From NCBI GenBank assembly GCA_022072515.1, contig JAJVHT010000069.1, positions 30,910 through 94,909 on the forward strand: a DNA stretch of 64,000 bases, written 5' to 3'. The translations under genes were made by a program, and so were the position numbers. The notes beneath the pieces were generated by a model, which searched no databases, was not told the DNA's origin, and was given only the letters and a program-made list of their open reading frames with translations. Origin of the DNA: a bacterium (lineage in GTDB: Bacteria; Zhuqueibacterota; Zhuqueibacteria; Zhuqueibacterales; Zhuqueibacteraceae). The first letter of the stretch is position 1. Every line of letters begins with the position of its first letter. Shown in pieces: positions 1-64,000 of this stretch.

Positions 1-2184
1 ATTGAGAATCTCATATTTGTCGTATTTCCCTTTTGCATGCTCGCGATTCAAGCGTTGCTCCAAGAGATGCTCAAATGTTTCTTCGTGTACCACCCCCGAG
101 CCCATTATCACCGAGGCGCCCAGCAAGGCAATGCGATACGTATTGGGGGGCGGCGTTTGTTCGTAGTCATCATCCCGCATGCCCCAACGATTCGCTTTGA
201 ACGGCACGTCCAACAAAGAGCCTACGTACGAAGGCACAATCTCATACTTCATCAGATCGTCGGTCTTGCGCACGGCATCGGTTTCCGTCAGTGGCTTCCA
301 ATCATCCGGCTTTTTGGCGTAAAGCTCCCAAAGCTGCGAATTAAACGAATGGACGTTGTAGAGCTGTTCGTAGTATCCGCGCTCGAGCAAGACAGCGTCC
401 CGATCATTGAGGCGATCCATCTTCAGTTCCGCAATAAAGTCACTCGCCTTGGCGCCGAGCCGGAAGGCATAAGCTGGTTGCGCCAAAAAATAAAGCAACA
501 AGATTGCCGCCGCGGTCGGCAGGGCAAACCGAAAAAAAGCTAATCGCGATTTTGGCGCTGCGGTTGACCGTGCCGACCATTTTTCATTTACCAGCATCGC
601 GCTGCCAATCCCAGCGATGATCAACAGGAGCGTCATCCCCAACTCCGGCAAGCTTACTTCGGTGTTTGATATGAGATCGATCCATTCTGCCAGGGACGGG
701 CTGATCCAGAGCGACCAGAGCAGTGACATCACCACAAAAACACCTGCGGCCCGCAGGGTTTTGGAGGCGATTTCCTTCAAGGTGGCTTTGCCTTTCACCA
801 AAACCCGCTTACGTCCATATTTCGTTTCGTATATGGAATTGGTCAGTACCAACAAACCGATGCCCAGCCAAAACAAAATATCCGGCAGGGAAAGCAGGAA
901 TGCGCCACGAATCCAAAACCATTGGTAAGCGTGGAAGAACCAGGTGATCAGAAAACCCCACGTAGTCGCCACCACGAGTTTGGTCATATTGCCCGCTTTT
1001 CGCATCCGACAATAGGCCGGATAGAAAAACAATTTTTGGATAAACTCTTTCCAGTAGACATTGACACGCCGCCAGTAATCCGTGAAGCCGGTGGAAAGAA
1101 AATAGAGATCCATGATCCGCAGCAGATTAAAGCCAAACAGATGCAAAATACCGATAATGAGATGAAACTGGCCGGAGATCCGGATAATCAGCGCATAATT
1201 CGTAACCAGGTATTGTACCAGCGTACCGGTGTCGTGCACTTTTTCGGGACTGATAATCCAGTAATAATTAATGTAGCGATAGATCAGCAGATGCACGACC
1301 CCCCAAAACATCCATTTTATGCCGGTTTGATAAATACGATAATCGTCATCATCATAATAGGTTTGGCAAAACGTGCTATAATCCACCACCGGAAACAGCG
1401 GAAAGGCCACATTGGGCAGCAAAAAGAAATACGAGAGCGTGTGGGCAAAACCCGCTTTGTCCGGCGGGACTTGATTATGCTTGAGATCATAAAGATAAAT
1501 AATCAACCGAAACATCAGCATCGAAGCGAGAATCGGCCACAGGGCTTTTGTCCAGGGAACCGGCATATATCCAAAGCGCGCCGCTGTCAGCGCGCCGGCA
1601 GCAATCAACAAAATCGCCACTCGCGCCGCAAAGGCGATCGGCAGATGGCAGATGCCGATCAATAGAAGGCTAAGCCCAATTAACCAGGCGCTGTCGGCAA
1701 AGCCCAATACACTTAAAAACGCGGCCAGCGACAGGACGATAAAAAAAGTTAATCGATACGGACGCGGCAACAGATGATGAATGATAAATCCGTAGAACAC
1801 CAGGGGCATCACTTTTTCATAAAACGCATTGTGCTCCAAATAACATGTGCGCATGATCACCAGCAGTAAACCCAACTGCGCGGCGATGGTCAAGAATTTG
1901 AACAAACCCGGCCAGTCGAGCACAATGGGTTTAAGCCACGCGAGTAAGCCGCGTTGACCGAACGTGAGATCCAGCGCCGCGCCGATGGCCGCAATAACAA
2001 GGCCGCTCAGCATGAGTTTGCTTTGCCAATCACCATTTTTGCCAAACAGGCCGGCGATGCCGATCAAATCTGCGCCTGCGGCAAGCGCGGTTATCGCGCC
2101 GCCGGCCACGAACGCATAAATCGGCAGTATCCGGGGAATGGAGACTGTAGTTTTCTGTGCGAGCTGAGTTTCAGTTTTTGCCAT
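1..2184 (-). CDS. MBOAT-family O-acyltransferase fused to C-terminal SGNH/DltD-like domain, paralog C (C-terminus beyond window edge)
   Basis: Absent from the ORF track because it has no in-window stop. My reverse-strand translation from ATG 2184-2182 stays open to nt 1 (728 codons). It matches the two neighbours motif for motif: AFYEKVMPL, LFPVVDYSTFCQTYYD, GFTDYWRRVNVYWKEF, TWFFHAYQWFWIRG, then NRWGMRDDDYE and YRIALLGAS. Confidence 0.8.
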   Translation of the reverse strand, partial: MAKTETQLAQKTTVSIPRILPIYAFVAGGAITALAAGADLIGIAGLFGKNGDWQSKLMLSGLVIAAIGAALDLTFGQRGLLAWLKPIVLDWPGLFKFLTIAAQLGLLLVIMRTCYLEHNAFYEKVMPLVFYGFIIHHLLPRPYRLTFFIVLSLAAFLSVLGFADSAWLIGLSLLLIGICHLPIAFAARVAILLIAAGALTAARFGYMPVPWTKALWPILASMLMFRLIIYLYDLKHNQVPPDKAGFAHTLSYFFLLPNVAFPLFPVVDYSTFCQTYYDDDDYRIYQTGIKWMFWGVVHLLIYRYINYYWIISPEKVHDTGTLVQYLVTNYALIIRISGQFHLIIGILHLFGFNLLRIMDLYFLSTGFTDYWRRVNVYWKEFIQKLFFYPAYCRMRKAGNMTKLVVATTWGFLITWFFHAYQWFWIRGAFLLSLPDILFWLGIGLLVLTNSIYETKYGRKRVLVKGKATLKEIASKTLRAAGVFVVMSLLWSLWISPSLAEWIDLISNTEVSLPELGMTLLLIIAGIGSAMLVNEKWSARSTAAPKSRLAFFRFALPTAAAILLLYFLAQPAYAFRLGAKASDFIAELKMDRLNDRDAVLLERGYYEQLYNVHSFNSQLWELYAKKPDDWKPLTETDAVRKTDDLMKYEIVPSYVGSLLDVPFKANRWGMRDDDYEQTPPPNTYRIALLGASVIMGSGVVHEETFEHLLEQRLNREHAKGKYDKYEILN

Positions 2185-2205
2185 TGGCTTTTCCTGTTCA
2201 CAAAA

Positions 2206-4767
2206 TTACTTCGTCGCGAGAAGAATTCTGCTATTTTCGCGCAGCGTTTCATAAAGCCGATCGGCCAGGAGTTGATGTCCCTTCGCGTTCGGATGCAAAT
2301 CCCACTCCTTAACGCGCAACTCTTCCGCCGCATGGCCGTCAAAAGCAGAGGAAAGATTGACGATCGCAAATCCTGCGGCTTGGGCCAAATTCATAAAGCG
2401 CGTGCTTAATTTCGCATCGCGTTTGAGTTTTTCCGCCGCCGGCGTAACCACCGGTGTCAGCACATAAACCGGAAGAATGCCATGCTCCCGGCAAATTTGG
2501 GCAAAACGCGGAAAGGCTTCCGCCAGCGCCTCATCACCAAACTCTTTGAGGCGGGTGAAGATTTGCTCAAACGACATATCTTTGTTGACTTCGGCCTTTT
2601 GCACGATCGTGCGCAAAAAATCAAACGGCACGTCGCCGCCATCTTTCACCACATGGGTAAGATGCCGCGCCAGGCTGATTTCATCACGCGGCGTGGCACA
2701 CAAGAAAACGGCGTCCGGTTCAAACGCCACAACCTTTTTTTCCAACAAGAGGAGCTGGCGAATTGTGCAATAACCCGGCACTGAAAAATTCAACAATTCA
2801 TATTTGACAGACGGCTTGCCGCCGTTTTCCCGATTTAGGCGCGCTTCCAAAATGGCTTCGAAGATTTCATCGTCAGAAACACCGCTGCCAAAAGGTCCGG
2901 AAGCACCCAACACGGCGATCCGATAGACGCCGTGAGGTTTCTTTTGCTCATAATCCTGATCGCGAAATCCCCAGCGATTGATCGTCACTTTGGCGTTATG
3001 AAAAATGAGACTGGTTGAAGGAACCAACTCCAACCGCATAAAATCGCCGGTGCCGCGCCCGGCGGCGGTTTCCTGGATCATCGGCCAATCATCCGATTTT
3101 TTCATATCCAGTTCCCAAAGCTGGCTGTTGAATTGATTGGCCGCGTTGAGATTTTCATAATAACCGCGCGTGAGCAATTCAACCTCGTGCTGATTCAGCC
3201 GCGCCGTTTGCAGATCGCGGATGATTTCCTGCGTTCTATTGTCGAATGACGCCAAGGCCGCCGGTTTCCCGGACAAGAAAAGAAAAAGGCTTACAGCACT
3301 GGTCACTGCCGCCGTTCTCAAGAATGGAAAGAATCCGCTATTGGCCGCGGCGCGTTGGGGCGTTTTTTCAAACAGATAGGCGGCCGTTAAAAACACGCCA
3401 AACGCCAGCGCCAAGATGGGAATAAACTTAATCAGCGCGTCCAGCGTGATGTTGGCATTGGACCACAACGCCACCCAGTCGGCTACGGAAGTGCTTGTCC
3501 AAAGCGACCACAGCACCGTGACGATAAAAAAAAGTCCCATCACGCGCAATGCGAGAACAACGATTTCGGTAAACGCCAGTGCGCGTTGTCCCAACGCTTG
3601 TTGGCGACCACGTTTGTTTTCAAGAATCGAGTTGGCAATCACCAAGACGCCAAAGATCGCCCAAAACAGCATATCCGGCGCAGAAAAGAGAAACGAGCCG
3701 CGGATCCAAAACCACTGGTACGCATGAAAGAACCAGGTACACACAAAAACAACCGCCAGCGCAAGGAGCAGGCGGCTGGTGGCGCCCAATTTGCGCAAAC
3801 GGAAATAAAGCGGATAGAAAAAGACTTTCTGCATAAAGTCTTTCCAGTAAACGTTGGCCCGGCGCCAAAAATCCGTAAAGCTGGCCGCCAGAAAAAACCG
3901 CTGCATCGGTTTCGGCAAATTGAAGCCAAACAAATGCAACATGCCGACAACGAGAGTGAACAGTCCGATCAGCCACAGGATCAGCAAATAATTCGCCGTC
4001 ATGTATTGCGCCAAATCACTCAAACTCTTCACGTCTTCAGGGGGAAGCATCCAATAATAATTGATCGCGCGATAAAACATCAGTTGGATGATTCCCAGCA
4101 GCAGCAAATTGATGCCCTTTTGGTAAATCTGATGGCGGTCAGAGTCGTAATAGGTTCGGCAAAACGTGCTGTAATCCACCACCGGAAAGAGCGGGAACAC
4201 CACGTTCGGCAGCATAAAAAAATACGCCAGCGCATGTGGCAGGCTGGTTTTGCCTTTTTGATGTTTGAGATCGTAAAGATAAACCATGAGCCGGAACATG
4301 AACATGGAAGCCAGGATCGGCAAAACGACGCCGGCCCACGCAACTTTGATCTGGCCCAGACGCAGCACAACCAACATGGCGGCCATGGCAAGCAGCAGCG
4401 TGACGCGAACAGCAAGCGAAGCCGGCAGATGGCAAATGCCGATGAGCAGCAGGCCGAGGCCAATCAACCAGAGGCTGTTGGGAAAACCCAGAGCCGCATA
4501 AATTCCCACCACCGAAAGCACGATGAAAAATGGCAACCGATAGCGCTGAGGCAAAAAATAATGAATCAGGAAACCGCCAAAAGCCAACGGCATGATTTTC
4601 TCGTAGAACACCCGATTTTCCAACTGAAACTGGCGGACAACGAGAACAAGAAGGCCGACTTGAATAGCCAGGCTCAAAAACTTAGCCGCACCCATCCAAT
4701 CGCCAAAGAGCGTCCTGAGCCATCCAGAAGAAGTTGGCGAGGTGAGGTTAGCGTCTACTTTGCTCAT
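2206..4767 (-). CDS. MBOAT-family O-acyltransferase fused to C-terminal SGNH/DltD-like domain, paralog B
   Basis: 853-aa ORF with ATG start. The N-terminal ~400 aa are multi-TM, with MBOAT-type signature SFTDFWRRANVYWKDFMQKVFFYP and a conserved His in TWFFHAYQWFWIRG. About three further TM helices follow. The ~330-aa soluble C-terminal domain has YRIAVLGASGPFGSG (Ser block) and KEWDLHPNAKGHQLLADRL (DxxH block of SGNH/GDSL hydrolases). Confidence 0.8.
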   Translation of the reverse strand: MSKVDANLTSPTSSGWLRTLFGDWMGAAKFLSLAIQVGLLVLVVRQFQLENRVFYEKIMPLAFGGFLIHYFLPQRYRLPFFIVLSVVGIYAALGFPNSLWLIGLGLLLIGICHLPASLAVRVTLLLAMAAMLVVLRLGQIKVAWAGVVLPILASMFMFRLMVYLYDLKHQKGKTSLPHALAYFFMLPNVVFPLFPVVDYSTFCRTYYDSDRHQIYQKGINLLLLGIIQLMFYRAINYYWMLPPEDVKSLSDLAQYMTANYLLILWLIGLFTLVVGMLHLFGFNLPKPMQRFFLAASFTDFWRRANVYWKDFMQKVFFYPLYFRLRKLGATSRLLLALAVVFVCTWFFHAYQWFWIRGSFLFSAPDMLFWAIFGVLVIANSILENKRGRQQALGQRALAFTEIVVLALRVMGLFFIVTVLWSLWTSTSVADWVALWSNANITLDALIKFIPILALAFGVFLTAAYLFEKTPQRAAANSGFFPFLRTAAVTSAVSLFLFLSGKPAALASFDNRTQEIIRDLQTARLNQHEVELLTRGYYENLNAANQFNSQLWELDMKKSDDWPMIQETAAGRGTGDFMRLELVPSTSLIFHNAKVTINRWGFRDQDYEQKKPHGVYRIAVLGASGPFGSGVSDDEIFEAILEARLNRENGGKPSVKYELLNFSVPGYCTIRQLLLLEKKVVAFEPDAVFLCATPRDEISLARHLTHVVKDGGDVPFDFLRTIVQKAEVNKDMSFEQIFTRLKEFGDEALAEAFPRFAQICREHGILPVYVLTPVVTPAAEKLKRDAKLSTRFMNLAQAAGFAIVNLSSAFDGHAAEELRVKEWDLHPNAKGHQLLADRLYETLRENSRILLATK

Positions 4768-4875
4768 ATAAACCTTCTTTTTCTATTTCCTGCTTCAGTA
4801 AAATTTCGCGAAATCGGCATTTGCTAACACCGTTTATGGGTGAAAACCAGTGGCCAGCAGCCGCAAAATGAATCT

Positions 4876-5130
4876 CTACTTGCCGCCCAATTTGGCTTGG
4901 ACGAGGCTCGCCAGGCTGGCGATGGTGTTAAAATTTTTGGTGTTCATTTCGTGTGCTTCGATTTGAACTCCATATTTCTTCTCGAGGAACGCCGCCATTT
5001 TAATGGTAGCCATGGAATCAAGAATTCCGCCGCTGACGAGCGGGGTCTCGTCGGCTAATCCCGCCGGATCCTCGCCGGGGAGAAATTCTTCCAGAATATA
5101 ATCCTTCACGATTTTTTTAATTTCGTTCAT
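4876..5130 (-). CDS. Stand-alone acyl/peptidyl carrier protein, DltC-like
   Basis: 84-aa ORF with ATG start. Carrier-protein size, with attachment-site-type motif GGILDSMATIKM (compare DltC LLDSFGTV). It sits between two MBOAT-SGNH genes. Confidence 0.8.
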   Translation of the reverse strand: MNEIKKIVKDYILEEFLPGEDPAGLADETPLVSGGILDSMATIKMAAFLEKKYGVQIEAHEMNTKNFNTIASLASLVQAKLGGK

Positions 5131-5155
5131 CTGTAAATCTCCTTATATGGTTTTT

Positions 5156-5267
5156 CGTAACTATTCAGCTATTTCACCGCCCGGGCGCTTATTTTTGATA
5201 TTGGTTATATCGCGCCATTTATTTTTGTACACAGATTTGAGCGCCCGGGCGGTACTGAATAGTTACG
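5156..5267 (+). repeat. Palindromic ~110-nt intergenic repeat (MITE/REP-like), copy 1
   Basis: Sequence runs cgtaactattcagctatttcaccgcccgggcgc ... gcgcccgggcggtactgaatagttacg. The termini are inverted repeats around a CCCGGG core. Near-identical copies occur at 55663-55772 (same orientation) and 56731-56843 (inverted). It lies between the MBOAT-A stop and the carrier-protein start. Confidence 0.85.
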
Positions 5268-5292
5268 TTTTTTCATCTGTTTAAGAAAAAAA

Positions 5293-7842
5293 TCACTTCC
5301 CTTCGAGATCAAGTAACTCCCGGTTTTCCTGGATTGTTTGATAGAGGCGGTCGGCCAACAGCCGATGTCCTTCGGCGTTGGGGTGCCAATCCCACTCAGC
5401 CACGCGCAGCGAATCCTTATTTTGATTTTCATACGCGTCGGATATATCGATAATCACAAATCCGTTCTCGCGGGCAACACCCATAAAATAGGCATCGCGC
5501 TCCGCATCCTTTTCCAATTTATGCACCACCGGCGTGTAAACATAAATGGGCTGAATGCTGTGCTGCCGGCAAATCTCGGCGAAGCGCGCATAGAGCCAGC
5601 CGAGCATTTCGTTGCCATAAGGTTTGAGGCGCTTCATCGCTTGATCCTCCGTCAGAGACGAATCGATAGCCGCCTTTTGCGCGATCGCCGCCAAGTAATC
5701 ATAGGGCATCGCCACCCCTTTTATCGCTGTTGCCGCCAGATGGCGCAATGAACTGATGTCCTCGCGCGGCGTGGCAATATAGAAGAGCGCATCCGGCTTG
5801 AAATCCAGCGCTTTCTTTTCGAGGACCACAAGTTCCTGAAGTGGGCTGTAGCCCGGCGAGGCAAAATTCAAAATTTCGTATCGGGCCGGCCCCTCGCCAT
5901 TGCGCGCATGATTCAAGCGCTCTTCCAAAAGCCATTCGAACGTCTCATTATCGGCAACGCCGCTGCCGAACACATGCGAGGCGCCGAGAACGGCGATACG
6001 ATAAGTCTGGTCCGCTTTCTCTTTTTCATATTCCTTGTCGCGCATCCCCCAACGATTGGTGCTGAGTTGGGCGCCATGAAAAACAATACGCTTTGAAGGG
6101 ACGATTTCGTCCCGCATAAAATCGCCGGTCAAGCGGCCGGCCGGCGTTTCCCGCAATGTGGGCCAATTGTCTGCCCGTTTCATGTAAATATCGCCAAGCT
6201 GGGTATTGAATTGGTTGGCTTGGTTGATATCTTCGTAGTAGCCGCGCGTCAATAGTTCCTCATCATGGCGATTCAATCTGGCCGTTTGCAGATCGCGAAC
6301 CAGCGCCGGCGTTTTTTCGCCCAAGTGGGTGTTAATATCCGGGTTTCCGATCAAACATAAAGCCAGCATGGGAACACCGGTAAGGAGAGCGGGGCGAAAA
6401 AATGGAACTTCGGTGTCTGGCGCGGCAGCATCACGCCAGGATAATTTTTCCAACACAATGATGGCCACCAAGAACACCCCGGTTGCCAGCAAGCAAGCGA
6501 CGATGACGCCTTGCAAAGTTACACCGGCGCCGGACAACAGGGCAAGCCAGTCCGCTATGGAAGGACTGATCCACAGAGACCAGAGAATGGCAATGACCGC
6601 AAAGACGCCGACAGTACGCAGCGTCCGCACCATGATTTCGCGCCAATTCCACGACGGCTTTTTTAAGATGCGTTTTCTGCCGTGCTTCGCCTCATAAAGC
6701 GAGTTTGCAATCACGATCAATCCAAAGCCGGACCAATACAACACGTCCGGCGCGGAAAACAAGAAAGAGCCTTTAATCCAAAACCATTGATAAGCGTGAA
6801 AAAGCCATGTTAAAATAAAAACCAGCGCCATGGCGAGAAAAAGGCCACTGCTCTCGCCCCGCTGGCGCAGCCGGATATAGAAAGGATAGAAAAACACCTT
6901 CTGCATGAAATCCTTCCAATAAATATTGGCGCGGCGCCAAAAATCCGTGAAACTCGACGCTAAAAAATAATTGTGCATCGTTTCCGGCAGATTGAATCCG
7001 AACAGGTGCAGCATACCGACAATCAAATGAAACTGCCCGGAAACGCGAAGCAAAACCATCATATTCGAAATCATGTATTGGATGAGCGTGCGCAAGCTGA
7101 CCACTTCGTCCGCAGCAATCGCCCAATAATAATTGACATAGCGATACAGAATCAGCAGCACCACCCCGCGGAACATCCAGTAAATCCCTTTCTGGTAAAT
7201 CCGCTGGCGGTCGCTGTCATAATAAGTCTGGCAAAACGTGCTGTAATCCACCACCGGAAAAAGCGGGAACACGACATTGGGCAGCAAAAAGAAATACGCC
7301 AGTGTCGACGCCAGGCGCTTTGTTGGGACGAGGCCGTGCTTCAGATCATAAAAATAAATCATGAGCCGGAACATAAACATGGAGGCGAGAATCGGCAAAA
7401 CCGCGCCGGCCCATGCAACTTTAATCTGGCCGATCCGCAGCAGCGCCAAACCAACACCGCCGGCGAGGAGTAAACCGGCGCGAACGACAAAAGCCACCGG
7501 CAGATGGCAGATACCGATCAACGCCAAGCCAATGCCAACCAGCCATAAACCATTGGGCAAGCCAAACGCCAGATAAATTCCTCCGAAGGAGAGAACAATA
7601 AAAAAAGGCAGACGATAGCGCAGCGGCAAAAAATAGTGCATCAAAAAACCACCAAAAGCCAGCGGCATAATTTTCTCGTAGAACACCTGGTTCTCCACCT
7701 GAAACTGGCGGGAAAGGAAAACGAGAAGGCCGAACTGAATCGCCACGCTCAGAAATTTGCCCACAGCAGCCCAAGCGCCGGCAAGCTGGCCAAACCCTCC
7801 AGCAGCGGCTGGTTGAACAAGCTGAGCGTCTGCTTTGATCAT
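5293..7842 (-). CDS. MBOAT-family O-acyltransferase fused to C-terminal SGNH/DltD-like domain, paralog A
   Basis: 849-aa ORF with ATG start. Same architecture as 2206-4767: SFTDFWRRANIYWKDFMQKVFFYP, TWLFHAYQWFWIKG, YRIAVLGASHVFGSG and AEWDWHPNAEGHRLLADRL. Long stretches are near-identical to its paralogs at the DNA level. Confidence 0.8.
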   Translation of the reverse strand: MIKADAQLVQPAAAGGFGQLAGAWAAVGKFLSVAIQFGLLVFLSRQFQVENQVFYEKIMPLAFGGFLMHYFLPLRYRLPFFIVLSFGGIYLAFGLPNGLWLVGIGLALIGICHLPVAFVVRAGLLLAGGVGLALLRIGQIKVAWAGAVLPILASMFMFRLMIYFYDLKHGLVPTKRLASTLAYFFLLPNVVFPLFPVVDYSTFCQTYYDSDRQRIYQKGIYWMFRGVVLLILYRYVNYYWAIAADEVVSLRTLIQYMISNMMVLLRVSGQFHLIVGMLHLFGFNLPETMHNYFLASSFTDFWRRANIYWKDFMQKVFFYPFYIRLRQRGESSGLFLAMALVFILTWLFHAYQWFWIKGSFLFSAPDVLYWSGFGLIVIANSLYEAKHGRKRILKKPSWNWREIMVRTLRTVGVFAVIAILWSLWISPSIADWLALLSGAGVTLQGVIVACLLATGVFLVAIIVLEKLSWRDAAAPDTEVPFFRPALLTGVPMLALCLIGNPDINTHLGEKTPALVRDLQTARLNRHDEELLTRGYYEDINQANQFNTQLGDIYMKRADNWPTLRETPAGRLTGDFMRDEIVPSKRIVFHGAQLSTNRWGMRDKEYEKEKADQTYRIAVLGASHVFGSGVADNETFEWLLEERLNHARNGEGPARYEILNFASPGYSPLQELVVLEKKALDFKPDALFYIATPREDISSLRHLAATAIKGVAMPYDYLAAIAQKAAIDSSLTEDQAMKRLKPYGNEMLGWLYARFAEICRQHSIQPIYVYTPVVHKLEKDAERDAYFMGVARENGFVIIDISDAYENQNKDSLRVAEWDWHPNAEGHRLLADRLYQTIQENRELLDLEGK

Positions 7843-7983
7843 ATCAATTTCCTTCGTTCTTTGTCAACGGCCAAGAGAGTCGTCGATGAATTCAAGGCCA
7901 GACGAGACTGCGGCGCCGGCGCGCGCGTCCGCCAGTGTTGCCTCGACTCGCCGTTTCCACAATGGCATAACCGTATGAAAACA

Positions 7984-9138
7984 CTATAACCCCAGCCAGC
8001 GCGCAATAATATTCCTCTGCATCTCCGAAGTGCCCGAATAAATCGTGCTGCCGATGGCGTCGCGCAGCGCGCGTTCCACCTCGTATTCGGTCATGAAACC
8101 ATAGCCGCCAAAAATTTGCACGGTGTTCAACGCCGTTTGCACGAGCGCTTCGCTGCCGAACACTTTGGCAATGGCCGCATCAATTGCCACCATGCGCGAG
8201 CGCTCCAGCCCCCAGGCCGCCTTGTAAATGAGCAGCCGCGCCGCCTCCAAACTGATCTTCATATCGGCAATACGGTGCGCCACCGCTTGAAACTTGCCGA
8301 TGGTTTGTCCGAACTGCTTGCGCGTGCGCGCCTGCCGAATTGCCTTCTCCAGCAGCCGCTCCATCGTGCCGACATGACAAGCCACCAGGCAAGCTCGCTC
8401 CCAATCCATCGAATGGGTGAACTGCGTGGAACCGGCGCCGACTTTGCCAAGAACTTGCGAAGCAGGAACATAAACATCTTCATACACCAACTCGCCAATC
8501 GGCGAGGTGCGCAAGCCCATCTTGTCCCACTTCTTACTCGATCTGAAACCGGGCGTGCCTTTCTCCACGAGAAACGTGGTGACGCCGCCGTGGTATCCTT
8601 TTTCCGGATCGGTCAGCGCAAAAGTCACAGCCAGATCGGCGACCGGCCCGTTCGAGCTGAAGGTTTTGGTGCCGTTTATGCGAAAACCCAAGCCGTCCGG
8701 TGTCGCCACGGCGCGCGTGCGCATCGCAAACGCATCCGATCCGGAGTCCGGCTCGCTCATCGCATTCACCGCGATAATCTTGCCGTTGCATAAACCCGGA
8801 AGGTATTTATGCTTTTGCTCTTCACTGCCAAATTTCCAGATCGGAATCACGCAAGCCAGCAAATGCGCGGCAAGAGAAAACGCCAATCCGCCGTCGTGAC
8901 AACCGTACCCAAACGCTTCGAGGGCGATGGCGGTTGACAGGGCATCCAAACCGCCGCCGCCATATTCTTCCGGCACCGGCAGACCCGGCAGCTTCATCTC
9001 GCCGCATTTGAGCCAAAGTTCGGGGGCAAAAATCTGCTCGCGATCCCTTTGCGCAATGCCTTCATTCAACTCTTGCTGCGCGAAACGAACAATCTCATCG
9101 CGCAGCAGCTTTTGTTCATCCGAATAAGAGAAATCCAT
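7984..9138 (-). CDS. Acyl-CoA dehydrogenase-family flavoprotein (probably acting on a carrier-protein-bound acyl or aminoacyl group)
   Basis: 384 aa with the ACAD pattern end to end: MSEPDSGSDA, FGGYGFMTEYEVERALRDA, IYSGTSEMQRNII. The canonical YEGT Glu is Ser here, and a Glu sits in MDWERACL, the isovaleryl-CoA-dehydrogenase-type position. Confidence 0.8.
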   Translation of the reverse strand: MDFSYSDEQKLLRDEIVRFAQQELNEGIAQRDREQIFAPELWLKCGEMKLPGLPVPEEYGGGGLDALSTAIALEAFGYGCHDGGLAFSLAAHLLACVIPIWKFGSEEQKHKYLPGLCNGKIIAVNAMSEPDSGSDAFAMRTRAVATPDGLGFRINGTKTFSSNGPVADLAVTFALTDPEKGYHGGVTTFLVEKGTPGFRSSKKWDKMGLRTSPIGELVYEDVYVPASQVLGKVGAGSTQFTHSMDWERACLVACHVGTMERLLEKAIRQARTRKQFGQTIGKFQAVAHRIADMKISLEAARLLIYKAAWGLERSRMVAIDAAIAKVFGSEALVQTALNTVQIFGGYGFMTEYEVERALRDAIGSTIYSGTSEMQRNIIARWLGL

Positions 9139-9255
9139 ATCGTGCTCTCATCACCGTAGTCTCGACCCCTTGCGGGCCGCTGTTACAAACATCGAATTGT
9201 TGTTCCTCGCCTGTCCCCACCAGGGGCGGCGCGACGAAGTTATTTATGCGCCGTT

Positions 9256-10599
9256 TTATGCGAAAGAAGATTTGAGCACATCCGCCGTCAGCGAACCCAG
9301 CTTGCTGTGCCAAATATGATTTTCGTTGTTTTCGACAATGTGAATAATTTCCCGCATTTTGCGCAACACTTCGGGTTGCTCCTCATCGTAAACGTCGCCT
9401 TGCAGCAGCTTGAGTACATCGAGGCGGTATTTGGGATTGCTAATAAATGCGGTGAACAGAATATTCAAACGATAATAGACCGCGATAAACTCATACCAGT
9501 TTCGCGTGCCGCGCTTGATGGTGGTCTCAAAAGTTTTGAAACTGTCTTTCGAGAAATTACCGCTTTCCAAAGCCGCGATAATATCCCGGCTGGCAAAGCG
9601 GGAGCTGTTTAACGCAATGCTGACGCCGGTGGAAAAAATGGGATCGACGAAACGCGCCGCGTCACCGACCATCACAAAACGATCGCCGCAAATTTCTTTG
9701 ATGGCATAACTGTAATCGCCTTCTTCCGTAAACGGGCGCATTTGCTCGGATTGTTTGAGCCGCGTAAAGATCTCCGGCCGGGTTCCGACGCAATCCCAAA
9801 AAAACTGCTCGCGCGCGGCGCGCTCTTTAGGAAAATTCATTTTCTGGGTCACCACCCCGATGCTGGTGATCGACTTCGTAATGGGAATCTGCCAGACCCA
9901 ACTATTGTTGAGCGGCAAAAAATGAATGAAAATGTAATCTTGCTTTTCCGAGGAGCCGCGATCATACCCGCGAAACCAGGTATGAATGGCGTATTGATCG
10001 AAAACCGGATCTTTAATTTTCAGTTTCAACCGGTTGCCGAGAAAAGTCCGGCGGCCGCTGGCGTCAACCACCAGGCGCACGTTCACCGGCATTTCTTTTG
10101 CACCGAGACCGACTTTGAGCTGCGCAAAGCCGTTGGCGTTCATATCCACATCTTTAACGGTGACTCCGCTGTAAACCGTCGCGCCGAGCTTTTGCGCATG
10201 TTGCAGCAACAACAAATCAAACTTCCCGCGATCCACGTGGTAGGTGTAATTTTGCTGGACGCCGGGTTGCTCGCGTTCCTCAAAGCGCAGATTGGCCTGA
10301 CAGTCCGGCTCCAGTCCTTCCCACTGGTGATCAGCCGTCAAAGCGCTCGTCGCCACCGTCCACACGGCGCCGTATTTGTGCGGAAATTTATTTTCTTCCA
10401 TCTGCTCGAGCAGACCGAGCTCTTTCAAAACCCGTGTCGAAGACGGCACGAGTGACTCGCCTACGTGCGGGCGGGGGAAAAGCTCGCCTTCGAAGACCAC
10501 ACATTTGATGCCGGCCTTGGCAAGATAAGCCGCCATGCTCGAACCCGCCGGGCCGCCGCCAACAATTCCAACTTCAAAATCTGGTTTTTCGTGATTCAT
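9256..10599 (-). CDS. Flavin-dependent halogenase 1
   Basis: 447 aa. Motifs: GIVGGGPAGS (GxGxxG), FPHKYGAVW (conserved Lys region), NNSWVWQIPIT (WxWxIP) and ARFVDPIFSTGVS (FxxPxxSxG). Confidence 0.85.
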   Translation of the reverse strand: MNHEKPDFEVGIVGGGPAGSSMAAYLAKAGIKCVVFEGELFPRPHVGESLVPSSTRVLKELGLLEQMEENKFPHKYGAVWTVATSALTADHQWEGLEPDCQANLRFEEREQPGVQQNYTYHVDRGKFDLLLLQHAQKLGATVYSGVTVKDVDMNANGFAQLKVGLGAKEMPVNVRLVVDASGRRTFLGNRLKLKIKDPVFDQYAIHTWFRGYDRGSSEKQDYIFIHFLPLNNSWVWQIPITKSITSIGVVTQKMNFPKERAAREQFFWDCVGTRPEIFTRLKQSEQMRPFTEEGDYSYAIKEICGDRFVMVGDAARFVDPIFSTGVSIALNSSRFASRDIIAALESGNFSKDSFKTFETTIKRGTRNWYEFIAVYYRLNILFTAFISNPKYRLDVLKLLQGDVYDEEQPEVLRKMREIIHIVENNENHIWHSKLGSLTADVLKSSFA

Positions 10600-10640
10600 C
10601 TTTCATCTCCATCGCGAATAAGATATGGTAAATGCGCCAA

Positions 10641-11927
10641 TCAATTGACATAGATATCGGATAACGCCTTCTTGAAAATATTTCCTTCCGGCGCATTTTC
10701 GACTTTCTGAATGAATTTCCGCATCTCTTCGAGCACCTCGACTTCGGCGCGATCATAGACTTCTCCCTGCAGCAGTTGCAGAACCTGCACGCGGTACTCT
10801 TTGTGGCTAATAAAGTAGGTGAACGACGGCAGCAGTTTGTAATAAAGCCGGATGAACTCATACCAAATATTGACGCCGCCTCGCACCTTGTCCTCGTAGG
10901 GCTTGAAGGTGGCTTCGCTGAAGTCGCCGGTTGCAAAAGCGAGACGAATTCTTTCCGAGGCGTATTTGGCGCTGTACATGGCGACGCTCACGCCGGAGGA
11001 AAAAATGGGATCGACGAAGCGCGCGGCATCGCCGACCATCAAAAAGCCGTTGCCGCAAAATTTCTCCATGCTATAGCTGTAGTCGCCCTCGCTTTTGAAT
11101 TCATTGATGCGCTCCGCGTTTTGCATGGCGCGGGCGATTTCGGGCGTCGAATTCAACAGCGATTTGAACCAGCCATCGGGATCGAGCTTCGATTCCTTGA
11201 ACACGTCGCGTTCGGCCACCACGCCGACCGAGGTAATCTTATCCGTGATCGGAATCTGCCAAATCCAGCCGCGGTTGACTTTCAAAAAATAGATGTGAAT
11301 ATAATCCGCGCTCTCGCCGGCGCCGCGATCGACGTCTTTGAACCAGGCGTGCACGGCGTACTGATTGAAAATCGGATCCTTTTTCTTCAAATTTAACTGC
11401 CGGCCGAGAAAAGTGCCGCGGCCACTCGCATCGACCACCATCTTGCACGGTATGGTTACCGCTTGGCCGCCAATCTCGAACTGAACTCCCTGCGGATAGC
11501 CATCTTTAAAGATGACTTCCTTGGCGTGGGCACCCTGGTAAACTTTCGAACCAAGCTTCTCGGCATGTTTCAACAGCAGCAAATCGAGCTTGCCGCGATC
11601 GACGTGATAAGTATAATCCTGGTCGATGCCGGGCTGCGCAAATTCGCGAAAGGCGATGTCAAATTCGCCGCGTTTTTCCGGTGGATGCCAGGCGGCGCCG
11701 TATTTTTTGACGAACCCCTCGCGCTCCATCGTCTCCAAAAAGCCGATTTCTTTGAGCACTCGCGTTGTGCTGGTTACCAGAGACTCGCCAACATGCGGCC
11801 GGGGATGATTGGCGCTATCAAAAATCATGTTTTTGATGCCGGCCATCGAAAGATAACTGCCCAATGTCGAACCTGCCGGCCCGCCGCCGATGATGACAAC
11901 GTCTTGCATTCCATTTGATGATTGCAT
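10641..11927 (-). CDS. Flavin-dependent halogenase 2
   Basis: 428 aa, with AAGGAG 8 nt upstream of ATG 11927. Motifs: VIIGGGPAGS, VKKYGAAW, NRGWIWQIPIT (WxWxIP) and ARFVDPIFSSGVS. Paralog of 9256-10599. Confidence 0.85.
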   Translation of the reverse strand: MQSSNGMQDVVIIGGGPAGSTLGSYLSMAGIKNMIFDSANHPRPHVGESLVTSTTRVLKEIGFLETMEREGFVKKYGAAWHPPEKRGEFDIAFREFAQPGIDQDYTYHVDRGKLDLLLLKHAEKLGSKVYQGAHAKEVIFKDGYPQGVQFEIGGQAVTIPCKMVVDASGRGTFLGRQLNLKKKDPIFNQYAVHAWFKDVDRGAGESADYIHIYFLKVNRGWIWQIPITDKITSVGVVAERDVFKESKLDPDGWFKSLLNSTPEIARAMQNAERINEFKSEGDYSYSMEKFCGNGFLMVGDAARFVDPIFSSGVSVAMYSAKYASERIRLAFATGDFSEATFKPYEDKVRGGVNIWYEFIRLYYKLLPSFTYFISHKEYRVQVLQLLQGEVYDRAEVEVLEEMRKFIQKVENAPEGNIFKKALSDIYVN

Positions 11928-12071
11928 TGATGAACTCCTTTAGGTTGAAAGACACACGATGCATTGACCATCCATTCTGACGAAGAAAATCCATCGAGAG
12001 TTTTTCAGTTCATTGAATAAACATTTTTTTGTATTTTTACTCACACATTTAAAAAAATCGCCATTTAAAAA

Positions 12072-13538
12072 TTAAGCCGCCAAACTCGTTGCCGGGGCTC
12101 GCACCGCCTCGCGCCGTTTCACAAACTCGAGCAGTGCGAGCAGCGGCCCGGTCATAAATGTCGTCACCAGCGCCATGAGCACCATCATGGCAAAAACGCG
12201 CGGGGAAAGAATCCCCATATCGTATCCAAGGTTGAGCACGATCAACTCCATCAAGCCGCGGGTATTCATCAGCACGCCGATGGATAACGCATCATGCCAG
12301 CTCATGCCGGTCCACCGGGCCGCCAACGCGCTGACGCCTAATTTTCCGGCAATGGCGATTGCAATAATGCCCGCGCCCAGCAACCAACTCTGCCAGTCAT
12401 TCAGCAAGCCAATCTGAGTGCGTAACCCGGTGAAGGCAAAAAACAGCGGCAGCAGAAAGACCGCGCTGAACGTTTCAAGACGCTCGCGGAGAAACAGCCG
12501 CAAACTTGCGTGTTGGGGCATGGCCACGCCGGCGAGAAAAGCGCCGAACAGCGCATGAATACCGATCACTTCGGTGAACAACGCTGCCGCAAAGACAAAT
12601 ATTAAAACGCTGGCGACAACGCCCTTGCCCAACGGCGCATTCTGCGCTTTTGTATCCATAAGACGGCCAGCACTGGGCTTGACGAAAAGCAGCATGATGC
12701 CAATAAAACCCAGCGACAGTGAAATCGTCAGCACGGCCCCGCTCAAGCCGGAGGCTTTGGCAATGGCGACCACGACAGCGAGAAGGCACCAAGCCGTCAC
12801 GTCATCCACCGCCGCGCACGCGATGGCGGTGCTGCCAAGATACGATTTCGCCAAACCGCGCTCTTCGATGATGCGGGCCAGCACCGGAAACGCCGTAATA
12901 CTCATCGCAATTCCGATAAACAGCGCAAATGCGATGAAGGAAACATGCGGAGCTGCCAAAAAATTGTATACCAGCAGTGAGAATGCCACACCGAGAAAAA
13001 ACGGCACCACGATACTAACATGACTCACCAACACCGCGGCGTGCGCTTTTTGGCGCAGGTACTGCAAATTCAATTCAATCCCGACAACGAACATAAACAG
13101 AATCACGCCAATCTGACTGAGCAACCTTAAGGCGCCCATCGAAGCCTCGGGAAAGAGAAAAGCTTCCATTCCCGGCGACAGCATCCCGAGCAAAGAAGGG
13201 CCGAGCAAAATACCGGCAATCATCTCGCCGATTACAGCCGGTTGCCCAATTTTTTGGAAAAGCGCTCCGAACAATCTTGCCGCGGCGATAATCACAATGA
13301 TTTGCAAGAGCAAAATGCTCAACGGATGGTGCAGATTGTCGAGTAAACCTTTGAACAAGTGGCTTGCCGGTGTTTCCGATTGCTGTAATGGCGTCGGCGT
13401 TGTTTCCTGTGAAGGAACGATTCTTTTATATGGGAACGTCTGGCCGGGATGCAGGCGCGAACCGACTTCCAATATAAAGGAAATACCGACTCCAAAGATG
13501 ATGATCAGAACGCCATACACCAACAAATTCTTGCGCAT
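12072..13538 (-). CDS. Cation:proton antiporter (CPA2 / Na_H_Exchanger family)
   Basis: 488 aa, about 12 hydrophobic segments, family-typical GEMIAGILLGPSLLG near the N-terminus. No KTN/TrkA domain. Confidence 0.75.
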   Translation of the reverse strand: MRKNLLVYGVLIIIFGVGISFILEVGSRLHPGQTFPYKRIVPSQETTPTPLQQSETPASHLFKGLLDNLHHPLSILLLQIIVIIAAARLFGALFQKIGQPAVIGEMIAGILLGPSLLGMLSPGMEAFLFPEASMGALRLLSQIGVILFMFVVGIELNLQYLRQKAHAAVLVSHVSIVVPFFLGVAFSLLVYNFLAAPHVSFIAFALFIGIAMSITAFPVLARIIEERGLAKSYLGSTAIACAAVDDVTAWCLLAVVVAIAKASGLSGAVLTISLSLGFIGIMLLFVKPSAGRLMDTKAQNAPLGKGVVASVLIFVFAAALFTEVIGIHALFGAFLAGVAMPQHASLRLFLRERLETFSAVFLLPLFFAFTGLRTQIGLLNDWQSWLLGAGIIAIAIAGKLGVSALAARWTGMSWHDALSIGVLMNTRGLMELIVLNLGYDMGILSPRVFAMMVLMALVTTFMTGPLLALLEFVKRREAVRAPATSLAA

Positions 13539-13616
13539 AAAGCACGCCTTTCTAAAGCATCGGAGTTGATGAATTTACGAATCCAAAGCCCTTGCCGGGC
13601 GGCGAATGGACCGGCC

Positions 13617-15188
13617 TCACGCAGCCGTCGTCTTCAGCCGTTGGTAATCAATTTTGTCCGTCGAAGTTTTGGGCAGCGTCTCCAAAAACATAAAGAGATC
13701 GGGCACCATATAAGACGGCAAATTTTCCGCACAAAATCCTTTCAGCTCGATCAGTGAGGGGCGCTTGCCGTCTTTGCAACTGAGAAACGCTTTGACGCGC
13801 ACGCCGTTGGTTTCATCCGACAGCGCAATCACTGCGGCTTCGCGGATCGCCGGATGTTTGTAAAGTCCCGCTTCGATCTCGCCGAGCTCGACACGGTAAC
13901 CGCGCTTTTTGACCATGCGATCGCGCCGGCTCACGTAAATATAACCTTCTTCGGCATGCTCGACGACGATGTCGCCGGTTTTATACCAGCGCCGGCCCGT
14001 GTGCTCGGCAAGGAATGACTGCGCCGTGCGTTCCGGCAAATTCCAATAACCCTGCATTACCCCTTCGCCAGTAACGACCAACTCGCCTTCCTGTCCGGCG
14101 GGAACTTCCTGGCCTTGCTCGTCTACGACTTTGCATTGCACGTGCGCGCAGGATTTCCCAATCGGATAGGGCGTGTTGCGCTCTTCCGGAATCGTGGCCG
14201 GGATTTCGTACCAGGTGCAAACGTTCGTTTCGGTCGGACCGTACAAATTGAAATAGCGCGGTTGCGGCAGCAAATTTTTCAACGCGCGCAGATGCTTGAC
14301 GGGAAACACTTCGCCGGCAAAAAAAACGCTGCGCAACGCCGAGCAATCATATTTTTCCAATTTGCCGTATTGCATGAGAAAGCTCAAAATCGACGGCGTC
14401 GAATACCACACCGAAATTTTTTTCTCGGCTAGCAACGGCGCCAGTTGCGCCGGAGCTTTGCCGGTTTCTTCGCTGATCAACACCAGCGTACCGGCATGTT
14501 TGATGGCGAGATAAATATCCAAAATCGACAGATCAAAATGGAACGGCGCATGGGAAGAGAAGCGATCATCGGCGTTCGGCGCAAAAGTATCCGAGCACCA
14601 GTTCACAAAACTGGTGGCGTTGCGATGCGACAGCATCACCCCTTTGGGCAAGCCGGTCGATCCCGAGGTATAGAGAATGTACGCGAGATCATCCGGCGCC
14701 GAAACGGCGGTTGCAGCCGCCGGGGCCGGAGCTTTTTCCTGCGCTTCGTCCAGAGCTTTTTGCAAAAATTTGCCGCCGCCAGTTTCTTCCAGAAGAATGA
14801 AAGCTGGCATGGGAGTTTCCGGCGGCCACTCGGCGCGAAATTTCTCTTCGAAGCGTTGCTCTATGATCACTGCTTTGATCGAGCAATTGCTCAGAATGTA
14901 AACGCCGCGACTAACCGGGGCATTCGGATCGATGGGCACATAAGCCGCACCGGTTTTCAATATGCCGAAGATGGCCGCTACCGCGTCAATGGATTTGCGC
15001 AGATACATTCCAACACGGTCGCCGCGTCGCACACCGAGATAATGCAAACGGTCACGCAGTTGGTCAGAAAGTTTGGCCAAATCGCGATAGGTGATCACGC
15101 CGCTCTCCGGCTCATCCACCGCGGGATGCTCCGGACGAACGCGGGCGGAATCGTCGAGAAACTGATGCAAAGGGTTGAACGCCGTCAT
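13617..15188 (-). CDS. Stand-alone adenylation enzyme, DltA-like (amino acid--carrier protein ligase)
   Basis: 523 aa. Motifs: LAYILYTSGSTGLPKGV (A3), FHFDLSILDIY (A4), VWYSTPS, FFAGEVFPV, NLYGPTETNV (A5), WYKTGD (A7), VKKRGYRVELGEIE (A8) and KTSTDKIDYQ (A10). The spacing and motifs resemble B. subtilis DltA as I recall it. Confidence 0.8.
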   Translation of the reverse strand: MTAFNPLHQFLDDSARVRPEHPAVDEPESGVITYRDLAKLSDQLRDRLHYLGVRRGDRVGMYLRKSIDAVAAIFGILKTGAAYVPIDPNAPVSRGVYILSNCSIKAVIIEQRFEEKFRAEWPPETPMPAFILLEETGGGKFLQKALDEAQEKAPAPAAATAVSAPDDLAYILYTSGSTGLPKGVMLSHRNATSFVNWCSDTFAPNADDRFSSHAPFHFDLSILDIYLAIKHAGTLVLISEETGKAPAQLAPLLAEKKISVWYSTPSILSFLMQYGKLEKYDCSALRSVFFAGEVFPVKHLRALKNLLPQPRYFNLYGPTETNVCTWYEIPATIPEERNTPYPIGKSCAHVQCKVVDEQGQEVPAGQEGELVVTGEGVMQGYWNLPERTAQSFLAEHTGRRWYKTGDIVVEHAEEGYIYVSRRDRMVKKRGYRVELGEIEAGLYKHPAIREAAVIALSDETNGVRVKAFLSCKDGKRPSLIELKGFCAENLPSYMVPDLFMFLETLPKTSTDKIDYQRLKTTAA

Positions 15189-15218
15189 ACCGGTTCTCTT
15201 AAAAATAAAGTCAAAGTT

Positions 15219-16259
15219 TTATGCCGCTTTATATCCGCGCACGAAACTATTCACGCCGTAAACTGACATCGCACTGGAGACGATATTGCTGAAACCCGCT
15301 TCCGCCAACCAGCGTTTGCTGTCGCTCATCGTATGGTTCTTGCCGTGTTTTGTCGTGCAGAGCAAATCCAGATCGATGAAGACGGCCCAACGCCCGCCTA
15401 GGCGGTTTTCCTGCAAGTGTTGTGACTGGATGACGACGGAGCCGCCGGGATTGAGTGCTTCATGCAAACGCGCCAGGAGCCGCCGGCGTGTCGCCTCATC
15501 GAAAATGTGCAGCAGATTCGAGGCGAGAATCAAATCGTACGATCCGGGAATATCGTCGCGCACCGCATCGAACGGCAAATAGTGCACTTCATTTTGCAAT
15601 GGATACTTTGCCTGAATTTCTTTGGCCACGTCCAGAACGCCGGCATTATCCATCAGATAAAGCTGCAAATCCGGATTGCGCATTCCCAACATAAACGCAT
15701 ACGTGCCCGAGCCGCAGCCCAAATCCAACAAAGTTTTGCAGCCGCGCGTGTCCAGATAGTGCGCCAGCTCTTTGCCGCGCAATGACGCGTAGTTGTGCAT
15801 GGCCAGCGTGTAAGTGCGCGTGAGATTGGGGTCGACGCCGAGATAATCGGCCTGGTCGGCCGTGGGTTCGGAGCTGAGCACGGCTTCATCAAGGCGGAAG
15901 ATGGCCGTGCAAAATTCTTTCTGCAGGCGAATCCAATTGCCGAGGTAATTATCGCCGGCGGACGGCAACAACACAGACCGGCATGCTGGTGCGGCCCGAA
16001 AGCTGGTGCCGTCTTCGGTTTCAAGCAGCTTCAGCACGACGCCGGCATTTAACAAACGCACCAAAGATTCCGGCCGCGCTTTGATTTCTGCCGCCAGCGC
16101 TTGCACCGTCTTGCTGTCATCGCCGAGGCGCTCGAAAATTTCCAGTTTGAGCAGCGCGAACAGAACGCTGGACTGATAAAAGCCTTCGGCGATGGTCAGC
16201 ACCTGAATTTGATCTTTGATGATCGAGGTGCGGTTCGAGGTTGTCGGTGGTTGCGCCAT
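15219..16259 (-). CDS. SAM-dependent O-methyltransferase (class I, with N-terminal dimerisation-type domain)
   Basis: Motif I is LLDLGCGSGTYAFML, with a helical N-terminal domain typical of small-molecule OMTs. The track ORF extends to 16334, but that overlaps the upstream gene by 71 nt. The internal ATG at 16259 (MAQPPTTS) leaves a 4-nt gap after the upstream stop. Confidence 0.75.
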   Translation of the reverse strand: MAQPPTTSNRTSIIKDQIQVLTIAEGFYQSSVLFALLKLEIFERLGDDSKTVQALAAEIKARPESLVRLLNAGVVLKLLETEDGTSFRAAPACRSVLLPSAGDNYLGNWIRLQKEFCTAIFRLDEAVLSSEPTADQADYLGVDPNLTRTYTLAMHNYASLRGKELAHYLDTRGCKTLLDLGCGSGTYAFMLGMRNPDLQLYLMDNAGVLDVAKEIQAKYPLQNEVHYLPFDAVRDDIPGSYDLILASNLLHIFDEATRRRLLARLHEALNPGGSVVIQSQHLQENRLGGRWAVFIDLDLLCTTKHGKNHTMSDSKRWLAEAGFSNIVSSAMSVYGVNSFVRGYKAA

Positions 16260-16263
16260 AATT

Positions 16264-16857
16264 TTAGAATTGATAGCCGAATTTTTCAATATCAGTTTGA
16301 AACCAGCGCCCGACGATTGCAAGCGAGGCGTCATTGTAGTACTGCCGATAGTCGCCGCGGTCGGATTTCTTCAAATGCGGCAACTCGGCCTCCCGGTTGA
16401 GCAGCAAACAAATTTTCGCGAAATCGGCCTGCAGATTCTCAAATCTGCCGATGAAATTAACCGCCTGCTTGCCGTTCTCGTCGATCAGCCAATGCCATTG
16501 CGGCATGAACATCTTGGGTTTGTTATAATACTCCGGCGCATTATCGCCGTAGGCCAATTTCACCCACTCATTAAAATCGACGGCCTTCGTTCCCAATGCG
16601 GTTTGGTTCGTCATGACGCGGTAATGATAATGCGACACCACGCGATCCCAGGGATTTCTGACGATTGCGAAGCTGAACAATTTTTTCCACGTGTCTTTGC
16701 CCAGCTCGGATATTTTCTCCAAAGCCGTCCGGTGTCCGAAATTCAATCCCAAGGCCTGCTCGATGCTGCTGCCGCCGGTCTTGTTGATATGAATAAAGAA
16801 AAATCCCCGTTGCACCGCCAGCGGGCGGCGCCGGCGGCCTTCTCCGATCTCGTTCAT
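16264..16857 (-). CDS. Sulfotransferase (family-2-like)
   Basis: 197 aa. FFFIHINKTGGSSIEQAL is a PAPS 5-prime-phosphosulfate-binding loop; AIVRNPWDRVVSHY is the 3-prime-phosphate-binding motif. ATGA overlap with the upstream gene. Confidence 0.75.
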   Translation of the reverse strand: MNEIGEGRRRRPLAVQRGFFFIHINKTGGSSIEQALGLNFGHRTALEKISELGKDTWKKLFSFAIVRNPWDRVVSHYHYRVMTNQTALGTKAVDFNEWVKLAYGDNAPEYYNKPKMFMPQWHWLIDENGKQAVNFIGRFENLQADFAKICLLLNREAELPHLKKSDRGDYRQYYNDASLAIVGRWFQTDIEKFGYQF

Positions 16858-17936
16858 GAATCCAATCTATCCTCAAAATCAAATTTTTTTGCCATCGTCG
16901 CAATGGATTCAGCTTCAGCGCTCGATAAAACTTTTTTCCAGCCCGCAATGCGTTCGCCAACCGGCAGGCCGCGCCGATGTTTCGCGCTTGACGAGCTGTC
17001 GTCATCAAACACCCGAAAATCGTGTTCGCCAACCGGCGCCACGTTTAGGCGTTGCAGCATTTCCAAAACAACCTGCTCGCGCCGACGGCACAAGTCTTCA
17101 TAACTCACAAAAACGATGCGGGCGCGGTTATCGGCAAAGCTGTGCTGCACAAACTTCTCGGTCAATGCCCAGTAAGCTGTGAGGCGCGTTACCATATCAC
17201 CTTCGTCGTAATGCTTGATCTCCTCACGCCATTGGCCGAAAAAATCGGCGCGCCCATCGTCCGGGTGGAGAAGTTGATTTGCCAAACTCAGATGCTTGAA
17301 CATGCTTCCCCACGGCGTCGTTTTGGCGCTCGCCATCACAGCGCGCGGATCGCGATAAATGTGAATGACCGGCAAGGCGAACGTATTGTGTACAGCCCGC
17401 AGGCAAAGCTGAGCCCGAACACATTTTAAAATGACGCGCGTGCGAAAGCTTTCATCCAGACGGTTGCGATAAATTCGAACCCATCTGCCCGAGAGGGCGG
17501 AATGCAGCGCCAGATCGAAGACGCGGTGCAACGGATGCCCTGCGAGCGTGGGCGCGCCGCAGAAAGGCATATACTGCCATAAAAATCCTTTTTTTCTTTC
17601 AGCCAGATAATTGTCTTGCGCGTAAAGGGCCTTTACTTCCGGCACCTCGGAAAACAGCGGCTCAAAAACCAGTTTGGCGGTGAGCATTTTCGTCAGCGAC
17701 TCTTGCAGCCAGGTCGTGCCGCTGCGCCAAAAACCGCACATGAACAGGCTGTCACGCGGATTGATTTGCGCGGCAACTTGCCGATCAATGTCATAAGAAG
17801 CGGCGGCGGCGCGCAATTTTTTTTCACGGTTTTTTGACGCCGCCGTTGTCGCCGCTTGGGGCTTACCTGAATTCATAAAGTGCTCTGTCTCATTGCAACA
17901 TATCATCCGGAGCGCCGGGAACTTTGTGCTTACCAA
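16854..17936 (-). CDS. Sulfotransferase (P-loop RSGTTW type)
   Basis: CGFWRSGTTWLQESL is the 5-prime PSB loop; HIYRDPRAVMAS is the 3-prime PB motif. The track start at 17936 is TTG. In-frame ATGs at 17906 and 17876 are alternative starts. Confidence 0.75.
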   Translation of the reverse strand: MVSTKFPALRMICCNETEHFMNSGKPQAATTAASKNREKKLRAAAASYDIDRQVAAQINPRDSLFMCGFWRSGTTWLQESLTKMLTAKLVFEPLFSEVPEVKALYAQDNYLAERKKGFLWQYMPFCGAPTLAGHPLHRVFDLALHSALSGRWVRIYRNRLDESFRTRVILKCVRAQLCLRAVHNTFALPVIHIYRDPRAVMASAKTTPWGSMFKHLSLANQLLHPDDGRADFFGQWREEIKHYDEGDMVTRLTAYWALTEKFVQHSFADNRARIVFVSYEDLCRRREQVVLEMLQRLNVAPVGEHDFRVFDDDSSSSAKHRRGLPVGERIAGWKKVLSSAEAESIATMAKKFDFEDRLDS

Positions 17937-17941
17937 AAACT

Positions 17942-18547
17942 TCAGGAAAATTCTTCAATATCACGTATTGAATTATGCGGCGTGTGTTTTTTCTTATCAC
18001 GCACACTTGCTTTATTGGTGTGCGGAAACGGCACGGCCGGAATTTCCTTGTGCAAAAAAGCGCATAATTTCTCCCAGCCATCGCCGTCGGCAAAATTCAT
18101 CACCAGCAGATCATTGGGGCGCTCGCGAAAATATTCCAGCACGTCGCGATTGTGCCGCTCGTATCTTGCGGCATAAATCGTTTCGTTACCGGCCGGATTA
18201 CCGACGCCGTAAATCCATTTTCGCATCGGCGTCTTTGCGGCGCCGAAGTATTTCACCATGCTCGCCACCCAACTTTCCGTCGAGCGCACGGTCAAAATAA
18301 ATTTGCTGCCGGGATATTTTTGATCGAGTTCTCGATAGATAATCGGCCACGGATTGTCACTGAACGCATCGTATTGCTCCACCAATGCAAAAGCGAAGGC
18401 ATAAACTTCCTGCGCAATATACGGATTCTTGTAAACGCTCAGCTCGGCTTTGTTGACGTGATAGCCTAAAATCCGCAGCGCTTTGCTCAGCGACGAGGTG
18501 CCGGTACGATGAAAACCGATGCAGAAAATTTTAAACTGATTCATCAT
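17942..18547 (-). CDS. Sulfotransferase (small, family-4-like)
   Basis: 201 aa. FCIGFHRTGTSSLSKAL is the PSB-type loop. The ATG start directly abuts the TAA stop of the upstream GT2. Confidence 0.65.
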   Translation of the reverse strand: MMNQFKIFCIGFHRTGTSSLSKALRILGYHVNKAELSVYKNPYIAQEVYAFAFALVEQYDAFSDNPWPIIYRELDQKYPGSKFILTVRSTESWVASMVKYFGAAKTPMRKWIYGVGNPAGNETIYAARYERHNRDVLEYFRERPNDLLVMNFADGDGWEKLCAFLHKEIPAVPFPHTNKASVRDKKKHTPHNSIRDIEEFS

Positions 18548-19624
18548 TTATTCATCTTCTTCGCTCGGCAGGGAAAATGGCGCAACCCTGCCGGGCGCTT
18601 TTTTTAAATGGGTCCGGCCATCAGAAGAACGGACGATGGAACGAGCCGAAAAATCAATTTTTTCTTTCTGGGTCAGCCGTTGCCAACCCTGCATCATCGG
18701 CCGGACAATCTTCTGTCCACCCAGCAAGCAGTTGATCATCCGGCGCAGATGGCCCGGCCGCGTCAACGGCGATTGCAATATGCCGGGAAACAAACGAATG
18801 GTTTCAAAACACGCCCGCAGCGCCTGAAAAGTTTTCGCGCTGTGATATTGATCTCTCGCCAATCGCCTTTGCTCCCGGGCCGCAAAAATTCGCTCTGCCA
18901 CTTGCCGCTCTTTGCCGTCCAGTTCCTGAACAGCGCGCTGGCGCATCTTCGTCAAAAGCTTGCGCACTTTCTGCTTGGGAGGGCGCCACTGTCCGCTATG
19001 AACACGCCAGAGGCAAACTGTGCCCGGAACCAATATCACCAAACCCCGCCGCGACAACCGCAGCCACAATTCATGATCCTCGCCAAAACTATAAGTCGTG
19101 TTCCAGCCATGCAGCGATTTGATGGCTGCCGTTAGAAACAAACACCGCGAACAAACCGGCGACCAGCCCAACAAAATATCGGGCCAGAGATTGCGCAAAT
19201 AATGCCGCCGCACGAATTTGCTCGACATTTGCGCGCCATGCTCGTCAAATCTCACAATATTTCCGATTGAAGCAATGGCCGACGGATAACGCGCGAAAGC
19301 ATCAACATGGGTTTGCAATCCCGCCGCGGGCAGCAAATCATCGTCATCTAAAAAGAGAATGAACTTGCCTTGTGCAACGTCAAGGCCGGTATTGCGCGCG
19401 GCCGACCGTTCGGCATGTTGCTCGAGCCGAAGAATCTTGACCCGTTTGTCACCAAGCTGTTGCACGTAGGCAAACGTGTCGTCTTCCGACGCATCATCTA
19501 CGACAACCAGCTCCCACTGCACAAACGTTTGCGCCAAAATGCTGTTAATCGCCTCCGCCAGTAAAACACGGCGATTGCGCGTGGGGATAACAATCGAAAT
19601 CACTGGCGCGTCATTCATGCCCAT
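18548..19624 (-). CDS. Glycosyltransferase family 2
   Basis: 358 aa. ISIVIPTRNRRVLLAEAINSILAQTFVQWELVVVDDASEDDT and FLDDDD (DxD). Confidence 0.85.
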   Translation of the reverse strand: MGMNDAPVISIVIPTRNRRVLLAEAINSILAQTFVQWELVVVDDASEDDTFAYVQQLGDKRVKILRLEQHAERSAARNTGLDVAQGKFILFLDDDDLLPAAGLQTHVDAFARYPSAIASIGNIVRFDEHGAQMSSKFVRRHYLRNLWPDILLGWSPVCSRCLFLTAAIKSLHGWNTTYSFGEDHELWLRLSRRGLVILVPGTVCLWRVHSGQWRPPKQKVRKLLTKMRQRAVQELDGKERQVAERIFAAREQRRLARDQYHSAKTFQALRACFETIRLFPGILQSPLTRPGHLRRMINCLLGGQKIVRPMMQGWQRLTQKEKIDFSARSIVRSSDGRTHLKKAPGRVAPFSLPSEEDE

Positions 19625-19703
19625 CCCTTGATTTTGGGTTTCATACCGGTTGCTCCGTTCGTCTCAAAAAACTGCAAAACAGTCCAACGGCTGTATGGGC
19701 ACT

Positions 19704-20753
19704 TTATTCGCCTGGCGATTCGATCGCGTGCCAACGCGCCTGCGGCTGGACATTCGTGTCGGCGCTGCGCGTGTCCGTCTCGTCGTCGCGATTATCCAGG
19801 CGCAACGACGAAAATTCCAGCGACTTTCTGCCGGGCAGACGTTCGATCACCGGCCGGCCGCCGATCAAACATTTAAGCATTGGCGAAACGAGCATCCTGC
19901 GCGTCACCGGCGACAGCAGCACGCCGGGCAGCAAACGCATTGTCTGGAGATAAGCCTGCAGCGCTTTAGCGGTCTCGCCGGCGGCATAGTGTTTTTCGCC
20001 CGCGCGGAAAAACTCGCGCGCCTGCAAAATTTTTTCCGCCGGCGCACGCTGTTTGGCGTCCAGCTTTTTGATGGCGCGCTTGCGAATCTTCGTCATCAAT
20101 TGCCAAAGTTTGCGCGGCCGCCATTGGCCACCGTGCAGGCGATAGTGCAAAACAATATCCGGCAAAAGCACGATTCGGCCCAATTGCGACAACTTGAGCC
20201 ACAACACATGATCTTCGCAAATGTTGTAGTCCGTATCCCAACCGTGCATGGCTTTGATCACTTGCGTGCGAAACAAACTTTGCCCGGAAACCGGAATATG
20301 GCCGAACAGCAAATCCGGCCAGAGATCATACAATTTTCGCCGCCACCCGTAACGAATGGCTTGCCGGCCGCCATTCTCATCAAACATGATGAAGCTGCCG
20401 GCGGTGCCGGGCGCAACCGGATATTTTTGCAACGCTTCCCAATGCGCTTGCAAAGCCGCGGCGGGCAAGAGATCGTCATCATCAAGAAAAAGAACAAATT
20501 CGCCCTTGGCTGCTTCCAGCCCAAAGTTCCGCGCCTGCGTGCGTTCGCGGTGTTCCTCAAACCGAAAAGGGCGAACCTGGGCGTTTTGTAACCCGCGCAA
20601 CCACGACCACGTCTCGTCCGTCGAGGCGTCATCGATAACGAGCAACTCCCAATTCCGATACGTTTGCGCCAAAACGCTCTCGACGGTTTCCTGCAGCAAA
20701 CGCCGCCGGTTATGGGTTGGAATGATGATCGAGATTGTCGGATTGCGGCTCAT
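19704..20753 (-). CDS. Glycosyltransferase family 2
   Basis: ISIIIPTHNRRRLLQETVESVLAQTYRNWELLVIDDASTDET and FLDDDD. Paralog of 18548-19624. The track ORF (to 20882) overlaps the SHMT gene; ATG 20753 (MSRNPTISIII) fits the family N-terminus. Confidence 0.8.
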   Translation of the reverse strand: MSRNPTISIIIPTHNRRRLLQETVESVLAQTYRNWELLVIDDASTDETWSWLRGLQNAQVRPFRFEEHRERTQARNFGLEAAKGEFVLFLDDDDLLPAAALQAHWEALQKYPVAPGTAGSFIMFDENGGRQAIRYGWRRKLYDLWPDLLFGHIPVSGQSLFRTQVIKAMHGWDTDYNICEDHVLWLKLSQLGRIVLLPDIVLHYRLHGGQWRPRKLWQLMTKIRKRAIKKLDAKQRAPAEKILQAREFFRAGEKHYAAGETAKALQAYLQTMRLLPGVLLSPVTRRMLVSPMLKCLIGGRPVIERLPGRKSLEFSSLRLDNRDDETDTRSADTNVQPQARWHAIESPGE

Positions 20754-20845
20754 TTTAAAACGTTGCGATAAAACGTTTGCCGGTGGACGTGTTTTTAGAT
20801 TAGCGGCTATTGAACTTTGCTTGGCGCCATAACGAAGCAACCGTC

Positions 20846-22186
20846 TCACACCGGATAACAGGGGATCGGAAAACGCGAACACAATTTTTTCACATCCGCG
20901 CGCACGGCATTCCGAACAGTCTCGTCGAGTTTATAGTGGCTCTCATCAATCGCTTTTATGGCGGCCAACACCCGGTGCACGAGATCGGCGCAGGTCGCCA
21001 TTTCGCCCGGCCCCATTTCGCGGCGCGCCAAACTGTTGGTGCCGATGCGAATGCCGCTGGTGATCGTCGGCGATTTCTGGTCGCCGGGAATTCTATTTTT
21101 ATTGACGACGATGTGGCAATCTTCGAGCGCGCGTTCGGCGATGATGCCGGTGAGGCCTTTTTGCAGCACATCGATGACGACGAGATGATTATCGGTGCCG
21201 CCGGTGATGACGCGATAGCCGCGCTCGAGAAAACATTGGGCCAGCGCGCGGCCGTCATCCACAATTCTTTTCGCCAATTTTTTAAATTCCGGACGCGCCA
21301 CCATTCCCAGGGCGCGCGCCATCGCCGCAATCGTGTGCAAATGCGGCGCGCCTTGAAAGAAAGGAAAAACCGCTTTCTGCAATTTTTCCGCCAGCGTCAT
21401 TTTGCCGTCCGGCGCCGGGCGATCAAAATCTTTTCCCATCATGATCAAACCGGCGCGCGGCCCGTAAATCTGCTTGTGCGTGCAGGTCGTCGTGAAATGC
21501 GCGTGATTGATCGGGCTGGGATGCTCGCCGGCGACCACGAGTCCGGAAATGTGCGTGATGTCAGCCAAAACATACGCGCCGACTTCATCGGCAATCTCGC
21601 GAAAGCGCTTGAAATCGATGACGCGCGGATATGAGGTGGTGCCGCAGATAAGCAGCTTGGGTTTGTGCTCGTGCGCCAGCCGCTGCACCTGCTCGTAGTC
21701 AATGCTGCCGGACGGATGCAAGCCATAACCAATCGCATTGAAATACTGGCCGGAAACCGAAGCCTTGGAGCCGTGCGTGAGATGGCCGCCGGAACTAAGC
21801 TCCATGCCCAGCAGCGTATCGCCGGCTTTCATCATGCTGCACATCACGATCTGATTGGCCGTGGTCGCGGAGTGCGCTTGCACATTTGCATACTGCGCGC
21901 CGAAAGCGGCTTTGGCGCGATCAATCGCCAGTTGCTCGATCTCATCGATAACGACGCAGCCGGCGTGAAATCTGGCCTGCGGATAGCCCTCGGCGGTCAC
22001 GTTCATCGGTGTCATGCTTTCACAAATCAACACCGACGGATCGACGACGCTCGAAGCCGCGACCATCGTCAGCACCGTGGTTTGGCGCTCGTGTTCGCGA
22101 TCCAATAAACCATAAAGCTGCGGATCATCTTTTCGCAAAGTTTCAATGCCCTGATGCACGAAACTTTCCAACCGGTTATCATTCAT
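20846..22186 (-). CDS. Serine hydroxymethyltransferase-fold PLP enzyme, divergent paralog
   Basis: 446 aa, collinear with GlyA: AEGYP, EQLAIDRAKAAFGAQYANVQAHS, GGHLTHG, and PLP-Lys motif TTCTHKQIYGPRAG. The canonical IASEN motif reads VAASS. Confidence 0.8.
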   Translation of the reverse strand: MNDNRLESFVHQGIETLRKDDPQLYGLLDREHERQTTVLTMVAASSVVDPSVLICESMTPMNVTAEGYPQARFHAGCVVIDEIEQLAIDRAKAAFGAQYANVQAHSATTANQIVMCSMMKAGDTLLGMELSSGGHLTHGSKASVSGQYFNAIGYGLHPSGSIDYEQVQRLAHEHKPKLLICGTTSYPRVIDFKRFREIADEVGAYVLADITHISGLVVAGEHPSPINHAHFTTTCTHKQIYGPRAGLIMMGKDFDRPAPDGKMTLAEKLQKAVFPFFQGAPHLHTIAAMARALGMVARPEFKKLAKRIVDDGRALAQCFLERGYRVITGGTDNHLVVIDVLQKGLTGIIAERALEDCHIVVNKNRIPGDQKSPTITSGIRIGTNSLARREMGPGEMATCADLVHRVLAAIKAIDESHYKLDETVRNAVRADVKKLCSRFPIPCYPV

Positions 22187-22219
22187 CTTATGTTTTTCTC
22201 CCTTGGCTCAGCTATACCA

Positions 22220-24976
22220 TCACGTCACGATTCCAGCTAACGCCGCTTTTTCCGCCAGCATCGCCTCGATTTGTTCATCCGAAAGCTGGTTGATTTGCAT
22301 CAGCGTGCGCGCAATTTCAACGATATCGATTTCTTCTGCCTGGCCGGCGGCGATGAGGCGCGTAGCAAATTGGGCCACTGTCGGCGCTTCCCAAAACTCA
22401 TGCACCGGCAAGATCACCGGAAAAATATCGCGCAATTGCGCCATAATTTTCGTTGCCATTAACGAGTGGCCGCCCAATTCCAAAAAATTGTCCTGCACGC
22501 CGATCGGCGCGAACGCAAAAACGTCGCTCCAAATTTGCGCCACCACTTCTTCCACCGGATGGCGCGGCGCGACAAACGCCGTCGACAATTCCGGCCGCGA
22601 AAAATCTGGCGCCGGCAGCGCCCGGCGATCAATTTTGCCGTTGGGTGAAAGCGGCAGGGCTTCCAGCAAAACAAAAGCCGTTGGCACCATGTATTCGGGC
22701 AAACATTTGTGCAGATACTCGCGCCACGCCGGCACGAGTTCGTGCGCGGCTTGACCATATTTCGAATCCGGGACAATATAGGCCACAAGACGCTTGCCGC
22801 TTCCGACTTGATCGGGCTTTTCATCTTTCGCAACGACCACCGCTTCTTTGACGGCGGGATGCTTGGCCAACGCCGAGATAATTTCACCAAGCTCGATGCG
22901 ATAGCCGCGAATCTTCACTTGAAAATCCATGCGACCGAGCAGCTCGAGATTGCCGTCCCGCACCGCCGGGTGGCGTGCGAGGTCGCCGGTTTTGTACATG
23001 CGGTCGCCGGCAATGCCGCTGAACGGATTGGGAATAAATTTCTCCGCTGTCAACTCCGGGCGATTCCAATAACCGCGGCCCACGCCGATGCCGCCGAGAT
23101 GCAATTCACACGGCACGCCGACTGGAACCGGCTGCAGATATTTATCCAACACGTAAGCGAGCTGATTCGCCATCGGCACGCCGTAAGGAATACTTTTCCA
23201 TGCCGACGAGGCGTCCACGATATCGTAAATAGTGGAATCCATCGACACTTCGGTCGCACCGCCCATGCTGACCACGTGCACGCCGGGAATCAAACTTTTG
23301 AGGCGATCCGGCAAACTCACCGGAATCCAATCCCCGCCGAGCAAAGCTAGGCGCAACAAGCGTGGCGTGAGGCCGGGATGATCGCTGCAATGATTCACCA
23401 GCATCTCGAGCAGCGCCGGCACCGAATGCCAAACCGTGATGTCGTGATGCACCATTAACTCCGCCCAACGGCCCGGCTCCAAAATGGCGGGGGCTGCAAC
23501 GATGACGATCGTGCCGCCGGTCAGCAGCGTGCCGAAAATATCGTACGCCGACATGTCGAAACTCAGCGAAGCCAAGCCGAGCAGGCGATCATTGGCGCCA
23601 ATCGCGTAGCGCCGGTTGAAATCACAAAAATTGCTGACGCGGCCACGATGGTTGAGCACGGCGCCCTTGGGACGGCCGGTCGAGCCCGAGGTGTAAATCA
23701 CATAGGCGAGATGCGCGGGCGTGACGCTGCTGTGCGGATTCACGGCGCTTTCCGGCGCGATCGTTTCTGCAATTTGATCCAGGCAGATTAATTTAAAATT
23801 CGCCGTGGCAAAATTTAAATTTGCACGCAACGAGGTTTCCGTCAACAAAACCTGCACCTGCGTATCTTCCAGCATAAACGCCAATCGTGATGCCGGATAT
23901 GAAGGATCCAACGGCACGTAAGCGCCGCCGGCTTTGAGTATGCCATAGAGGCCGATCACCATTTCGAGCGAACGGTTCATGTAAACCCCGACAAGCGTAT
24001 CCGGCCCCACGCCCAACTTTTGTAAATAATGCGCCAGTTTATTGGCGCGGCGATTCAACTCACCGTAAGTGAGTTGCGCGTCTGCGAAAACGACGGCAAT
24101 CTTATCCGGCAAACTCTCCGCTTGCGCCTCAAAGAGATGATGCAGACATGCATCAGAGGGAAACGGCGCCTCCGTCGCATTCCACTTTCTCACAATCTGC
24201 TGCCATTCTTCATCCGGCAAAATCTGCAGCAAGGCGATTCGCGTGTCCGGATTGGCAACCGCGCCGTGCAGCAAGGCCTGGTAGTGCCCGGCCATGCGTG
24301 TGATCGTCGCAGCGTCAAACAAATCGGCGTTGTAAGTGATGACGCCTTCGCAGCCTTGCGGGCCGTCAACTATTGCGAAGTCCACCTCGAACTTGGCGAG
24401 TTCATCATTCGCTGGCGTCCCATCGGCGCCAGTGTAATCAGTTACGCCATTTTTAAAAGCAAAGGCCGATTGAAAAAGACGGCTCGGGTCACGCTGCGGG
24501 TAAAGCTCGTGGGCCAGTTGCGCCAACGGCAGCGCTGCGTGCGCTCGTGCTGCGTGTAAGATTCCGCGCACGCGGTTGAGCAACTCGCGAAAGGTCGGAT
24601 TGCCGCTTAGATCCACGCGCAACGGCAGTGTATTCGCGATCGTCGCGGCCGTAACCAGGTCATTTTGGCCCGAGTAACGCTGCAATAAAATTTGATAGGC
24701 GGCAAACAAGCCTTCAAAAAGGGTGGCGGCTTCCTCGCCACACAACCGGAGTAGTCCTTCCCTCGCGATGGGAGAAAGCGCGAACCGCTGGCTTTCACGC
24801 CGGTAAGTTGGCACGGCGGGACGGGCGCGGTCCGTGGGCAGTTCCAACGCCGGCGGGTTTTCACCCAACTGCTTTTTCCAGTAAGCGCGCGAGGTATGCA
24901 ACGCTTCACCTTGCAACCAATTTTCCGGCACCGCCGCCTGCTTTTCAGCTGGGGGTCTCATGTTGCGCGTGCTCAT
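22220..24976 (-). CDS. Non-ribosomal peptide synthetase module: remnant C domain - A - T (PCP)
   Basis: 918 aa. The N-terminal ~255 aa match only the C-terminal half of a condensation domain (YWKKQLGENPPALELPTDRARP onward; no HHxxxDG). A domain: LTYGELNRRANKLA, AYVIYTSGSTGRPKGA, SLSFDMSAYDIFG, SMGGATE, ELHLGGIGVGRGYWNRPELTAEKF, YKTGDLAR, GRMDFQVKIRGYRIELGEI, NGKIDRRAL. PCP: FLELGGHSLMATKIM. Confidence 0.9.
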   Translation of the reverse strand: MSTRNMRPPAEKQAAVPENWLQGEALHTSRAYWKKQLGENPPALELPTDRARPAVPTYRRESQRFALSPIAREGLLRLCGEEAATLFEGLFAAYQILLQRYSGQNDLVTAATIANTLPLRVDLSGNPTFRELLNRVRGILHAARAHAALPLAQLAHELYPQRDPSRLFQSAFAFKNGVTDYTGADGTPANDELAKFEVDFAIVDGPQGCEGVITYNADLFDAATITRMAGHYQALLHGAVANPDTRIALLQILPDEEWQQIVRKWNATEAPFPSDACLHHLFEAQAESLPDKIAVVFADAQLTYGELNRRANKLAHYLQKLGVGPDTLVGVYMNRSLEMVIGLYGILKAGGAYVPLDPSYPASRLAFMLEDTQVQVLLTETSLRANLNFATANFKLICLDQIAETIAPESAVNPHSSVTPAHLAYVIYTSGSTGRPKGAVLNHRGRVSNFCDFNRRYAIGANDRLLGLASLSFDMSAYDIFGTLLTGGTIVIVAAPAILEPGRWAELMVHHDITVWHSVPALLEMLVNHCSDHPGLTPRLLRLALLGGDWIPVSLPDRLKSLIPGVHVVSMGGATEVSMDSTIYDIVDASSAWKSIPYGVPMANQLAYVLDKYLQPVPVGVPCELHLGGIGVGRGYWNRPELTAEKFIPNPFSGIAGDRMYKTGDLARHPAVRDGNLELLGRMDFQVKIRGYRIELGEIISALAKHPAVKEAVVVAKDEKPDQVGSGKRLVAYIVPDSKYGQAAHELVPAWREYLHKCLPEYMVPTAFVLLEALPLSPNGKIDRRALPAPDFSRPELSTAFVAPRHPVEEVVAQIWSDVFAFAPIGVQDNFLELGGHSLMATKIMAQLRDIFPVILPVHEFWEAPTVAQFATRLIAAGQAEEIDIVEIARTLMQINQLSDEQIEAMLAEKAALAGIVT

Positions 24977-25668
24977 ATCAATTCATAACCAAAAAACTTA
25001 AGAACGTCTTCATGCTCTTGGAGAACCGCGTTGATGCGATCGATATCCGTTCGCCGCAAACGGCCGATTTTTTCATGATTAAAATTTTGAATCGTTTCGT
25101 CGCTTGCATGCGCGGCAAAGGATTGCGTGATGTCAATATCCTGCAAGGCCGGCATAAAGTTCAGAATCTGTTTTTTAATTTGCGGGGTTTGTTCGGTAAA
25201 GCGTTCATATGTAAAATGCGTCAGCTTTTTTAAGCCTGTAATATTTTTGATTTGATAGGCCGCGTGCGCAATCCATTTGCCTGCAGAAATTTGAACATCG
25301 TGATCGAGCCGCCGGCGGTGGCTTTCACAAAAGGCATACGGATTTCTGATCATCGCCACAAAAGCCGCCGGCTGAAAAACTTTTTCGATCTCAAAAGCGC
25401 GCGCGATGTTCGGCGGACTTTTTTCCAGCAAAATCGGCTTATGCAAATCCCAATGCTTTTCCCAGGTCGCTTTAATCTGAAGCCACGGCAGACGCTTCCC
25501 GGGATTCCACGGCTCGGTGCGCATGAATTCTCTCACGCCCTCCAGCGCCTGGCCCTCATACGGCAGCGACGACACGGCCGGCGAAGTGCCAAGCAATTTC
25601 CACAGGACCGTCGATCCGGAAAAAGGCGGGCAGAGAACAAATAAATATTCATGCGCCATAACTGCCAT
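24973..25668 (-). CDS. Sulfotransferase
   Basis: LCPPFSGSTVLWKLL is a PSB-type loop; AMIRNPYAFCES is the 3-prime PB motif. ATGA overlap with the NRPS start. The track start 25734 is TTG and would run through the 25714-25753 hairpin. ATGs at 25668 and 25659 are more plausible. Confidence 0.65.
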   Translation of the reverse strand: MAVMAHEYLFVLCPPFSGSTVLWKLLGTSPAVSSLPYEGQALEGVREFMRTEPWNPGKRLPWLQIKATWEKHWDLHKPILLEKSPPNIARAFEIEKVFQPAAFVAMIRNPYAFCESHRRRLDHDVQISAGKWIAHAAYQIKNITGLKKLTHFTYERFTEQTPQIKKQILNFMPALQDIDITQSFAAHASDETIQNFNHEKIGRLRRTDIDRINAVLQEHEDVLKFFGYELI

Positions 25669-25700
25669 CCAAAGCGGGTAATGTCGAAATACTATAAATC

Positions 25701-25753
25701 GTAAAAAGTCGTGCGTAAAACGTAACACGCGCAAAGACGTGTTACGTTTTACG
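25701..25753 (-). terminator. Perfect 15-bp inverted repeat hairpin (possible intrinsic terminator or attenuator after the protease gene)
   Basis: cgtaaaacgtaacac (25714-25728), a 10-nt loop, then gtgttacgttttacg (25739-25753). On the minus strand the stem is followed, after 6 nt, by TTTTT. It starts 15 nt downstream of the protease stop. Confidence 0.45.
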
Positions 25754-25768
25754 TGTTGCCTGTTTTCC

Positions 25769-27610
25769 TTATTTCATCAGCACGAGACGGCGAACCTGCC
25801 GCACGGCGCCGACTTCCAGGACGGTGAAGTAAACCCCGCTCGGCAAATGGCCCGCTTCAAAACGCGCCAAATGATGGCCGGCGGCGCGGCGCTGATTCAC
25901 CAGCGTCGCCACTTCGGCGCCGACGAGATTGTACACTTTCAACGTCACAAAAGCTTCTTCCGGCAGACTAAAAGCAATCGTCGTGCTCGGATTAAACGGG
26001 TTCGGATAATTGGGATACAAGGCAATCTCTTGGGGAACGCCTGCTGTCGCCGATTCGGCGGCAACCGGCTTTTGCGCCCGGCTCGTCGCTGAGCAAACTT
26101 CAAATTCGGCAAGGCGCAGATGGCCGTTATTGAAAACCGTCGCCTGCAGCATGATATACCGTTCCGTGCGCGTCGTGGGCAAATTGATTGTCTCGGTGCC
26201 GCCGGCGCCGGTCGTCGTGCTGAACACGGTTACAAACGAATTGCCATTGGTCGAATTAGAGACACGGATCGAATAACTTTTGGCGTAGCGTGTCGGGTCG
26301 CTGCTGCTCCATTTCAAAGTCACCTGATTGTAGCTCTTCCCGGTTCCCAAATCAATGCGGATTGATTGGGGCGCCGAATTTTTGTTTCGCCAATATGTGC
26401 TCGTATTGCCGTCAACGGCCTTGGGGGCGTTGGTGCTGCTGTTAAAATTGCTGGTCGCCGTCGCCGGCCGGCCTTGCGCGATGTTGGTGCAACCGCCGCC
26501 CCCACCGCCGTCGCAAGTCGGCCCATTCAGCGCATTCCAAAATGCGGTGTTAAAGGTGCTTGTGCCGCTGTTGTTGCCGCCCCCTGTGGAGCAGCCGCCA
26601 TGCGTGTGAACACCGACGGCATTGCCGGTGGCCTCGTCAATGACCGGGCTGCCGGAGTTGCCGCCCTCAGTGTCAACCTGATAGCGCATAGTGGTTCCGG
26701 AGGAGCCCGCGTTGGGGCCGGCGTGAGTCTGCTGGGTTTGGTTGCGCGCCGGGTCGTTGAAATCAACACCGAAGCCGGTAATGCGGATGGTCGGCGGACC
26801 AAGATTCTGCACGACATTAAAAGACGCGCCCTGCGCAGCGATCGGCTGCAGACCGGTTACCGAGTTATTGAACACGCAAAAGCGGCCCCAATCATTGCCG
26901 ATACCGCCGTTGACAAATTGCCAACTGCCGGGATCAATCGAATATTGATCCTGCGGACCGGGATTGTTGAGCGTGCCGTCGGAATTGGAAGGCGGCACAT
27001 TAAATTGCAAAACCAGATTGCTGCCGCCCGAACAATGCCCGGCGGTGACATGCAAGCCGTTGGCAATAATCCATCCGGTGCAGCCAATATTCAAAATACG
27101 GCCCGAAGCCGGATGATTGGAAGGAACGCGATCATCCGCTGATCCGCACTGGGACGCCGGCAGGGCGACGCCGCCAACCCATTCACCGACTTCAAGCGCT
27201 TTGAGTTGAAAGAAAATTCCCTCGTCATCCGGGCCGACGTAAAGGTGCACATCGACGGCATCGCCATTGAAATACGCGCTGGAATTTTGCCATTGCGCCA
27301 ACTTGGCGGCATTGAGGTCTTGCCGGGCGCCGTCTTTGCGCGAGATGAGCGCCAGATAGCTGTTGGCGCCGAGATGGACTTGGCCAAAATACACTCGCAG
27401 CCATGGCGCTCCGGCAACTTCGACGCGGCGGCTTTCTGCTAAAAAGGTTCTGGCGCCGTCACCTCTTTCGCCTTGATGTTCTGCGGACTTCCAGGAATAG
27501 GCCTCTTGGTGAAACGGAATCTCGGCGGTTTGCGCCGCGACCAGCGCGGGCCAAACCATTCCGACCACCATGCCAAGCAGCCCGAGACGTTGTAGCAGTG
27601 ATCTTTTCAT
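25769..27610 (-). CDS. Secreted trypsin-like (Glu-specific/V8-like) serine protease with discoidin (F5/8 type C) domain and T9SS C-terminal sorting domain
   Basis: ATG 27610 is preceded by AAGGAGG and gives signal peptide MKRSLLQRLGLLGMVVGMVWPALVAAQ. Catalytic motifs are HVTAGHC (His) and EGGNSGSPV (Ser). A discoidin-like block runs NIAQGRPATATS...STYWRN...LAEFEV. The C-terminus (YPNYPNPFNPSTTIAFSLPEEAFVTLKVYNLVGAEV...GVYF) is typical of a T9SS CTD. Confidence 0.85.
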   Translation of the reverse strand: MKRSLLQRLGLLGMVVGMVWPALVAAQTAEIPFHQEAYSWKSAEHQGERGDGARTFLAESRRVEVAGAPWLRVYFGQVHLGANSYLALISRKDGARQDLNAAKLAQWQNSSAYFNGDAVDVHLYVGPDDEGIFFQLKALEVGEWVGGVALPASQCGSADDRVPSNHPASGRILNIGCTGWIIANGLHVTAGHCSGGSNLVLQFNVPPSNSDGTLNNPGPQDQYSIDPGSWQFVNGGIGNDWGRFCVFNNSVTGLQPIAAQGASFNVVQNLGPPTIRITGFGVDFNDPARNQTQQTHAGPNAGSSGTTMRYQVDTEGGNSGSPVIDEATGNAVGVHTHGGCSTGGGNNSGTSTFNTAFWNALNGPTCDGGGGGGCTNIAQGRPATATSNFNSSTNAPKAVDGNTSTYWRNKNSAPQSIRIDLGTGKSYNQVTLKWSSSDPTRYAKSYSIRVSNSTNGNSFVTVFSTTTGAGGTETINLPTTRTERYIMLQATVFNNGHLRLAEFEVCSATSRAQKPVAAESATAGVPQEIALYPNYPNPFNPSTTIAFSLPEEAFVTLKVYNLVGAEVATLVNQRRAAGHHLARFEAGHLPSGVYFTVLEVGAVRQVRRLVLMK

Positions 27611-27623
27611 ACCACATTCCTCC

Positions 27624-28400
27624 TTAAATTTGAGTGCCACATCCGTTAGTTAAAACATCCTGCCGCAACTGGCCGCACACCGCCTGCAGCAGCGACAAGC
27701 GCGAAGCCTTAAGAAAAAAATGGTCGCCTTCAAACATGTTCAGCGAGAAGGCATTGCCGGTCTGCTGGCGCCACGCTTCCAAATGCGTCCGCGGCGAACT
27801 GTGATCCTGCAATCCGCCAAAACAAGAAATCGGGAAATCGAATGGCGCTTCGTCGTCGTAGACATAGGTATCGCTCATCGCAAAATCCGCCCGTAAAGCC
27901 GGCAGCAACAGCGCCAGCATCTCCGCATTTTCCAAAATCTCGCGCGGAATGCCCTTGTAACGAACGCTGACTTCCTGCACGAAATCATCATCCGGCAAAT
28001 GCTGCAGCGGCGGATGGGGATCGGGAATCTGCGGCGCGCGCGAGCCGGAGACGAACAGGCGCAGCGGCTGTGCGTCATTTTGCCGGCGCAATTGGCGGCT
28101 CAATTCAAAGGCGGTGATCGCACCGAGGCTATGGCCGAAAAAAGCAAACGGCTTGTCGAGGGCCGTCGCGAGGATTGGCGCCAAGGCTTCGCACAGCGCG
28201 TCCAGCTTCGTGAACGGTGTTTCTTGCAAGCGCGCTTCCCGCCCCGGCAACTGCACCGCAACAATTTCCACTTCCGGCGGCACACTCAACGCCCACGTCC
28301 GATATTCAAATGCGCCGCCACCCGCGTACGGAAAGCAGAACAACCGCACCCGCGCTTGCGGATGCGATTTGGGAATACTGAGCCAGCCGTTGTTCGTCAT
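27624..28400 (-). CDS. Type II thioesterase
   Basis: LFCFPYAGGGAFEYRTW and FFGHSLGA (GxSxG), with a C-terminal GDHFFL. The track start 28439 is TTG; ATG 28400 gives a typical ~259 aa. Confidence 0.85.
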   Translation of the reverse strand: MTNNGWLSIPKSHPQARVRLFCFPYAGGGAFEYRTWALSVPPEVEIVAVQLPGREARLQETPFTKLDALCEALAPILATALDKPFAFFGHSLGAITAFELSRQLRRQNDAQPLRLFVSGSRAPQIPDPHPPLQHLPDDDFVQEVSVRYKGIPREILENAEMLALLLPALRADFAMSDTYVYDDEAPFDFPISCFGGLQDHSSPRTHLEAWRQQTGNAFSLNMFEGDHFFLKASRLSLLQAVCGQLRQDVLTNGCGTQI

Positions 28401-28469
28401 CTTCGTTCGCAAGATTGAATTCGAAATTACACTCTTCAATTCACCCTTTTTACCGCTTGGCCAAAGCGT

Positions 28470-29048
28470 TTACGCGCCGAGGCGCTCCAAATGCCCTTTG
28501 CCGGCGAGCGTGCTGAGATCGATGTCCGCAATGCAGCGCACCTTGACGTAATCCAGCGTTAAGCCGCCAACGAGGCGGAGGTTGCCACGTTGTCCGGCAA
28601 AATCAGCCTCACGAAAATTACTCGCGTCTTTATCGAGTCGAACGCCCAACTCCGTGCCGCCTTGCGTGTTCGTGAATTTTATATGAACATAACCGCGTTC
28701 GATGCACGCTTTCAACGCCTGCGCGGTTTTCTCCGGCCGCAAGCTCACTTCCACCGGATGCTCGCCAGTCGACAAGCGCTGCACCAAATCGTTTTGCACC
28801 GGGGCCGATTGCGCGGGCGGCGGTGGCGGCGGATTCTTGGCCTGTGCTTCCATTTTTTTTCGCAAACTCAGCGGCCGCATGTCGGTCCACACTTCCTTTA
28901 TATAGGCCAGACACTCCTCTTTCGGCCCGCTCTTTCCCACCTCGCGCCAACCCAGCGGATTGTCGCGCTCCGCCGGCCAGATCGAATATTGCTCTTCGTG
29001 ATTCACCACCACTTTGTATATGATGGCATCGTCTTGATCTTGATTCAT
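28470..29048 (-). CDS. MbtH-like protein fused through a poly-Pro linker to an uncharacterised ~100-aa C-terminal domain
   Basis: The N-terminus carries the full MbtH signature: [20 protein letters not shown]. This is followed by the linker [10 protein letters not shown] and then a distinct domain ([38 protein letters not shown]...[25 protein letters not shown]). AGGAG lies upstream of the ATG. Confidence 0.85.
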
Positions 29049-29147
29049 ATGATCTCCTGTTTATCCGCCGTCAGACGTCGGGTGTTAACATCACCGCCGC
29101 AAGCATGCTGTCTGGCGTTTTATTTTTTACGTATAACTTACTGCGCT

Positions 29148-31466
29148 TTACTTCTGCAACGTCACTTTCCGCACGATCGTCTGCGGCCCGACCTGCAAGC
29201 GATAGAGGTAAACGCCCGAGCTGACTTCCCGCCCCGAATCATCCCGACCGTTCCACCGCGCCAATTTGTATCCCGGCGTTTGCGTTTCGTGAATCAATAA
29301 TCGGACACGCTGGCCCATGACATTGTAAATGCCCAAATGCACCGGCGTTTCTTCCGGCAACGCGTATTCAATCACCGTTTGCGCGTTGAACGGATTTGGA
29401 TAACTCGGTGCGAGTGTGACTCGCTCCGGTTTTTGGGCAGTAATACTCAGCGGCTGCGCCAACGCTGCGGCCGGCGCCGGCAGCTCGCGCGCCGCAGCGG
29501 CCGCATTCATTTGCAAAACCAATTGCGGCTTATCGGCGCCTTCCTTTGAGCTGTATTGCACCGTGGTTGCAGAGTTATTCTGCATGCCGAAACTAAACGT
29601 GCCGTTGCCGGTGAGGGCCGGCGTGACATCCCACTCAACCCACTGCCCGACCGTTACGCTGCCCACCGTACCCAGGGCGCTCCCCGTAAAATTTGGCGCG
29701 TTAGTGGCATTGATGCCGTTCTCGAGCCACGGCGTGGAAGTACTGCGATAATTATTTGAGGTTGTGTAAACCGAACCGCCGCTGTTGCTCGCCACGGTCA
29801 CGCGCAAACGCAGCTTCGCGCTCTGCACCGTGGCGGTTAAGCCGCTCACCACAAACTTCAGATAACTGCGCAGAACCGTCGAAGACTTTTGTAAACGCAG
29901 GGTCGTCGCCGAGCCATTATTCTGCGTGCGATTCGCCGAGTTTATGTATGCATCGGCCGTCGGATTGAAAATTAAATTTTGCGGCGGTGGCGTGACGGTA
30001 AAATCATCCGCGCTCATGGCCGTGCCTCCCGGCGCGGTAACGCTGATTTTGCCGGTGGTGGCGCCGGCGGGAACATCGGCGCGCAGGCTCGAATTTGACA
30101 TGACCGTCACAGTGCTCGCGGCGACACCATTGAAAGCAACTTGCGTCGCGCCAGTAAAATTCGCGCCGGTGATGGTTACTTGGGTGCCAACCACGCCATT
30201 GGTAGGATTAAAAGAAACAATGCCCGGCGGCAGCGGCGGGGTCAGGACGAAATCATCCGCGCTGGTTGCCGTACCGCTGGGATTGGTGACCGTAATTTTC
30301 CCGGAGGTTGCGCCCGCCGGCACCTCCACTTGAATTTCCGTATCGGAGGCGATGGTGAAACTGCTCGCCGCCATGCCATTAAAAGCAACCTGGGTTGCCG
30401 TATTGAACGAGCTGCCAATAATTGTCACGGCCGTACCAATAGCTCCCGACAATGGACTGAAAGACGAGAGGACCGGCGCCGGCGGCGGCGCCACGCTCGA
30501 TCTGACAAAAAAAGCATCCGGCTGCGCGCCATTGATCGCTTTGAAATAAAAGCGCGCCATATCCGGTTGGCCGTTATAATTGAACTCGCCAAACAGGGCG
30601 CCGTAGGTGGCGTTCTGCGTCGAGGTGTAAATGCTCGCCCACCAGGCGCCGCTCAGTTTTTGCGAGCGGATGCTTTTGCCGCCCAGCCCTGAAACGAAAA
30701 CAAAGCTTCTGCCCTCATCCGCCGGCGTGTTCGCATCGTCTTTGGCGAGGACCAACGTGTTCGAGGTGCTGGCCACGGTTTGATTTTGACAACTGCTCAG
30801 CAGATGCGTCCGGCTGTAAGAATGTTCATGCGCAGTCGCAATGATGGCCCCGCCTTTTCGCGCTTCTTCGTAAACGGGCCAGCCCGTGTCGTCGCCCTTG
30901 TCGCCGACTTGCATGAGCTTCATGTTTTTGTGCCAACTGCTGATGCTCCAAATGGAATTATCCACCGCCAGCTTGTCACGAATGTAAATGTCGTGGCCGC
31001 TGCCGGTGACGCCGGGCGCGGTCAAAACGAAAAAAATGCCGCTATAATTAAATGAAGATTTGACGCCCAGATCTCCATCCCACGTGATGCCCAGCCGGTT
31101 CATGCGCGCGATCAAGAACGATTGATAACCACTGGCGCCATAAAAATTGCTCTTATCGTGGTTTCCAATCGACGCGAAGTATGGAAAATTCGCGCCTAAC
31201 ACGCTGGTGATCAAATTATCCCACGCCGCCGCGTTGTCGCCATAGTCGAAATCGCCGGAATGCACGACGGTTTGCGCACCTTCATTTTTGATGAGATTCA
31301 AGACCGCGATCGCATTCGCTCCCGTGCCTTGATCGCCGATAAAAGCGACCTTGAAATTGGCCGGCGTTTGCGATGTTTGCGCCAGCAGCGTCGAGACACT
31401 CACGCTGGCGAAAGCAGCCATACCGAGAAGCATAAGCCTTCTCTGCAAAAAACGGATCCCTTCCAT
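29148..31466 (-). CDS. Secreted calcineurin-like metallophosphoesterase with two IPT/TIG-like repeats, a beta-rich module and T9SS C-terminal sorting domain
   Basis: Signal peptide MEGIRFLQRRLMLLGMAAFASVSVSTLLAQ. Metallophosphoesterase motifs: VAFIGDQGTG, HSGDFDY, GNHD. Two ~80-aa repeats (FSPLSGAIGTAVTIIGSSF...GKITVTNPSGTATS and FNPTNGVVGTQVTITGANF...GKISVTAPGGTAMS). The C-terminus (YPNPFNAQTVIEYALPEETPVHLGIYNVMGQRV...GVYLYRL) is T9SS-CTD-like. Confidence 0.8.
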   Translation of the reverse strand: MEGIRFLQRRLMLLGMAAFASVSVSTLLAQTSQTPANFKVAFIGDQGTGANAIAVLNLIKNEGAQTVVHSGDFDYGDNAAAWDNLITSVLGANFPYFASIGNHDKSNFYGASGYQSFLIARMNRLGITWDGDLGVKSSFNYSGIFFVLTAPGVTGSGHDIYIRDKLAVDNSIWSISSWHKNMKLMQVGDKGDDTGWPVYEEARKGGAIIATAHEHSYSRTHLLSSCQNQTVASTSNTLVLAKDDANTPADEGRSFVFVSGLGGKSIRSQKLSGAWWASIYTSTQNATYGALFGEFNYNGQPDMARFYFKAINGAQPDAFFVRSSVAPPPAPVLSSFSPLSGAIGTAVTIIGSSFNTATQVAFNGMAASSFTIASDTEIQVEVPAGATSGKITVTNPSGTATSADDFVLTPPLPPGIVSFNPTNGVVGTQVTITGANFTGATQVAFNGVAASTVTVMSNSSLRADVPAGATTGKISVTAPGGTAMSADDFTVTPPPQNLIFNPTADAYINSANRTQNNGSATTLRLQKSSTVLRSYLKFVVSGLTATVQSAKLRLRVTVASNSGGSVYTTSNNYRSTSTPWLENGINATNAPNFTGSALGTVGSVTVGQWVEWDVTPALTGNGTFSFGMQNNSATTVQYSSKEGADKPQLVLQMNAAAAARELPAPAAALAQPLSITAQKPERVTLAPSYPNPFNAQTVIEYALPEETPVHLGIYNVMGQRVRLLIHETQTPGYKLARWNGRDDSGREVSSGVYLYRLQVGPQTIVRKVTLQK

Positions 31467-31578
31467 GAGTCTCTCCGTTTTGTGATAAATGAGATGCTTT
31501 TTCCTCTAATTACAAACGGCCATCCTAATCGCAGGACACAAGGCGCAAAGCCAAGCCTTGCGCTTTATATTTAAGTCT

Positions 31579-33057
31579 TTATTTCCGAATCATGGTGATC
31601 CAATCCTGAACCACCGAAAACGCCAAAGCCATGTTTTTGATGCTCACCGTTTCACGCCGCTTGAGCGCAGCGTGAATTTTCCCCAAAAGAAAAGCCGCTA
31701 CATACCACGCCAACCGCCGGCGGTCAGCGGCCCACGGCACTTGCCGCTGGTAACTCGTCAAATAAAGCTCGATGCTTTCATCCACCGGCGCGGCGGGAAT
31801 GGCATCACTTACTTTTAAAAACGCCAACGAAGCCACGAATTCCGCCACATCATAGAGCGGATCGCCGCAAGCAATCGAATCAAAATCAATGAGCGCCAGT
31901 GCGCCGTCCCGGCACAAAAGCTGCGCCAGCTTAAAGCTGCCGTGAATCGTCGTTTGCGGCATTTCGGCCTCCAACCAGCCAACCGGCGCTTCCAACGTTT
32001 TAACAAAATGCTCCAACTCTTCTCGCCGTTGCGGCAAAAACGGCGCAATGTCGCTCGCATCATCGCAAGCATTGAGAAACACCGCTTGCAGAGACGGCCC
32101 GCGCCGCAGTTGCACGCCGTCAATCACGATCTGATGCAGCGCCGCGAGCATGCCGGCGATTTGTTGCGGAAACGCCGTCCGCGGCAAATTCACCCAACCG
32201 GTTCGCTGCATCATGACATTGAAATCTTCACCTTCCCATGCCTGCTGCCAAACGCTGTGGGCCGCGTCGAGATACGCGATCGGCGCCGGTACATTCAGCC
32301 GCCCGTCATGACAAGCCGGACTCGCACAAATTTTTTGCAAGGCCCGATACACGTGCCAGCCTTGCCCGTCGTCATAAGTTTTGCTATAAAAAATGGGGGC
32401 CAAGCCGGTCGTTGTGGACGCGCTCAGCTCCAGCGTGAAACGCAACACACAGCGTTTACCGGGCATGTATTTAATTTTGTCGATAACCACGTGCTGGCAC
32501 GTGACGCCGTCCGGCAAACCCAAACCGGCACGATTGGCTTCGATTTGTTGCATGATCCACGCCGGCTCCAAAAGTTGGCCGAGATAAGGCAGCTTGCGAT
32601 CATACGGAAACGCGTACAGCACCATATCCATTTCCGGCCACACGTTGACGGGTTTCCAAAAACCGCAGCCCGGCCAGGTGTCCGGCGTTTCACGCCAATC
32701 CTTGCCGCGCTTGCAGGGCATTTGGGCCTGAAACCACATCGCATAATTTTTCTGCCGATGCTCGCGATCACGGCAACGCACGGTGTAGGTGATCTCACAA
32801 CTCTTTCCCGGCTTGTGGTAAACTTTGCCGACGGCGACAGTGTCGATCAACAGCGCATGGCCGGGATACTCCCGCTGAAAAAACTCCTGCAAGGCCGGTT
32901 TCATCCACACCGCATCCAGCGCGCGCGCCAACTGCGGCAGATGTTCATCCTGTCCGTCCTGCTTTTTGCGCTTGCGCGGCAAGCGCGCGGCGCCGGTGTT
33001 TTTAGGGTCGTCTGCAAGCATGCTTTGTTGTATTTCGTTGGGTTGGCATCTCTGCAA
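31579..33057 (-). CDS. Kinase-fold (APH/CotS-like) protein K1, long form with duplicated N-lobe; catalytic Asp replaced
   Basis: 492 aa. The C-lobe reads TIHGSFKLAQLL...LIDFDSIACGDPLYDVAEFVASL. Two N-lobe-like units: VGKVYHKPGKSCEITY and IDKIKYMPGKRCVLRF...IFYSKTY. The track start 33057 is TTG; an alternative ATG is at 33021. Confidence 0.7.
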   Translation of the reverse strand: MQRCQPNEIQQSMLADDPKNTGAARLPRKRKKQDGQDEHLPQLARALDAVWMKPALQEFFQREYPGHALLIDTVAVGKVYHKPGKSCEITYTVRCRDREHRQKNYAMWFQAQMPCKRGKDWRETPDTWPGCGFWKPVNVWPEMDMVLYAFPYDRKLPYLGQLLEPAWIMQQIEANRAGLGLPDGVTCQHVVIDKIKYMPGKRCVLRFTLELSASTTTGLAPIFYSKTYDDGQGWHVYRALQKICASPACHDGRLNVPAPIAYLDAAHSVWQQAWEGEDFNVMMQRTGWVNLPRTAFPQQIAGMLAALHQIVIDGVQLRRGPSLQAVFLNACDDASDIAPFLPQRREELEHFVKTLEAPVGWLEAEMPQTTIHGSFKLAQLLCRDGALALIDFDSIACGDPLYDVAEFVASLAFLKVSDAIPAAPVDESIELYLTSYQRQVPWAADRRRLAWYVAAFLLGKIHAALKRRETVSIKNMALAFSVVQDWITMIRK

Positions 33058-33163
33058 TAAGGAACAGTCGCAAATTCCAACACCAGGGCGATACTGAAAC
33101 GCTGATCCTTATGGCCGCTGTGCATGAGATTCCGTTCGAACAGAGATGCAACCTCATTCCAAC

Positions 33164-34279
33164 TCAGTTTAAAGTTTCCGGCATAGCGGCAAACTTCTCC
33201 GAAGTTTGCCGCAACATCGCCGTGAATTTCGCGAGCACGCATTCGGCGGAATAATGTTCCAGCAAATAAGCGCGCGGCGAATAGTTCTGATACGTATCCA
33301 GCAATTCCGCCAGTCCGAGATGAAACTCCGCCGGCGTTTTGATCAAACCCGCCGCCGGGCCGACATAACGGCTGCCGGCCCACAATTCCGCATTCACCAG
33401 CACCGGCACATTGGCGGCCATGTATTCCAAAATCGCGCGCGGCGCGGCATCCAACGTGGCGCACATCACGCCGATTTTTGCCTGATTCACATAACGATTC
33501 ACTTCCGCCTTCGGCACTTCGCCGGTAAAATGCACCGCGAGATTCAGCTCGCGCGCCAATTTCTCCAACTCGGCGCGATTGCCTTTACGATCGTCGCCAA
33601 TGCAAATACAACGCAACTGGCGCTCCGGCAATTTCGCCATCGCCCGCAACAACAATTCATGATTTTTGCGTTCGCGCAAATAAGCGACGTAGCAAATGTC
33701 ATAAATTTTTTCTCCGGGCAGCGGATAATGCGTGGCACGGTAATCAATGAGCTTGTCCCAAATCGCACAGTGGATTTGCGGGCAAACCCGCTTGACTTCT
33801 TCCACCTCCCAAGCTTCATCGACTAAACAAAGATCGTAACGCGGCAAGGCTTTGATTTTTTCCGGCCGCCAATCTTTCGAGTAAACCATTTTAAAACTGC
33901 CGGGGCAGCAGTCGAAAATTTGCGCCAGATATGGCGGATAATCCGGGCCTTCAACCCAAATGATATCGGGTTGTCCGGTGCGGCGAATATACCGGGGCAG
34001 CTCTTCCGAAGTCAAATCTTCCCGACCGGGAAACAGCAACACCGGCAACTGCCCCGGCACCGCGACTTCCTGAAACGCCTGATTCCAAAATTTCCACTCC
34101 TCGGCGCCGGTGAGAAAGTGCCGTTGCTGCAAGCCCATAATGATATTTTTCGAACTGCTGCCGGCCTTCGCTGAGATTTTCATCTGTTCCAGCGCCGCGC
34201 CATCCAAAGCCGGCGCGGCTTGATTTTCCCGCGTAAAGACAGTGCTTTCTGTTTTGGTGCGAACAAATGCCAATCGCAT
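33164..34279 (-). CDS. GT-B fold glycosyltransferase (GT4-like C-terminal half)
   Basis: C-terminal pattern: RKNHELLLRAMAKL...LRCICIGDD...HFTGEVP...ATLDAAPRAILEYMAANVPVLV. ATG 34279 avoids overlap with the upstream gene (stop at 34302). Confidence 0.55.
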   Translation of the reverse strand: MRLAFVRTKTESTVFTRENQAAPALDGAALEQMKISAKAGSSSKNIIMGLQQRHFLTGAEEWKFWNQAFQEVAVPGQLPVLLFPGREDLTSEELPRYIRRTGQPDIIWVEGPDYPPYLAQIFDCCPGSFKMVYSKDWRPEKIKALPRYDLCLVDEAWEVEEVKRVCPQIHCAIWDKLIDYRATHYPLPGEKIYDICYVAYLRERKNHELLLRAMAKLPERQLRCICIGDDRKGNRAELEKLARELNLAVHFTGEVPKAEVNRYVNQAKIGVMCATLDAAPRAILEYMAANVPVLVNAELWAGSRYVGPAAGLIKTPAEFHLGLAELLDTYQNYSPRAYLLEHYSAECVLAKFTAMLRQTSEKFAAMPETLN

Positions 34280-34301
34280 CGGGGCAACAATTCCTTTGAG
34301 C

Positions 34302-35678
34302 TTAAATCGCCTGCAGCCAATCTGCCAAGACTTCAAAAATCGCGTCGCGTTTGGCCATGGCCGGCCTGTCCAAATTTTTCATCGTGTCGTGCATTTTGCT
34401 CAGCAGCGCCGAAATCGCATAAAAAGCCAACCGCGCCGGCGGCAGTTTCCAAGGCACATGCCGTTCATAGCTTTTTATAAACAACGCTGCCGCTTGCGCC
34501 AAACGCTGCCGCGAATGGCCGGCGGTGAATTCAAGATACTGCAACGAGGCCATGAACTCCGCCACATCATACAGCGGATCACCCAACGCCACGGCGTCGA
34601 AATCTACCAACGCCAACTCGTGCTGGCGCGCGACAAATTGCTCGAGGCGAATCGCACCGTGAATCGGGGTGACCGGCGACTCGGCGGCGCCGGGCAACAA
34701 CATTTCCCGCCGCGCTTTGAGGCGGGCCAAAATTTCATCGAGATGTGGCTGGCATGGCGGCAACAGCCATCCCAGCATTTGCGCGTCTTCCTCCGCCGAA
34801 TCAAAAGCGCGCTCGAGTGTGTTCGCCGGCGGCAACTGCTCGCACTGGCTTTGATGAAAGCTCGCGATGCCGGCCGCCAAACGCGGAAATAATTCTTCCC
34901 AATCGGCAGTATCAAGCTGCGCCATGAGCGGGCGGCCTTCCCACGGCGTTTGCCACAACGTATTTGCCGCTTCGAGATGCAGCAACGGCCGCGGAATGTC
35001 GATGGCGTGCCGGAGGCGCGCATAAACCTGTTGCAAGACTTCATAATGAAACCGGCTCATGCCATCGCTGTAGGTCTTGCTAAAAAACGAAAGCGCGCGT
35101 TCCTCTCCAGCGGAATTTTGCAAACGGGCGTGATAGCGCAACACGCAACGCTTGCCCGGCATGTATTTCACGCGCACAAAATTTGTCTGCACGCCCCGCC
35201 AATTTCCCGCCAATCCGAACGCCGCGAGATTCGCTTCGATGTGCGCCTGCACAAAACCGGGATCGGCGGCTTTGACCAATCCCGCCATGTCAGGATCATT
35301 GGGAAACGTCCACACCACCATTTCGAGATCGGACCACAGGCTCACCGCTTGCCAAAGGCCGTTTTGCAAATTTCCGGCGGCGCGCGCGGTTTCATAGTGC
35401 CGGCGTGCTTGGCCGGCCCGCACCAGTTTGCCCAAGAACCATTGGTCCATTTTTTCCCCGCGCGTGTTGCGCAGATTCAGACGATACAGCAGCCGGCAGC
35501 GTTTGCCGAGCCGATGTTGGATCCGCTCGAGGACGCAGCTTTCGACGCGTGCTTCCAGCCGCGCCAGCGCCGCGTGAAATTTCTCCGCGAAGATCGGCGT
35601 CATCGCGTCCGCATCGGTTACAGTGGCGAGAGCCGGCAACCGGTCATCTCGCCAGATTTTTTCTGCCAGCGGTTGCAT
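34302..35678 (-). CDS. Kinase-fold protein K2, long form with duplicated N-lobe; catalytic Asp replaced
   Basis: 458 aa. PIHGAIRLEQFV...LVDFDAVALGDPLYDVAEFMASL. N-lobe units: LERIQHRLGKRCRLLY...WFLGKL and VRVKYMPGKRCVLRY...SFFSKTY. The ATG directly abuts the TAA of K3. Confidence 0.7.
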   Translation of the reverse strand: MQPLAEKIWRDDRLPALATVTDADAMTPIFAEKFHAALARLEARVESCVLERIQHRLGKRCRLLYRLNLRNTRGEKMDQWFLGKLVRAGQARRHYETARAAGNLQNGLWQAVSLWSDLEMVVWTFPNDPDMAGLVKAADPGFVQAHIEANLAAFGLAGNWRGVQTNFVRVKYMPGKRCVLRYHARLQNSAGEERALSFFSKTYSDGMSRFHYEVLQQVYARLRHAIDIPRPLLHLEAANTLWQTPWEGRPLMAQLDTADWEELFPRLAAGIASFHQSQCEQLPPANTLERAFDSAEEDAQMLGWLLPPCQPHLDEILARLKARREMLLPGAAESPVTPIHGAIRLEQFVARQHELALVDFDAVALGDPLYDVAEFMASLQYLEFTAGHSRQRLAQAAALFIKSYERHVPWKLPPARLAFYAISALLSKMHDTMKNLDRPAMAKRDAIFEVLADWLQAI

Positions 35679-37076
35679 TTAAAAGAGTCCCTCACTTCCT
35701 GCGAGTATTGCCGCCGCCCAGTTCAACAATTGGTCGACTTTTTCGGCATGATTCTCTTTCGCCAAACGAATGCATTTCTTCGCTTGTTTGCCCAACAGAT
35801 GCGCCGCGGTTTGCCAGACCAACACGTCGTTTGGCAAACCCCACGGCGCCGCCGCCGCATAAGCCCGGCAAAATTGCCGAATCGCCGCGCGGCTGCGCGC
35901 GGGCGAAAGCCCGTCTTTGACTGACTCTCCTTTCAACGGCAAATACAACAGATGCGCCACGAAACTCGCCACATCGGCAATCGGATTGCCGAGAACGAAA
36001 TCATCAAAATCGATCAAAGCCAATTTGCCGTCGACCACGAGAAATTGCGAAAGCCGAAACGCGCTGTGAATCAGCGCCGGCGGCAAAGACGGCAAGCCGT
36101 CATATTTTTCCTGCAACGTGCGCGCCAGGGCTTCGACACGCGGGCGGTAGGCCGGATTGAAATTGCCCAAAATTTCCACGGCTTCGGCAGCTTCCGCGAT
36201 GACGTGCTCATCGCCGCGCGCCGGCAAGCCGGCGATTTGGCATTGATGGATGCCGGCCAGCCCGGCGCCGATCTGCGCGGCCACACGCTCAAGATCAAGC
36301 GCGCTGAGATGATCGTCCGCATTCTTGCCTTGCAAACCGCGCACGAAAGTGGTATTCATTTCCGCCGCAAAAAACAACGGCTCCGGAATCAACAACCCGC
36401 CGGCTTGGCAAACCGGCGCCTGCCACAACGCTTGCATGGTTTTGAAAATCAATTCGCCGTTGGTTTTCGGATTGAGCATTTTGCTAAAGATCACCTGCGG
36501 CGCCGCGCCCTCGAAAAGCAACCGATGGCGCAATGTGCAGCGGTCGCGGGGAACGTATTTAATGCGCTTGGTAAAAATCCGGCGCAATCTGGCCTCGGGC
36601 GGCAGATGCAAATACGGCCATAACGATTGCACGACTTCCTTAAAATTTTCGCGATTGGTCAACCGGTGCAGATGCCGCAGCTTGGGGTCATTGGGATAAC
36701 CCCACAAGATCATGTTCAACTGCGGCAAAAAATGCAAAGCCGGCAACACCTTGGGTTGAAACAGCGCGTGGCGGAGCGCCTTGGCATAATTCGCGGCGGC
36801 CTCGTTCTGCGGCAAATGAGGCTCGACCATCGCAAAACAAAGCGGCCGCTGCATTTTGCCTTTTGCCAGATCTTTGACGACCAGTTGATAATTCAAATGA
36901 CACTTTTTGCCGGGTTCATAACGCATTTGATTCAGCAACACATGGTGCAGCTCCAACCGGCCATCGCCAAAGCCGGGAAGCTCGCGCTGAAAAATTTCCT
37001 TCATCGCCAGCGTATTGGTAACGACCGCCAATTGCGGGAAAACCGTGTCATCGTATTTTTCGGCAAATTTGAGCAT
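35679..37076 (-). CDS. Kinase-fold protein K3, long form with duplicated N-lobe; catalytic Asp replaced
   Basis: 465 aa. LIHSAFRLSQFL...LIDFDDFVLGNPIADVASFVAHL. N-lobe units: LNQMRYEPGKKCHLNY and KRIKYVPRDRCTLRH...VIFSKML. Confidence 0.7.
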   Translation of the reverse strand: MLKFAEKYDDTVFPQLAVVTNTLAMKEIFQRELPGFGDGRLELHHVLLNQMRYEPGKKCHLNYQLVVKDLAKGKMQRPLCFAMVEPHLPQNEAAANYAKALRHALFQPKVLPALHFLPQLNMILWGYPNDPKLRHLHRLTNRENFKEVVQSLWPYLHLPPEARLRRIFTKRIKYVPRDRCTLRHRLLFEGAAPQVIFSKMLNPKTNGELIFKTMQALWQAPVCQAGGLLIPEPLFFAAEMNTTFVRGLQGKNADDHLSALDLERVAAQIGAGLAGIHQCQIAGLPARGDEHVIAEAAEAVEILGNFNPAYRPRVEALARTLQEKYDGLPSLPPALIHSAFRLSQFLVVDGKLALIDFDDFVLGNPIADVASFVAHLLYLPLKGESVKDGLSPARSRAAIRQFCRAYAAAAPWGLPNDVLVWQTAAHLLGKQAKKCIRLAKENHAEKVDQLLNWAAAILAGSEGLF

Positions 37077-37116
37077 GTGTTTGAGAACCGCGTGTTTCCA
37101 ATCTGATTAACGGCAA

Positions 37117-38463
37117 TTAGGCGCCAAGCTGATCGGCAATTTTGAGCAGCCGGCTCACCAGGCTCGTATCCATGCGCTTGACGGATTTATAGACTTGGCT
37201 GGCGATCAAATGACTCGCCGCAAACCAATTGATGCGCGCCGGCGATAACGGCACGGCTGCCGCGCGATTGTACGACGCGCAGAAATCGGCTATCGTCTGC
37301 TCGGCCGCTTCCGGAGCGATTTTCCAATCGGCCTTCATTTTATAAAGATGCGCGATAAAACGGCCGACATCGTAGCCGGGATCGCCAAGGCTGGCGCCGT
37401 CAAAGTCAATGAACGCGATGCCTTTGGCCGTGGCAAAAATATGGCTGAATTTGAACGACGCGTGCACCGGCGTCACCGGGCCGGAACCGAATTGCGCTGC
37501 GGCGGCCAAAAGTTTTTCGCCGGTTTGCGCGCAACGCGCCGCATACTCCGGAAAAGTTTTACTGATCTTTTTCATCGCCTGACGCAACTCTTCCACTTGC
37601 GCCGCAACCGTTCTTTCCACCGGCAGTTGCAAAGGGATGCTGTGAAACGCCGCCAGGCGCTCGCCAATCTCCTGCGCCACCTGCGAAAAATCCGGCATAC
37701 GCTCGGCGATTTTTGCCAACGGCTCACCGGCGATCATTTCCTGCCACAGCACGTGCCGCCCGGTGTCGTAACTATACGGCTCCGGTAAAATTAAGCGGCC
37801 CTGCCGGCGCGCTGCACTTGTCCAAATTTGCTGCATGAGCGTGAACGCCTTGCGGCCTTCCGCAGGCCGATAGGCCTTGCCAAAAATCCCGGCGGCAGCG
37901 CCATCGGCCAGGGTCAGATGAAAAAAATAACCACACCGCATACCGGGAACATACTTGCTTTGCACCGCGCGAATGGTGACCGGCGCCTGGCGCAGGCCGA
38001 ATTTTTCCGGCGCGGCCCGCATGTCGGCCAAAACTTTTTCGGCATCGGCCATCTTCGCCACTCCCGGCACTTTCGGATCATTGGGATAAGCCCACAGCAC
38101 CGTCAACCAGTCCGGCAGGTAAACCACTGCCGGCCCCCATGCCGGCGGCGTCCAGCTTTTCTGTTGTTGGCGCGCAAAAATTTTTTCAGCGCGCGCCGCC
38201 CGCCGGAACAACTTTCCGTAAAAACGCTGTTGCCCAAGCTCGCGCTGCTGGCGGTCACGGATGCTGGCCGTAAACAAAATCACACAAGCCGCACCGGGGC
38301 GATAATTCAACTGCTCGATGGCGCAATTGGCCACGTGCAGATCACCCGCGGCAAACGCCGGCCCCAAATATTGATTCAGCTTTTGCGCCAGTGTCGCCGT
38401 TTCCGCCATTTCGCGCAATTGCGGAAACTCACAATCGGCGGGAATGTTTGCCAGCTTGGCCAT
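37117..38463 (-). CDS. Kinase-fold protein K4, long form with duplicated N-lobe; catalytic Asp replaced
   Basis: 448 aa. PVHASFKFSHIF...FIDFDGASLGDPGYDVGRFIAHL. N-lobe units: IEQLNYRPGAACVILF...RFYGKLF and VQSKYVPGMRCGYFF...GIFGKAY. Confidence 0.7.
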   Translation of the reverse strand: MAKLANIPADCEFPQLREMAETATLAQKLNQYLGPAFAAGDLHVANCAIEQLNYRPGAACVILFTASIRDRQQRELGQQRFYGKLFRRAARAEKIFARQQQKSWTPPAWGPAVVYLPDWLTVLWAYPNDPKVPGVAKMADAEKVLADMRAAPEKFGLRQAPVTIRAVQSKYVPGMRCGYFFHLTLADGAAAGIFGKAYRPAEGRKAFTLMQQIWTSAARRQGRLILPEPYSYDTGRHVLWQEMIAGEPLAKIAERMPDFSQVAQEIGERLAAFHSIPLQLPVERTVAAQVEELRQAMKKISKTFPEYAARCAQTGEKLLAAAAQFGSGPVTPVHASFKFSHIFATAKGIAFIDFDGASLGDPGYDVGRFIAHLYKMKADWKIAPEAAEQTIADFCASYNRAAAVPLSPARINWFAASHLIASQVYKSVKRMDTSLVSRLLKIADQLGA

Positions 38464-38514
38464 CCGGTATTGTTCCAGTTCAGACTTTAACCCGCAAGCG
38501 GGGTTCGTTCTGTG

Positions 38515-40470
38515 TTAAAATTCTCTAAACGTTTCTGGCGCAAATTCGACTTCGCCCAAATCCATCCGCTTTTCTTTTTTGCCCTCAGCACCAGCTGTTG
38601 CCGGCGCCAGCGCCAATTCCCGGGCACGGCCGCATTGCAATTCATACAGCTCGCGGTAAGGCGCGCAAGTTTTCATCAACTGCTCGTGCGTGCCGAAACC
38701 GGCGAGGCGGCCTTCCTCCAAAACCAAAATTTTGTTGGCGCGGGCAAGCGTCGAAAATTTATGCGCGATAATGATCGTTGTTTTGCCTGCCGTCAATTCA
38801 TCGAGAGCCGCGTGCATCTTCGCTTCCGTCTTGGCGTCCAAAGCCGTCGCCGGTTCGTCAAGAATCACAATCGGCGTATTGCGAATGATGGCGCGCGCAA
38901 TATTGAGCCGCTGCTTCTGCCCGCCGGAGAGATTTTCGCCGCCTTGCAAAATCATGGTGTCGTAGCCCTGCGGCATTTGCTCGATGAATTCATGCGCTTG
39001 CGCCAGCTTGGCCGCGTTCACGACCTCGTCATCGGTGGCGTCGATCTTGCCAAAAGCGATATTCTGCCGCACGGTTTTGTTGAAGAGTTTCGCTTCCTGC
39101 AACAACACGGTCAATTGGCCGCGCAGCGATTTGAGCGTAAATTCGCGAATGTCGGCGCCGTCGATCAACACCTGCCCCTGCTGCGGGTCATAAAAACGCA
39201 ACAATAAACTCACGAGCGTGGATTTGCCGGCGCCGCTGTGGCCGACGAGCGCGACGGTTTCACCCGGCGCGATCGCGAAACTGACTTGCTTGATAACGTC
39301 AATATCCTTTTTATAAGCGAAACTTACCCGGCGGAATTCGATGCGACCGGTGAACGCCGGCGCCGGAACCGCATTCGGCGCGTCTTCCATGACGAACTCA
39401 CAATCAATCAGCTCCAAAATGCGCTCGGCGGCAACTTGGGAGCGCGCCAGGTCGAGCAACATGCCGGCAAATTTATCAAGCGGACTGTAAAGTTTTTTCA
39501 AATACGCGACAAACAACACCAGCGTACCGGGCGTAATGGCGCCGCTGAGCGCGAGGCTGCCGCCGTAATAGACCACCAAACAGGTGCCGATCGCAACCAG
39601 CGTATCGGTGACGCGGGAAAAAACCTTCGAGAGCCGCGTCGCCGTGAGCGTCGACTCGAGGCTTTGCCGATTTTCAGTGGCGAATCGGGCCTGCTGCGAA
39701 TCTTCGCGGCCATACGCCTGCACCAAAGCCATCGCGGTGACGCTTTCGGTGATCATGGAGGCGATATTGCTTTCCGTGTTGCGTTTTTTCTTGGTGGCTT
39801 TATGTACTTTCGTGCCGAAACGCCGGTTGTAATAATACATGATCGGAATAACACTGAACGCCATCAGCGCCAAACGCCAGTTCATCGTCCACATCAGGCC
39901 GACGTGCGAGCCGATGGTAACCAGACGATAAACGACATTCTGCGGCACGCCGAGCAGAATCGTCGGCAGTTCGCGCAAATCCGAAATCATGCGATACACC
40001 AGATCGCCGGAGCGAAACGATTCATGAAACGCCAGCGACAACCTTTGCATGTGGCCGAAAATGCGCTCGCGAATTTCCCGAATCATTTTCGCCGAGACCA
40101 TCATCATGCCGACTTTGTGAAAATAAGAAACGAAACTGTCGGCCACATTCAACCCGATAAAAGCCAGCGCGAGCACGGCGAGCAAAGTCGACGGCTCGGC
40201 GCCAAACCAGTTCGTCAAGAAAGCCGCTTGCGGCGGTAATGGATTTTTCAAAATCACGTAATCCATGATCAGCTTCAACGGCCAGGGCGTCAGCAAAGCG
40301 AACCCGACGGTCAACAGCAAGCCGAAATAAGCGACGAGAAGCTGCCGCCAGTGGTTTTTGTAGTGATTGCCAAAAACCTTATAAACCCGCAACAGAATCC
40401 GGTAATCGATCCGATCGACGTCGATCGGCTGTTTGCCAAGTTTGCGTTTAAATTGTGCGCGACCTTGCAT
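38515..40470 (-). CDS. ABC exporter half-transporter (MsbA/type IV exporter-like, TMD-NBD)
   Basis: 651 aa, six N-terminal TM segments. Walker A GHSGAGKSTL, signature LSGGQKQRLNIARA, Walker B IVILDEP, H-loop IIIAHKFST. Confidence 0.9.
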   Translation of the reverse strand: MQGRAQFKRKLGKQPIDVDRIDYRILLRVYKVFGNHYKNHWRQLLVAYFGLLLTVGFALLTPWPLKLIMDYVILKNPLPPQAAFLTNWFGAEPSTLLAVLALAFIGLNVADSFVSYFHKVGMMMVSAKMIREIRERIFGHMQRLSLAFHESFRSGDLVYRMISDLRELPTILLGVPQNVVYRLVTIGSHVGLMWTMNWRLALMAFSVIPIMYYYNRRFGTKVHKATKKKRNTESNIASMITESVTAMALVQAYGREDSQQARFATENRQSLESTLTATRLSKVFSRVTDTLVAIGTCLVVYYGGSLALSGAITPGTLVLFVAYLKKLYSPLDKFAGMLLDLARSQVAAERILELIDCEFVMEDAPNAVPAPAFTGRIEFRRVSFAYKKDIDVIKQVSFAIAPGETVALVGHSGAGKSTLVSLLLRFYDPQQGQVLIDGADIREFTLKSLRGQLTVLLQEAKLFNKTVRQNIAFGKIDATDDEVVNAAKLAQAHEFIEQMPQGYDTMILQGGENLSGGQKQRLNIARAIIRNTPIVILDEPATALDAKTEAKMHAALDELTAGKTTIIIAHKFSTLARANKILVLEEGRLAGFGTHEQLMKTCAPYRELYELQCGRARELALAPATAGAEGKKEKRMDLGEVEFAPETFREF

Positions 40471-40494
40471 GTTGGGTTTCGGAATCTATCCTTA

Positions 40495-42426
40495 TTAGTT
40501 CACCGTGAGGGGCGCCGGCACCAGACGTCCATTATCGCCGCCGGCTTCCATTTCGGGCATGGCCGTTGTCTTTTGCCGGCCAAATTGCAATTCATAAAGC
40601 TCACGATAGGGCGGGCTGTTGTGCAAAAGCTGCTCATGCGAGCCCAAATGCGCCAATTGCCCTTCTTCCAACAAGAGAATTTTGTCGGCATTGGCGACGG
40701 TCGAAAATTTATGCGCGATGATAAACGTCGTCTTGCCGCGAGTGAGACGATGGATGGCGGTATTGATTTGGGCTTCCGTCCGCGCATCCAGGCCGGTGGT
40801 CGGCTCATCGAGGAACACGATCGGCGTCTGGCGCACGACCGCGCGCGCGATGTTGAGGCGTTGCCGCTGCCCGCCGGAAAGATTTTCGCCGCCTTCGTGC
40901 ATCATCGTGTCATAACCTTTCGGCATCTGTTCGATAAAATCATGCGCTTCCGCCAATTTTGCCGCGGTGCGAATCTCCTCATCGGTCGCGTCAAGTTTTC
41001 CGAAGGCGATATTCTCATGCACAGTTTGATGAAACAATCGCGCTTCCTGCAGCAAGATGGTCATTTGTTGGCGCAAAGATTTGAGCGTATAGCGGCGAAT
41101 ATTCACGCCGTCAATAAGAATTTCTCCTTGTCGCGGGTCGTAGAAACGCAGCAACAAGCTGATCAGGGTGGATTTGCCGGCGCCGCTGTGGCCGACGAGC
41201 GCCACCGTTTCGCCCGGCTCTACGACAAAATTGAGATCTTTTAAAACATCGTGACCCGGTTTGTAAGCGAAGCTGACATTTCTGAATTCGATGCGGCCCT
41301 GCAGCGCCGGGGCCGGGATGGCATCCGGATCATCTTGCATGACCATTTCATTTTCAACCAGCTCGAGCAAACGCTCCGCCGCCACCAATGATTTGGCCAG
41401 GCCAAAGAACAGGCTGGTGAATTTTTCAAACGAGCCCACAACCGCCCGCATGTAGTTCACAAAAACCCACAACGTGCCGACGGTGATCGCGCCGCCGAGC
41501 GCAAATTGGCCGCCCCAATATAGCACGCCCGCCGTGCTGAGCACGATGAGAAAATCACTGAGGCGGCTATAGGTTTGATGCATTCGCAGGGTGCGCAATT
41601 GCGCTTCCAAATTCAGCAAATTGCTGGCGCCCAAGCGATAGCGTTCGCTTTCTTCACGGCCATACGCCTGCACGACGGCCATCGAAGTCAAGTTTTCGAC
41701 GATTACCGAGGCCAGCTCACCGGCGCGTTTGCGGGCTCGTTTCATATATTTTTTCATGCCGGCGGTGAAATAACGCGTAAACCAGTAAACCAGCGGCATG
41801 GTGCTGCAGGCAATCAGCGCAAGACGCCAATCAAGGGCCAACATCAGGCCGACATAAGCGACGAACGTCACCACCCGCTGGATAAAATCCTGGGGAAAAT
41901 CAATGAGGATACTTTTCATCTCACTGACATCCGACGTCATCAGATAGACGAGATTGCCGGAGCTGGCGGATTCGTGAAACGACAGCGAGAGGCGGTTGAA
42001 ATGAGAAAAGACGCGTTCGCGGATGTCGGCGGTCATGCGATCTCCGGCGCTCGACACCCAATACTTGTTAATAAACGAAAAGTAGGCTTCGCCAACGGTA
42101 ATGCCGATAATGGCGAGCGCCAGCCCGAGCAAAACCAGCTTGGGCTGTTCAGTAAACAGCGGATTCAGAAAAGCGGCCGGACCTTCCAACGGCGCCCGCA
42201 AAATTAAATTGTCCAAAATGAACTTGAGCGGCCATGGCGACAAAACTTCCAGCCCAATGGCAACCAGCAAGCTCAAATAAGCCACGGTCAGAGTTTTCCA
42301 ATGCTTTTTATAATGCCGTCCGAATACTTTATACACCTTGAGCAAGCCGCCGCGGTCAAGCGGACCAGCGTCGTCCTTTTTCTTGCCAAGGGCGCGTATT
42401 TCGGCGAGGTCTTCCAAAAAGCGCAT
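40495..42426 (-). CDS. ABC exporter half-transporter (MsbA-like), paralog; probable heterodimer partner
   Basis: 643 aa. GHSGAGKSTL, LSGGQRQRLNIARA, IVFLDEP, FIIAHKFST. It lies 24 nt upstream of its paralog. Confidence 0.9.
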   Translation of the reverse strand: MRFLEDLAEIRALGKKKDDAGPLDRGGLLKVYKVFGRHYKKHWKTLTVAYLSLLVAIGLEVLSPWPLKFILDNLILRAPLEGPAAFLNPLFTEQPKLVLLGLALAIIGITVGEAYFSFINKYWVSSAGDRMTADIRERVFSHFNRLSLSFHESASSGNLVYLMTSDVSEMKSILIDFPQDFIQRVVTFVAYVGLMLALDWRLALIACSTMPLVYWFTRYFTAGMKKYMKRARKRAGELASVIVENLTSMAVVQAYGREESERYRLGASNLLNLEAQLRTLRMHQTYSRLSDFLIVLSTAGVLYWGGQFALGGAITVGTLWVFVNYMRAVVGSFEKFTSLFFGLAKSLVAAERLLELVENEMVMQDDPDAIPAPALQGRIEFRNVSFAYKPGHDVLKDLNFVVEPGETVALVGHSGAGKSTLISLLLRFYDPRQGEILIDGVNIRRYTLKSLRQQMTILLQEARLFHQTVHENIAFGKLDATDEEIRTAAKLAEAHDFIEQMPKGYDTMMHEGGENLSGGQRQRLNIARAVVRQTPIVFLDEPTTGLDARTEAQINTAIHRLTRGKTTFIIAHKFSTVANADKILLLEEGQLAHLGSHEQLLHNSPPYRELYELQFGRQKTTAMPEMEAGGDNGRLVPAPLTVN

Positions 42427-42503
42427 GAATCCGATTCCAGTTAAAATCCGTTGTGGCGCTGGCTACCGCGCCGCATGACCGGCGCAAAGTTTTGCCGCTC
42501 CAT

Positions 42504-43499
42504 TCACGCGGCGCTTTTCAAGAAAGCGCTGCCGGCCTCGAGAAGTTGCCGCACCTGTTGTCGCCAATCGGCAACCGCTGGCGCGCGGGTGCAAATCACC
42601 GCTCGGCGCAAATATGCAAAAGCCTGATAGGCCTGCAATCCAGTGAGCATCAGTTGAGGCCGGCGAGCATTATAAGCTTCCAGGAAAGCGTTCTGTAATT
42701 TTTTGCTGCGTGAGCCAAAATGAACTTGCAACGTGACCAAAAAATTGGCAATATCCAGCGCCGGCGTCGAAAGGCATAAGCCGTCGAAATCAATAAAAAA
42801 GGCGCGGTCGGCTGCGAGAAAAATTTGCGCAAGATTCAAATCGCCGTGCACTGGGCACACCGGCGCCGGCGATTCCCTTTCCTCCTGCACCAAACGGATC
42901 AGCAGCGTCTCGACCAATGGCGCGATTTCCGGGTATGCCGCGCTCAACACTTCCGGGCCGGGATGGCAATATTTCTTGAGATGGTCGTCGAGGGTTTTCT
43001 TTTCGCCGACCGCGGCCGTCACCTGATGCAACGTCGCCAAATTTTGAGCGACACGGCGCATCGCCACCACCAGCGTTTCCGGCTCTGCCAGCTCAGATAA
43101 AGCCTGGCCGGGAACAGCACTTTGCACGAGCATGCCCAACTCCGGCTCATACGCCAAAGGCTCCGGCATGCCTAACGGCGCGCCGCCGGCGTGCGCCCCG
43201 GCGCCATCATCACCGGGCGCCGCTTGCCAAAGCTGCCGCCAATTGGCAAAAATGCTTTCACCGCGATTTTTGCGATACATCTTGCCGATGAGGCGGCGCG
43301 GGCGCGCCGGTTTCCCGGCGAACCACAAGAGGTATTCAATCACGCAACGCTTGCCCGGCGTATATTTTAAAACACGGCTGCGAACTTGCCGAAGAGAGTT
43401 CTCTCGCAGCGCCGAATTCCATTGTGCCGAGGCAAACCAGGACAGCATTGCCTCGTCGTCGAGGGCGCGTTTGAGGCCGGGCAGCTTGCGATCATTCAA
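42504..43499 (-). CDS. Kinase-fold protein K5, short form with intact HGD catalytic motif
   Basis: 331 aa. One N-lobe (RVLKYTPGKRCVIEY...LIGKMY), PVHGDLNLAQIF and FIDFDGLCLSTPALDIANFLVTL. The track start is TTG, overlapping the upstream TGA by 4 nt. Confidence 0.7.
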   Translation of the reverse strand: MNDRKLPGLKRALDDEAMLSWFASAQWNSALRENSLRQVRSRVLKYTPGKRCVIEYLLWFAGKPARPRRLIGKMYRKNRGESIFANWRQLWQAAPGDDGAGAHAGGAPLGMPEPLAYEPELGMLVQSAVPGQALSELAEPETLVVAMRRVAQNLATLHQVTAAVGEKKTLDDHLKKYCHPGPEVLSAAYPEIAPLVETLLIRLVQEERESPAPVCPVHGDLNLAQIFLAADRAFFIDFDGLCLSTPALDIANFLVTLQVHFGSRSKKLQNAFLEAYNARRPQLMLTGLQAYQAFAYLRRAVICTRAPAVADWRQQVRQLLEAGSAFLKSAA

Positions 43500-43960
43500 A
43501 AGCCTTCGATCTCCGTTTTGTCGTTCACGATAATCGTGAACCCCAGAACTTCGAGCGTTTTCGTGGCCGCATCGATTTTGGTGATGCCGCCTTGCAATTC
43601 TTCGATATTAAAACCTTTGGATTCCTGCATTTTAACCTTGACCGGCGCAAAACCCGTGGCTTCCGAAAAAGGGCCTTTGAGCTTGACGAGGTCGCCCGCC
43701 TTCAGGTTCTTCAACGTGATAGGCTGCCGTTGCACGTTTTTAATCTCCACACTGCCGTTCAGCACAAAATCACGATTCATCAGACGCATAGAATTCTTTT
43801 CCACCTCGAGACTTTGAATTTTGCCTTCCAGCGCGCATTCTTCATCGCCGGGCTTGATGCTGACTTCGAGTGCGGAAAAATTATTGCCGTCGGCAGGTTT
43901 GCCCTTCACCTTGACCCGTTGTCCCACTTTGAGATTATTGAACCCGATGGTTTTCTCCAT
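43496..43960 (-). CDS. Cytoplasmic DUF5666-like beta-rich protein D2
   Basis: 154 aa, no signal peptide, GGAG upstream of the ATG. Repeated units: LKVGQRVKVKGKPADGNNFSALEV, LKAGDLVKLKG, GGITKIDAATKTLEVLGFTIIVNDKTEIE. The family name is assigned from memory of the motif pattern and is unverified. Confidence 0.55.
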   Translation of the reverse strand: MEKTIGFNNLKVGQRVKVKGKPADGNNFSALEVSIKPGDEECALEGKIQSLEVEKNSMRLMNRDFVLNGSVEIKNVQRQPITLKNLKAGDLVKLKGPFSEATGFAPVKVKMQESKGFNIEELQGGITKIDAATKTLEVLGFTIIVNDKTEIEGF

Positions 43961-44096
43961 AAAAATTCTCCACTGATGAGTTATTTTATTTTTAATCGAA
44001 CATCTTTTTTATAGCCAAACACCGACACAACTTTTCAGAATGGATGCAATGCCATCACCGCGGCCAATCTGCCGGCGGTGATAGGGGCGCGCCGGC

Positions 44097-44606
44097 TTAG
44101 ATGGGAATGTACGGCGTTGGGGCTTCCCGTGCTTCTTCCGGCGTTTCACCCAGCTCAATAACGGTTTTGCCTGACATCAAAATTTTTATCCCGTTCACCC
44201 AAAAAATTTTGCGTTCGTGGTCGATTTTATCGATCACCCCCTGCACCTGTTCAATATTGAATTCCCGGGTTTCTCGCAATTTTATTCGTTTGGGCACAAA
44301 GCCGGCGGCGGGCGTGTGCCGCCCTTTGAGCTTAATCATATCCCCCGCTTCCAAGGCCACTGCATTCAACGGCGCGCCTTCCTCGTCTTTCATTTCCAGA
44401 TCATCCGCTATCAAAATCTCCTGATCACAAAGCCGCAGCACTTTGCGGCGGCGATCGACGCTCTGAATCGGGCATTCGATTTCACTGTCTTTGAGCGCCG
44501 GTTCCAAGCTAATTTCCACGGCCAGAAATCCGGCTCCATCCCGGAATTTGCCGGTAATCTTGACACTGTGACCGGCTTGCAAGTCGCTAAACTCAATCAG
44601 GCTCAT
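44097..44606 (-). CDS. Cytoplasmic DUF5666-like beta-rich protein D1 (paralog of D2)
   Basis: 169 aa, collinear with D2: LQAGHSVKITGKFRDGAGFLAVEI, LEAGDMIKLKG, GVIDKIDHERKIFWVNGIKILMSGKTVIE. ATGA overlap with the K6 stop. Confidence 0.55.
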   Translation of the reverse strand: MSLIEFSDLQAGHSVKITGKFRDGAGFLAVEISLEPALKDSEIECPIQSVDRRRKVLRLCDQEILIADDLEMKDEEGAPLNAVALEAGDMIKLKGRHTPAAGFVPKRIKLRETREFNIEQVQGVIDKIDHERKIFWVNGIKILMSGKTVIELGETPEEAREAPTPYIPI

Positions 44607-45718
44607 AACGTGCTCAGTGGGGTAGGTTCCATTTCTTCCTCAACGTCCGCCGGATCTTCATCCGCGTCAAAATCAAACAGATAACGCTCGGACGACCAGC
44701 CGTGGCGCTGCATTTCTTCAATACACTTGACGCCGGTTTCCACCATGCGTTGGACGCGCCGCCGCCAACCTTCTTCTTGCAAGCGCAAACATTTACAAGC
44801 CCGGCGCAAATTGGTTAATCCTTCGTAGAGCAAGATGCGGTGCGCCACATCGCGCTCGATGCGGGAAAAATATTCATCCAAAAATACGTTGATCAAGTCG
44901 ACCATGGCGGGATTTTTCTTAATCTTGCCGCGCAAAAACACCAGCATGTTACCAAGATCGGAAGCGGGATCACCATAGGCGAGGGCGTCAAAATCGATCA
45001 GCCAGGCGTTGCCGTTTTCAACGTGAATCTGGCCGAGATGAAAATCGCCGTGGATGGGCGTCAGCTTGGCGTCACGAATGAGGCCGGCCTCGATTTTGTG
45101 GGCGGTTTGCACCATGTACTCGATGCGGCTTTCCAATTCCGGGCAAGCCAGCTCGAGAAACGGATAACGCGGATGGCAGCGTAATAAATGATCCTTGACG
45201 AGAAAAGGCTGGTCCAAATTAAGCTCGCACCGATGCAGCTTGGCAATGGTGCGGGCGAGCAGCCGAAAATGCGCCGGACTCGAAGCTTGTTTGACCAAAG
45301 TTTTCAACGGCACGCCCGGCACTTCTTCCTGGAAGAGCATGCACAAGCCGGTGGAAAAGGAGAGCGGCTCGGGAATGCTGATGCCGTCCGCGGCGTTGCG
45401 GGCGAACCCATTTTTCCACAATTGCTGCATGGTTTCAAAAACATGCTCGCCGCGTCTGGCTTTATAAACCTTGCCGATAACACGCCATTCGTGGCGCTGC
45501 TGGGTCGCCAAATTCACCGCGTCGACACGATAGCGAATCACGCAGCGCTGATTGCGCCGGCGAATGATTTCAATGCCGACCGCACGGACTTCGAAATTCT
45601 CACCAAAGTGATTACAAACCAGGGGGGCAAACGTTTGGCACATCCGTTGGGGGTCAAGAGCGATGTCCAACGTGTACAACTTGTCGTGTAAAACCGATGC
45701 GGAAGATGCAGTAGACAT
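44603..45718 (-). CDS. Kinase-fold protein K6, short form with intact HGD catalytic motif
   Basis: One N-lobe (IEIIRRRNQRCVIRY...VIGKVY), PIHGDFHLGQIH and LIDFDALAYGDPASDLGNMLVFL. The track start 45733 is TTG; ATG 45718 is preceded by GAAGGG. Confidence 0.7.
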   Translation of the reverse strand: MSTASSASVLHDKLYTLDIALDPQRMCQTFAPLVCNHFGENFEVRAVGIEIIRRRNQRCVIRYRVDAVNLATQQRHEWRVIGKVYKARRGEHVFETMQQLWKNGFARNAADGISIPEPLSFSTGLCMLFQEEVPGVPLKTLVKQASSPAHFRLLARTIAKLHRCELNLDQPFLVKDHLLRCHPRYPFLELACPELESRIEYMVQTAHKIEAGLIRDAKLTPIHGDFHLGQIHVENGNAWLIDFDALAYGDPASDLGNMLVFLRGKIKKNPAMVDLINVFLDEYFSRIERDVAHRILLYEGLTNLRRACKCLRLQEEGWRRRVQRMVETGVKCIEEMQRHGWSSERYLFDFDADEDPADVEEEMEPTPLSTL

Positions 45719-45870
45719 GACGCTACCCTTCAAAGCTGAATTTCGACGACACGTTTTGAATTAACGCTGCAACGCTTCCGCGTTGCATTCCGTTTACTTT
45801 GTATCTTCAAGCACTCACCCTCCAGACGCCAATCAGCAACCGCAAACGTCCGGACGGTTTTACGAATTTT

Positions 45871-47232
45871 TCAAGCAACAGGTACAGGTTGCGTGGCATC
45901 GGCGCCGCGTGGCGAAACTGCCGGCGCTGCCGCAGGGTGTAATTCAGCGTTTGTAAATGTACCGCGCCGTAGCGCCGTACGCAGAAGCACGCCGATTTTT
46001 TCAATATTCCGAAGCGCGTCAAATTCACGCTCGACTTTGGCGCGCCCTGCCGCACCGAGCCGCCGGGCCAACTCCGGATGCCGCAGCAAAGACTCGAGCG
46101 CTACGGCCACCGCTGCAGAATTTTTTTCCGGCGTCAACAAGCCGCTGACACCGTGTTCCACCAATTCCGGAATGCCGGAAATCGCCGTGGAAACGACCGG
46201 AATGCCCATGGCCATGGCTTCCACCAAAACATTGGGAATGCCGTCACGGTCGCCGTCATTTTGCACTTCACAAGCCAGCGCAAAAACGTCCGCCCGCCGA
46301 TAATATGACCATAACTCGGTTTGCGACATTTGCGGCAACAGCGTGACCTGATTTTGCAAACCCAAGTCCATGATTAATTTTTCCAGCTCGTTTTTCAACG
46401 GCCCGCCGCCAATGAGATAACTCTGAAATTCTAATCCCGCCTGCCGCAGTTGCTGCAACGCCTGCACGAGCACGGGAAAACCTTTTTTCGGCACGAAACG
46501 TCCAATCGACAGAATAACCGGGCAAGCAGCGTTCGCTATTGGGGCGCGTTCCGGCTTGAATAATTCCAGATCGTTGCCATGGTAAACCCGGAACACTGGC
46601 GCGTCCGCGCCGGCAACACGCGCCAAATAAGCGCGGTTGAATTCTGTGCAGGTGACGACGAACTGCGCCCGGCGAATTTTTTCGCGCAAAAAATCGTGCT
46701 CCTGCAAATAAATATCTTTGGCATGCGCGCTGAAGCTGTAGCCCATGCCGGTCAACCAACTCGCGAAATAAGCCACCGTAGTCGGACCGTGGCTAAAGTG
46801 CGCATGCAAATGCGCGACATTCGTTCCCGGCAAACTTTTTTGCACGAGATACGCCGCCTGCGCAAAGCGTTTGATCGTGGATGAACTGCGCTGGCGCAGG
46901 CTGCGTCCCGAAGCAAAGCAAAACGCCCGCCAATAACAGCCCGGCCGATTCCACCACAAACGGAGATTGGCGCCGATAAACGAGAAAAAGAACCGCCAAA
47001 AATAATCCGGAATGTAAGTCACCTGAGCGCGCACCCGGCGCACGCTGTCATGCACCTTGCTCTCGCCGGGATTGCGCATGGCAAAGATGTGCAGCGGTTG
47101 GCCGAGTTGTTCGAGCAATAAAATCTCGTTGACAATGAACGTTTCGGAAAGGCGCGGATAGCCTTTCAGAATGAAACCGACTTTACTTGCCCCGCGGGGG
47201 CGGGAGTTGGGTTGCGCTTCGACAGGCGGCAT
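45871..47232 (-). CDS. Glycosyltransferase family 4 (WcaL-like)
   Basis: 453 aa. The N-terminus (KVGFILKGYPRLSETFIVNEILLLEQLG) is WcaL-like. The C-terminus (DGDRDGIPNVLVEAMAMGIPVVSTAISGIPELVEHGVSGLL) carries the GT4 Ex7E region. Confidence 0.8.
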   Translation of the reverse strand: MPPVEAQPNSRPRGASKVGFILKGYPRLSETFIVNEILLLEQLGQPLHIFAMRNPGESKVHDSVRRVRAQVTYIPDYFWRFFFSFIGANLRLWWNRPGCYWRAFCFASGRSLRQRSSSTIKRFAQAAYLVQKSLPGTNVAHLHAHFSHGPTTVAYFASWLTGMGYSFSAHAKDIYLQEHDFLREKIRRAQFVVTCTEFNRAYLARVAGADAPVFRVYHGNDLELFKPERAPIANAACPVILSIGRFVPKKGFPVLVQALQQLRQAGLEFQSYLIGGGPLKNELEKLIMDLGLQNQVTLLPQMSQTELWSYYRRADVFALACEVQNDGDRDGIPNVLVEAMAMGIPVVSTAISGIPELVEHGVSGLLTPEKNSAAVAVALESLLRHPELARRLGAAGRAKVEREFDALRNIEKIGVLLRTALRRGTFTNAELHPAAAPAVSPRGADATQPVPVA

Positions 47233-47424
47233 GATTGTACGAGCCGGATGTTAGTTCAAAAGTGATCGCTGTTACCGCGCATTTTTCATTATCGGAATTA
47301 TCGCGAAGAGTAAAATATTTTTCCGCGATTTTACTTTCGGCGGATAATCATTCAATATTAGTTTGGCGTATCTCGCAGAGAATGCCGGCGCCATCTGCTT
47401 GCCGGTTATTTATAGCACCGGGGC

Positions 47425-48627
47425 CTATGTTAATTCTGACACGCTATCATTCACGATTAAGGAAGCCACGCGGGAAGCGCCGCTTAAATCCGGCATTTGG
47501 GCTTCCGCAAAGCGCGGCGTTTTGCGCAAACGCTGCCAGATCAGCTCGGCAAAATTTTCCGGCGTCAGGCGCGTCGGATGGATCGTGCCGAACAGGCCAC
47601 GCGCGGCCATCAGACGCGAGCGCATGCTTTGTTCGGCGCTGGGACCGGCGCGGGGAACGACGATGGCGTTTTTGCGAAAATGCAGAATTTCGCTGATCGT
47701 GTTGTAGCCGGCCATCGAAATGACGAGATTGGCCCGCCGCAAAAAGCGCACACTGTCTTCGCCCATCCGGCTCACCGTGATCGGCAAGTTTTTGGTTTTG
47801 TGATGCAGCAGCTCACGTTGCTCTTTGCTCATAAACGGGCCGGTGGTGACGAACGCCTGGAACTTCAAATCGCTGCGCAACAAACGGGCAGCGTCGATAA
47901 ATTGATCCATAAAAAACGAGGCATCTGCGCCGCCGCCGCCGGTGACCAAAATAAACTTGCCGTCTTGCTTTGCGCGCCGCAATTTCTTTTTCGGCCCCGG
48001 CAGGGGCTCGACGTTTTCGCGGCAGACATAACCGCAATACTGCGCTTTGCCCAACAACGAGGCGGGAAATTCATATTGCGCGATCACATCGAACAAATCA
48101 GCGCAGCCGTAAATAAACACGGCGTCATAAAACGCATCGATGGCCTCAAAAGCGCCTTCCGTTTTCCATTGCCGGCGAATCACTTCCGGCGCCCCTAAAA
48201 TATCCCGAATGCCCAAAATCACTTTAGTATGCGGGCTGTGTTGCCGCAAAATTTGCAAAGGTTCGGCCAATTCACCCAATGCGCCATGCGGCATATGGTC
48301 CACCAAAAAAACGTCGGGCTGATAGCTGATGGCAACATTGCGAATAATGTCGGAGCGAATCGCCAATACCTCCCGCTCGCTCATGGGCAGCCGGTCCGGC
48401 CGCCAAACGCCGGTATCAACCTTGATGATAGTTGGGATCTTGATGAAATCACAATTGGACGGCAGTTTAAAGAAGGGGGCTACCGGGGAATCCGCGATAA
48501 TGAGACACGAAGCCTGGGTGCGGCGCTTCTTGATCTGCGTACAGATATTGAGGTTACGTCGCAAATGTCCCAAGCCGAAGCCGTCCTGGGAATAAATCAA
48601 AACCCTGGTTGCTGATCCGTGTGCCAT
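47425..48627 (-). CDS. GT-B glycosyltransferase, MurG/GT28-like (COG4671-type predicted glycosyltransferase)
   Basis: 400 aa. RVLIYSQDGFGLGHLRRNLNI at the N-terminus; VISMAGYNTISEILHFRKNAIVVPRAGPSAEQSMRSR resembles a GT28 C-terminal domain. Confidence 0.65.
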   Translation of the reverse strand: MAHGSATRVLIYSQDGFGLGHLRRNLNICTQIKKRRTQASCLIIADSPVAPFFKLPSNCDFIKIPTIIKVDTGVWRPDRLPMSEREVLAIRSDIIRNVAISYQPDVFLVDHMPHGALGELAEPLQILRQHSPHTKVILGIRDILGAPEVIRRQWKTEGAFEAIDAFYDAVFIYGCADLFDVIAQYEFPASLLGKAQYCGYVCRENVEPLPGPKKKLRRAKQDGKFILVTGGGGADASFFMDQFIDAARLLRSDLKFQAFVTTGPFMSKEQRELLHHKTKNLPITVSRMGEDSVRFLRRANLVISMAGYNTISEILHFRKNAIVVPRAGPSAEQSMRSRLMAARGLFGTIHPTRLTPENFAELIWQRLRKTPRFAEAQMPDLSGASRVASLIVNDSVSELT

Positions 48628-48735
48628 AAGCCGTCAAGTGCAAGTTGTAAACACGGTACATCAAATAAAGAATGCGGTTGACTCCTTGACAACCGCAGGT
48701 GGCCATGCGTCGAATGGGTGAGGCAGAAGAAATAA

Positions 48736-49959
48736 TTATGATGCAACTTTAAGCTCAACCGCTGGCGACGAGCCGCTGAGCGCTCGAATCCTTTCTGCAA
48801 GTTTTGCAAAGCCATCCAACGGAATGCCTTCATAAAACGGCTTCTGTGCCAAGCGCGGTCCGTTGAACAGCGTCTGGTTGATGAATTCCTGCAAAACGGC
48901 GGGGTGATACTCTTCCGGCGACACGAGCTTGAGCAAACCCAGCTCTTGCAATAAGCGCGCGCGGCAGAAATTCGCCGGTTGCTGCTTGAGGTTGGGAACC
49001 GCCAACGCGGCTTTACGATGCGCCAGAATTTCACAGATCAAATTATACTCGCCCGCGCCGATCACCAGACTGGCAAAGCGCACATATTGCAAAGTGTGCT
49101 TGCCAAACCGTTGAAACATCACATTGGGCAGCTTTTGCGCGCGCTGGGCAAAGCTGCGTTTTTCATGCGGGCCAATTGCCGGGCCCGCGACGACAAAACT
49201 TTGAAACGCGATACCGTCATTCTTTTTTTCCAAAAAGCGCAAATACGCGTCAATCATGGCGCTATCGCCGGCGCCGCCCGCCGAGCTTAACATCACCAAC
49301 GGCAAATTGCGGTTCATTTTCGCCACGTTTTCACTAACCTTGCGTGACGGCATGCTGAGACGCGCCAGATAGCCGGTATAAAAAATTTTGCCCGCGACCG
49401 CCGGCGGAAGCTGATACTTTTCGGCCAGATTAAAGACCCGCGACGCGCCATAAACAAAAATTTCATCCGCGCACTGCGTTAAGACCTCGAGAATATCGTT
49501 GCGGGCCCATTGTTGCATAACCCATTCCGGCGCCCCCAGCGTATCGGACAAACCCCAAATAATTTTAGCGGTTGCCAACTCATCCCGCACGCAATCCACG
49601 ATCCGCCGCATTTCATCCGGCTGCTCCAATAAGCTCTCATCCAGCATCACCACATCCGGGCGAAAAGTCTTAATGGCGCTCTGCGCAATCTTGCGGCGAA
49701 GGCGCAGCTTGTTATCATGCTCGATATTGAGGCCGCCGAACAACTGGCCTGCCTGATCTTTAACCTCAAGAACAGGAAGATGCACATAATCAACTCTCTC
49801 GGCCAACCGAAACCGGCCCACGGTCGATAGATCCGTCAGCACCAGAATCGAACAACCTTCCAATGCTTTGGAGAGGGAAGCCGCGATGTTGAGCGTGCGC
49901 GATGTCTGTCCCAATCCTCGGCTGTCATTACAATACATGAGTATGCGCAGCGAGGACAT
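48736..49959 (-). CDS. GT-B glycosyltransferase, MurG/GT28-like, paralog
   Basis: 407 aa. LRILMYCNDSRGLGQTSRTLNIA and VIGAGEYNLICEILAHRKAALAVP. Same architecture as 47425-48627. Confidence 0.6.
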   Translation of the reverse strand: MSSLRILMYCNDSRGLGQTSRTLNIAASLSKALEGCSILVLTDLSTVGRFRLAERVDYVHLPVLEVKDQAGQLFGGLNIEHDNKLRLRRKIAQSAIKTFRPDVVMLDESLLEQPDEMRRIVDCVRDELATAKIIWGLSDTLGAPEWVMQQWARNDILEVLTQCADEIFVYGASRVFNLAEKYQLPPAVAGKIFYTGYLARLSMPSRKVSENVAKMNRNLPLVMLSSAGGAGDSAMIDAYLRFLEKKNDGIAFQSFVVAGPAIGPHEKRSFAQRAQKLPNVMFQRFGKHTLQYVRFASLVIGAGEYNLICEILAHRKAALAVPNLKQQPANFCRARLLQELGLLKLVSPEEYHPAVLQEFINQTLFNGPRLAQKPFYEGIPLDGFAKLAERIRALSGSSPAVELKVAS

Positions 49960-50385
49960 ACGGCAAACCTTTAAAAAAAGAATTCACACGACCGGAGACA
50001 GGAATTTGACCAGCAACGGCAACCGGCCATTGCTCCAAACCCTAACCCAGCCAATGATTTATACGGACGCGTCATTTAAAATAAAAATGCCGCCGCCCTG
50101 ATCCGATAATAACCAAAGATGAAAAATCAAATGCTGTGACTTATCGGTGCTTCGTGTCTCGTCTGTTTAAAATTAATAAAGTGATGAGTGCTGGAGATTT
50201 TGGCGTGGTAACGAATACCCCTTTGTGCCAGCCCGAAATACCCTACACATCCCAAACAACGACAAACAATCGGGGAGACTCGCGCGCCAAAAAATTAAAA
50301 TGCGTTAAAAGATATAAAATCTCACGGTCGAAGTCAAGACTTTTTTTCCTCTTTTTAAAAATTGCCAATCACATTTGTTCACTAC

Positions 50386-50437
50386 AAAAAAAACCGGTCA
50401 CGAAAAATCCTTTTTTCGAGGGTTTCTCATGACCGGT
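50386..50437 (-). terminator. Candidate intrinsic terminator downstream of the efflux operon
   Basis: Minus-strand RNA: ACCGGUCA...UGACCGGU (8 bp) is stacked on an inner CGAAAAA/UUUUUCG stem with an 11-nt bulge, followed directly by a U run (plus-strand A run 50386-50392). It lies ~125 nt after the permease stop. Confidence 0.45.
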
Positions 50438-50559
50438 CAAATGGTCAAACCGTGTTGTAAAATGCCGCACTTGCTGCCCCAACCAGCCCGGCAAAGCCCG
50501 AAACGCGAATCTACAAATTGAGTTTTGCCATGAAAGTCAGGCGGTCGCCCAAAAAATTA

Positions 50560-51795
50560 TTACTCGAATCGCAATGCCGCAATCGGATCCATTTTGGCGG
50601 CCTGGCGCGCCGGATAGATCCCGAAAACAATTCCAACCAGAGCGGAGATACCGAAGGAAATCACCACGCTGAACAGTGAGATCACCGTTTCCCAACCGGC
50701 AAATAGATTGATGGCTTTCGCCATTACCACCCCGAGAATGATACCGATCGTGCCGCCGGTCACGCTGATCATAATCGTTTCATTGAGAAATTGGCCAAGA
50801 ATATCACGCTCGGTGGCGCCCAAGGCGCGGCGCGTCCCGATCTCTTTCGTGCGTTCGGTCACACTGGCCAGCATGATATTCATAATGCCAATGCCGCCAA
50901 CCAGCAGCGAAATTGCGGCAATCGAGCCCATGACAATATTGAATACGCGCTGCGTTTTTTGGCTCTGCGCCAACAGCTCGGCCGGAATGATAATTTCATA
51001 ATCATTCACGCCGTTGTGCGTGCGGTTCAGCAGCCGCTTGACCACTTCAGAAGTGGGAACGACTTGATCTTCTTTTTCAACTTGAATCGCAATCTCCTCG
51101 ACGGCATTGGGCCGGTCTTCGTCGGTGTAACGCTTCAAGGCCGTGGTGATGGGTATATAAACATCTTTATTGATATTACGCAGCTTGATCACCGAGGCCT
51201 TGCCCTCTTTGACCGTCTTGGCCTCCATCACGCCGATCACGACAAACCACGTGTCGCCAATTCTGATCCGGCGGCCAACCGGATTGCGATATCCGAACAA
51301 CTCGCTGCGAATTTCCGAACCGATCACACAAACGCGCTTGGCCTCCGCCACATCCAGCGCGCCGATGAAACGGCCCTCGCTCGGATGAAAATTGGTCACC
51401 CATTGGTACGTTTCGTCGGTGCCGACGACGCGGCCATTGGATTCCTTATTGCCCAACATAATTTCCGTTTCCACAAAACGCACAGGCGTCACGCCTTTGA
51501 CGCTGGGCAAATTCTCACGAATCAATTGGCCGTCGCGATACGTCAAACCACGGGAGTTCTTTTGCTCTGCCTCTTCAGCTTGTTCGCCGGTCAGCTTCAA
51601 CTGATTGACGCGAATATTATTGGTTCCCAGCAGTTTGATCTGTTCCACGGCCTCACGCTTGGCACCTTCTCCGATCGACAGCATTGAAATGACGGCTGCC
51701 ACGCCGAAAATCACGCCGAGGGTCGTTAAAAACGACCGCAGCTTGTGAACCAATATGCTTTTGATGCCGATGCGTAAGTTTTCCGAAAATTGCAT
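50560..51795 (-). CDS. ABC transporter permease, MacB/FtsX family
   Basis: 411 aa. N-terminal TM (LRSFLTTLGVIFGVAAVISMLSIGEG), a large periplasmic domain, then three C-terminal TMs with ERTKEIGTRRALGA. Confidence 0.9.
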   Translation of the reverse strand: MQFSENLRIGIKSILVHKLRSFLTTLGVIFGVAAVISMLSIGEGAKREAVEQIKLLGTNNIRVNQLKLTGEQAEEAEQKNSRGLTYRDGQLIRENLPSVKGVTPVRFVETEIMLGNKESNGRVVGTDETYQWVTNFHPSEGRFIGALDVAEAKRVCVIGSEIRSELFGYRNPVGRRIRIGDTWFVVIGVMEAKTVKEGKASVIKLRNINKDVYIPITTALKRYTDEDRPNAVEEIAIQVEKEDQVVPTSEVVKRLLNRTHNGVNDYEIIIPAELLAQSQKTQRVFNIVMGSIAAISLLVGGIGIMNIMLASVTERTKEIGTRRALGATERDILGQFLNETIMISVTGGTIGIILGVVMAKAINLFAGWETVISLFSVVISFGISALVGIVFGIYPARQAAKMDPIAALRFE

Positions 51796-51975
51796 GGTGT
51801 CAACCTCGATGAATAAGCGCCTCGCTGCACCGACACGCTTAGTTGTACTGTCATTCCAGCAGGTTCGCGCAAAATGAAATGGTCAGGATTTATCCGGCGT
51901 AGAAGTAAATATGTACAACGCAATCTCGCAATCAACCGGTGGCGAGAAATCGTTTCAAGATTTATGTCTTGCGTC

Positions 51976-52701
51976 TCACGCTTCCGGCATTTCTTGAAAT
52001 AAATCTTTCAACTGTTGAATCTCTTTGCCCACAAGCTGACGCAAAATTTTCCCGTCTTGCATGTGAATAAGCCGGCGCGCCCATTTGGCTTTGTTCATTT
52101 CGTGGGTCACCAAAACGACGGTCGTGCCCTTCGCGTTCAAACCTTGCAAAATTTCCATGATTTCGTGGCCGGTTTTGGTGTCGAGGTTGCCTGTCGGTTC
52201 ATCCGCGAAAATAATCTGCGGCTTGGTTACCAGGGCGCGCGCAATCGCCACCCGCTGGTTCTCGCCGCCGGAAAGCTCATTGGGACGGTGATTGGGGCGG
52301 TGTCCCAGGCCGACGGCCTTCAACATTTCGAGGCAGAGCTCCCGCCTTTGTGCCCGCTCGATGCCCATGTAAATCAACGGCACTTCGACATTTTCCACGA
52401 CGGTAAGCTGCATAATTAAATTGAAGGCTTGAAACACAAAACCGACTTTACGATTGCGCAGGCGGGACAACTCCACGTCGTCAAGCTTCTCCACCGGCGT
52501 GCCATCAAGCGAGTAGGTGCCGCCGGAAGGTCGATCCAAACAGCCCAGCAAATGCATGAGCGTGGACTTGCCGGAGCCTGACGGCCCCATGATCGCCAGG
52601 AATTCACCTTTCTCGACATTCAAAGAGACGCCGCGCAGCGCTTTCACTACCGTCTCACCCATCACATATTCCCGCCGCAGCTCTTTTACCTCAACCAGCA
52701 T
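51976..52701 (-). CDS. ABC transporter ATP-binding protein (MacB/LolD-type)
   Basis: [44 protein letters not shown] 52701 is preceded by AAGGAG; the track start 52704 is TTG. Confidence 0.9.
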
Positions 52702-52752
52702 CAATTTCTCCTTACGGAATTTTATTCCGCCTTAAATTTCCCGTCTTGCCAA

Positions 52753-53982
52753 TCAAAGCGAGGAGGGCCGGCCGAGCAGCACCTCGTCGCCTGCTGCCAA
52801 ACCATCTTTCACCACGGCAACCCGGTCGTTGCTTTCAACGATATGAATACGCCGAACGTCAACACCGCCGCGCCTTTTCACATAGGCAATGGTTTGATCC
52901 TGATCATCCAAAAAAACGGCCTCCAAGGGAATGCTCAATACGTTTTCATGCTGGCCGACAATGATATCCAACGTCGCCGTCAATCCCGGTTTCAGGCGTT
53001 TATCTTGATCGAGCACCTGAATCGTGACGTCAAAAACTTTGGCGCCAGTGGCTTTGCCGGTCACCCGGCTGATCTTGCGTTTGGCCAGGTCTGCAATATA
53101 AGTGACTTGCCCCTTGAACACGGCATTGTCATAAGCATCCAATCGAATTTCCACCGGTATTCCATTGTTGACCCGGGCAAGATCAACTTCGCTGATTTCG
53201 GTGTCCACCATCATGGAAGAAATATCCGGCAAATACATCAGCTCCTGGCCTTCAAAGGGAATCATGCCGACGTTGATTTTTTTCTGATTCTCCACGTCGC
53301 CGGTCATCGCATAGACCACCAAACCGGCACGTGGCGCCAGCACCGCGCCCTGCCGCAGTTTTCGTTCTTGTTGTTCCAAGCCGCGCTGCGCCCGCTGCAC
53401 GTTGGCTTGCGCAGCGTTTAAAGCCGCTTTGAGCGAGCGCGCTTTTGACTTCAATTCCAGATAAGCCAGCTCCGCCTGTTCGACCTCGCTTTGCTGAATG
53501 AAACCCTTTTTAACGAGATCCGGCAATGTTTCGAGATTTTTTTTCGCGGATTGTTCCCGGGCCTCCAGCGCTTCCAAATCGCTTTCCGCGCGCACCAAAT
53601 CGGACTGCGCCACCAACACTCCGGACTCGGCTTCGCCTTTGGAGATGATATATTTCTCCGATTCATAGCGGATCAACGTATCCCCTTCCTCAACCGTCGT
53701 GCCTTCCGGCACCAGCCACAGAATTTGTTTATCCGTTTCCGCACTAATCACCACCTGGTCTTGCGCCCGCAACTCGCCGGTCTCGCTGATTTTAATGGTC
53801 ACATGCCCTTGCTTGACCCGGGCGATTGGGATCGACGTATCATCCGTCTCGGATATCAACAGCGAGCTGCTGAGGGCAAGCAGCAATACGACACCCGCAG
53901 CGCCCAAGAACAGCATTTTACGCCGGCTGGGAGTGGAAAAAATTTTTTTAATGCCGCCCTGCAAATTTTGCGATGCTTTCAT
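52753..53982 (-). CDS. Periplasmic adaptor (membrane fusion protein, HlyD/MacA-like)
   Basis: 409 aa. An N-terminal anchor, a long coiled-coil region (AESDLEALEAREQSAKKNLE...LKAALNAAQANVQRAQRGLEQQERKL) and a beta-barrel C-terminus. Confidence 0.85.
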   Translation of the reverse strand: MKASQNLQGGIKKIFSTPSRRKMLFLGAAGVVLLLALSSSLLISETDDTSIPIARVKQGHVTIKISETGELRAQDQVVISAETDKQILWLVPEGTTVEEGDTLIRYESEKYIISKGEAESGVLVAQSDLVRAESDLEALEAREQSAKKNLETLPDLVKKGFIQQSEVEQAELAYLELKSKARSLKAALNAAQANVQRAQRGLEQQERKLRQGAVLAPRAGLVVYAMTGDVENQKKINVGMIPFEGQELMYLPDISSMMVDTEISEVDLARVNNGIPVEIRLDAYDNAVFKGQVTYIADLAKRKISRVTGKATGAKVFDVTIQVLDQDKRLKPGLTATLDIIVGQHENVLSIPLEAVFLDDQDQTIAYVKRRGGVDVRRIHIVESNDRVAVVKDGLAAGDEVLLGRPSSL

Positions 53983-54020
53983 AAATTCACCTGATATGGA
54001 TTCGCCTGCAATGTCCCGAC

Positions 54021-55619
54021 TTATGGCGCGATCGGCCGGCCGACCAAACTTTCCAACAAAGCCAATTGCGTATGATAATCGACCAACTTACGGAGATACC
54101 CATTTTGCGCCTTGAGCAAAAACTCTTGTGCGTCGGTGATGTCGAAATTGGAGGCGCGGCCCAGATTGAACATGGTCGTGGCAAAGTCAAATTTATCCTG
54201 GGCAATGACAATACTGTGCTGAATCGCTTTAATCTGTTCGGCAGCGCTGTAAACACCGCGCACGATATCGCGCACATCAATCATCGTTTGGCGCTGCACT
54301 TCAAGCAGCCGGAGCTCCTGTTGGGTAACCGCGATCTCTGCGTCTTCGGCTTTCGCGGCAGCTTCCCGATTTAAAAAGGGATAACTTAGGTTTAAACTTG
54401 CTTGCCAACCGCCGCTCCGGTTCAAATCGCGATTGCTGACCAAGCTCCTTCTGGCGTCAGCAGAATAAGAGGCAACCAGGTCGAGCTGCGGTAACAACGA
54501 ATTCTTGGCGAGGCTCCGCTGCAAGCGGCTGCGGCTAATTCCAATTTCAGCGCTGTGAATGAGCGGATTATTCTCCAAAGCCTCCCGCACGAGCGCCGGC
54601 TCGTCAAGCACGATCGGGCTATAGCTCAAGTCAGTGGCATCCAGCTCGATGACCATGTCGATCGGCAGTCCCATCGCATCCTTGAGATTATCAAGCGCCA
54701 ACTGATAGTCGCTTTGGCTGGCCAGCAAGGAGGCTTTGTCATCGGCAAAACGAATTTCTGCGCTCAACACATCGCGCCGTGTCGCGAGCTTGGCGACGGT
54801 GAGCGCCTTCGACGCCTCCACCAAAACCGAATCTTTAATAAAAGCCGATTCGTTCACTTTGACGATGGCGCGTTGCTGCAAGGCAACAAAATAAACGCGC
54901 TTGACCACGAAGACCGTTTGCAGTTTACGGTTCAACAGGTTTCTCTCTTCAATCCGTTGATCATAACCGGTACCGAGAAAAGAGCTGCGCGCCACTGTCG
55001 TTCCGGCGTCGCGCAACAAAGGCTGGTTCAGGCTAAAGGCATAGCCGCGATCCCGGTTTTTAATCGTGGGATTTTCAAAAGGATACTGTACGGAGCGCGC
55101 CAAATCACTGGAAAATTGCACTGTCGCGCCGGTCGGCAGAAAAAGCTGGGCCTTACCGGCGATGTTGGTGTTATTAGAAAAATCCTTTTCGACGATATTA
55201 ACCAACACATTGGTGGAATCATCGATCTCGACTTCGTCTAATGTAAAGGATTTGTCGAGCGTATTCGCCCTCGTGCCGTCGATGCTGAAAACCGGCAAAA
55301 ACCTGCCATAGCTCCCCGCATGCTGGGCTGCCGCGCGGTCAAACTCACCTTGTGAAATGCGCAACGCAATGTTCTGCGACAGCGCAATGCGGATGCAGTC
55401 GTTCAGTGTCAGTGGTTTTTGCACGGCGGCCTTGATTTCTGCATCCGTATACGGCTGATAATAAAAATCGCGCGCTTTTTCGCGCCCGTTGTCGCCGGCA
55501 CGAACGGAACAGGCCACAAGCAGAAAAAGCATCGCCATGCGCTTGCCGGCCGGCTGCCATTTTCTGGGTATGCCAAACCACCGCGGTCGAAAGGTACTCA
55601 TGGAGATCATAGTTGTCAA
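54021..55619 (-). CDS. TolC-family outer membrane efflux protein
   Basis: 532 aa, with two repeats of the OEP pattern (LTLNDCIRIALSQNIALR...; ALENNPLIHSAEIGISRSRLQ...). The track start is TTG. In-frame ATGs lie downstream, so the exact start is uncertain. Confidence 0.8.
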   Translation of the reverse strand: MTTMISMSTFRPRWFGIPRKWQPAGKRMAMLFLLVACSVRAGDNGREKARDFYYQPYTDAEIKAAVQKPLTLNDCIRIALSQNIALRISQGEFDRAAAQHAGSYGRFLPVFSIDGTRANTLDKSFTLDEVEIDDSTNVLVNIVEKDFSNNTNIAGKAQLFLPTGATVQFSSDLARSVQYPFENPTIKNRDRGYAFSLNQPLLRDAGTTVARSSFLGTGYDQRIEERNLLNRKLQTVFVVKRVYFVALQQRAIVKVNESAFIKDSVLVEASKALTVAKLATRRDVLSAEIRFADDKASLLASQSDYQLALDNLKDAMGLPIDMVIELDATDLSYSPIVLDEPALVREALENNPLIHSAEIGISRSRLQRSLAKNSLLPQLDLVASYSADARRSLVSNRDLNRSGGWQASLNLSYPFLNREAAAKAEDAEIAVTQQELRLLEVQRQTMIDVRDIVRGVYSAAEQIKAIQHSIVIAQDKFDFATTMFNLGRASNFDITDAQEFLLKAQNGYLRKLVDYHTQLALLESLVGRPIAP

Positions 55620-55662
55620 TACCTCGGTGTAACTAACAAAGCGGAGCGTTCATTATTTTATT

Positions 55663-55772
55663 GCACCTATTCAGCTATTTTACCGCCCGGGCAGTTATTT
55701 TGGAGATGTGTTATATCGCGCCATTTATTTTTGCACACAGATTTGAGCGCCCGGGCGGTACTGAACAGTTAC
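55663..55772 (+). repeat. Palindromic ~110-nt repeat, copy 2
   Basis: gcacctattcagctattttaccgcccgggc ... gcgcccgggcggtactgaacagttac. By eye about nine-tenths identical to copy 1. It ends 3 nt from the stop of the DUF5666-like gene. Confidence 0.85.
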
Positions 55773-55775
55773 ATT

Positions 55776-56354
55776 TTATTTTACAACAGATTGCACCTTG
55801 GTCGCCTCGACGATTTTAAACGTCGTGCCCATCATCGTTACCGTCCGCTTAATCGGATCGATTTTTTCGACTTTTCCGACCGCCCGGATTTCATTCAACT
55901 CGTTCGGCTTGAAATCGGTTTCCTGCTGAATTTCTTCCGCCGAAAATGTACCGTCTTTCAAAAAGGTGCCCTCACACTCCACCAACATGCCTGTTTTCAG
56001 ATCAGCAAAACCTTTGAAGGTGCCTTCGGGACTTTCGTACTCGCTCTCCGCTGTGGCCAACACGGAAATACGTCCAATCGTAAATTGTTTTTTGGTCGGA
56101 CTGATCGTTTTCACCACCCCTTTCAACTCCCAATCATCATCCTGAAAATCACCGGTCAGAAATTTAACCTTCTTGGTGCTCAGAGAAAAATCCGATTGTA
56201 GAGTGCCTTCCAACTCCACCCATTGGCCGACCTTGATCGTTTTAAACAGATCCGCCGCTGACTTTTGCATACCCACCTGGGCGACGCCGGTGTTGACCAT
56301 GGCCAAAAACACGGCGGCGATAAGGGACGAGGTCCACTTCGTATTCGCTTTCAT
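55776..56354 (-). CDS. Secreted DUF5666-like beta-rich protein D3
   Basis: ATG 56354 is preceded by AAGGAG and gives signal peptide MKANTKWTSSLIAAVFLAMVNTGVAQV. Repeated units: IKVGQWVELEG, LKTGMLVECEG, VGKVEKIDPIKRTVTMMGTTFKIVEATKVQ. Confidence 0.6.
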   Translation of the reverse strand: MKANTKWTSSLIAAVFLAMVNTGVAQVGMQKSAADLFKTIKVGQWVELEGTLQSDFSLSTKKVKFLTGDFQDDDWELKGVVKTISPTKKQFTIGRISVLATAESEYESPEGTFKGFADLKTGMLVECEGTFLKDGTFSAEEIQQETDFKPNELNEIRAVGKVEKIDPIKRTVTMMGTTFKIVEATKVQSVVK

Positions 56355-56730
56355 AATAGACTCCTTGCAATAGATTTGATTGAATGCTTGGTTTGTTGAC
56401 AGCGGCTTTCTTATATTTTGCATTTCTAAAAGTCGCGTGCCAATTTTCCGGCCGAGTGACTAAACCAGAAACGGAAGCACTCACGGGTTCGCACAGTTAA
56501 AAGGGCAAATAGGAATTTTTAGGGTGACCAACTGCATGGTAAATATACGAATACTGCGGCTGACTTTGTGTCATGAACTTGTCCGGTGTTTGTAAAATCT
56601 ACGTCACAAAATCTATCGCTGTGCAACAAGAGATAGGGGGATAAGAGTGAGGCGGAGAGGTTGGCCCAAAATAAAAAGCGCAGAGCGGCGCGCCACAGCC
56701 CTGCGCTTATACAAAAATACCAAAAATTTA

Positions 56731-56843
56731 CATAACTATTCAGTACCGCCAGGGCGCTCAAATCTGCGTACAAAAATAAATTGGCGCGATATAACAAATC
56801 TCAAAAATAAGCGCCCGGGCGGTAAAATAGCTGAATAGTTACA
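56731..56843 (-). repeat. Palindromic ~110-nt repeat, copy 3 (inverted relative to copies 1 and 2)
   Basis: Its reverse complement aligns with copy 1, with only a handful of substitutions and one 1-nt indel by eye. It lies 377 nt upstream of the D3 start. Confidence 0.85.
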
Positions 56844-56937
56844 GATTTACCGCCTTAAAGGCTTTGCAAAGAAATACAAAATTCGACTTCCATAGTCGTC
56901 CACTGCATAGCAAAACATCAACGAATCAATACTGCTT

Positions 56938-57540
56938 TTAAGCAGCAACCGCAACGGCTTGCTGATGCGTGACATGCACGCCGTCGCTGCTGCTTTGAGC
57001 AAGTGGCGCCAAATAGCCCATTTCTTCCAGCTTGCGGACGATCTTCTGCGCGCTTTCAAGCGGCGATTCCTTCTCGGTTTCGCAAATCACTTCCGGATTC
57101 GTCGGCGGCTCATACGGATCGCTGACGCCGGTGAACTCTTTGATCTCGCCGGCCAGCGCTTTTTTGTACAAACCCTTGACGTCCCGCTGAATGCAGGTTT
57201 CGAGCGAGACTTTCACATAAACTTCGACAAAATCCTTAATAAGGGCGCGATTCTCGTCCCGAATATTTTTGTACGGTGAAATCGCCGCCGCAATGGCAAT
57301 GACGCCGTTGCGCGACAACAAATGACAAACGAAGCCGATCCGGCGAATATTTATATCGCGATCTTCCTTGGAAAATCCCAAACCTTTGCTCAAATTCGTG
57401 CGCACGACATCGCCATCGAGAACTTCAACTTTACTCCCACGGGTTTTTAACAACGGGACCAGATGTTCGGTGATCGTCGATTTCCCAGCGCCGGAAAGGC
57501 CGGTAAACCAAATGGTGCAACCGCGAGGTGAATGAGTCAT
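56938..57540 (-). CDS. cysC: Adenylyl-sulfate (APS) kinase
   Basis: [14 protein letters not shown]-loop and LDGDVVR. About 200 aa from ATG 57540 (GGGA 9 nt upstream). The track ORF extends to 57576. Confidence 0.9.
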
Positions 57541-57616
57541 GATAGTATTCCCTTGAGTGTTATGTTTTAAAATCATAAGACGTAATGCATATTTTTATGC
57601 TTTACGTTATTAAGCT

Positions 57617-58786
57617 TTACGAATTACCATTACGCAAGCCTTTGATCAAAATCTCCACGACCTCGGCGCGGCTGAATTCAGGCGGAGGGGCTTCGCCGCG
57701 GCCGAGCATTTCCCGAACCTGGGTGCCGGAGAGTGACACTTGCTGCGCACTGTCATGCGGGCAGGTCTTGTTCGTCACCACCGCGCCGCATTTCTTGCAG
57801 AAAAATGAGTTCTCAAAATTCAACGTCGTGATGCCCAACTCTGCCGGCGTGAAGTTGGTAAACATTTTTTGCGCATCATAAGTGCCGTAATATTTGCCGA
57901 CGCCGGCATGATCGCGGCCAACGATGAAATGCGTGCAGCCATAATTCTTGCGGCACATCGCATGAAAAATCGCTTCGCGCGGGCCGGCATAGCGCATCGC
58001 CGCGGGAAACACGCTCAAGAGCACACGGTTGGCGGGATAATAATTTTTCAGCAGGGCGTGATAACTTTCCATGCGCAATTCTGCCGAAATATCATCGTTT
58101 TTGGTTTTGCCGACGAGCGGATGCAGCAAAAGGCCGTCGACGATTTCCATCGCGCATTTCTGAATATACTCGTGGGCGCGATGGACCGGGTTGCGTGTTT
58201 GAAAACCCACCACCGTGTTCCAGCCGCGCTCGGCAAAAATCTTGCGCGTCTCCGCCGGATCCCGGCGGTATTCAAGAAACGTGCTTTCCGGATGGCGATT
58301 GATCATCCACACCTCGCCGGCCAGGCAAACTTCGCCCTGGCCCATCACGCGCGCCACGCCGGGATGCGCCGTTTCTGCCGTGCGATAAACTTCCATCGCC
58401 TCGCGCGTTTTATTGTACTCGAATTTCTCCACCACCTGCATGACGCCGAGAATTGTGGCGCCGTTGCCGTTTTCCACCAGCGCAATTTCTTCATCGAGCC
58501 GGATGCCGGCGGCAACGTCTTTGGCAACCGGCAAAGTAATCGGCAGCGACCAGACGAGACCGTTGGCGAGCCGCATCGTTTCCACGACGCTGTGATAATC
58601 GGCTTGCGACATAAAGCCGGTGAGCGGGCTCATCGCGCCGTTGGCGATCATTTCGAGATCGGCGACGCCGACTTCAGAAAGCGGAATTTTTTTTGCATCG
58701 CGGGCGCGTTGTAACGCCGCTTCACGTTCTTCACCGCGCAGCATGCGATCCACCAATTTACCGCCGTGAGGTATGTTGAGGGACAT
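57617..58786 (-). CDS. sat: Sulfate adenylyltransferase (ATP sulfurylase)
   Basis: 389 aa. [12 protein letters not shown] and VGRDHAGVG motifs, with an N-terminal PUA-like region. Confidence 0.9.
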
Positions 58787-58985
58787 GATATAAATTTTCT
58801 CCAGACTATTTTATTAATGTAAAAACAGAGTTGTTGATGATTTTTATGACAACCCAAAAGTTATATTTACCGGCAATGCAAGGTTTTTGCGGGTTAAAAA
58901 AATGTCACCAGACCTGACCGCCGGAGCGCATAAAAAATTAAAACTTGCGTCGGGCAAAAATGTTTTATTTTTTTAACAACTGCCG

Positions 58986-59033
58986 CAAAATAAAAATCCC
59001 CAAGTCAATACCTCGACTCGGGGCAACTTGGGG
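58986..59033 (-). terminator. Candidate intrinsic terminator immediately after tRNA-CAU
   Basis: Minus-strand CCCCAAGU, a 20-nt loop, ACUUGGGG (8 bp), followed by AUUUUUAUUUUG. Confidence 0.55.
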
Positions 59034-59035
59034 CG

Positions 59036-59109
59036 TGGGCCCTGTAGGGCTCGAACCTACGACCAGCGGATTATGAGTCCGCGGCTCTAACCAACTGAGC
59101 TAAGGGCCC
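59036..59109 (-). tRNA. tRNA with CAU anticodon (Met by anticodon; features resemble lysidine-type tRNA-Ile2)
   Basis: The reverse complement GGGCCCTTAGCTCAGTTGGTTAGAGCCGCGGACTCATAATCCGCTGGTCGTAGGTTCGAGCCCTACAGGGCCCA folds as a 74-nt cloverleaf with anticodon loop CTCATAA. It is not an initiator: 1:72 is paired and the anticodon stem lacks GGG/CCC. C4-G69 and C5-G68 match E. coli ileX as I recall it. No encoded CCA. Confidence 0.9.
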
Positions 59110-59191
59110 TTTGGAAAGCAAAAAACAAATGGCAAACAGCAAAACACACTTGCCTTTTGCCGTTTGCTCTTTTCTTTTTGCTCTACTTTCG

Positions 59192-59264
59192 TGCGCCTAC
59201 CAGGAATCGAACCTGGAACCTTGTGATTAAGAGTCACCTGCTCTGCCAGTTGAGCTATAGGCGC
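59192..59264 (-). tRNA. tRNA-Lys (CUU)
   Basis: The reverse complement GCGCCTATAGCTCAACTGGCAGAGCAGGTGACTCTTAATCACAAGGTTCCAGGTTCGATTCCTGGTAGGCGCA gives a 73-nt cloverleaf with loop CTCTTAA. Confidence 0.9.
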
Positions 59265-59300
59265 TTGTTTTTTGCCTTTTTCTTTTTGCTGTTAAAGAAG

Positions 59301-59373
59301 TGAGCCTGGAGAGAATCGAACTCTCGGCCAACGGATTAAAAGTCCGCTGCTCTACCAGCTGAGCTACAGGCTC
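59301..59373 (-). tRNA. tRNA-Lys (UUU)
   Basis: The reverse complement GAGCCTGTAGCTCAGCTGGTAGAGCAGCGGACTTTTAATCCGTTGGCCGAGAGTTCGATTCTCTCCAGGCTCA gives a 73-nt cloverleaf with loop CTTTTAA. Confidence 0.9.
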
Positions 59374-59452
59374 GCCCGCTTTATCAATCGTTATTCAATT
59401 TCACAAGGCAGCTTTAAATATAAACAATTTACCCGACGCAGTCAATCAAAAT

Positions 59453-61222
59453 TTACGCCAATTTAATGCCCAGTTCGCGCAATTGTTTCTCGTCAACCGG
59501 CGACGGGGCGCCATCCATGAGCGACAGCGCCGCGTTGGTCTTTGGAAAAGCAATAACATCTCGAATGCTTTTCCGGCCGGCAAACAGCATCACCAGCCGG
59601 TCAAAGCCGAACGCAATTCCACCATGCGGCGGCGCGCCATACTCGAAGGCTTCGAGCAGAAAGCCGAATTTATTTTCCGCCTCGGCATCGCTGAGCTTGA
59701 GCAAATTAAACATCTTCTTCTGCAATTCCCGCTGATGAATTCGAATGCTGCCGCCGGCGATCTCAGTGCCGTTCAGCACCAGATCATAAGCTTTAGCGCG
59801 CACTTTTTCCGGCGCGGTGTCCACGAGCGCAATGTCTTCATCTTTTGGCGCGGTGAACGGATGATGCCGCGCCATCCAGCGCTTCTCTTCCTCATCAAAT
59901 TCCAGCAGCGGAAAATCGACGACCCACAAAAAATTGAACGAATTTTCCGGGATCAGCTTCTCCTCCTGGGCCAGCCGCAAACGCAAGGCGCCCAAAACTT
60001 TTTGCGCCTTTTCTTCTTCGTCGGCAACAAAGAGCAGCAAGTCCCCGGCCTTTGCCGGCCAGGCGGCATTGACTTTCCCGATCACGCCACTGGAGAAAAA
60101 TTTGGCGGCGCCACCTTCCCAGCCGCTCTCGGTGACTTTGAGCGTGACCAAACCCTTCGCGCCCATTTGGGTGGCGTACTGCGCGAGATCGTCGATTTGC
60201 TTGCGCGAATATTTCGCGCCGCCGGGCAAACAAAGCGCTTGCACAGTTTTGCCGCCGGTCACGGTTTCAACGAAAATTTTAAATTCGCTTTGTCCGGCCA
60301 ACGCCGTTACGTCGCGGATTTCCAAGCCAAACCGCAAATCCGGCTTGTCGCTGCCGAAGCGCGCCATGGCCTCGGCATAAGTCAGCCGCGGCAACGGCAG
60401 AGAAATTTTGCGGCCGAGAATATTTTGCATCATCTCGGCGGTAAGCCCTTCGACCAGCGCCATCACATCTTCCTGATCGACAAACGACATTTCGATATCG
60501 ATCTGGGTAAATTCCGGCTGGCGGTCGGCGCGTGTGTCTTCGTCCCGGAAACAACGCACGATTTGAAAATACCGATCCATGCCCGCGACCATGAGAATCT
60601 GCTTGTACATCTGCGGGCTTTGCGGCAGCGCATAAAAACTGCCCTTGTAAAGGCGGCTCGGCACCAAATAATCGCGCGCGCCTTCCGGCGTGCTGCGCAT
60701 CAGAATCGGCGTTTCAATATCGACAAAGCCGTGGCGGTCCAAATAGGCGCGGGTGGTTTTATACAATTCGTTGCGAATGAGCAAATTGCGCTGCATATCC
60801 GGCCGGCGCAAATCGAGATAGCGGTATTTCAAACGCAGCTCTTCCGCCGCTTCCACATAAGCGCTAACCTCGAATGGCGTCACTTTCGCGGGGTTGAGAA
60901 TTTTGAGTTCTTTTGCGGCGACTTCAATTTCACCGGTCGCAATATTTTTGTTAATCATGCCGGTGGGCCGCAACGCCACCTGCCCGCGCACCGCCACCAC
61001 AAATTCGTTGCGCAAGTCCTTGGCCTTTTGGTACATTTCTCCGGCTTCAGGATTGAACACGATCTGCGTTTTGCCATAACGATCCCGCAAATCAACAAAA
61101 AAAACGCCGCCGTGATCGCGCCAGCTATCCACCCACCCCATCAGGGTGACTTCCGCGCCGGCGTTTTCTTTTCTTAATGCCCCGCACGTGTGGCTGCGTT
61201 TCCAGTTGCCTAACTTTTCCAT
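59453..61222 (-). CDS. aspS: Aspartate--tRNA ligase
   Basis: 589 aa. N-terminal OB domain (VTLMGWVDSWRDHGGVFFVDLRDRYG), class II motifs (FRDEDTRADRQPEFTQID, GGIAFGFDRL) and a bacterial insertion domain. Confidence 0.95.
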   Translation of the reverse strand: MEKLGNWKRSHTCGALRKENAGAEVTLMGWVDSWRDHGGVFFVDLRDRYGKTQIVFNPEAGEMYQKAKDLRNEFVVAVRGQVALRPTGMINKNIATGEIEVAAKELKILNPAKVTPFEVSAYVEAAEELRLKYRYLDLRRPDMQRNLLIRNELYKTTRAYLDRHGFVDIETPILMRSTPEGARDYLVPSRLYKGSFYALPQSPQMYKQILMVAGMDRYFQIVRCFRDEDTRADRQPEFTQIDIEMSFVDQEDVMALVEGLTAEMMQNILGRKISLPLPRLTYAEAMARFGSDKPDLRFGLEIRDVTALAGQSEFKIFVETVTGGKTVQALCLPGGAKYSRKQIDDLAQYATQMGAKGLVTLKVTESGWEGGAAKFFSSGVIGKVNAAWPAKAGDLLLFVADEEEKAQKVLGALRLRLAQEEKLIPENSFNFLWVVDFPLLEFDEEEKRWMARHHPFTAPKDEDIALVDTAPEKVRAKAYDLVLNGTEIAGGSIRIHQRELQKKMFNLLKLSDAEAENKFGFLLEAFEYGAPPHGGIAFGFDRLVMLFAGRKSIRDVIAFPKTNAALSLMDGAPSPVDEKQLRELGIKLA

Positions 61223-61468
61223 ATCTTTTCCTTAAAAACATCCATTCGTAAAAGCGCCGTGGTTTTTTCTTTTTGCCGCAATGACGCCGTCATGCCAATC
61301 TCATCTTACTGCCAAATAAAAAAAATGCCGATCTCAAGATACGCCTCTGAGATGCGGCCGCGTTGCAATTTTTGCGATTAAAATTTGCAAGCCGATTTCC
61401 CGCCGTTACACAATTATAAAATCGGCATTTTTGCCCAAAAAGGCAAGCAGATTTTTGCCAACCAATCC

Positions 61469-61909
61469 CTATAACAGCGCCTGGACTTCTTCCTTGACCC
61501 GCATCGGATTGGCCACCTCGTCAAAAACCACTTCGGCGTCGTCGCTGGCAGCGCTGCTAAATTCCACGTCGCCAATACCCAAAAGGCGCTGCAGAATCGA
61601 CTGTTTGACATTGATGCTGCGTACGTCCTCAACGCGAATTGAGTTGACGCGGCGCGCCACCAAGCCATGCCGGCTTTCGACAATCTCCCCATCGAAGATG
61701 AATCGCGCGGCGTAATGCCGGTAGAGCATTATCGCACAGACCACGATAAAAGGCACGGCAAATATCAAGCTCACGCTGGCAAGAAAATCCGTCGAATTCG
61801 TTGACGAGTATGCTTCCAACAACGGCAGACAAGTCAACAAGAAAAGAACAATAGCGATGGTCATTAACCCCGATTGACTTCGCCAGGCGGGTCGCAAGAT
61901 ATAAGGCAT
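61469..61909 (-). CDS. Membrane protein with bacterial PH (bPH2, YdbS/YdbT-like) domain
   Basis: 146 aa. Two N-terminal TM helices, then IFDGEIVESRHGLVARRVNSIRVEDVRSINVKQSILQRLLGIGDVEF. GGAGGAG lies upstream of the ATG. Confidence 0.7.
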   Translation of the reverse strand: MPYILRPAWRSQSGLMTIAIVLFLLTCLPLLEAYSSTNSTDFLASVSLIFAVPFIVVCAIMLYRHYAARFIFDGEIVESRHGLVARRVNSIRVEDVRSINVKQSILQRLLGIGDVEFSSAASDDAEVVFDEVANPMRVKEEVQALL

Positions 61910-62075
61910 GCTCTCCTCCTCTCAGCCAAAAACTCACTTTTTAGGAGATCACTTTTCTGGGATAACAGCACCATGTTTAATTTAGTCAGATCGTGGCATC
62001 CTGTCAATAACAATTTTATGCGGCGCCCCCGACTCGCTTTCGCGGAATGACGGAATAGGTGGCAATGGAAAAAAG

Positions 62076-62924
62076 CTATGGCGTTGACAACAGTTCCAAC
62101 ACCGCTTCGTTCCATCCCGCCGGGCCAGGTTTTGTGGTGAGCTTGGCCTTAACCTGCGCCAGAACATTCTCGTCAATCGCGCCATTTTTCTTGCGAACTA
62201 AAATCGGCACGTCAACCGTTTGCAGCAGCGGCAAATCATTCAGGCTATCGCCGAGGCCGGCCGTGCAAATGGATTGTTGTAAGGCGGCTTGATAAAGCTC
62301 AATGAGCCGGCGCGCGGCCACACCCTTGTCGCTGTCGCCGGTGAGATGGAAGAATCTCCCGCCGCGTGTCACGCGCAAGCCTTTGCGCCAAGCTTCGACT
62401 TGCAGCCGTTTGACCTCATCTTCATCAAAATCACGATTGATGAAAAACGGTTCGTCCGCGTCGCGCATTTTTGCCAGACGCGCTTGCGCGAATGTCAAAT
62501 CGGTTCGTGCAGCGATTTGCTCAACCGTTAAATCGCCGAAGCCGGTGAGCGGCAGATCGGCGCGCTCAGCAATCTCGACGAGCGCGGCGCGCAAGATCGA
62601 ATAACCCGCGCCGGTGAGAATCAGATGATGTTCATCCCGATCCGCGGCAGTCGCCACTGGCTGATCAAAATAATTTTGGGGAATGAAAAGCGCGCCGCCA
62701 TTCTCCGCAACAAAAGGATGAACGAGATTGAGCCTTTTGCACCAATATTGCATTTCGGCGAAAGTTTTGGAGGAGCATAAAATCAGCGGCACTTGCGCAG
62801 CTCGCAAGGCTTTCAGCGCTGGCAACGCTGGAGAAAAATCGTAGGTGTCGTGATCGAGTAGCGTGCCGTCGAGATCGGTAAAAATTAACAGACGTGAGAT
62901 TGTCGGTGTATTCGTTAGCGTCAT
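62076..62924 (-). CDS. HAD-IIB phosphatase, mannosyl-/glucosyl-3-phosphoglycerate phosphatase (MpgP/YedP)-like
   Basis: 282 aa. LIFTDLDGTLLDHDTYDFSPALPALKAL...LILCSSKTFAEM and GLGDSLNDLPLL. Confidence 0.7.
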   Translation of the reverse strand: MTLTNTPTISRLLIFTDLDGTLLDHDTYDFSPALPALKALRAAQVPLILCSSKTFAEMQYWCKRLNLVHPFVAENGGALFIPQNYFDQPVATAADRDEHHLILTGAGYSILRAALVEIAERADLPLTGFGDLTVEQIAARTDLTFAQARLAKMRDADEPFFINRDFDEDEVKRLQVEAWRKGLRVTRGGRFFHLTGDSDKGVAARRLIELYQAALQQSICTAGLGDSLNDLPLLQTVDVPILVRKKNGAIDENVLAQVKAKLTTKPGPAGWNEAVLELLSTP

Positions 62925-62988
62925 CCGTTGCTTGGTCTACAAACTTTTTTTTAAATCGAATACAAGTGAGAGCAAAATCGTATGGCAC

Positions 62989-63708
62989 TTACAAATGCGC
63001 TATTTCATCCAATTCCGGCTCACGTTTTGGCTTTTGTTTGTTTTTGCCAAAGCGGCGCTCGAGCATGTCGCGCGCCAAATCACGGCCGCCGAGGCCAAAG
63101 GCCAAGGCCACCGCCAACACGGCGCCGCCAAAGAGAATTGAAAACGTGGCGACGACAATGCCCTGGCCGATGCCGGCTTGCTCCAGCGCAATGGCCAAGA
63201 AGAAAACGAAGACCAGCGCTTGCGCCGCCATCGCCAGGGCGCGGGCGAATTGCAAATTGGCATTAACCGCCGCGATCAGCACGGTGCGGTTGACAAAGGC
63301 GCTCAGCAAATGGCCGGCAAAAAGAATGAGCAGCGCGGCCGCCAGCCGCGGCAAGTAAACAAAAAGCTGCGCGATGAACGCATCAATTGCCGGCGACTCC
63401 AGCGCGTGCAATCCCAGCAATAAAAAAACGAAAAAGAGCAGATAATAAACCGCGCGACTGAAAAGCTCGGTTGGCGTCAGGCGCACACCCGCACGTCTCA
63501 GCACTTCGCCAAAGCCCAGGCGATGCGCGAAGCGGTCGAAATGGATCAGGCGCAAAAAACCATGCAGCGCCCAACGCACCATCCGGCCCAAAAGCCAGCC
63601 GCTGAGCAGGATCAACAGCATGATAATAATGTTATCCATCATGCCGTAGAAATCTTGCCACAGTTTCTGCAGCGGCGTCCACAAAACATCATTGAAAAAT
63701 TTTTTCAT
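62989..63708 (-). CDS. Membrane protein with conserved-TM-helix repeats (MscS N-terminal-like)
   Basis: 239 aa. Four to five TM segments, with repeated LPRLAAALLILFAGHLLS-type helices. GAGGTG lies upstream of the ATG. Confidence 0.5.
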   Translation of the reverse strand: MKKFFNDVLWTPLQKLWQDFYGMMDNIIIMLLILLSGWLLGRMVRWALHGFLRLIHFDRFAHRLGFGEVLRRAGVRLTPTELFSRAVYYLLFFVFLLLGLHALESPAIDAFIAQLFVYLPRLAAALLILFAGHLLSAFVNRTVLIAAVNANLQFARALAMAAQALVFVFFLAIALEQAGIGQGIVVATFSILFGGAVLAVALAFGLGGRDLARDMLERRFGKNKQKPKREPELDEIAHL

Positions 63709-63798
63709 TTTTCACCTCGACCACAAATAAAGCAGCAACCACGTTCGGAAAATTTTAACTTTTGGCGTAAGCAACCAAGAAATCCGTCAACGTCGGTT

Positions 63799-63999
63799 TC
63801 ACTTTGCTACCCACCGGCGCAACAACTCCGGCTTGAATTTTTCATAAACCCGGCACAAATTTTCAATCCGGGCTTCGACCTCCTCGGCCGAGCTTTCCAG
63901 CATTTCCAAAACAAAAGCAGCGGTGCGGCCGAGGTAAAGGGGAATCAACGAGCGGAGCAAATGCTCGTAAGGCAGGCGACGATGATGATGCGCCAGCAC
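63799..63999 (-). CDS. C-terminal fragment of an unidentified protein (N-terminus beyond window edge)
   Basis: The reading frame is open to the window edge. Only ~66 C-terminal residues are visible (…LIPLYLGRTAAFVLEMLESSAEEVEARIENLCRVYEKFKPELLRRWVAK). That is not enough to name a family. Confidence 0.4.
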   Translation of the reverse strand: MLAHHHRRLPYEHLLRSLIPLYLGRTAAFVLEMLESSAEEVEARIENLCRVYEKFKPELLRRWVAK

Positions 64000-64000
64000 G

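What the first reader, a model, noticed from the sequence alone, without database searches (positions are those of the whole stretch)
1..7842. Three tandem MBOAT-SGNH fusion proteins around a DltC-like carrier protein: a multiplied, fused Dlt-like surface-acylation route
**Seen.** Three paralogous ~850-aa proteins each combine three parts:
- An MBOAT core (FTDFWRR..[VI]YWK[DE]F, invariant FHAYQWFW His).
- About three extra TM helices.
- A ~330-aa soluble domain with SGNH-type blocks (YRIA[VL]LGAS, WD[LW]HPNA.GH).

An 84-aa carrier protein (LDSMATI) sits between paralogs A and B. A DltA-like adenylating enzyme lies 8.5 kb upstream on the same strand. Paralog C is not in the ORF track because it runs off the window.

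**Established.** In the Dlt system, DltA loads D-Ala on DltC, the MBOAT DltB passes it across the membrane, and the SGNH-like DltD completes transfer to teichoic acid. AlgI/AlgJ/AlgX and PatA/PatB use the same MBOAT-plus-SGNH logic.

**Inference.** Here DltB-like and DltD-like functions are fused in one polypeptide and triplicated, in an apparently diderm host (TolC, T9SS cargo). This implies carrier-protein-dependent acylation of up to three extracytoplasmic acceptors. The DNA-level near-identity of some segments suggests recent duplication or gene conversion.
Basis: partly seen in the sequence, partly recalled or inferred. Interest (0 to 1): 0.8.

Follow-up and report, generated by a model that had tools for sequence, protein, structure and literature searches.

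The report
Fused membrane acyltransferases fed by halopyrrole
Three related membrane enzymes sit next to a small carrier protein and a full enzyme set for turning proline into a halogenated pyrrole on that carrier, which suggests a widespread and undescribed way for bacteria to attach proline-derived groups to material outside the cell membrane.

Summary
Three paralogous proteins of about 850 aa (A 5293-7842, B 2206-4767, C 1-2184, truncated; all minus strand) flank an 84-aa carrier protein (4876-5130).

- **Domains:** The N-terminal half has an MBOAT fold. DltB is the best Foldseek match, although Pfam MBOAT gives no hit. The C-terminal half is an SGNH domain predicted to lie outside the membrane.
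- **Donor:** The Dlt reading is only half right. The genes directly upstream form a canonical thiotemplated pyrrole cassette. It has a stand-alone adenylation enzyme whose specificity code matches the proline enzyme PltF at 9 of 10 positions. It also has a prolyl-carrier-protein dehydrogenase (AnaB/PigA/Bmp3-like) and two PltA/Mpy16-like halogenases. The likely donor is therefore (halo)pyrrole-2-carbonyl-S-carrier protein, not D-alanyl-DltC.
- **Family:** Relatives occur in 505 GTDB species and about 1000 clusters at 50% identity. In 28 of 38 loci with enough flank, the fusion sits beside a carrier protein, a proline-type adenylation enzyme and this dehydrogenase, often as a self-contained four-gene operon.
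- **Age:** The triplication is old. There are three orthologous groups at 50-57% amino-acid identity, and the paralogs show no near-identical DNA.
- **Differences from Dlt:** There is no DltX-type FxYxxF motif; an invariant GYYE loop stands in its place.

I found no paper describing this family. The acceptor and the acyl group remain inferred.

The parts
1..2184 (-). Paralog C of the MBOAT-SGNH fusion. It starts at 2184 and its C-terminus runs off the window after 728 codons. It carries about 70 extra N-terminal residues with two hydrophobic helices.
   Evidence: Translation. 50-51% identity to A and B. It retains N305, H348, GYYE and S623 equivalents. It groups with L050, L003_3, L008_3 and L001_2.
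2206..4767 (-). Paralog B, 853 aa. It has an MBOAT-fold membrane domain (about 24-390), three further TM helices (399-424, 442-468, 479-499) and an SGNH domain (about 505-853).
   Evidence: Invariant residues are H169, D198, N305, H348, G535-Y536-Y537-E538, S623, N660, D823, H825.
4876..5130 (-). Stand-alone 84-aa carrier protein; the phosphopantetheine site is Ser39.
   Evidence: PP-binding 25 bits. The best PDB match is Bmp1 CP (6cxt_A, 44 bits), then PltL 34.6, PigG 33.5 and DltC about 25. NCBIfam ACP_for_OlsHI scores 105 bits (below its cut-off of 130) and DltC 29 bits (cut-off 68). It is the only free-standing carrier protein that phmmer finds in the window.
5293..7842 (-). Paralog A of the MBOAT-SGNH fusion, 849 aa.
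7984..9138 (-). FAD-dependent prolyl-carrier-protein dehydrogenase (acyl-CoA dehydrogenase fold).
   Evidence: NCBIfam PigA 440.7 bits and RedW 422 bits are the best hits, both below their equivalog cut-offs. PDB matches: AnaB 4irn 394 bits, L-prolyl-PCP dehydrogenase 5zw0 328 bits, Bmp3 6cxt_B 288 bits, generic ACADs at most 278 bits.
9256..10599 (-). FADH2-dependent halogenase of the pyrrolyl-carrier-protein class (PltA/Mpy16/ChlB4-like).
   Evidence: PDB matches: ChlB4 577 bits, PltA 569, 5buk 569, all full length. The GxGxxG, WxWxIP and FxxPxxSxG motifs are present.
10641..11927 (-). Second FADH2-dependent halogenase of the same class.
   Evidence: PDB matches: 5buk 441 bits, ChlB4 423, PltA 420. 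Motifs present.
12072..13538 (-). CPA2-family cation/proton antiporter-like membrane protein. Its part in the system is uncertain, but it is co-conserved with the halogenase in distant loci.
   Evidence: Na_H_Exchanger 193 bits. Homologues lie next to halogenase genes in L003, L013, L019, L038, L042 and L047.
13617..15188 (-). Stand-alone adenylation enzyme, predicted to be specific for L-proline (PltF-like).
   Evidence: TIGR01733 381 bits, above its cut-off. The best stand-alone PDB match is PltF 6o6e at 334 bits, against DltA at 227 or less. The pocket fragment matches PltF at 119 bits and DltA at 66 or less; the code DLLYFALVCK compares with PltF DLLYLALVCK.

Best explanation
This stretch is the transfer end of a carrier-protein-dependent acylation system that works across the membrane. 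Its acyl group comes from proline, not D-alanine.

**Proposed steps**
1. The PltF-like adenylation enzyme (13617..15188) activates L-proline and loads it on Ser39 of the 84-aa carrier protein (4876..5130).
2. The flavoprotein dehydrogenase (7984..9138) oxidises prolyl-S-carrier protein to pyrrole-2-carbonyl-S-carrier protein.
3. The two PltA-type halogenases (9256..11927) chlorinate or brominate the pyrrole ring while it is still on the carrier.
4. The loaded carrier docks on the cytoplasmic face of the MBOAT domain of paralog A, B or C. The invariant His348, with Asn305, moves the acyl group through the membrane to a nucleophile on the outer side. The candidates are Tyr536/Tyr537 of an invariant, flexible GYYE loop, or the SGNH serine directly.
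5. The tethered SGNH domain (Ser623, His825, Asp823) passes the acyl group to a hydroxyl of an extracytoplasmic acceptor. The most likely acceptor is the sulfated and phosphorylated glycan or glycolipid that the rest of the cluster appears to build.

The three paralogs are old, separately conserved orthologous groups. They probably serve three acceptor positions or three acyl forms.

**Shown here:** the domain folds, the conserved residues, the identity of the cassette enzymes by homology, the adenylation specificity code, and the synteny across phyla.

**Inferred:** every chemical step, the docking of the carrier on the MBOAT domain, the outward topology, and the acceptor.
For: **Fusion protein**
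- The model has an MBOAT fold, with DltB as best match, followed by an SGNH fold.
- H348 and N305 align with the two conserved MBOAT residues.
- S623, D823 and H825 are invariant in 46 plus 20 family members, and they align with SGNH blocks I and V.
- The positive-inside pattern places loops 384-398 and 466-484 in the cytoplasm and the SGNH domain outside.

**Cassette**
- The adenylation code matches PltF at 9 of 10 positions.
- The dehydrogenase's best matches are AnaB, PigA and Bmp3.
- The carrier protein and the dehydrogenase match the two chains of a single co-crystal entry, 6cxt. That entry is the Bmp1 PCP-Bmp3 complex, which converts PCP-bound proline to pyrrole (PMC8857579).
- The halogenases match PltA, Mpy16 and ChlB4 at E between 1e-125 and 1e-172.

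**Link between cassette and fusion**
- Of 38 GTDB loci with at least 4 kb on both sides, 34 have the carrier protein, 29 the adenylation enzyme and 30 the dehydrogenase. All three occur in 28 loci, and 8 also have a PltA-like halogenase.
- 34 of 53 associated adenylation enzymes carry exactly the PltF code DLLYLALVCK, and the rest differ at one position.
- In Ca. Accumulibacter (L061) the four genes lie back to back between housekeeping and transposase genes. No NRPS or PKS is nearby, so the fusion is the only candidate off-loading enzyme.
- Close relatives (L001, L003, L008, L009) keep the halogenase, dehydrogenase, two to three fusions, carrier proteins, glycosyltransferases and sulfotransferases together.
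- The only NRPS protein in the window lacks the HHxxxDG condensation motif.
Against: - No biochemistry exists for any family member.
- The dehydrogenase's closest solved relative is AnaB. From memory, AnaB stops at the two-electron product, pyrroline-5-carboxyl-ACP, so full oxidation to pyrrole is not certain. Here it is argued only from the presence of the halogenases.
- The carrier protein scores far higher against NCBIfam 'ACP_for_OlsHI' (105 bits) than against any pyrrole-pathway model.
- Pfam MBOAT does not recognise the membrane domain, and hhalign probability is only 61%.
- The Tyr shuttle motif FxYxxF, found in characterised MBOAT/SGNH systems, is absent.
- SGNH block V reads D-x-H rather than D-x-x-H, and no block III Asn was identified.
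- The acceptor is unknown.
- Some family loci lack the dehydrogenase (L005) or lack all three partners (L025, L054).
Confidence: 0.55

Rival explanations
1. One reading: a multiplied, fused Dlt system. The adenylation enzyme loads D-alanine on a DltC-like carrier, and the fusions D-alanylate up to three surface polymers.
For: The overall logic is the same: adenylation enzyme, small carrier, MBOAT and SGNH. DltB is the best structural match. DltA models hit the adenylation enzyme at about 300 bits.
Against: The specificity code matches PltF at 9 of 10 positions and differs from DltA at about half of them. The DltA and DltC equivalog scores are far below their cut-offs. A prolyl-carrier-protein dehydrogenase and two pyrrolyl-carrier-protein halogenases lie between the adenylation enzyme and the fusions. 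There is no DltX or FxYxxF motif.
Confidence: 0.03
2. The two parts are functionally separate. The fusions are ordinary acetyl- or acyl-CoA-dependent O-acyltransferases for the cluster's polysaccharide. The halopyrrolyl-carrier protein feeds a soluble natural product, through the nearby A-PCP protein, thioesterase and MbtH.
For: All characterised non-Dlt MBOAT/SGNH systems use acyl-CoA (PMC12148441). The window contains an A-PCP protein, a type II thioesterase and an MbtH-like protein.
Against: The carrier protein gene lies between the fusion genes, and this adjacency holds in 34 of 38 loci across phyla. Minimal operons such as L061 have the fusion as the only possible off-loading enzyme and no NRPS or PKS nearby. 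The window's NRPS protein lacks the HHxxxDG catalytic motif.
Confidence: 0.12
3. The system exports rather than decorates. The MBOAT domain moves the acyl group across the membrane, and the SGNH domain acts as a hydrolase. This would release free (halo)pyrrole-2-carboxylic acid outside the cell as a metabolite or signal.
For: SGNH domains are commonly esterases, and the best structural matches are esterases and thioesterases. No acceptor has been identified. The proteobacterial operons have no glycan genes beside them.
Against: A cytoplasmic thioesterase plus an exporter would be simpler. Three separately conserved paralogs are hard to explain by hydrolysis alone. In this clade the module is embedded among glycosyltransferases, sulfotransferases and PAPS synthesis genes.
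Confidence: 0.1
4. The route is the same, but the transferred group is L-prolyl or pyrroline-5-carboxyl rather than an aromatic pyrrole. This would be a cationic aminoacyl ester, closer in effect to D-alanylation.
For: The dehydrogenase's best solved relative is AnaB. Some family loci (L005/L006) have the carrier protein, adenylation enzyme and fusion but no dehydrogenase within 10 kb.
Against: This window has two full-length PltA-class halogenases directly beside the dehydrogenase. By homology their substrate is an aromatic pyrrolyl-S-carrier protein. This reading may well hold for dehydrogenase-free members elsewhere.
Confidence: 0.12

Closest known systems
Dlt pathway (DltA, DltC, MBOAT DltB, microprotein DltX, SGNH-like DltD) for D-alanylation of teichoic acids
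   Same: An adenylation enzyme loads a small carrier protein. An MBOAT then takes the acyl group from the carrier across the membrane, and an SGNH-type domain completes the transfer. DltB is the best structural match of the membrane domain.
   Different: The acyl group here is proline-derived and is oxidised and halogenated on the carrier. MBOAT and SGNH are one polypeptide joined by three extra TM helices. There is no DltX and no FxYxxF motif. The hosts are mostly diderm or non-Firmicute phyla. This window has three paralogs.
PatA/PatB, AlgI/AlgJ/AlgX/AlgF, WssH/I and B. cereus PatA1/PatB1: MBOAT plus a separate SGNH-type O-acetyltransferase
   Same: An MBOAT is paired with an extracytoplasmic SGNH-family transferase that acts on envelope or secreted glycans.
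   Different: Those systems use acetyl-CoA and have no carrier protein. Their two proteins are separate, and the MBOAT carries a C-terminal FxYxxF motif (PMC12148441). AlgX, AlgJ and PatB have different SGNH subtypes. Here the proteins are fused, linked to a carrier protein, and lack the motif.
OatA and OafA-type AT3-SGNH fusion acyltransferases
   Same: A single polypeptide joins a membrane acyl-translocating domain to an extracytoplasmic SGNH domain. A tyrosine on an outer loop shuttles the acyl group in OatA.
   Different: The membrane domain here has an MBOAT fold, not AT3 (no PF01757 hit; Foldseek). The predicted donor is a carrier-protein thioester, not acetyl-CoA.
Thiotemplated (halo)pyrrole cassettes: PltF/PltL/PltE/PltA (pyoluteorin), Bmp4/Bmp1/Bmp3/Bmp2 (bromopyrroles), PigI/PigG/PigA, RedM/RedO/RedW
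   Same: The four enzyme types are the same and homology is strong: a proline adenylation enzyme, a type II PCP, a flavin dehydrogenase and a FADH2 halogenase.
   Different: In the known pathways, the pyrrolyl-S-PCP goes to a cytoplasmic PKS or NRPS, or to a soluble acyltransferase, to make a small molecule. From memory, CloN2 and CloN7 put a pyrrole-2-carbonyl group on the noviose sugar of clorobiocin. Here the conserved partner is a membrane MBOAT-SGNH transferase.

Membership tests
MBOAT superfamily | Match to Pfam PF03062/PF13813 above threshold | tested here: not met
   No MBOAT hit at E<=1 for A, B or C. PDB sequence and profile searches do not reach DltB.
MBOAT superfamily | MBOAT fold | tested here: met
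   The AF2 model (pLDDT 84.4) has DltB 8jem/6bug as best match (E 2.8e-7 to 1e-6, TM 0.62 on the target). HHAT and PORCN also match.
MBOAT superfamily | Invariant catalytic His in a TM helix, with a conserved Asn/His/Asp about 40 residues upstream | tested here: met
   H348 and N305 are invariant. hhalign (probability 61%, E 8e-5) aligns them with the WHG His and the FWRxWH His of a Pfam-positive MBOAT.
SGNH/GDSL hydrolase superfamily | Family HMM match and fold | tested here: met
   Lipase_GDSL_2 scores 34.7 bits in B (cut-off 32.9) and 23.2 bits in A, which is below the cut-off. Foldseek finds CgnD, EstL5 and TesA at TM 0.65-0.78 on the target.
SGNH/GDSL hydrolase superfamily | Block I Ser nucleophile and block V Asp-x-x-His | tested here: inconclusive
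   S623 (G-A-S rather than G-D-S), D823 and H825 are invariant and align with blocks I and V. The spacing is D-x-H, one residue shorter than canonical.
SGNH/GDSL hydrolase superfamily | Block III Asn (GxND) as oxyanion-hole residue | tested here: inconclusive
   N660 is invariant in 'LNF', but no GxND block was recognised. I could not assign it without coordinates.
Dlt D-alanylation system | D-alanine-specific DltA | tested here: not met
   The code is DLLYFALVCK, against DltA (7vhv) DLMVFCTVAK and PltF DLLYLALVCK. The DltA equivalog scores 298 bits against a cut-off of 560.
Dlt D-alanylation system | DltC-type carrier protein | tested here: not met
   DltC models score 29 and 19 bits against cut-offs of 68 and 52. 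PDB DltC matches score about 25 bits, against 44 for Bmp1 CP.
Dlt D-alanylation system | DltX microprotein, or an MBOAT C-terminal FxYxxF acyl-shuttle motif | tested here: not met
   FxYxxF is absent from 19 of the 20 family members examined, including A, B and C. The single match (FKYAQF at residue 758 of L001_2) lies in the soluble domain, not at a shuttle position. No small ORF ending in the motif occurs within 1-20000.
Dlt D-alanylation system | MBOAT takes its acyl group from a carrier-protein thioester | not testable with these tools
   Only synteny speaks for it: a carrier protein lies within 4 kb in 34 of 38 loci. A biochemical assay is needed.
Thiotemplated pyrrole cassette (PltF/L/E/A type) | Stand-alone L-proline adenylation enzyme | tested here: met
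   PltF is the best stand-alone PDB match (334 bits; pocket fragment 119 bits). The code is identical at 9 of 10 positions. Family-wide, 34 of 53 enzymes carry a code identical to PltF. Substrate preference itself was not assayed.
Thiotemplated pyrrole cassette (PltF/L/E/A type) | Flavin-dependent prolyl-carrier-protein dehydrogenase | tested here: met
   AnaB scores 394 bits, L-prolyl-PCP dehydrogenase 328 and Bmp3 288, all above every generic ACAD. PigA and RedW are the best NCBIfam models but fall below their equivalog cut-offs. Whether oxidation takes two or four electrons cannot be tested here.
Thiotemplated pyrrole cassette (PltF/L/E/A type) | PltA-class FADH2 halogenase acting on pyrrolyl-S-carrier protein | tested here: met
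   Two genes match PltA, Mpy16 (5buk) and ChlB4 over their full length at 420-577 bits. Signature motifs are present.
AT3-SGNH fusion acyltransferases (OatA type) | Acyltransferase-3 (PF01757) membrane domain | tested here: not met
   No AT3 hit. The membrane domain has an MBOAT fold.

The most novel reading that the evidence does not exclude
Bacteria from at least ten phyla have an unrecognised envelope or exopolymer modification. These include KSB1, Chloroflexota, Gemmatimonadota, Acidobacteriota, Planctomycetota and Betaproteobacteria such as Ca. Accumulibacter and Thauera. The modification would be ester-linked pyrrole-2-carbonyl groups (prolyl in variants without the dehydrogenase). They would be installed by single-chain MBOAT-SGNH transferases that draw on a dedicated proline-loaded carrier protein. 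This would be the second carrier-protein-dependent MBOAT system after Dlt, and it would use a different acyl shuttle (GYYE instead of FxYxxF). In the clade of this window the group is additionally halogenated and is installed by three specialised paralogs. That would give a surface polymer bearing an organohalogen.
Probability: 0.45. Interest if true: 0.9.

Novelty: new variant of a known kind. Interest (0 to 1): 0.8.

Why it matters
Recent mechanistic work describes bacterial polymer acylation as using either an MBOAT with a separate SGNH protein or an AT3-SGNH fusion. In that account only Dlt uses a carrier protein (PMC12148441). This locus represents a large family with a third architecture, an MBOAT-SGNH fusion. 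It also points to a second carrier-dependent donor system, and the donor chemistry (a proline-derived heteroaromatic acyl group, here probably halogenated) has not been reported on any cell-surface polymer that I could find.

If the reading is correct:
- It adds a new chemical class of envelope decoration.
- It gives a function to about 1000 'hypothetical protein' clusters, including ones in organisms important for wastewater treatment.
- It extends thiotemplated pyrrole biosynthesis beyond small-molecule natural products.
- It offers a natural single-chain system for studying how MBOATs pass acyl groups to SGNH partners without the FxYxxF tyrosine shuttle.

Tried and rejected
- **Sequence-level tests for MBOAT:** Pfam and NCBIfam scans of the three paralogs gave no MBOAT hit. 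PDB searches with a single sequence and with a 46-sequence profile also failed to reach DltB. The MBOAT call therefore rests on fold and profile-profile evidence.
- **D-alanine (Dlt) reading:** rejected on the specificity code and the neighbouring genes.
- **OlsH/OlsI ornithine-lipid link:** the carrier protein's best NCBIfam hit suggested one. OlsH is a GH3-like enzyme and OlsI an alpha/beta hydrolase (PMC12493201). I found neither among the window ORFs I scanned, so I dropped the idea as a functional assignment.
- **Recent duplication or gene conversion:** rejected.
- **FxYxxF shuttle motif and a DltX-like small ORF:** not found. The fusions lack the motif apart from one off-position match in L001_2, and no small ORF carries it.
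- **The window's NRPS as consumer of the pyrrolyl-carrier protein:** weakened, because it lacks the HHxxxDG motif.
- **Literature string search for the specificity codes:** nothing found.
- **Literature searches linking MBOAT with pyrrolyl carriers or halogenases, or DltB/DltD fusions with adenylation enzymes:** no relevant paper found.
- **Model coordinates:** not exposed, so I could not measure triad geometry, the funnel, or distances to the GYYE loop.
- a wrong-frame translation, to be ignored.
- **Promoter and terminator scan:** uninformative for operon boundaries.


Full report
**1. What is in the sequence**

All genes in the region lie on the minus strand with short gaps between them. 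In transcription order they are listed below.

| Coordinates | Gene | Evidence |
|---|---|---|
| 15219..16334 | O-methyltransferase | |
| 13617..15188 | Stand-alone adenylation enzyme | |
| 12072..13538 | CPA2-type antiporter-like protein | |
| 10641..11927 and 9256..10599 | Two flavin-dependent halogenases | |
| 7984..9138 | Acyl-CoA-dehydrogenase-fold protein | |
| 5293..7842 | Paralog A, 849 aa | |
| 4876..5130 | 84-aa carrier protein | |
| 2206..4767 | Paralog B, 853 aa | |
| 1..2184 | Paralog C, 728 codons, running off the window | |

- A and B are 57% identical in amino acids, and A and C are 51%.
The one exception is that C reads FTDYWRR.
- The suggested near-identity at DNA level is not there. 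The best inter-paralog DNA repeat is 83% over 113 nt, and the others are 60-75%.

**2. Domain identity of the fusions**

Sequence methods do not see the MBOAT domain.
- Pfam and NCBIfam give no MBOAT hit.
- Neither the single sequence nor a 46-member profile reaches DltB in PDB.

Fold and profile-profile methods do see it.
- An AlphaFold2 model of paralog B, built on that alignment, is confident (pLDDT 84.4, pTM 0.80).
- Its best Foldseek matches in PDB are DltB (8jem and 6bug; E 2.8e-7 to 1e-6; TM 0.62 normalised to DltB). Human HHAT and PORCN follow.
- For the C-terminal half, the matches are SGNH/GDSL esterases: CgnD, EstL5, E. coli TesA and LAE5, at TM 0.65-0.78.
- hhalign of the family profile against a Pfam-positive MBOAT from locus L061 gives probability 61% and E 8e-5. 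It aligns FTDFWRRxN(305) with FWRCWH, and TWFFH(348)AYQW with GLWHGASW. These are the two conserved MBOAT positions.

The SGNH half is supported as follows.
- Pfam Lipase_GDSL_2 passes its cut-off in B (34.7 against 32.9 bits) and is weak in A.
- Invariant family residues are S623 (block I, G-A-S), N660, D823 and H825. Block V reads D-x-H, one residue shorter than the canonical D-x-x-H.

For topology:
- After the MBOAT core, the model has three further hydrophobic helices (399-424, 442-468 and 479-499).
- Loops 384-398 and 466-484 are rich in Lys and Arg. Loop 425-441 has none.
- By the positive-inside rule the SGNH domain is extracytoplasmic. This is an inference, not a measurement.

**3. The neighbours change the interpretation**

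- **Dehydrogenase.** Its best NCBIfam models are PigA (441 bits) and RedW (422 bits), which is L-prolyl-PCP dehydrogenase. Both fall below the equivalog cut-offs. Its best PDB relatives are prolyl-ACP dehydrogenase AnaB (394 bits), L-prolyl-PCP dehydrogenase 5zw0 (328 bits) and 6cxt chain B (288 bits). All score above every generic acyl-CoA dehydrogenase.
- **Halogenases.** Both match PltA, 5buk (Mpy16) and ChlB4 over their full length, at 420-577 bits. Both carry the signature motifs.
- **Carrier protein.** Its best PDB match is 6cxt chain A, followed by PltL and PigG. DltC scores lower. Entry 6cxt is the Bmp1 PCP-Bmp3 dehydrogenase complex, which converts PCP-bound proline to pyrrole. Entry 6o6e is PltL-PltF, in which PltF loads L-proline (PMC8857579).
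- **Adenylation enzyme.** PltF is the best stand-alone match for the whole protein (334 bits, against 227 or less for DltA). PltF is clearly best for the substrate-pocket fragment (119 bits, against 78 for PigI and 66 or less for DltA).
- **Specificity code.** I read the ten specificity positions from those alignments, using GrsA numbering from memory (a basis I cannot check here):

| Enzyme | Code |
|---|---|
| This window | DLLYFALVCK |
| PltF | DLLYLALVCK |
| PigI | DLFYIAWVCK |
| DltA (7vhv) | DLMVFCTVAK |

The cassette is therefore the standard thiotemplated route from L-proline to (halo)pyrrole-2-carbonyl-S-carrier protein. It is not a D-alanine loader.

**4. Is the cassette really coupled to the fusions?**

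The family is large.
- More than 2445 90%-identity clusters match at E<=1e-5.
- 996 50%-identity representatives match at E<=1e-30, nearly all full-length fusions of 830-970 aa.
- 505 GTDB species genomes encode a relative. They span KSB1, Chloroflexota, Gemmatimonadota, Acidobacteriota, Eisenbacteria, Planctomycetota, Verrucomicrobiota, Methylomirabilota and many Betaproteobacteria, including Accumulibacter, Thauera, Azoarcus and Rhodocyclaceae.

I searched the fetched loci with the window's proteins.
- Among 38 loci with at least 4 kb on both sides of the fusion gene, 34 have the carrier protein within 4 kb.
- 29 have the adenylation enzyme and 30 have the dehydrogenase. 28 have all three, and 8 also have a PltA-like halogenase. 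Only 2 have none.
- Of 53 associated adenylation enzymes, 34 carry exactly PltF's code. The remainder differ at one position.
- In Ca. Accumulibacter (L061) the order is fusion, carrier protein, adenylation enzyme, dehydrogenase, back to back. The flanking genes are a lytic transglycosylase, an epimerase, a CCA-adding enzyme and transposases. No NRPS or PKS is nearby.
- In such operons the fusion is the only protein that could take the acyl group off the carrier.
- Close relatives of this window (L001, L003, L008, L009) keep the same set together. It comprises two or three halogenases, the dehydrogenase, two or three fusions, one or two carrier proteins, and GT4, sulfotransferase and epimerase genes. 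One locus also has an alginate-export-type porin.
- A minority of loci (L005/L006) have only the carrier protein, adenylation enzyme and fusion. This suggests a plain prolyl variant.

**5. The triplication**

- A neighbour-joining tree places A, B and C in three separate groups. Each group is shared with the corresponding genes of L007/L050 (KSB1) and L003/L008/L001.
- The triplication therefore predates the divergence of these lineages, and each copy has been kept.
- All candidate catalytic residues are intact in all copies.
- This fits three specialised transferases, for different acceptor positions or acyl forms. It does not fit a recent duplication.

**6. Differences from characterised systems**

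- Characterised MBOAT/SGNH systems pass the acyl group through a tyrosine in an FxYxxF motif. The motif lies on DltX or at the MBOAT C-terminus. Only Dlt uses a carrier protein, and covalent fusions are described only for AT3-SGNH enzymes (PMC12148441).
- Here FxYxxF is absent from the fusions, apart from one off-position match in L001_2, and from small ORFs nearby.
- Instead, an invariant G535-Y536-Y537-E538 sits in a low-confidence loop, presumably flexible, just after the last TM helix.
- An invariant W-S-L-W-x-S marks the outer end of helix 399-424.
- I propose the YY loop as the shuttle. This is untested.

**7. Wider context**

The window from about 2 to 58 kb is one minus-strand supercluster. 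Its contents are:
- ATP sulfurylase and APS kinase, for PAPS supply;
- four sulfotransferases;
- GT1, GT2 and GT28 glycosyltransferases;
- six APH-like kinases;
- two ABC exporters;
- a MacB/HlyD/TolC set;
- T9SS cargo proteins;
- an A-PCP protein with only half a condensation domain and no HHxxxDG motif, together with an MbtH-like protein and a type II thioesterase.

The likely acceptor is therefore a sulfated or phosphorylated glycan or glycolipid. Nothing here identifies it.

The source record is an NCBI MAG labelled only 'bacterium'. It annotates A, B and the carrier protein as hypothetical. The nearest relatives, at 81-82% identity, are from candidate division KSB1.

**8. Verdict**

- The Dlt-like logic is supported by structure and synteny. 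However, the donor is most probably (halo)pyrrole-2-carbonyl-S-carrier protein, and the family is a previously undescribed MBOAT-SGNH fusion type.
- I found no paper linking MBOATs to pyrrolyl carrier proteins. The searchable library is incomplete, so prior description cannot be excluded.
- All chemistry is inferred, and the acceptor is unknown.
- The degree of proline oxidation is argued only from the presence of the halogenases.

Noticed in passing
window 12072..13538 (-); also L003 1-329, L013 8294-9769, L019 19083-20570, L038, L042, L047: A CPA2 (Na+/H+ exchanger family) membrane protein sits between the proline adenylation enzyme and the halogenases. Its homologue recurs next to PltA-like halogenase genes in distant phyla. 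It may have a role in supplying ions or halide for halogenation.
   Followed up: partly
L017 9264-18039, L018, L021, L027, L029, L042 (Chloroflexota/Acidobacteriota): These loci carry two proline-activating sets. The first is carrier protein, adenylation enzyme (DLLYLALVCK) and fusion. The second is dehydrogenase, a second adenylation enzyme (DLFYLALVCK), halogenase and a second, divergent carrier protein. They also have a stand-alone protein of about 380 aa that is weakly similar to the soluble domain of the fusion.
   Followed up: partly
window 22220..24976 (-): An NRPS-like protein has only the C-terminal half of a condensation domain (no HHxxxDG) followed by A and PCP domains. It lies next to an SHMT (20846..22186), a type II thioesterase (27624..28439) and an MbtH-like protein (28470..29048). 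It might be a second aminoacyl donor for one of the three paralogs.
   Followed up: partly
window 31579..45733 (-): Six genes for APH-like (phosphotransferase family) kinases are interleaved with GT1 glycosyltransferases and two ABC exporters. This is an unusual multiplication of kinases within a glycan-type cluster.
   Followed up: no
window 56938..58786 (-), plus sulfotransferases at 16854..18547 and 24973..25734: ATP sulfurylase and APS kinase (PAPS synthesis) are encoded in the same strand-run as four sulfotransferases. This implies a sulfated product.
   Followed up: no
L001 8737-9909, L003 5912-7087: Close relatives have an alpha/beta hydrolase with a weak T9SS sorting tail between the dehydrogenase and the first fusion gene. 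It is absent from this window. L001 also has an Alginate_exp porin gene at 3865-5250.
   Followed up: no
paralog B residues 823-825 and 621-623 (window about 2293-2301 and 2899-2907): SGNH block V is D-x-H rather than D-x-x-H, and block I is G-A-S rather than G-D-S. Both are invariant across the family.
   Followed up: partly
window 4876..5130 (-): The carrier protein's strongest family match is NCBIfam 'ACP_for_OlsHI', the ornithine-lipid pathway ACP, at 105 bits (cut-off 130). This is far above any pyrrole-pathway or DltC model. The evolutionary link is unexplained.
   Followed up: partly
window 7867..7838 (-): A near-consensus sigma-70-like promoter match (TTGACA, 18 nt spacer, TG-TATGAT; 11 of 12) overlaps the annotated ATG of paralog A. 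It may be chance, or the true start may lie further downstream.
   Followed up: no
L061 20525-22078 (+): The same Accumulibacter locus also encodes a conventional, Pfam-positive AlgI-type MBOAT about 5 kb from the four-gene module.
   Followed up: no

Follow-up and report, generated by a model that had tools for sequence, protein, structure and literature searches.

A proline-type carrier cassette with two PltA-like halogenases beside MBOAT–SGNH fusion genes: a candidate route for transfer of a (halo)pyrrole-2-carboxyl group to a surface molecule

Among the MBOAT/SGNH pathways described, only Dlt (DltA, DltC, DltB, DltX and DltD), which D-alanylates teichoic acids, draws on an aminoacyl-S-carrier protein loaded by a stand-alone adenylase, and the relay from the MBOAT protein through an acyl-tyrosine to the SGNH serine and the polymer is established for Dlt and for PatAB (PMC12148441). 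In O-acetylation of the PatA/PatB, AlgI/AlgJ/AlgX and WssH types, by contrast, the donor is acetyl-CoA, no carrier is used, and MBOAT and SGNH are not joined in one protein. OatA and the AT3–SGNH fusions hold an acyl-translocating transmembrane domain of AT3 fold and an extracytoplasmic SGNH domain in one chain, and use acetyl-CoA and a tyrosine intermediate. The thiotemplated (type II NRPS) pyrrole cassettes (pyoluteorin PltF/PltL/PltE/PltA, Bmp1-4, Mpy, Clz, PigI/G/A and RedM/O/W) belong to polyketide or alkaloid clusters, in which a KS, C or thioesterase domain takes over the carrier-bound group. In clorobiocin and coumermycin biosynthesis (CloN1-7), a proline-derived pyrrolyl-2-carboxyl group is esterified from a carrier to a sugar hydroxyl; this transfer is cytoplasmic, is carried out by soluble acyltransferases on an aminocoumarin glycoside, and is not known to involve a membrane MBOAT–SGNH enzyme.

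We analyzed a 64,000-nt stretch of bacterial DNA (the window; all positions refer to it) in which the cassette at 4876–15188 has the same enzyme set as the pyrrole cassettes, whose members are its best or near-best solved relatives. Here, however, a membrane MBOAT–SGNH fusion (MS protein or gene) stands in the place of the KS, C or thioesterase domain, and the locus is of an envelope-glycan kind (Table 1). As the original prediction held, a carrier, an ACAD-family flavoprotein, two flavin halogenases and a stand-alone adenylase are encoded co-directionally; all their genes lie where they had been placed, on the minus strand throughout, with 22–162 nt between genes. The carrier gene is flanked on both sides by MS genes, of which there are three rather than the two first counted. 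The locus differs from its earlier description in a further respect, a cation/proton antiporter gene located within the cassette, whose orthologues are confined to MS loci that bear halogenases.

Table 1. Coordinates of the features in the 64,000-nt window, with the match or analysis behind each assignment.
Feature	Position	Strand	Evidence
MS3, third MBOAT–SGNH paralogue, incomplete at the left edge of the window	1..2184	−	tblastn
MS1, 853-aa MBOAT–SGNH fusion	2206..4767	−	AF2/Foldseek; Pfam Lipase_GDSL_2
Type II carrier protein, 84 aa	4876..5130	−	PP-binding, E 2.3e-5
MS2, 849-aa MBOAT–SGNH paralogue	5293..7842	−	57% identity to MS1
Predicted prolyl-S-carrier dehydrogenase, PltE/PigA/RedW/AnaB/Bmp3-like, 384 aa	7984..9138	−	homology
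Hal1, flavin-dependent halogenase, PltA type	9256..10599	−	ChlB4 1.6e-172; PltA 4.9e-170; Mpy16 5.6e-170
Hal2, second PltA-type halogenase	10641..11927	−	Mpy16 5e-131; ChlB4 2e-125; PltA 8e-125
CPA2-family cation/proton antiporter inside the cassette	12072..13538	−	Na_H_Exchanger 7e-57
Stand-alone adenylase, PltF-like, 523 aa	13617..15188	−	AMP-binding, E 1e-89
SAM-dependent O-methyltransferase-family protein	15219..16334	−	Methyltransf_2 7e-20
Three sulfotransferase and two GT2 glycosyltransferase genes	16264..20882	−	context
SHMT paralogue, NRPS-like protein, sulfotransferase, T9SS-tailed protease-like protein, type II thioesterase, MbtH-like protein	20846..29048	−	context

The sequence of the adenylase predicts L-proline as its substrate. 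Alignment to the PltF structure 6o6e gave the specificity code DLLYFALVCK, equal to that of PltF (DLLYLALVCK) at 9 of 10 positions, and PltF was the best single-domain PDB match (1e-98 with the whole protein, 7e-37 with the pocket region). The original prediction had remarked on a DltA-like motif spacing, and DltA is the next-nearest relative of the enzyme, but code and match place it nearer to the PltF type. The pocket does not point to a D-alanine-specific DltA: 5–6 of 9 positions differ from those of three DltA structures and the residues agree with those of proline ligases. The pattern DL[LF]Y[LHFNV]ALVCK was present in all 47 of the 47 MS-adjacent adenylases from other genomes, 31 of which have the exact PltF code. 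The carrier, with its phosphopantetheine site at Ser39 within GGILDS, likewise proved closer to the PltL type (Bmp1-ACP 2.4e-10, PltL 2.2e-7, PigG 5e-7) than to DltC, its next-nearest relative at only 1.8e-4; members of the same carrier family also adjoin MS genes in other phyla.

Across its three ACAD domains the flavoprotein scores E 1e-24 to 1e-44, and homology predicts that it acts as a prolyl-S-carrier dehydrogenase. AnaB (5e-117), PigA (7e-97) and Bmp3 (6cxt_B, 1e-84) ranked above every acyl-CoA dehydrogenase among the PDB matches, those of primary metabolism included, and the PigA and RedW models gave the top NCBIfam scores (441 and 422 bits against 311 for the next model), although both scores lie under the equivalog cut-offs. 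Oxidation by AnaB ends at the pyrroline, whereas the products of PigA and RedW are pyrroles. Since AnaB is the best solved match, and since some MS loci (L005, for example) carry a carrier and an adenylase with no ACAD within 10 kb, the same pathway might involve only a two-electron oxidation, so that a dehydroprolyl or pyrroline-carboxyl group, or a plain prolyl group where the ACAD is missing, would be transferred, leaving the halogenases to a later step or a different substrate. We consider this improbable, given the highest NCBIfam scores of the pyrrole-forming enzymes and the adjoining PltA-type halogenases, whose characterized relatives require an aromatic pyrrolyl-S-carrier.

Hal1 and Hal2, which share 48% identity, are best matched as PltA-type (variant B) flavin-dependent halogenases. 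The four signatures reported earlier (GxGxxG, the Lys region, WxWxIP and FxxPxxSxG) were all found in Hal1 (GGGPAG 14–19, KYGAVW 75–80, WVWQIP 234–239 and FVDPIFSTG 317–325) and in Hal2 (GGGPAG 14–19, KYGAAW 75–80, WIWQIP 221–226 and FVDPIFSSG 304–312). E-values against PltA, Mpy16 and ChlB4 ranged from 1e-125 to 1e-172, compared with 1e-12 to 1e-59 for other halogenases and 1e-12 to 1e-40 for free-substrate enzymes such as RadH, PltM and the tetracycline halogenase. ChlB4, a member of the same clade, is thought to use a salicylate. No flavin reductase gene was seen. Halogenases of the PltA/Mpy16/ChlB4 group are described as working on enzyme-tethered substrates (PMC8407142). Together, the proline code and the ACAD and halogenase matches support a halogenated, oxidized aminoacyl thioester on the carrier as the likely product, as had been proposed.

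In its AF2 model (pLDDT 77.6), MS1 consists of a DltB-like MBOAT membrane domain (approximately residues 1–500), a flexible linker and an SGNH domain (approximately 600–850). The top Foldseek match was DltB (8jem/6bug; E 8.7e-7, target-normalized TM 0.66), followed by HHAT and PORCN, while the C-terminal domain matched SGNH/GDSL esterases. By sequence, the MBOAT domain matched no Pfam, NCBIfam or PDB profile, and the assignment of a DltB-type MBOAT fold to the MS membrane domain is thus one of modelled fold only. As modelled, the MS proteins combine an MBOAT domain with an SGNH domain bearing a Ser/Asp/His triad (Ser623, Asp823 and His825 in MS1), the combination that defines this class of envelope acyltransferases. 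These three residues, together with N305, H348 and the linker residues Y536, Y537 and E538 of the motif G535-Y536-Y537-E538, were invariant or nearly so among 90 family members. Residues 523–560 of the linker had low model confidence, consistent with flexibility, and loop charges obey the positive-inside rule, with the linker and SGNH domain predicted outside. MS3 is 50% identical to MS1 over residues 15–660; its translation, from an ATG at 2184, contains HAYQWFW, RGYYE and LLGAS, and its N-terminal extension resembles that of the 922–936-aa type found in relatives.

Measured against Dlt, this system resembles it in its membrane domain and in its adenylase and carrier, yet would use proline instead of D-alanine, with oxidation and halogenation of the acyl group predicted while it is carrier-bound. 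A single polypeptide contains both MBOAT and SGNH, with no separate DltD, and between the module genes we found none for a DltX-like microprotein ending in an FxYxxF motif. The internal invariant GYYE[ND]L may substitute for it, although only the tyrosine (Y536/Y537) and the final hydrophobic position fit the published motif. Most hosts belong to diderm or uncultured lineages rather than to Firmicutes. The predicted relay from MBOAT His to acyl-Tyr, SGNH Ser and polymer is shared with the PatA/PatB, AlgI/AlgJ/AlgX and WssH-type systems, as are extra transmembrane helices after the MBOAT core that are predicted to put the Tyr motif outside; unlike theirs, the MS parts are fused and genetically linked to carrier, adenylase and ACAD genes. 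The single chain and predicted tyrosine intermediate recall OatA and AT3–SGNH fusions, from which the MBOAT fold and the predicted acyl-carrier donor set the MS proteins apart.

The claim that the cassette lacks an assembly line stood in part. Scanning of the ORFs in the window revealed no KS and no intact C domain, and the only thioesterase is of type II; but an NRPS-like A–PCP protein, this thioesterase and an MbtH-like gene lie 7–14 kb upstream in the same orientation, which limits the claim to the missing KS and intact C domain. Because these genes are near, and their gene set (20846..29048) is syntenic in relative L084, where the NRPS-like, SHMT, TEII and MbtH genes are kept beside the pyrrole cassette, the thioester could have another fate: the cytoplasmic set would turn the halopyrrolyl-S-carrier into a small pyrrole amide or ester, just as pyrrolyl-S-carriers of known pathways pass to C, KS or soluble acyltransferases, and the MS proteins would be co-located acetyl-CoA-dependent glycan O-acetyltransferases. 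There is little to recommend this reading, since the NRPS-like protein (22220–24976) has only half a C domain before its A and PCP domains (profile positions 184–455, the N-terminal half with the HHxxxDG region being absent), since the carrier gene has an MS gene on either side, and since MS, carrier, proline adenylase and ACAD genes occur together in many phyla without an NRPS.

The MBOAT–SGNH fusion gene was found in 388 species genomes of more than 10 phyla, all sequences being derived from metagenome-assembled genomes. Linkage was counted at the 26 loci for which 6 kb or more of sequence was available on each side; a carrier (22/26), a prolyl-type ACAD (21/26), a proline-code adenylase (17/26) and a PltA-like halogenase (11/26) accompany the MS gene there. 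Compact operons with all genes on one strand are present in Pseudomonadota, Methylomirabilota, Binatia, Verrucomicrobiota, Planctomycetota, Gemmatimonadota and Chloroflexota. The window holds a halogenated, triplicated version of a far more widespread four-gene core (carrier, proline adenylase, ACAD and MBOAT–SGNH), and this synteny strongly supports the idea, put forward in the original prediction, that the MBOAT–SGNH proteins would be the acyl acceptors. MS neighbours elsewhere are envelope-glycan genes, encoding GT4, PMT_2, GT2, AT3 and sulfatase-family proteins, an alginate-export porin and a T9SS-secreted feruloyl-esterase-like protein. In relatives L001, L003 and L084, the module is bordered by sulfotransferase and glycosyltransferase genes as it is in the window, where the sulfotransferases and GT2 enzymes are candidate makers of the acceptor glycan. 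The O-methyltransferase-family protein is joined in frame to the adenylase in L084 (P0126) and is probably tied functionally to the cassette.

On balance, we lean towards a carrier-dependent pathway in which an acyl group is built and tailored on the carrier and then moved across the membrane. L-proline would be activated by the PltF-like adenylase and loaded onto the 84-aa carrier, and the flavoprotein would convert prolyl-S-carrier to pyrrolyl-2-carboxyl-S-carrier; a four-electron oxidation is favored because halogenases requiring an electron-rich ring come next. Hal1 and Hal2 would act on the carrier-bound pyrrole, probably introducing halogen at two positions or more, and the halopyrrolyl-S-carrier would dock with one of the three MS proteins, on the cytoplasmic side of its DltB-like domain. 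By analogy with DltB/DltX and PatA, His348 would catalyze acyl transfer to the GYYE tyrosine in the linker predicted outside the membrane, from which SGNH Ser623 would accept the group and esterify a hydroxyl of an extracytoplasmic acceptor, here most likely the sulfated glycan or glycolipid that the glycosyltransferases and sulfotransferases encoded nearby would produce.

SGNH domains are frequently hydrolases, and the last step could differ: the MS proteins might carry the halopyrrolyl group across the membrane for the SGNH domain to hydrolyze the thioester, so that a diffusible toxin or signal would appear outside the cell, either as free halogenated pyrrole-2-carboxylic acid or, once this is decarboxylated, as halopyrroles. 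The many esterases of the SGNH superfamily, including the structural matches, the compact four-gene operons that elsewhere lack obvious acceptor-synthesis genes, and free halopyrroles as known end products of related Bmp chemistry (PMC8407142) are in keeping with such export. We nevertheless regard it as unlikely, because known transferases such as Dlt, PatAB and OatA are built for a two-step acyl relay involving a fused SGNH domain, because the module is set among glycosyltransferase, sulfotransferase and polysaccharide-export genes in the window and in relatives, and because relatives possess a distinct, secreted esterase in addition, which a hydrolytic SGNH domain would render redundant. 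Decoration of a surface molecule with a (halo)pyrrole-2-carboxyl group is the reading we prefer and infer. No account of such a pathway was found in the literature searched, and the unhalogenated core, present in hundreds of uncultured bacterial species, points to an undescribed decoration of the cell envelope.

All the genes of the original prediction, a PltF/PltL/PltE/PltA-like set of an adenylase, a carrier, an ACAD-family flavoprotein and two flavin-dependent halogenases, were present on the minus strand within positions 4876-15188, and all four halogenase motifs were found in both Hal1 and Hal2. The intergenic gaps in the cassette were 22-162 nt. The listed inventory was thus accurate, but it had overlooked an antiporter gene and MS3, a third paralogue of the MBOAT-SGNH fusion proteins MS1 and MS2. 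Among loci fetched from other genomes carrying an MBOAT-SGNH gene, orthologues of the antiporter occurred only in those with PltA-like halogenases (L003, L013, L019, L040, L042 and L084), which suggests that the antiporter may be tied to halogenation, e.g. through ion or halide balance or pH. In L084, a methyltransferase (89% identity to the one encoded next to the adenylase gene in the window) and the adenylase are fused in frame (P0126, 884 aa; 10001-12655), which hints at methylation as part of the cassette chemistry.

Positions of the cassette genes and of surrounding features in the window
Feature	Position	Strand	Remark
Adenylating enzyme, 523 aa	13617-15188	minus	first in transcription order
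CPA2 cation/proton antiporter	12072-13538	minus	second, inside the cassette
Flavin-dependent halogenase Hal2	10641-11927	minus	third
Flavin-dependent halogenase Hal1	9256-10599	minus	fourth
ACAD-family flavoprotein	7984-9138	minus	fifth
MS2, 849-aa membrane protein, C-terminal SGNH domain	5293-7842	minus	sixth
Carrier, 84 aa	4876-5130	minus	last gene within 4876-15188
MS1, 853 aa, paralogue of MS2	2206-4767	minus	just beyond the 4876-15188 span
MS3, third paralogue	starts at 2184, leaves the window at its left edge	minus	beyond the 4876-15188 span
O-methyltransferase-family gene	15219-16334	minus	directly upstream of the adenylase gene
Five sulfotransferase genes, with APS kinase and ATP sulfurylase	16264-18547, 24973-25734, 56938-58786	minus	four Pfam families
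NRPS-like protein, 918 aa	22220-24976	minus	within 20846-29048
Large T9SS-tailed secreted proteins (two)	25769-27640, 29148-31466	minus	inside the cluster
Seven paralogous APH-fold (kinase-like) genes	31579-45733	minus	interleaved with GT4 genes and two MsbA-like ABC exporter genes
Two small DUF5666 proteins	43496-43960, 44097-44606	minus	in the same stretch as the APH-fold genes
Third DUF5666 protein	55776-56423

The adenylase had been described as DltA-like in appearance. Its best single-domain relative of solved structure was PltF, the L-proline--[L-prolyl-carrier-protein] ligase (6o6e, E 1e-98), with DltA proteins at 2.7e-66 or worse, and a search with the pocket region ranked PltF (7e-37) ahead of the prolyl ligase 7thn (5.6e-23) and of DltA proteins (~1e-16 to 1e-18). 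The specificity code could be derived from the alignments and reads DLLYFALVC(K), compared with DLLYLALVC(K) in PltF and DLFYIAWVC(K) in 7thn, whereas three DltA structures differed from the window adenylase at 5 or 6 of the 9 pocket positions. Pocket residues and search ranking therefore rule out a DltA-like adenylase and settle the question in favour of a proline-type, PltF-like enzyme. The ACAD flavoprotein best matched the solved prolyl-carrier dehydrogenases AnaB (5e-117), PigA (7e-97) and Bmp3 (6cxt_B, 1e-84), which outranked butyryl- and isovaleryl-CoA dehydrogenases, placing it by search ranking apart from the ACADs of primary metabolism. Against NCBIfam it scored 441 bits with PigA and 422 bits with RedW, both under the strict equivalog cut-offs, and 311 with the next model. 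Hal1 and Hal2 share 48% identity, and their best matches were ChlB4, PltA and Mpy16 (E 1e-125 to 1e-172); Bmp2, CndH, CmlS, RadH, PltM and the tetracycline halogenase matched far more weakly, so that search scores put the carrier-substrate enzymes PltA and Mpy16 far ahead of RadH, PltM and the tetracycline halogenase. The substrate of PltA and Mpy16 is a pyrrolyl-S-carrier, and ChlB4 is thought to use enzyme-tethered salicylate (PMC8407142). The carrier matched best the Bmp1 carrier domain (2.4e-10), PltL (2.2e-7) and PigG (5e-7), with DltC at just 1.8e-4; a DltC-like carrier, considered because of its LDS motif, was rejected since the pyrrole-pathway carriers outscore DltC. A hit of the carrier to the model 'ACP_for_OlsHI' (105 bits, with the cut-off at 130) was uninformative; in the OlsH/OlsI ornithine-lipid paper, the proteins described are a GH3-like enzyme and an alpha/beta hydrolase, and an acyl carrier protein is nowhere mentioned. 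The best matches of adenylase, ACAD, halogenases and carrier indicate that all four parts are of the thiotemplated-pyrrole type. Of the features that define this family, the cassette has the first three and lacks the last, an acceptor of the KS, C or TE kind.

Every long ORF of the window was compared with Pfam in a search for thioester acceptors. No ketosynthase was found in any of them, and the sole condensation-domain match, in the NRPS-like protein, covered profile positions 184-455 only, meaning that the N-terminal half with the catalytic histidine motif is absent. The prediction that there is no downstream assembly line thus holds as far as a KS or a complete C domain is concerned, but it has to accommodate an NRPS-like protein with a type II thioesterase gene and an MbtH-like gene farther upstream. 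Beside an A domain and a PCP, the NRPS-like protein retains a condensation domain reduced to its C-terminal half; its A-domain code, read manually as approximately DMYHLGMMDK, matches no code known to us. An SHMT paralogue also lies near it, and the MbtH-like protein has a C-terminal extension of ~110 aa. The set is syntenic in L084, showing that the half C domain is conserved and not a recent defect. It is very unlikely, in our estimate, that this protein uses the thioester in the cytoplasm and that the MS proteins are unrelated to the cassette.

The N-terminal ~500 residues of MS1 were not recognised by Pfam (E up to 10), by NCBIfam or by a 20-sequence profile searched against the PDB, and an exact-sequence database look-up of MS1 returned no record. 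Since sequence searches were blind to the MBOAT domain, the fold was assigned by structure prediction and Foldseek. An AlphaFold2 model of MS1 on the 20-sequence alignment (mean pLDDT 77.6) had DltB as its top match in the PDB (8jem_A, E 8.7e-7, target-normalised TM 0.66; also 6bug), followed by the eukaryotic MBOATs HHAT and PORCN, while the C-terminal third of the model matched SGNH/GDSL esterases. In 90 aligned members from many phyla, Asn305, His348, Gly535-Tyr536-Tyr537-Glu538, Ser623, Asp823 and His825 were invariant or nearly so; Asn305 and His348 lie in motifs similar to MBOAT signatures, and the GYYE motif falls within a low-confidence segment of the model (523-560). The GYYE linker and the SGNH domain are predicted to lie outside the cytoplasmic membrane, on the basis of loop charges that obey the positive-inside rule throughout the family. 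In the Dlt and PatAB systems, the MBOAT protein passes the acyl group to the tyrosine of an extracytoplasmic FxYxxF motif, from which it moves to the SGNH serine and then to the polymer; MBOAT/SGNH pathways other than Dlt have no carrier protein, and their MBOAT and SGNH partners are two separate proteins (PMC12148441). The MS proteins are compatible with such a relay, which a single polypeptide with a variant tyrosine motif would carry out.

Comparative genomics provided the decisive evidence. The closest database relatives of MS1 were hypothetical proteins from metagenome-assembled genomes, the nearest named one from a KSB1 MAG. A search of 1.84 billion representatives with the MS profile yielded 1,536 clusters (50% identity) at E <= 1e-30. 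With every GTDB species represented by one genome, a scan located the fusion gene at 388 loci in 388 species-level genomes from >10 phyla. We fetched 77 loci, which belong to Chloroflexota, Gemmatimonadota, Acidobacteriota, Pseudomonadota, Planctomycetota, Verrucomicrobiota, Methylomirabilota, Binatia, Eisenbacteria, Rhodothermales, KSB1 and Cytophagia-labelled MAGs. As revealed by tblastn with the window proteins, most loci encode, beside the fusion protein, homologues of the carrier (40-89% identity), of the adenylase (43-75%) and of the ACAD (50-88%); where at least 6 kb was available on both flanks (26 loci), a carrier was found in 22, an adenylase in 17, an ACAD in 21 and a PltA-like halogenase in 11. 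All 47 MS-adjacent adenylases carry the code DL[LF]Y[LHFNV]ALVCK, which is the same as that of PltF in 31/47. The genes often form a compact same-strand series, MS-carrier-adenylase-ACAD in L047, L062, L078 and L080, adenylase-ACAD-MS-carrier in L063 and adenylase-ACAD-carrier-halogenase-MS in L039 (Longimicrobiales), and each of the two window halogenase types is found singly beside MS genes of other phyla. The cassettes of L003, L009 and L084 (83-93% identity) share the layout of the window cassette: they contain the antiporter, three MS genes, two carriers and 2 or 3 halogenases, and the genes after them are of the GT4, sulfotransferase and sugar-nucleotide types. Repetition of this linkage in independent assemblies rules out a chimeric contig. 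In L001, a 700-aa ABC ATPase-halogenase fusion is encoded with an NMT1/OpuAC-type importer substrate-binding protein and a permease (5356-7458 and 2117-3738).

These data are consistent with the following pathway. The adenylase is predicted with high confidence, from its specificity code, to load proline on the carrier, and by homology the ACAD would oxidise it to pyrrolyl-2-carboxyl-S-carrier. A four-electron oxidation is proposed because the halogenases are adjacent; AnaB-like two-electron chemistry is the alternative, and we attach only a slender probability to a non-aromatic dehydroprolyl product. Hal1 and Hal2 would then halogenate the carrier-bound pyrrolyl group, which, by analogy, the MBOAT domain would transfer to Tyr536 or Tyr537, and from there through Ser623 to an acceptor. 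Hydrolytic release of the group outside the cell is an unlikely outcome; the whole chain, from proline loading through surface transfer, is the reading that we somewhat favour. Six loci (L005, L029, L031, L056, L065 and L068) have a carrier, a Pro-code adenylase and an MBOAT-SGNH protein with no ACAD seen, within 10 kb in L005 and with less flank in several of the others, which are short contigs. They suggest a plain prolyl-transfer version of the pathway. The L005 module (8077-12922) adjoins phosphonate (PEP mutase) and teichoic-acid-like (Glyphos_transf) genes.

The neighbours of the MS genes hint that the acceptor is an extracytoplasmic glycoconjugate. Recurrent among them are GT4 (21 loci), PMT_2-type GT-C (9), GT2 (7), AT3 (7), sulfatase-family (6) and carbamoyltransferase (5) genes, and an alginate-export porin gene lies near the MS gene in L001. 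A gene for a secreted, T9SS-tailed BD-FAE-family protein is located between the ACAD gene and the first MS gene in L001 (8737-9909), L003 (5912-7087) and L084 (19327-20505), but is missing from the window. The BD-FAE family comprises feruloyl and acetyl-xylan esterases, a kind of enzyme that releases aromatic acyl groups esterified to polysaccharides. The gene product could, by analogy, be the de-acylating counterpart of the MS pathway, and the placement of the gene recalls the esterase Ape1 of the PatAB operon. Around the cassette, the window encodes the five sulfotransferases, enzymes of PAPS synthesis, at least seven glycosyltransferases, two MsbA-like ABC exporters as well as a MacB-type pump. 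The presence of the sulfotransferases alongside APS kinase and ATP sulfurylase indicates that the product of the locus is heavily sulfated. Taken together with the envelope-gene neighbours and the BD-FAE gene, the sulfation, glycosyltransferase and export genes lead us to the proposal that the acceptor is, in this organism, a glycan or glycolipid that carries sulfate; for the compact operons of other genomes, it may instead be an envelope component in common use. Assignment of the seven APH-fold genes to the lanthipeptide kinase model LxmK was rejected (29-40 bits against a cut-off of 315). One of the two T9SS-tailed proteins of the window is trypsin-like with an F5/8 type C domain and the other is a metallophosphoesterase with CBM96 and TIG domains; their sorting tails place the organism within the Bacteroidota/FCB group.

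We consider it evenly balanced whether the loci represent, more broadly, a widespread pathway that places pyrrole-2-carboxyl esters on surface glycans or lipids by means of a fused, carrier-dependent MBOAT-SGNH enzyme, the group being poly-halogenated here and borne by a sulfated glycoconjugate. The relay of the MS enzyme would resemble that of Dlt and PatAB, but the system is not Dlt. Dlt uses another amino acid; here the MS domains are fused, no DltX gene was found among the module genes, and tailoring of the acyl group would take place on the carrier. Construction on the carrier makes tailoring before export possible. Reviews of bacterial envelope acylation describe a carrier-protein donor for Dlt only, with separate MBOAT and SGNH partners, and in open-access full text we found no paper tying MBOAT to pyrrole, prolyl, ACAD or adenylation genes, and no report of proline-derived aromatic groups, sometimes halogenated, on bacterial surfaces. 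Carrier-dependent MBOAT-SGNH envelope acylation is already known as a class; what is new is the unusually wide distribution and, as predicted, the acyl chemistry. The window locus and its relatives point to a second carrier-dependent acylation class, with a fused enzyme and a much wider spread than Dlt. They also flag Chloroflexota, Gemmatimonadota, Acidobacteriota, Planctomycetota, the KSB1/Bacteroidota group and others as candidates for unfamiliar envelope chemistry. The compact operons of four or five genes are small enough for heterologous expression. The pyrrolyl-S-carrier would gain a new fate, in which its acyl group crosses the membrane and reaches an acceptor on the surface. If this is true, natural-product thiotemplate chemistry would merge with cell-envelope acylation, and Dlt would be an example of a wider class of transmembrane acylation systems that depend on a carrier.

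Follow-up and report, generated by a model that had tools for sequence, protein, structure and literature searches.

Sulfated bacterial glycoconjugates with PAPS genes of their own are already known, and the bare pattern is not new. In rhizobia, the additional sulfate-activation genes nodP and nodQ, which duplicate the assimilatory CysDN/CysC set, feed NodH, the sulfotransferase of a glycoconjugate, the Nod factor. The sulfated capsular cluster of Vibrio sp. KMM 8419 holds three sulfotransferases, many glycosyltransferases (GTs), ABC-type export and its own PAPS genes, and its authors regard PAPS genes together with sulfotransferases as a hallmark of sulfated polysaccharide clusters (PMC11641403). 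The synechan (xss) cluster of Synechocystis PCC 6803 is reported to direct a sulfated extracellular glycan with sulfotransferases and GTs (PMC8205485). Sulfotransferases may also be activating enzymes, and SgdX2 (8y9p), by the title of the cited work, is that of sungeidine biosynthesis (PMC11677658).

We report the analysis of a 64,000-nucleotide stretch of DNA (the window) from a member of the candidate phylum KSB1, in which four sulfotransferases, here named ST_A to ST_D, lie in a hybrid biosynthetic locus of patchy distribution in the phylum. A literature search for KSB1 and sulfotransferase together found no paper. Like the Vibrio cluster, the locus is large and combines multiple sulfotransferases and many GTs, with ABC-type exporters and co-directional PAPS genes in the same window, but it differs in that an NRPS module, an SHMT, halopyrrole genes and APH-like kinases are embedded in it. 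The window holds four sulfotransferases and its contig 11, against three in the Vibrio cluster, and whereas the Vibrio cysNDC genes duplicate an assimilatory set, the KSB1 genes are of the Sat type and assimilatory reduction genes were not found in the genomes searched. The likeness to NodPQ and NodH lies in the association of sulfate-activation genes with a glycoconjugate sulfotransferase; the difference is that in KSB1 the assimilatory set was not found and the linkage of sat/cysC to the window sulfotransferases is not conserved. The xss cluster likewise unites sulfotransferases and GTs, but it reportedly uses a Wzx/Wzy-type pathway and is said not to be tied to NRPS or halogenase genes, in contrast to the NRPS and halopyrrole genes of the KSB1 locus. 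The initial annotation of this DNA had called sulfated glycans uncommon in bacteria and their combination with halogenation and carrier-protein acylation unusual; multi-sulfotransferase bacterial clusters equipped with PAPS genes are, however, already published (PMC11641403, PMC8205485).

Identity was called by a Pfam profile match above the curated gathering cut-off, and all four ORFs pass (Table 1), with ST_A assigned to Sulfotransfer_2, ST_B to Sulfotransfer_1/_3, of which it is a divergent member, ST_C to Sulfotransfer_4 and ST_D to Sulfotransfer_3. We looked in the translations for a 5'-phosphosulfate loop of the form x-K/R-x-G-S/T-S/T near the N-terminus and a 3'-phosphate motif in which an Arg is followed, one helix on, by Ser or Glu. 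The four distinct loops of the initial annotation are all present: NKTGGSS (ST_A), WRSGTTW (ST_B) and HRTGTSS (ST_C) have the expected form and PFSGSTV (ST_D) is a variant without the basic residue. The 3'-phosphate motif is likewise found in every case, as RNPWDRVVS, YRDPRAVMAS, VRSTESWVAS and IRNPYAFCES in ST_A to ST_D, respectively, and its residues R67 and S75 of ST_A, R195 and S203 of ST_B and R108 of ST_D are invariant in the family alignments. By hydropathy, transmembrane segments are absent from ST_A and from the other three. The four are thereby confirmed as genuine PAPS-type sulfotransferases of four Pfam families, with PAPS-dependent sulfuryl transfer to an acceptor as their predicted activity.

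Table 1. Features of the locus (window positions; bit scores with family cut-offs in brackets where given)
Feature	Position	Strand	Remarks
O-methyltransferase (OMT)	15219..16259	-	PF00891 + dimerisation domain; directly after ST_A
ST_A	16264..16857	-	197 aa; Sulfotransfer_2 (carbohydrate-type) PF03567, 51.8 bits (22)
ST_B	16854..17936	-	360 aa; PF00685, 34.5 bits (22); PF13469, 34.5 bits (27)
ST_C	17942..18547	-	201 aa; Sulfotransfer_4 PF17784, 135.5 bits (22.8)
GT2a, family-2 glycosyltransferase	18548..19624	-	Pfam
GT2b, family-2 glycosyltransferase	19704..20882	-	conserved GT2 of the cluster family
SHMT paralogue	20846..22186	-	Pfam, 430.6 bits; NCBIfam NF000586, 463.8 bits
NRPS module	22220..24976	-	half condensation domain, then A + T; Pfam
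ST_D	24973..25668	-	231 aa from ATG; Sulfotransfer_3 PF13469, 30.1 bits (27)
Hairpin	25711..25756		17-bp perfect hairpin, then U-run; between secreted peptidase gene and ST_D
Thioesterase (TE)	27624-28439		encoded separately, two genes upstream of ST_D
cysC, adenylyl-sulfate kinase	56938..57576	-	Pfam, 209.7 bits; NF002059, 280.7 bits (244)
sat, ATP sulfurylase	57617..58786	-	PUA-like N-terminal domain; Pfam, 326.6 bits; NF003166, 563.5 bits (387)

AF2 modelling covered the two weakest Pfam scorers, ST_B and ST_D, and returned the sulfotransferase fold for both. The ST_B model (pLDDT 92.2) retrieved with Foldseek sulfotransferases or retinol dehydratase, a sulfotransferase-fold enzyme, in 50 of the 50 matches listed; the ST_D model (pLDDT 94.9) gave 51 PDB matches at E<=0.001, of which every rank down to 31 is a sulfotransferase. 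ST_C has direct sequence matches in the PDB, the best being SgdX2 (E 1.3e-14), also a Sulfotransfer_4 enzyme but a distant one, followed by the schistosome SULT-OR. Single-sequence PDB searches with ST_A and ST_B gave nothing meaningful, a 32-sequence profile of ST_A found no significant solved relative in the PDB, and no NCBIfam model matches any of the four. More than 2000 homologues of ST_A exist at about 60% identity, and one from Alteromonas (63% identical) belongs to an EPS locus that also encodes Wzx, GTs and a further two sulfotransferases; a sugar specificity of ST_A is suggested by its Pfam family and gene context. A homologue of ST_C from Anabaena (64% identical) adjoins Wzx, a GT2 and an APS kinase. 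An ST_C orthologue was not found in the genomes of 40 relatives, one same-class genome giving a weak match (40% identity, E 3.8e-10). The ST_B family is rare, with 462 representatives in 1.84 billion proteins, though two paralogues lie downstream on the same contig; the TTG start of ST_B is uncertain, an alternative ATG being found at 17876.

All 46 of the 46 large ORFs of the window lie on the minus strand. As first described, ST_C, ST_B and ST_A are consecutive and tightly coupled beside two GT2 genes and the OMT gene: there are 0 nt between GT2a and ST_C and 5 nt between ST_C and ST_B, the stop of ST_B and the start of ST_A share 4 nt, and across the whole string from GT2b to ST_A the genes are separated by 0-79 nt or overlap. 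They may be co-regulated. The true start of GT2b is probably near residue 44. The annotated overlap of ST_D with the start of the NRPS gene is likewise present, at 4 nt. The in-cluster SHMT is 41% identical to a second SHMT encoded on another contig (C63). Pfam matches of the window ORFs include two ABC_membrane/ABC_tran exporters and one MacB-HlyD-TolC set, and none to the Wzx, Wzy or Wza families. The hairpin upstream of ST_D (z = -2.8) is a possible terminator or attenuator before the gene string that ST_D leads; a hairpin of different sequence occupies the same position in the related cluster L035. A TTG at 25734 was rejected as the ST_D start, since that frame would cross the 17-bp hairpin and homologues begin near the ATG at 25668. 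This terminator-like hairpin and a distance of 31 kb lie between sat/cysC and ST_D, which counts against the reading favoured below.

Sequence and model evidence places ST_D, which stands alone as a protein, among the sulfotransferases of the CurM-ST/TPST clade. The profile of its family ranks, among PDB entries, the CurM ST (4gbm, 3.7e-11) and the OLS ST (4gox, 2.3e-10) ahead of TPST, and in Foldseek TPST2 is the top match, with the CurM ST at rank 3 and the OLS ST at rank 4. With the CurM and OLS domains it has in common the SGST core of the loop, an xKSP lysine and an R-x-P-Y 3'-phosphate motif, together with a physical tie to a thiotemplate module. It differs from them in being free-standing, upstream of an NRPS rather than a PKS module and outside any carrier-ST-TE off-loading tridomain, the TE being separately encoded. 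Phe16 aligns with the loop Arg of the CurM ST (PRSGST), and in an alignment of 40 ST_D family members, in which E38, K83 and R108 are invariant, the four commonest residues of that column are Phe (23), Tyr (10), Ala (3) and Leu (1). As the family lacks the usual basic residue in the 5'-phosphosulfate loop, its activity is not to be presumed.

Homologous KSB1 clusters have a common backbone of MbtH, TE, NRPS, SHMT, GT2, OMT and halopyrrole genes, with in-cluster SHMTs that are all 84-90% identical to that of the window, and contain 1, 2, 3 or 4 sulfotransferases each. Clusters L035 and L036/G013 have ST_D only, followed by GT2 and OMT; L038/L039 have ST_D, ST_B, GT2 and ST_A; L046 has two GT2 genes, ST_C and ST_B, and encodes MbtH, TE, NRPS and SHMT without ST_D; and L047 has two GT2 genes, ST_C, ST_B and ST_A in the order of the window. 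The cassette slot is the same in every case, between the SHMT/GT2 and OMT/prolyl-adenylase genes, and OMT always follows it. We therefore read GT2a and ST_C/B/A as a variable glycosyl-sulfation cassette in a constant backbone. The 0, 2 or 3 sulfotransferases that occupy the slot in related clusters imply that the extent of sulfation varies in nature. GT2a and GT2b are 44% identical. GT2b shares 71% identity with the GT2 of L036/G013 and 78% with its L038 counterpart. GT2a, the extra glycosyltransferase that accompanies the sulfotransferase cassette, shares only 46-49% with the lone GT2 found in clusters with one sulfotransferase, but 65% with the second GT2 in L046. The overlap between ST_D and the NRPS start recurs in L035, and the NRPSs of L035, L036 and L046 have an additional methyltransferase insert. 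Decay specific to this genome was rejected as an account of the half condensation domain, which aligns over its full length in the relatives. Contig C47 of G013, a genome of another genus (g4), is collinear with the locus over the GT28-like genes, the kinases, NRPS/ST_D, the halopyrrole genes and MBOAT-SGNH, and on into the GT4, ST and epimerase genes that follow downstream.

The sat and cysC genes are bona fide and, as the initial annotation stated, head the co-directional locus, with 31.3 kb between the end of cysC and the start of ST_D downstream of it. They are not alone: the genome contains two sat-cysC pairs, the second 78% and 90% identical to that of the window, and a pyruvate-kinase-Sat (PK-Sat) fusion, making three Sat copies, and sulfotransferases adjoin the C4-type sat and the PK-Sat fusion. 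All 18 of the 18 family genomes encode Sat, those of the genus mostly in three copies, yet (P)APS reductase/CysH/CysD (PF01507) was matched in none of the 8 genus genomes, which include two at 99-100% completeness, and sulfite reductase (PF01077) in none of the 5 searched. The MAG studied here is 78.6% complete and the absence of CysH from it is weak evidence by itself, the argument leaning on the congeners; given these absences, PAPS in the genus should serve sulfation only. A survey of KSB1 took sat for assimilatory (PMC9012183), a reading that is probably wrong for the genus searched. The initial annotation had suggested looking for a second, assimilatory cysDNC/sat set as the mark of a dedicated copy; the searches of the genus genomes found no assimilatory reduction genes, and the idea that sat/cysC is a second copy beside such a set is rejected, the further copies being the sat-cysC pair and the PK-Sat fusion. 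The genome also has PAP-phosphatase-family genes, none of them on the contig of the window.

The sulfotransferases of the window belong to a larger complement, being four of 11 on the contig, the other seven lying downstream at 8.4-25.9 kb (C1), and the MAG as a whole encodes at least 19. On the basis of 19 in 4.6 Mb, the chance of finding four within 9.4 kb is about 9e-8 (Poisson). The contig also carries many further GTs, a polysaccharide deacetylase and an epimerase.

The reading we favour, with a probability of roughly 0.6, is that four soluble, cytoplasmic, PAPS-dependent sulfotransferases tailor the product or products of the hybrid locus and draw on a genome-wide PAPS supply. GT2a, ST_C, ST_B and ST_A (16264-19624) would fill the variable slot between GT2b and OMT, GT2a adding a further sugar and the three sulfotransferases sulfating hydroxyls of the glycosyl part before export. 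ST_D would sulfate the amino-acid-derived part, possibly still T-domain-bound, a role suggested by its overlap with the NRPS start and by its membership of a clade in which the known enzymes act on carrier-tethered or polypeptide substrates. PAPS would come from Sat and CysC, the pair at the locus head being one of three sulfation-only sources for at least 19 sulfotransferases. That PAPS supply had been called dedicated, and a strict version of this view would have it co-evolved with the four enzymes, like NodPQ and NodH; the shared strand with no opposing genes over the intervening 31 kb, the lack of a visible assimilatory use of PAPS in the genus and the published status of in-cluster PAPS genes as a hallmark of sulfated-glycan clusters (PMC11641403) are in keeping with this. 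We nevertheless think it quite improbable and reject any exclusive tie to the four. The sat orthologue adjoins aspS in the congeners G002 and G005, and in G002 the orthologous order aspS, sat, cysC, DUF5666, TolC heads the same kinase/GT/exporter block in a genome whose searches gave no match to Sulfotransfer_2 (the ST_A family), ST_C or ST_D; conversely, in G013 the ST_D-bearing cluster occupies C47, apart from sat/cysC on C13 and C113. The other Sat copies nearer to other sulfotransferases and the hairpin before ST_D weigh in the same direction. Overall, support for a dedicated supply is partial.

Polysaccharide loci elsewhere house close homologues of ST_A and ST_C, so it is reasonable to infer a multiply sulfated glycosylated product, as had been proposed, and four real sulfotransferases beside GTs speak for it; their number need not equal that of the sulfates, ST_D and, less clearly, ST_C being near activating types. 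With such enzymes as the nearest solved relatives of both, some sulfates may be transient. ST_D would then sulfate the beta-hydroxyl of a T-bound aminoacyl or acyl chain, and TE or spontaneous chemistry would eliminate it, as in CurM and OLS, leaving fewer sulfates in the product than there are sulfotransferases. The profile and fold rankings of ST_D, its NRPS overlap, the nearby TE and an SHMT directly downstream that could supply serine suit this course, as does the activating role given to SgdX2 by its depositors' title (PMC11677658), but we judge it unlikely overall: ST_D is absent from L046 and so dispensable for chain release there, it stands outside an ACP-ST-TE tridomain, its family mostly has Phe or Tyr for the CurM Arg, TPSTs, which form stable sulfate esters, score equally by fold, and the close (~60% identical) homologues of ST_C in polysaccharide loci point to a stable glycan sulfate rather than a leaving group as in the distantly matched SgdX2. 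A more specific proposal, which we offer as speculative and rather improbable, is that a free-standing ST_D, its loop atypical in lacking the usual basic residue, applies CurM-type logic to an NRPS in a way not so far described, sulfating a T-bound serine-type beta-hydroxyl, with serine from the in-cluster SHMT, so that elimination with or without TE decarboxylation would yield a dehydro or vinyl terminus, while ST_C/B/A would give KSB1 bacteria a natural range of glyco-halopyrrole conjugates that differ in sulfation. It is also doubtful that the locus is a mosaic of several adjacent pathways whose four sulfotransferases do not meet on a single molecule. On that view a surface polysaccharide or glycolipid made separately would be the target of the sulfotransferases and GT2s, next to NRPS and halopyrrole genes that are no more than neighbours. 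The ordinary EPS loci that house ST_A and ST_C homologues, the further GTs, deacetylase, epimerase and seven sulfotransferases of the contig, and the location of the locus head (sat/cysC, TolC/HlyD/MacB) off C47 on a different contig in G013 would accord with such a mosaic; however, the position of the cassette, whose genes are 0-5 nt apart or overlap, is constant among the homologous clusters, two genera share one collinear gene order all the way from the kinases to GT4/ST/epimerase, and Wzx, Wzy and Wza are not among the Pfam matches of the window ORFs.

What is unusual here is the density and diversity of the sulfotransferases, of which a single contig carries 11 and a genome 78.6% complete at least 19, and, in the genus, that most of the genomes searched keep three ATP sulfurylase copies without reductase matches. 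ST_D is itself unusual as a stand-alone, NRPS-tied relative of the CurM-ST/TPST group with an atypical active-site loop. Regiospecific carbohydrate sulfotransferases are in demand for the production of sulfated glycans, and the KSB1 clusters, in which the same backbone is found with 1, 2, 3 or 4 sulfotransferases, constitute a natural comparison series that provides a direct route to the site of each enzyme.

The presence in the window of four sulfotransferase genes, here called ST_A to ST_D, together with the PAPS-synthesis pair sat and cysC, is confirmed. In Pfam the four open reading frames fall into four sulfotransferase families, with scores that all exceed the gathering thresholds, and their translations contain the distinct PAPS loops and Arg-containing 3'-phosphate motifs that the initial annotation had read there. 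The minus strand carries all 46 large open reading frames of the window, and the sulfotransferase genes are tightly packed: the start of ST_A overlaps the stop of ST_B by 4 nt, 5 nt separate ST_C from ST_B, no nucleotide separates the glycosyltransferase gene GT2a from ST_C, and the start of the NRPS gene overlaps the stop of ST_D by 4 nt. Hydropathy reveals no membrane-spanning hydrophobic segment in any of the four proteins, so that sulfation should take place in the cytoplasm, prior to export.

Features of the window (unprefixed coordinates) and of DNA outside it (C, contig; C1, the contig of the window; G007, a congener genome)
Feature	Position	Strand	Assignment
OMT	15219-16259	minus	
ST_A	16264-16857	minus	Sulfotransfer_2, 51.8 bits
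ST_B	16854-17936	minus	Sulfotransfer_1 and _3, 34.5 bits each
ST_C	17942-18547	minus	Sulfotransfer_4, 135.5 bits
GT2a	18548-19624	minus	
GT2b	19704-20882	minus	
SHMT	20846-22186	minus	
NRPS	22220-24976	minus	
ST_D	24973-25734 (probable start, ATG at 25668)	minus	Sulfotransfer_3, 30.1 bits
Hairpin	25711-25756		
cysC	56938-57576	minus	NF002059, 280.7 bits
sat	57617-58786	minus	NF003166, 563.5 bits
Membrane protein	12072-13538		Na+/H+-exchanger family
Seven further sulfotransferases	C1:8382-25868	same as window genes	
NRPS-like protein	C1:1226-4636		1136 aa
Free-standing full condensation domain	C1:9429-11009		
Second sat-cysC pair	C4:36286-38139		
Second biosynthetic region	C4:4221-45999		
Pyruvate-kinase-Sat fusion	C3:58191-60392		733 aa
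Sulfotransferases after the fusion	C3:60509-61234, C3:63045-63707		
Sulfotransferase and Sat in one frame	G007:C176:70754-73924		1069 aa

The PAPS-binding fold had been set beforehand as the refuting test, and structure models were built from homologue alignments for the two weakest Pfam scorers, ST_D and ST_B. A sulfotransferase fold was found in both. The ST_D model (pLDDT 94.9) finds its best PDB matches in TPST2, the sulfotransferase domains of CurM and OLS and the heparan-sulfate 3-O-sulfotransferases. The matches listed for the ST_B model (pLDDT 92.2) are sulfotransferases throughout, with modest TM-scores, and ST_B is therefore a divergent sulfotransferase with insertions; the rare family to which it belongs counts 462 cluster representatives among 1.84 billion proteins. 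ST_C directly matches solved sulfotransferases, namely SgdX2 (1.3e-14) and the schistosome oxamniquine-activating enzyme. Searches by single sequence and by profile found no solved relative of ST_A, whose identification as a putative sulfotransferase is based on Pfam and on K26, R67 and S75, invariant in an alignment of 32 homologues.

ST_D is, as judged from profile and model, a different kind of enzyme from the other three. A profile of 40 family members searched against the PDB places the CurM (3.7e-11) and OLS (2.3e-10) sulfotransferases first and the tyrosylprotein sulfotransferases next, and the fold search is consistent with this. The substrates of this clade are carrier-tethered or polypeptide, which fits the way ST_D overlaps the NRPS gene here and, likewise, in the homologous cluster L035. 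The family, with members in KSB1, Salinibacter, Halioglobus, Electrothrix and others, has invariant E38, K83 and R108 and a phosphosulfate loop in which another residue, usually Phe or Tyr, stands in for the basic one (PP[F/Y]SGST); where the CurM loop carries Arg, the same position is mostly Phe or Tyr in the 40 aligned members. This substitution, and the absence of ST_D from the otherwise homologous cluster L046, argue against ST_D being a simple member of the activating CurM type. The neighbouring SHMT is recognised by the NCBIfam model for this enzyme, and contig C63 carries another SHMT with 41% identity to it; the in-cluster copy may plausibly supply serine. Within the 100-nt gap that separates a secreted peptidase gene from ST_D lies a perfect palindromic hairpin of 17 bp with a U-run behind it, and L035 has a hairpin of unlike sequence at the same position; the string of genes from ST_D to OMT may thus be a separate transcription unit.

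Related clusters were found in KSB1 MAGs and metagenome contigs through homologues of ST_D, ST_A and ST_C. All share, at 60-90% identity, a backbone of MbtH, thioesterase, NRPS, SHMT, GT2, OMT and prolyl-adenylase/halogenase genes, and their sulfotransferase content varies. L035 and L036 (contig C47 of G013, a genome of another genus) have ST_D only, with one GT2 and OMT directly after; L038 and L039 have ST_D, then ST_B, GT2 and ST_A; L046 lacks ST_D and has two GT2 genes, ST_C and ST_B; L047 has two GT2 genes, ST_C, ST_B, ST_A and OMT, in the same order as the window. GT2b is the orthologue of the backbone GT2 (71-78% identity), and GT2a is an additional paralogue present, among the clusters compared, only alongside ST_C. 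For these reasons 16264-19624 is a tailoring cassette whose content varies while its place in the cluster stays constant, which offers the strongest evidence so far that ST_A, ST_B and ST_C act on what this cluster makes rather than on something unrelated. A sugar acceptor for ST_A and ST_C is supported by their close homologues in cultured bacteria (about 60-64% identity), which sit in polysaccharide loci: that of Alteromonas has Wzx, several glycosyltransferases and two additional sulfotransferases, and that of Anabaena has Wzx, GT2 and APS kinase.

The NRPSs themselves differ among the clusters: those of L035, L036 and L046 (1310-1404 aa) carry a methyltransferase insert that separates A from T, and those of the window and L038 (918-928 aa) are without it. 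An N-terminal half condensation domain is kept in the window and all relatives compared, and its interpretation as genome-specific decay was rejected on account of this conservation. The exchanger-family membrane protein, between the prolyl-adenylase and halogenases, is kept at the same place in L038 at 83% identity.

The window undercounts the sulfotransferases of its contig and genome. The MAG (231 contigs, 78.6% complete), in which the window spans C1:30910-94909, contains at least 19, eleven of them on the window's contig, C1, and eight on contigs C3, C4, C48, C119 and C205; open reading frames were called by a simple method, and relatives were sampled as one genome per species. Under a random spread, four within 9.4 kb would be expected with P ~9e-8 and eleven on C1 with P ~1e-11. 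The seven downstream on C1 start near 8.6, 15.6, 16.4, 17.3, 20.2, 24.1 and 25.0 kb, interspersed with GT4s, an epimerase, a polysaccharide deacetylase and an aminotransferase, and two are ST_B paralogues (47-49% identity). The free-standing condensation domain lies in this region, and the NRPS-like protein was noted with it.

The initial annotation also proposed that sat and cysC form a PAPS supply dedicated to this pathway, and this we do not find supported. The identity of both genes is, by profile scores above cut-off, unambiguous. The congener G002 shares, at 60-90% identity, the gene order aspS, sat, cysC, DUF5666, TolC, HlyD, MacB, glycosyltransferases, kinases and ABC exporters, and a search of that genome for ST_C, ST_D and Sulfotransfer_2 gave no match. 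In G013 contig C47 is collinear with the window cluster, from the GT28-like genes through the downstream GT4, sulfotransferase and epimerase, and the sat/cysC pairs lie apart from it on C13 and C113. The window pair is not, then, exclusive to the four sulfotransferases. Elsewhere the genome has a second sat-cysC pair, on C4 (78% and 90% identical), and a third Sat copy, fused to pyruvate kinase, on C3. PAPS_reduct (CysH or CysD) had no match in the MAG, nor in the genomes of the genus's seven other species, of which two are 99-100% complete, and NIR_SIR sulfite reductase had none in the five genus genomes searched; among the reference genomes used as controls, 14 of 14 and 11 of 14, respectively, gave matches. 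In this genus, sulfate activation thus appears to serve sulfation only, a reading that differs from that of a published KSB1 survey, in which sat was interpreted as assimilatory (PMC9012183).

The other two Sat copies are adjoined by sulfotransferases in several congeners. Around the C4 pair lie a multi-module NRPS (C4:4.2-26.3 kb), two sulfotransferases, a PPTase, two GT4s and an APH-like kinase; the region additionally holds a BNR protein, a TonB receptor and an asparagine synthase. The C3 fusion joins a pyruvate-kinase barrel, a PUA-like domain and ATP sulfurylase, and is followed by two sulfotransferases; in G002, G005, G006 and G007 this type of Sat likewise occurs in open frames 730-738 aa long, and we know of no described fusion of this kind. 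Sulfotransfer_3 and ATP-sulfurylase matches within one frame of G007 suggest a sulfotransferase-Sat fusion protein.

Clusters joining sulfotransferases, glycosyltransferases and PAPS genes are already on record. In Vibrio sp. KMM 8419, three sulfotransferases are accompanied by duplicate copies of cysNDC, a combination its authors consider a hallmark of making sulfated polysaccharides (PMC11641403); further examples are the synechan cluster (PMC8205485) and a candidate cluster of Pontiella (PMC7356697). Taken as a whole, the initial interpretation finds partial support: the product is likely to be glycosylated and multiply sulfated, and one or two of its sulfates may be transient. The new elements are a genus producing PAPS with no apparent route for its reduction, sulfotransferases in such number and diversity, their modular gain and loss within a hybrid NRPS/halopyrrole/glyco cluster, and the atypical, NRPS-coupled ST_D.
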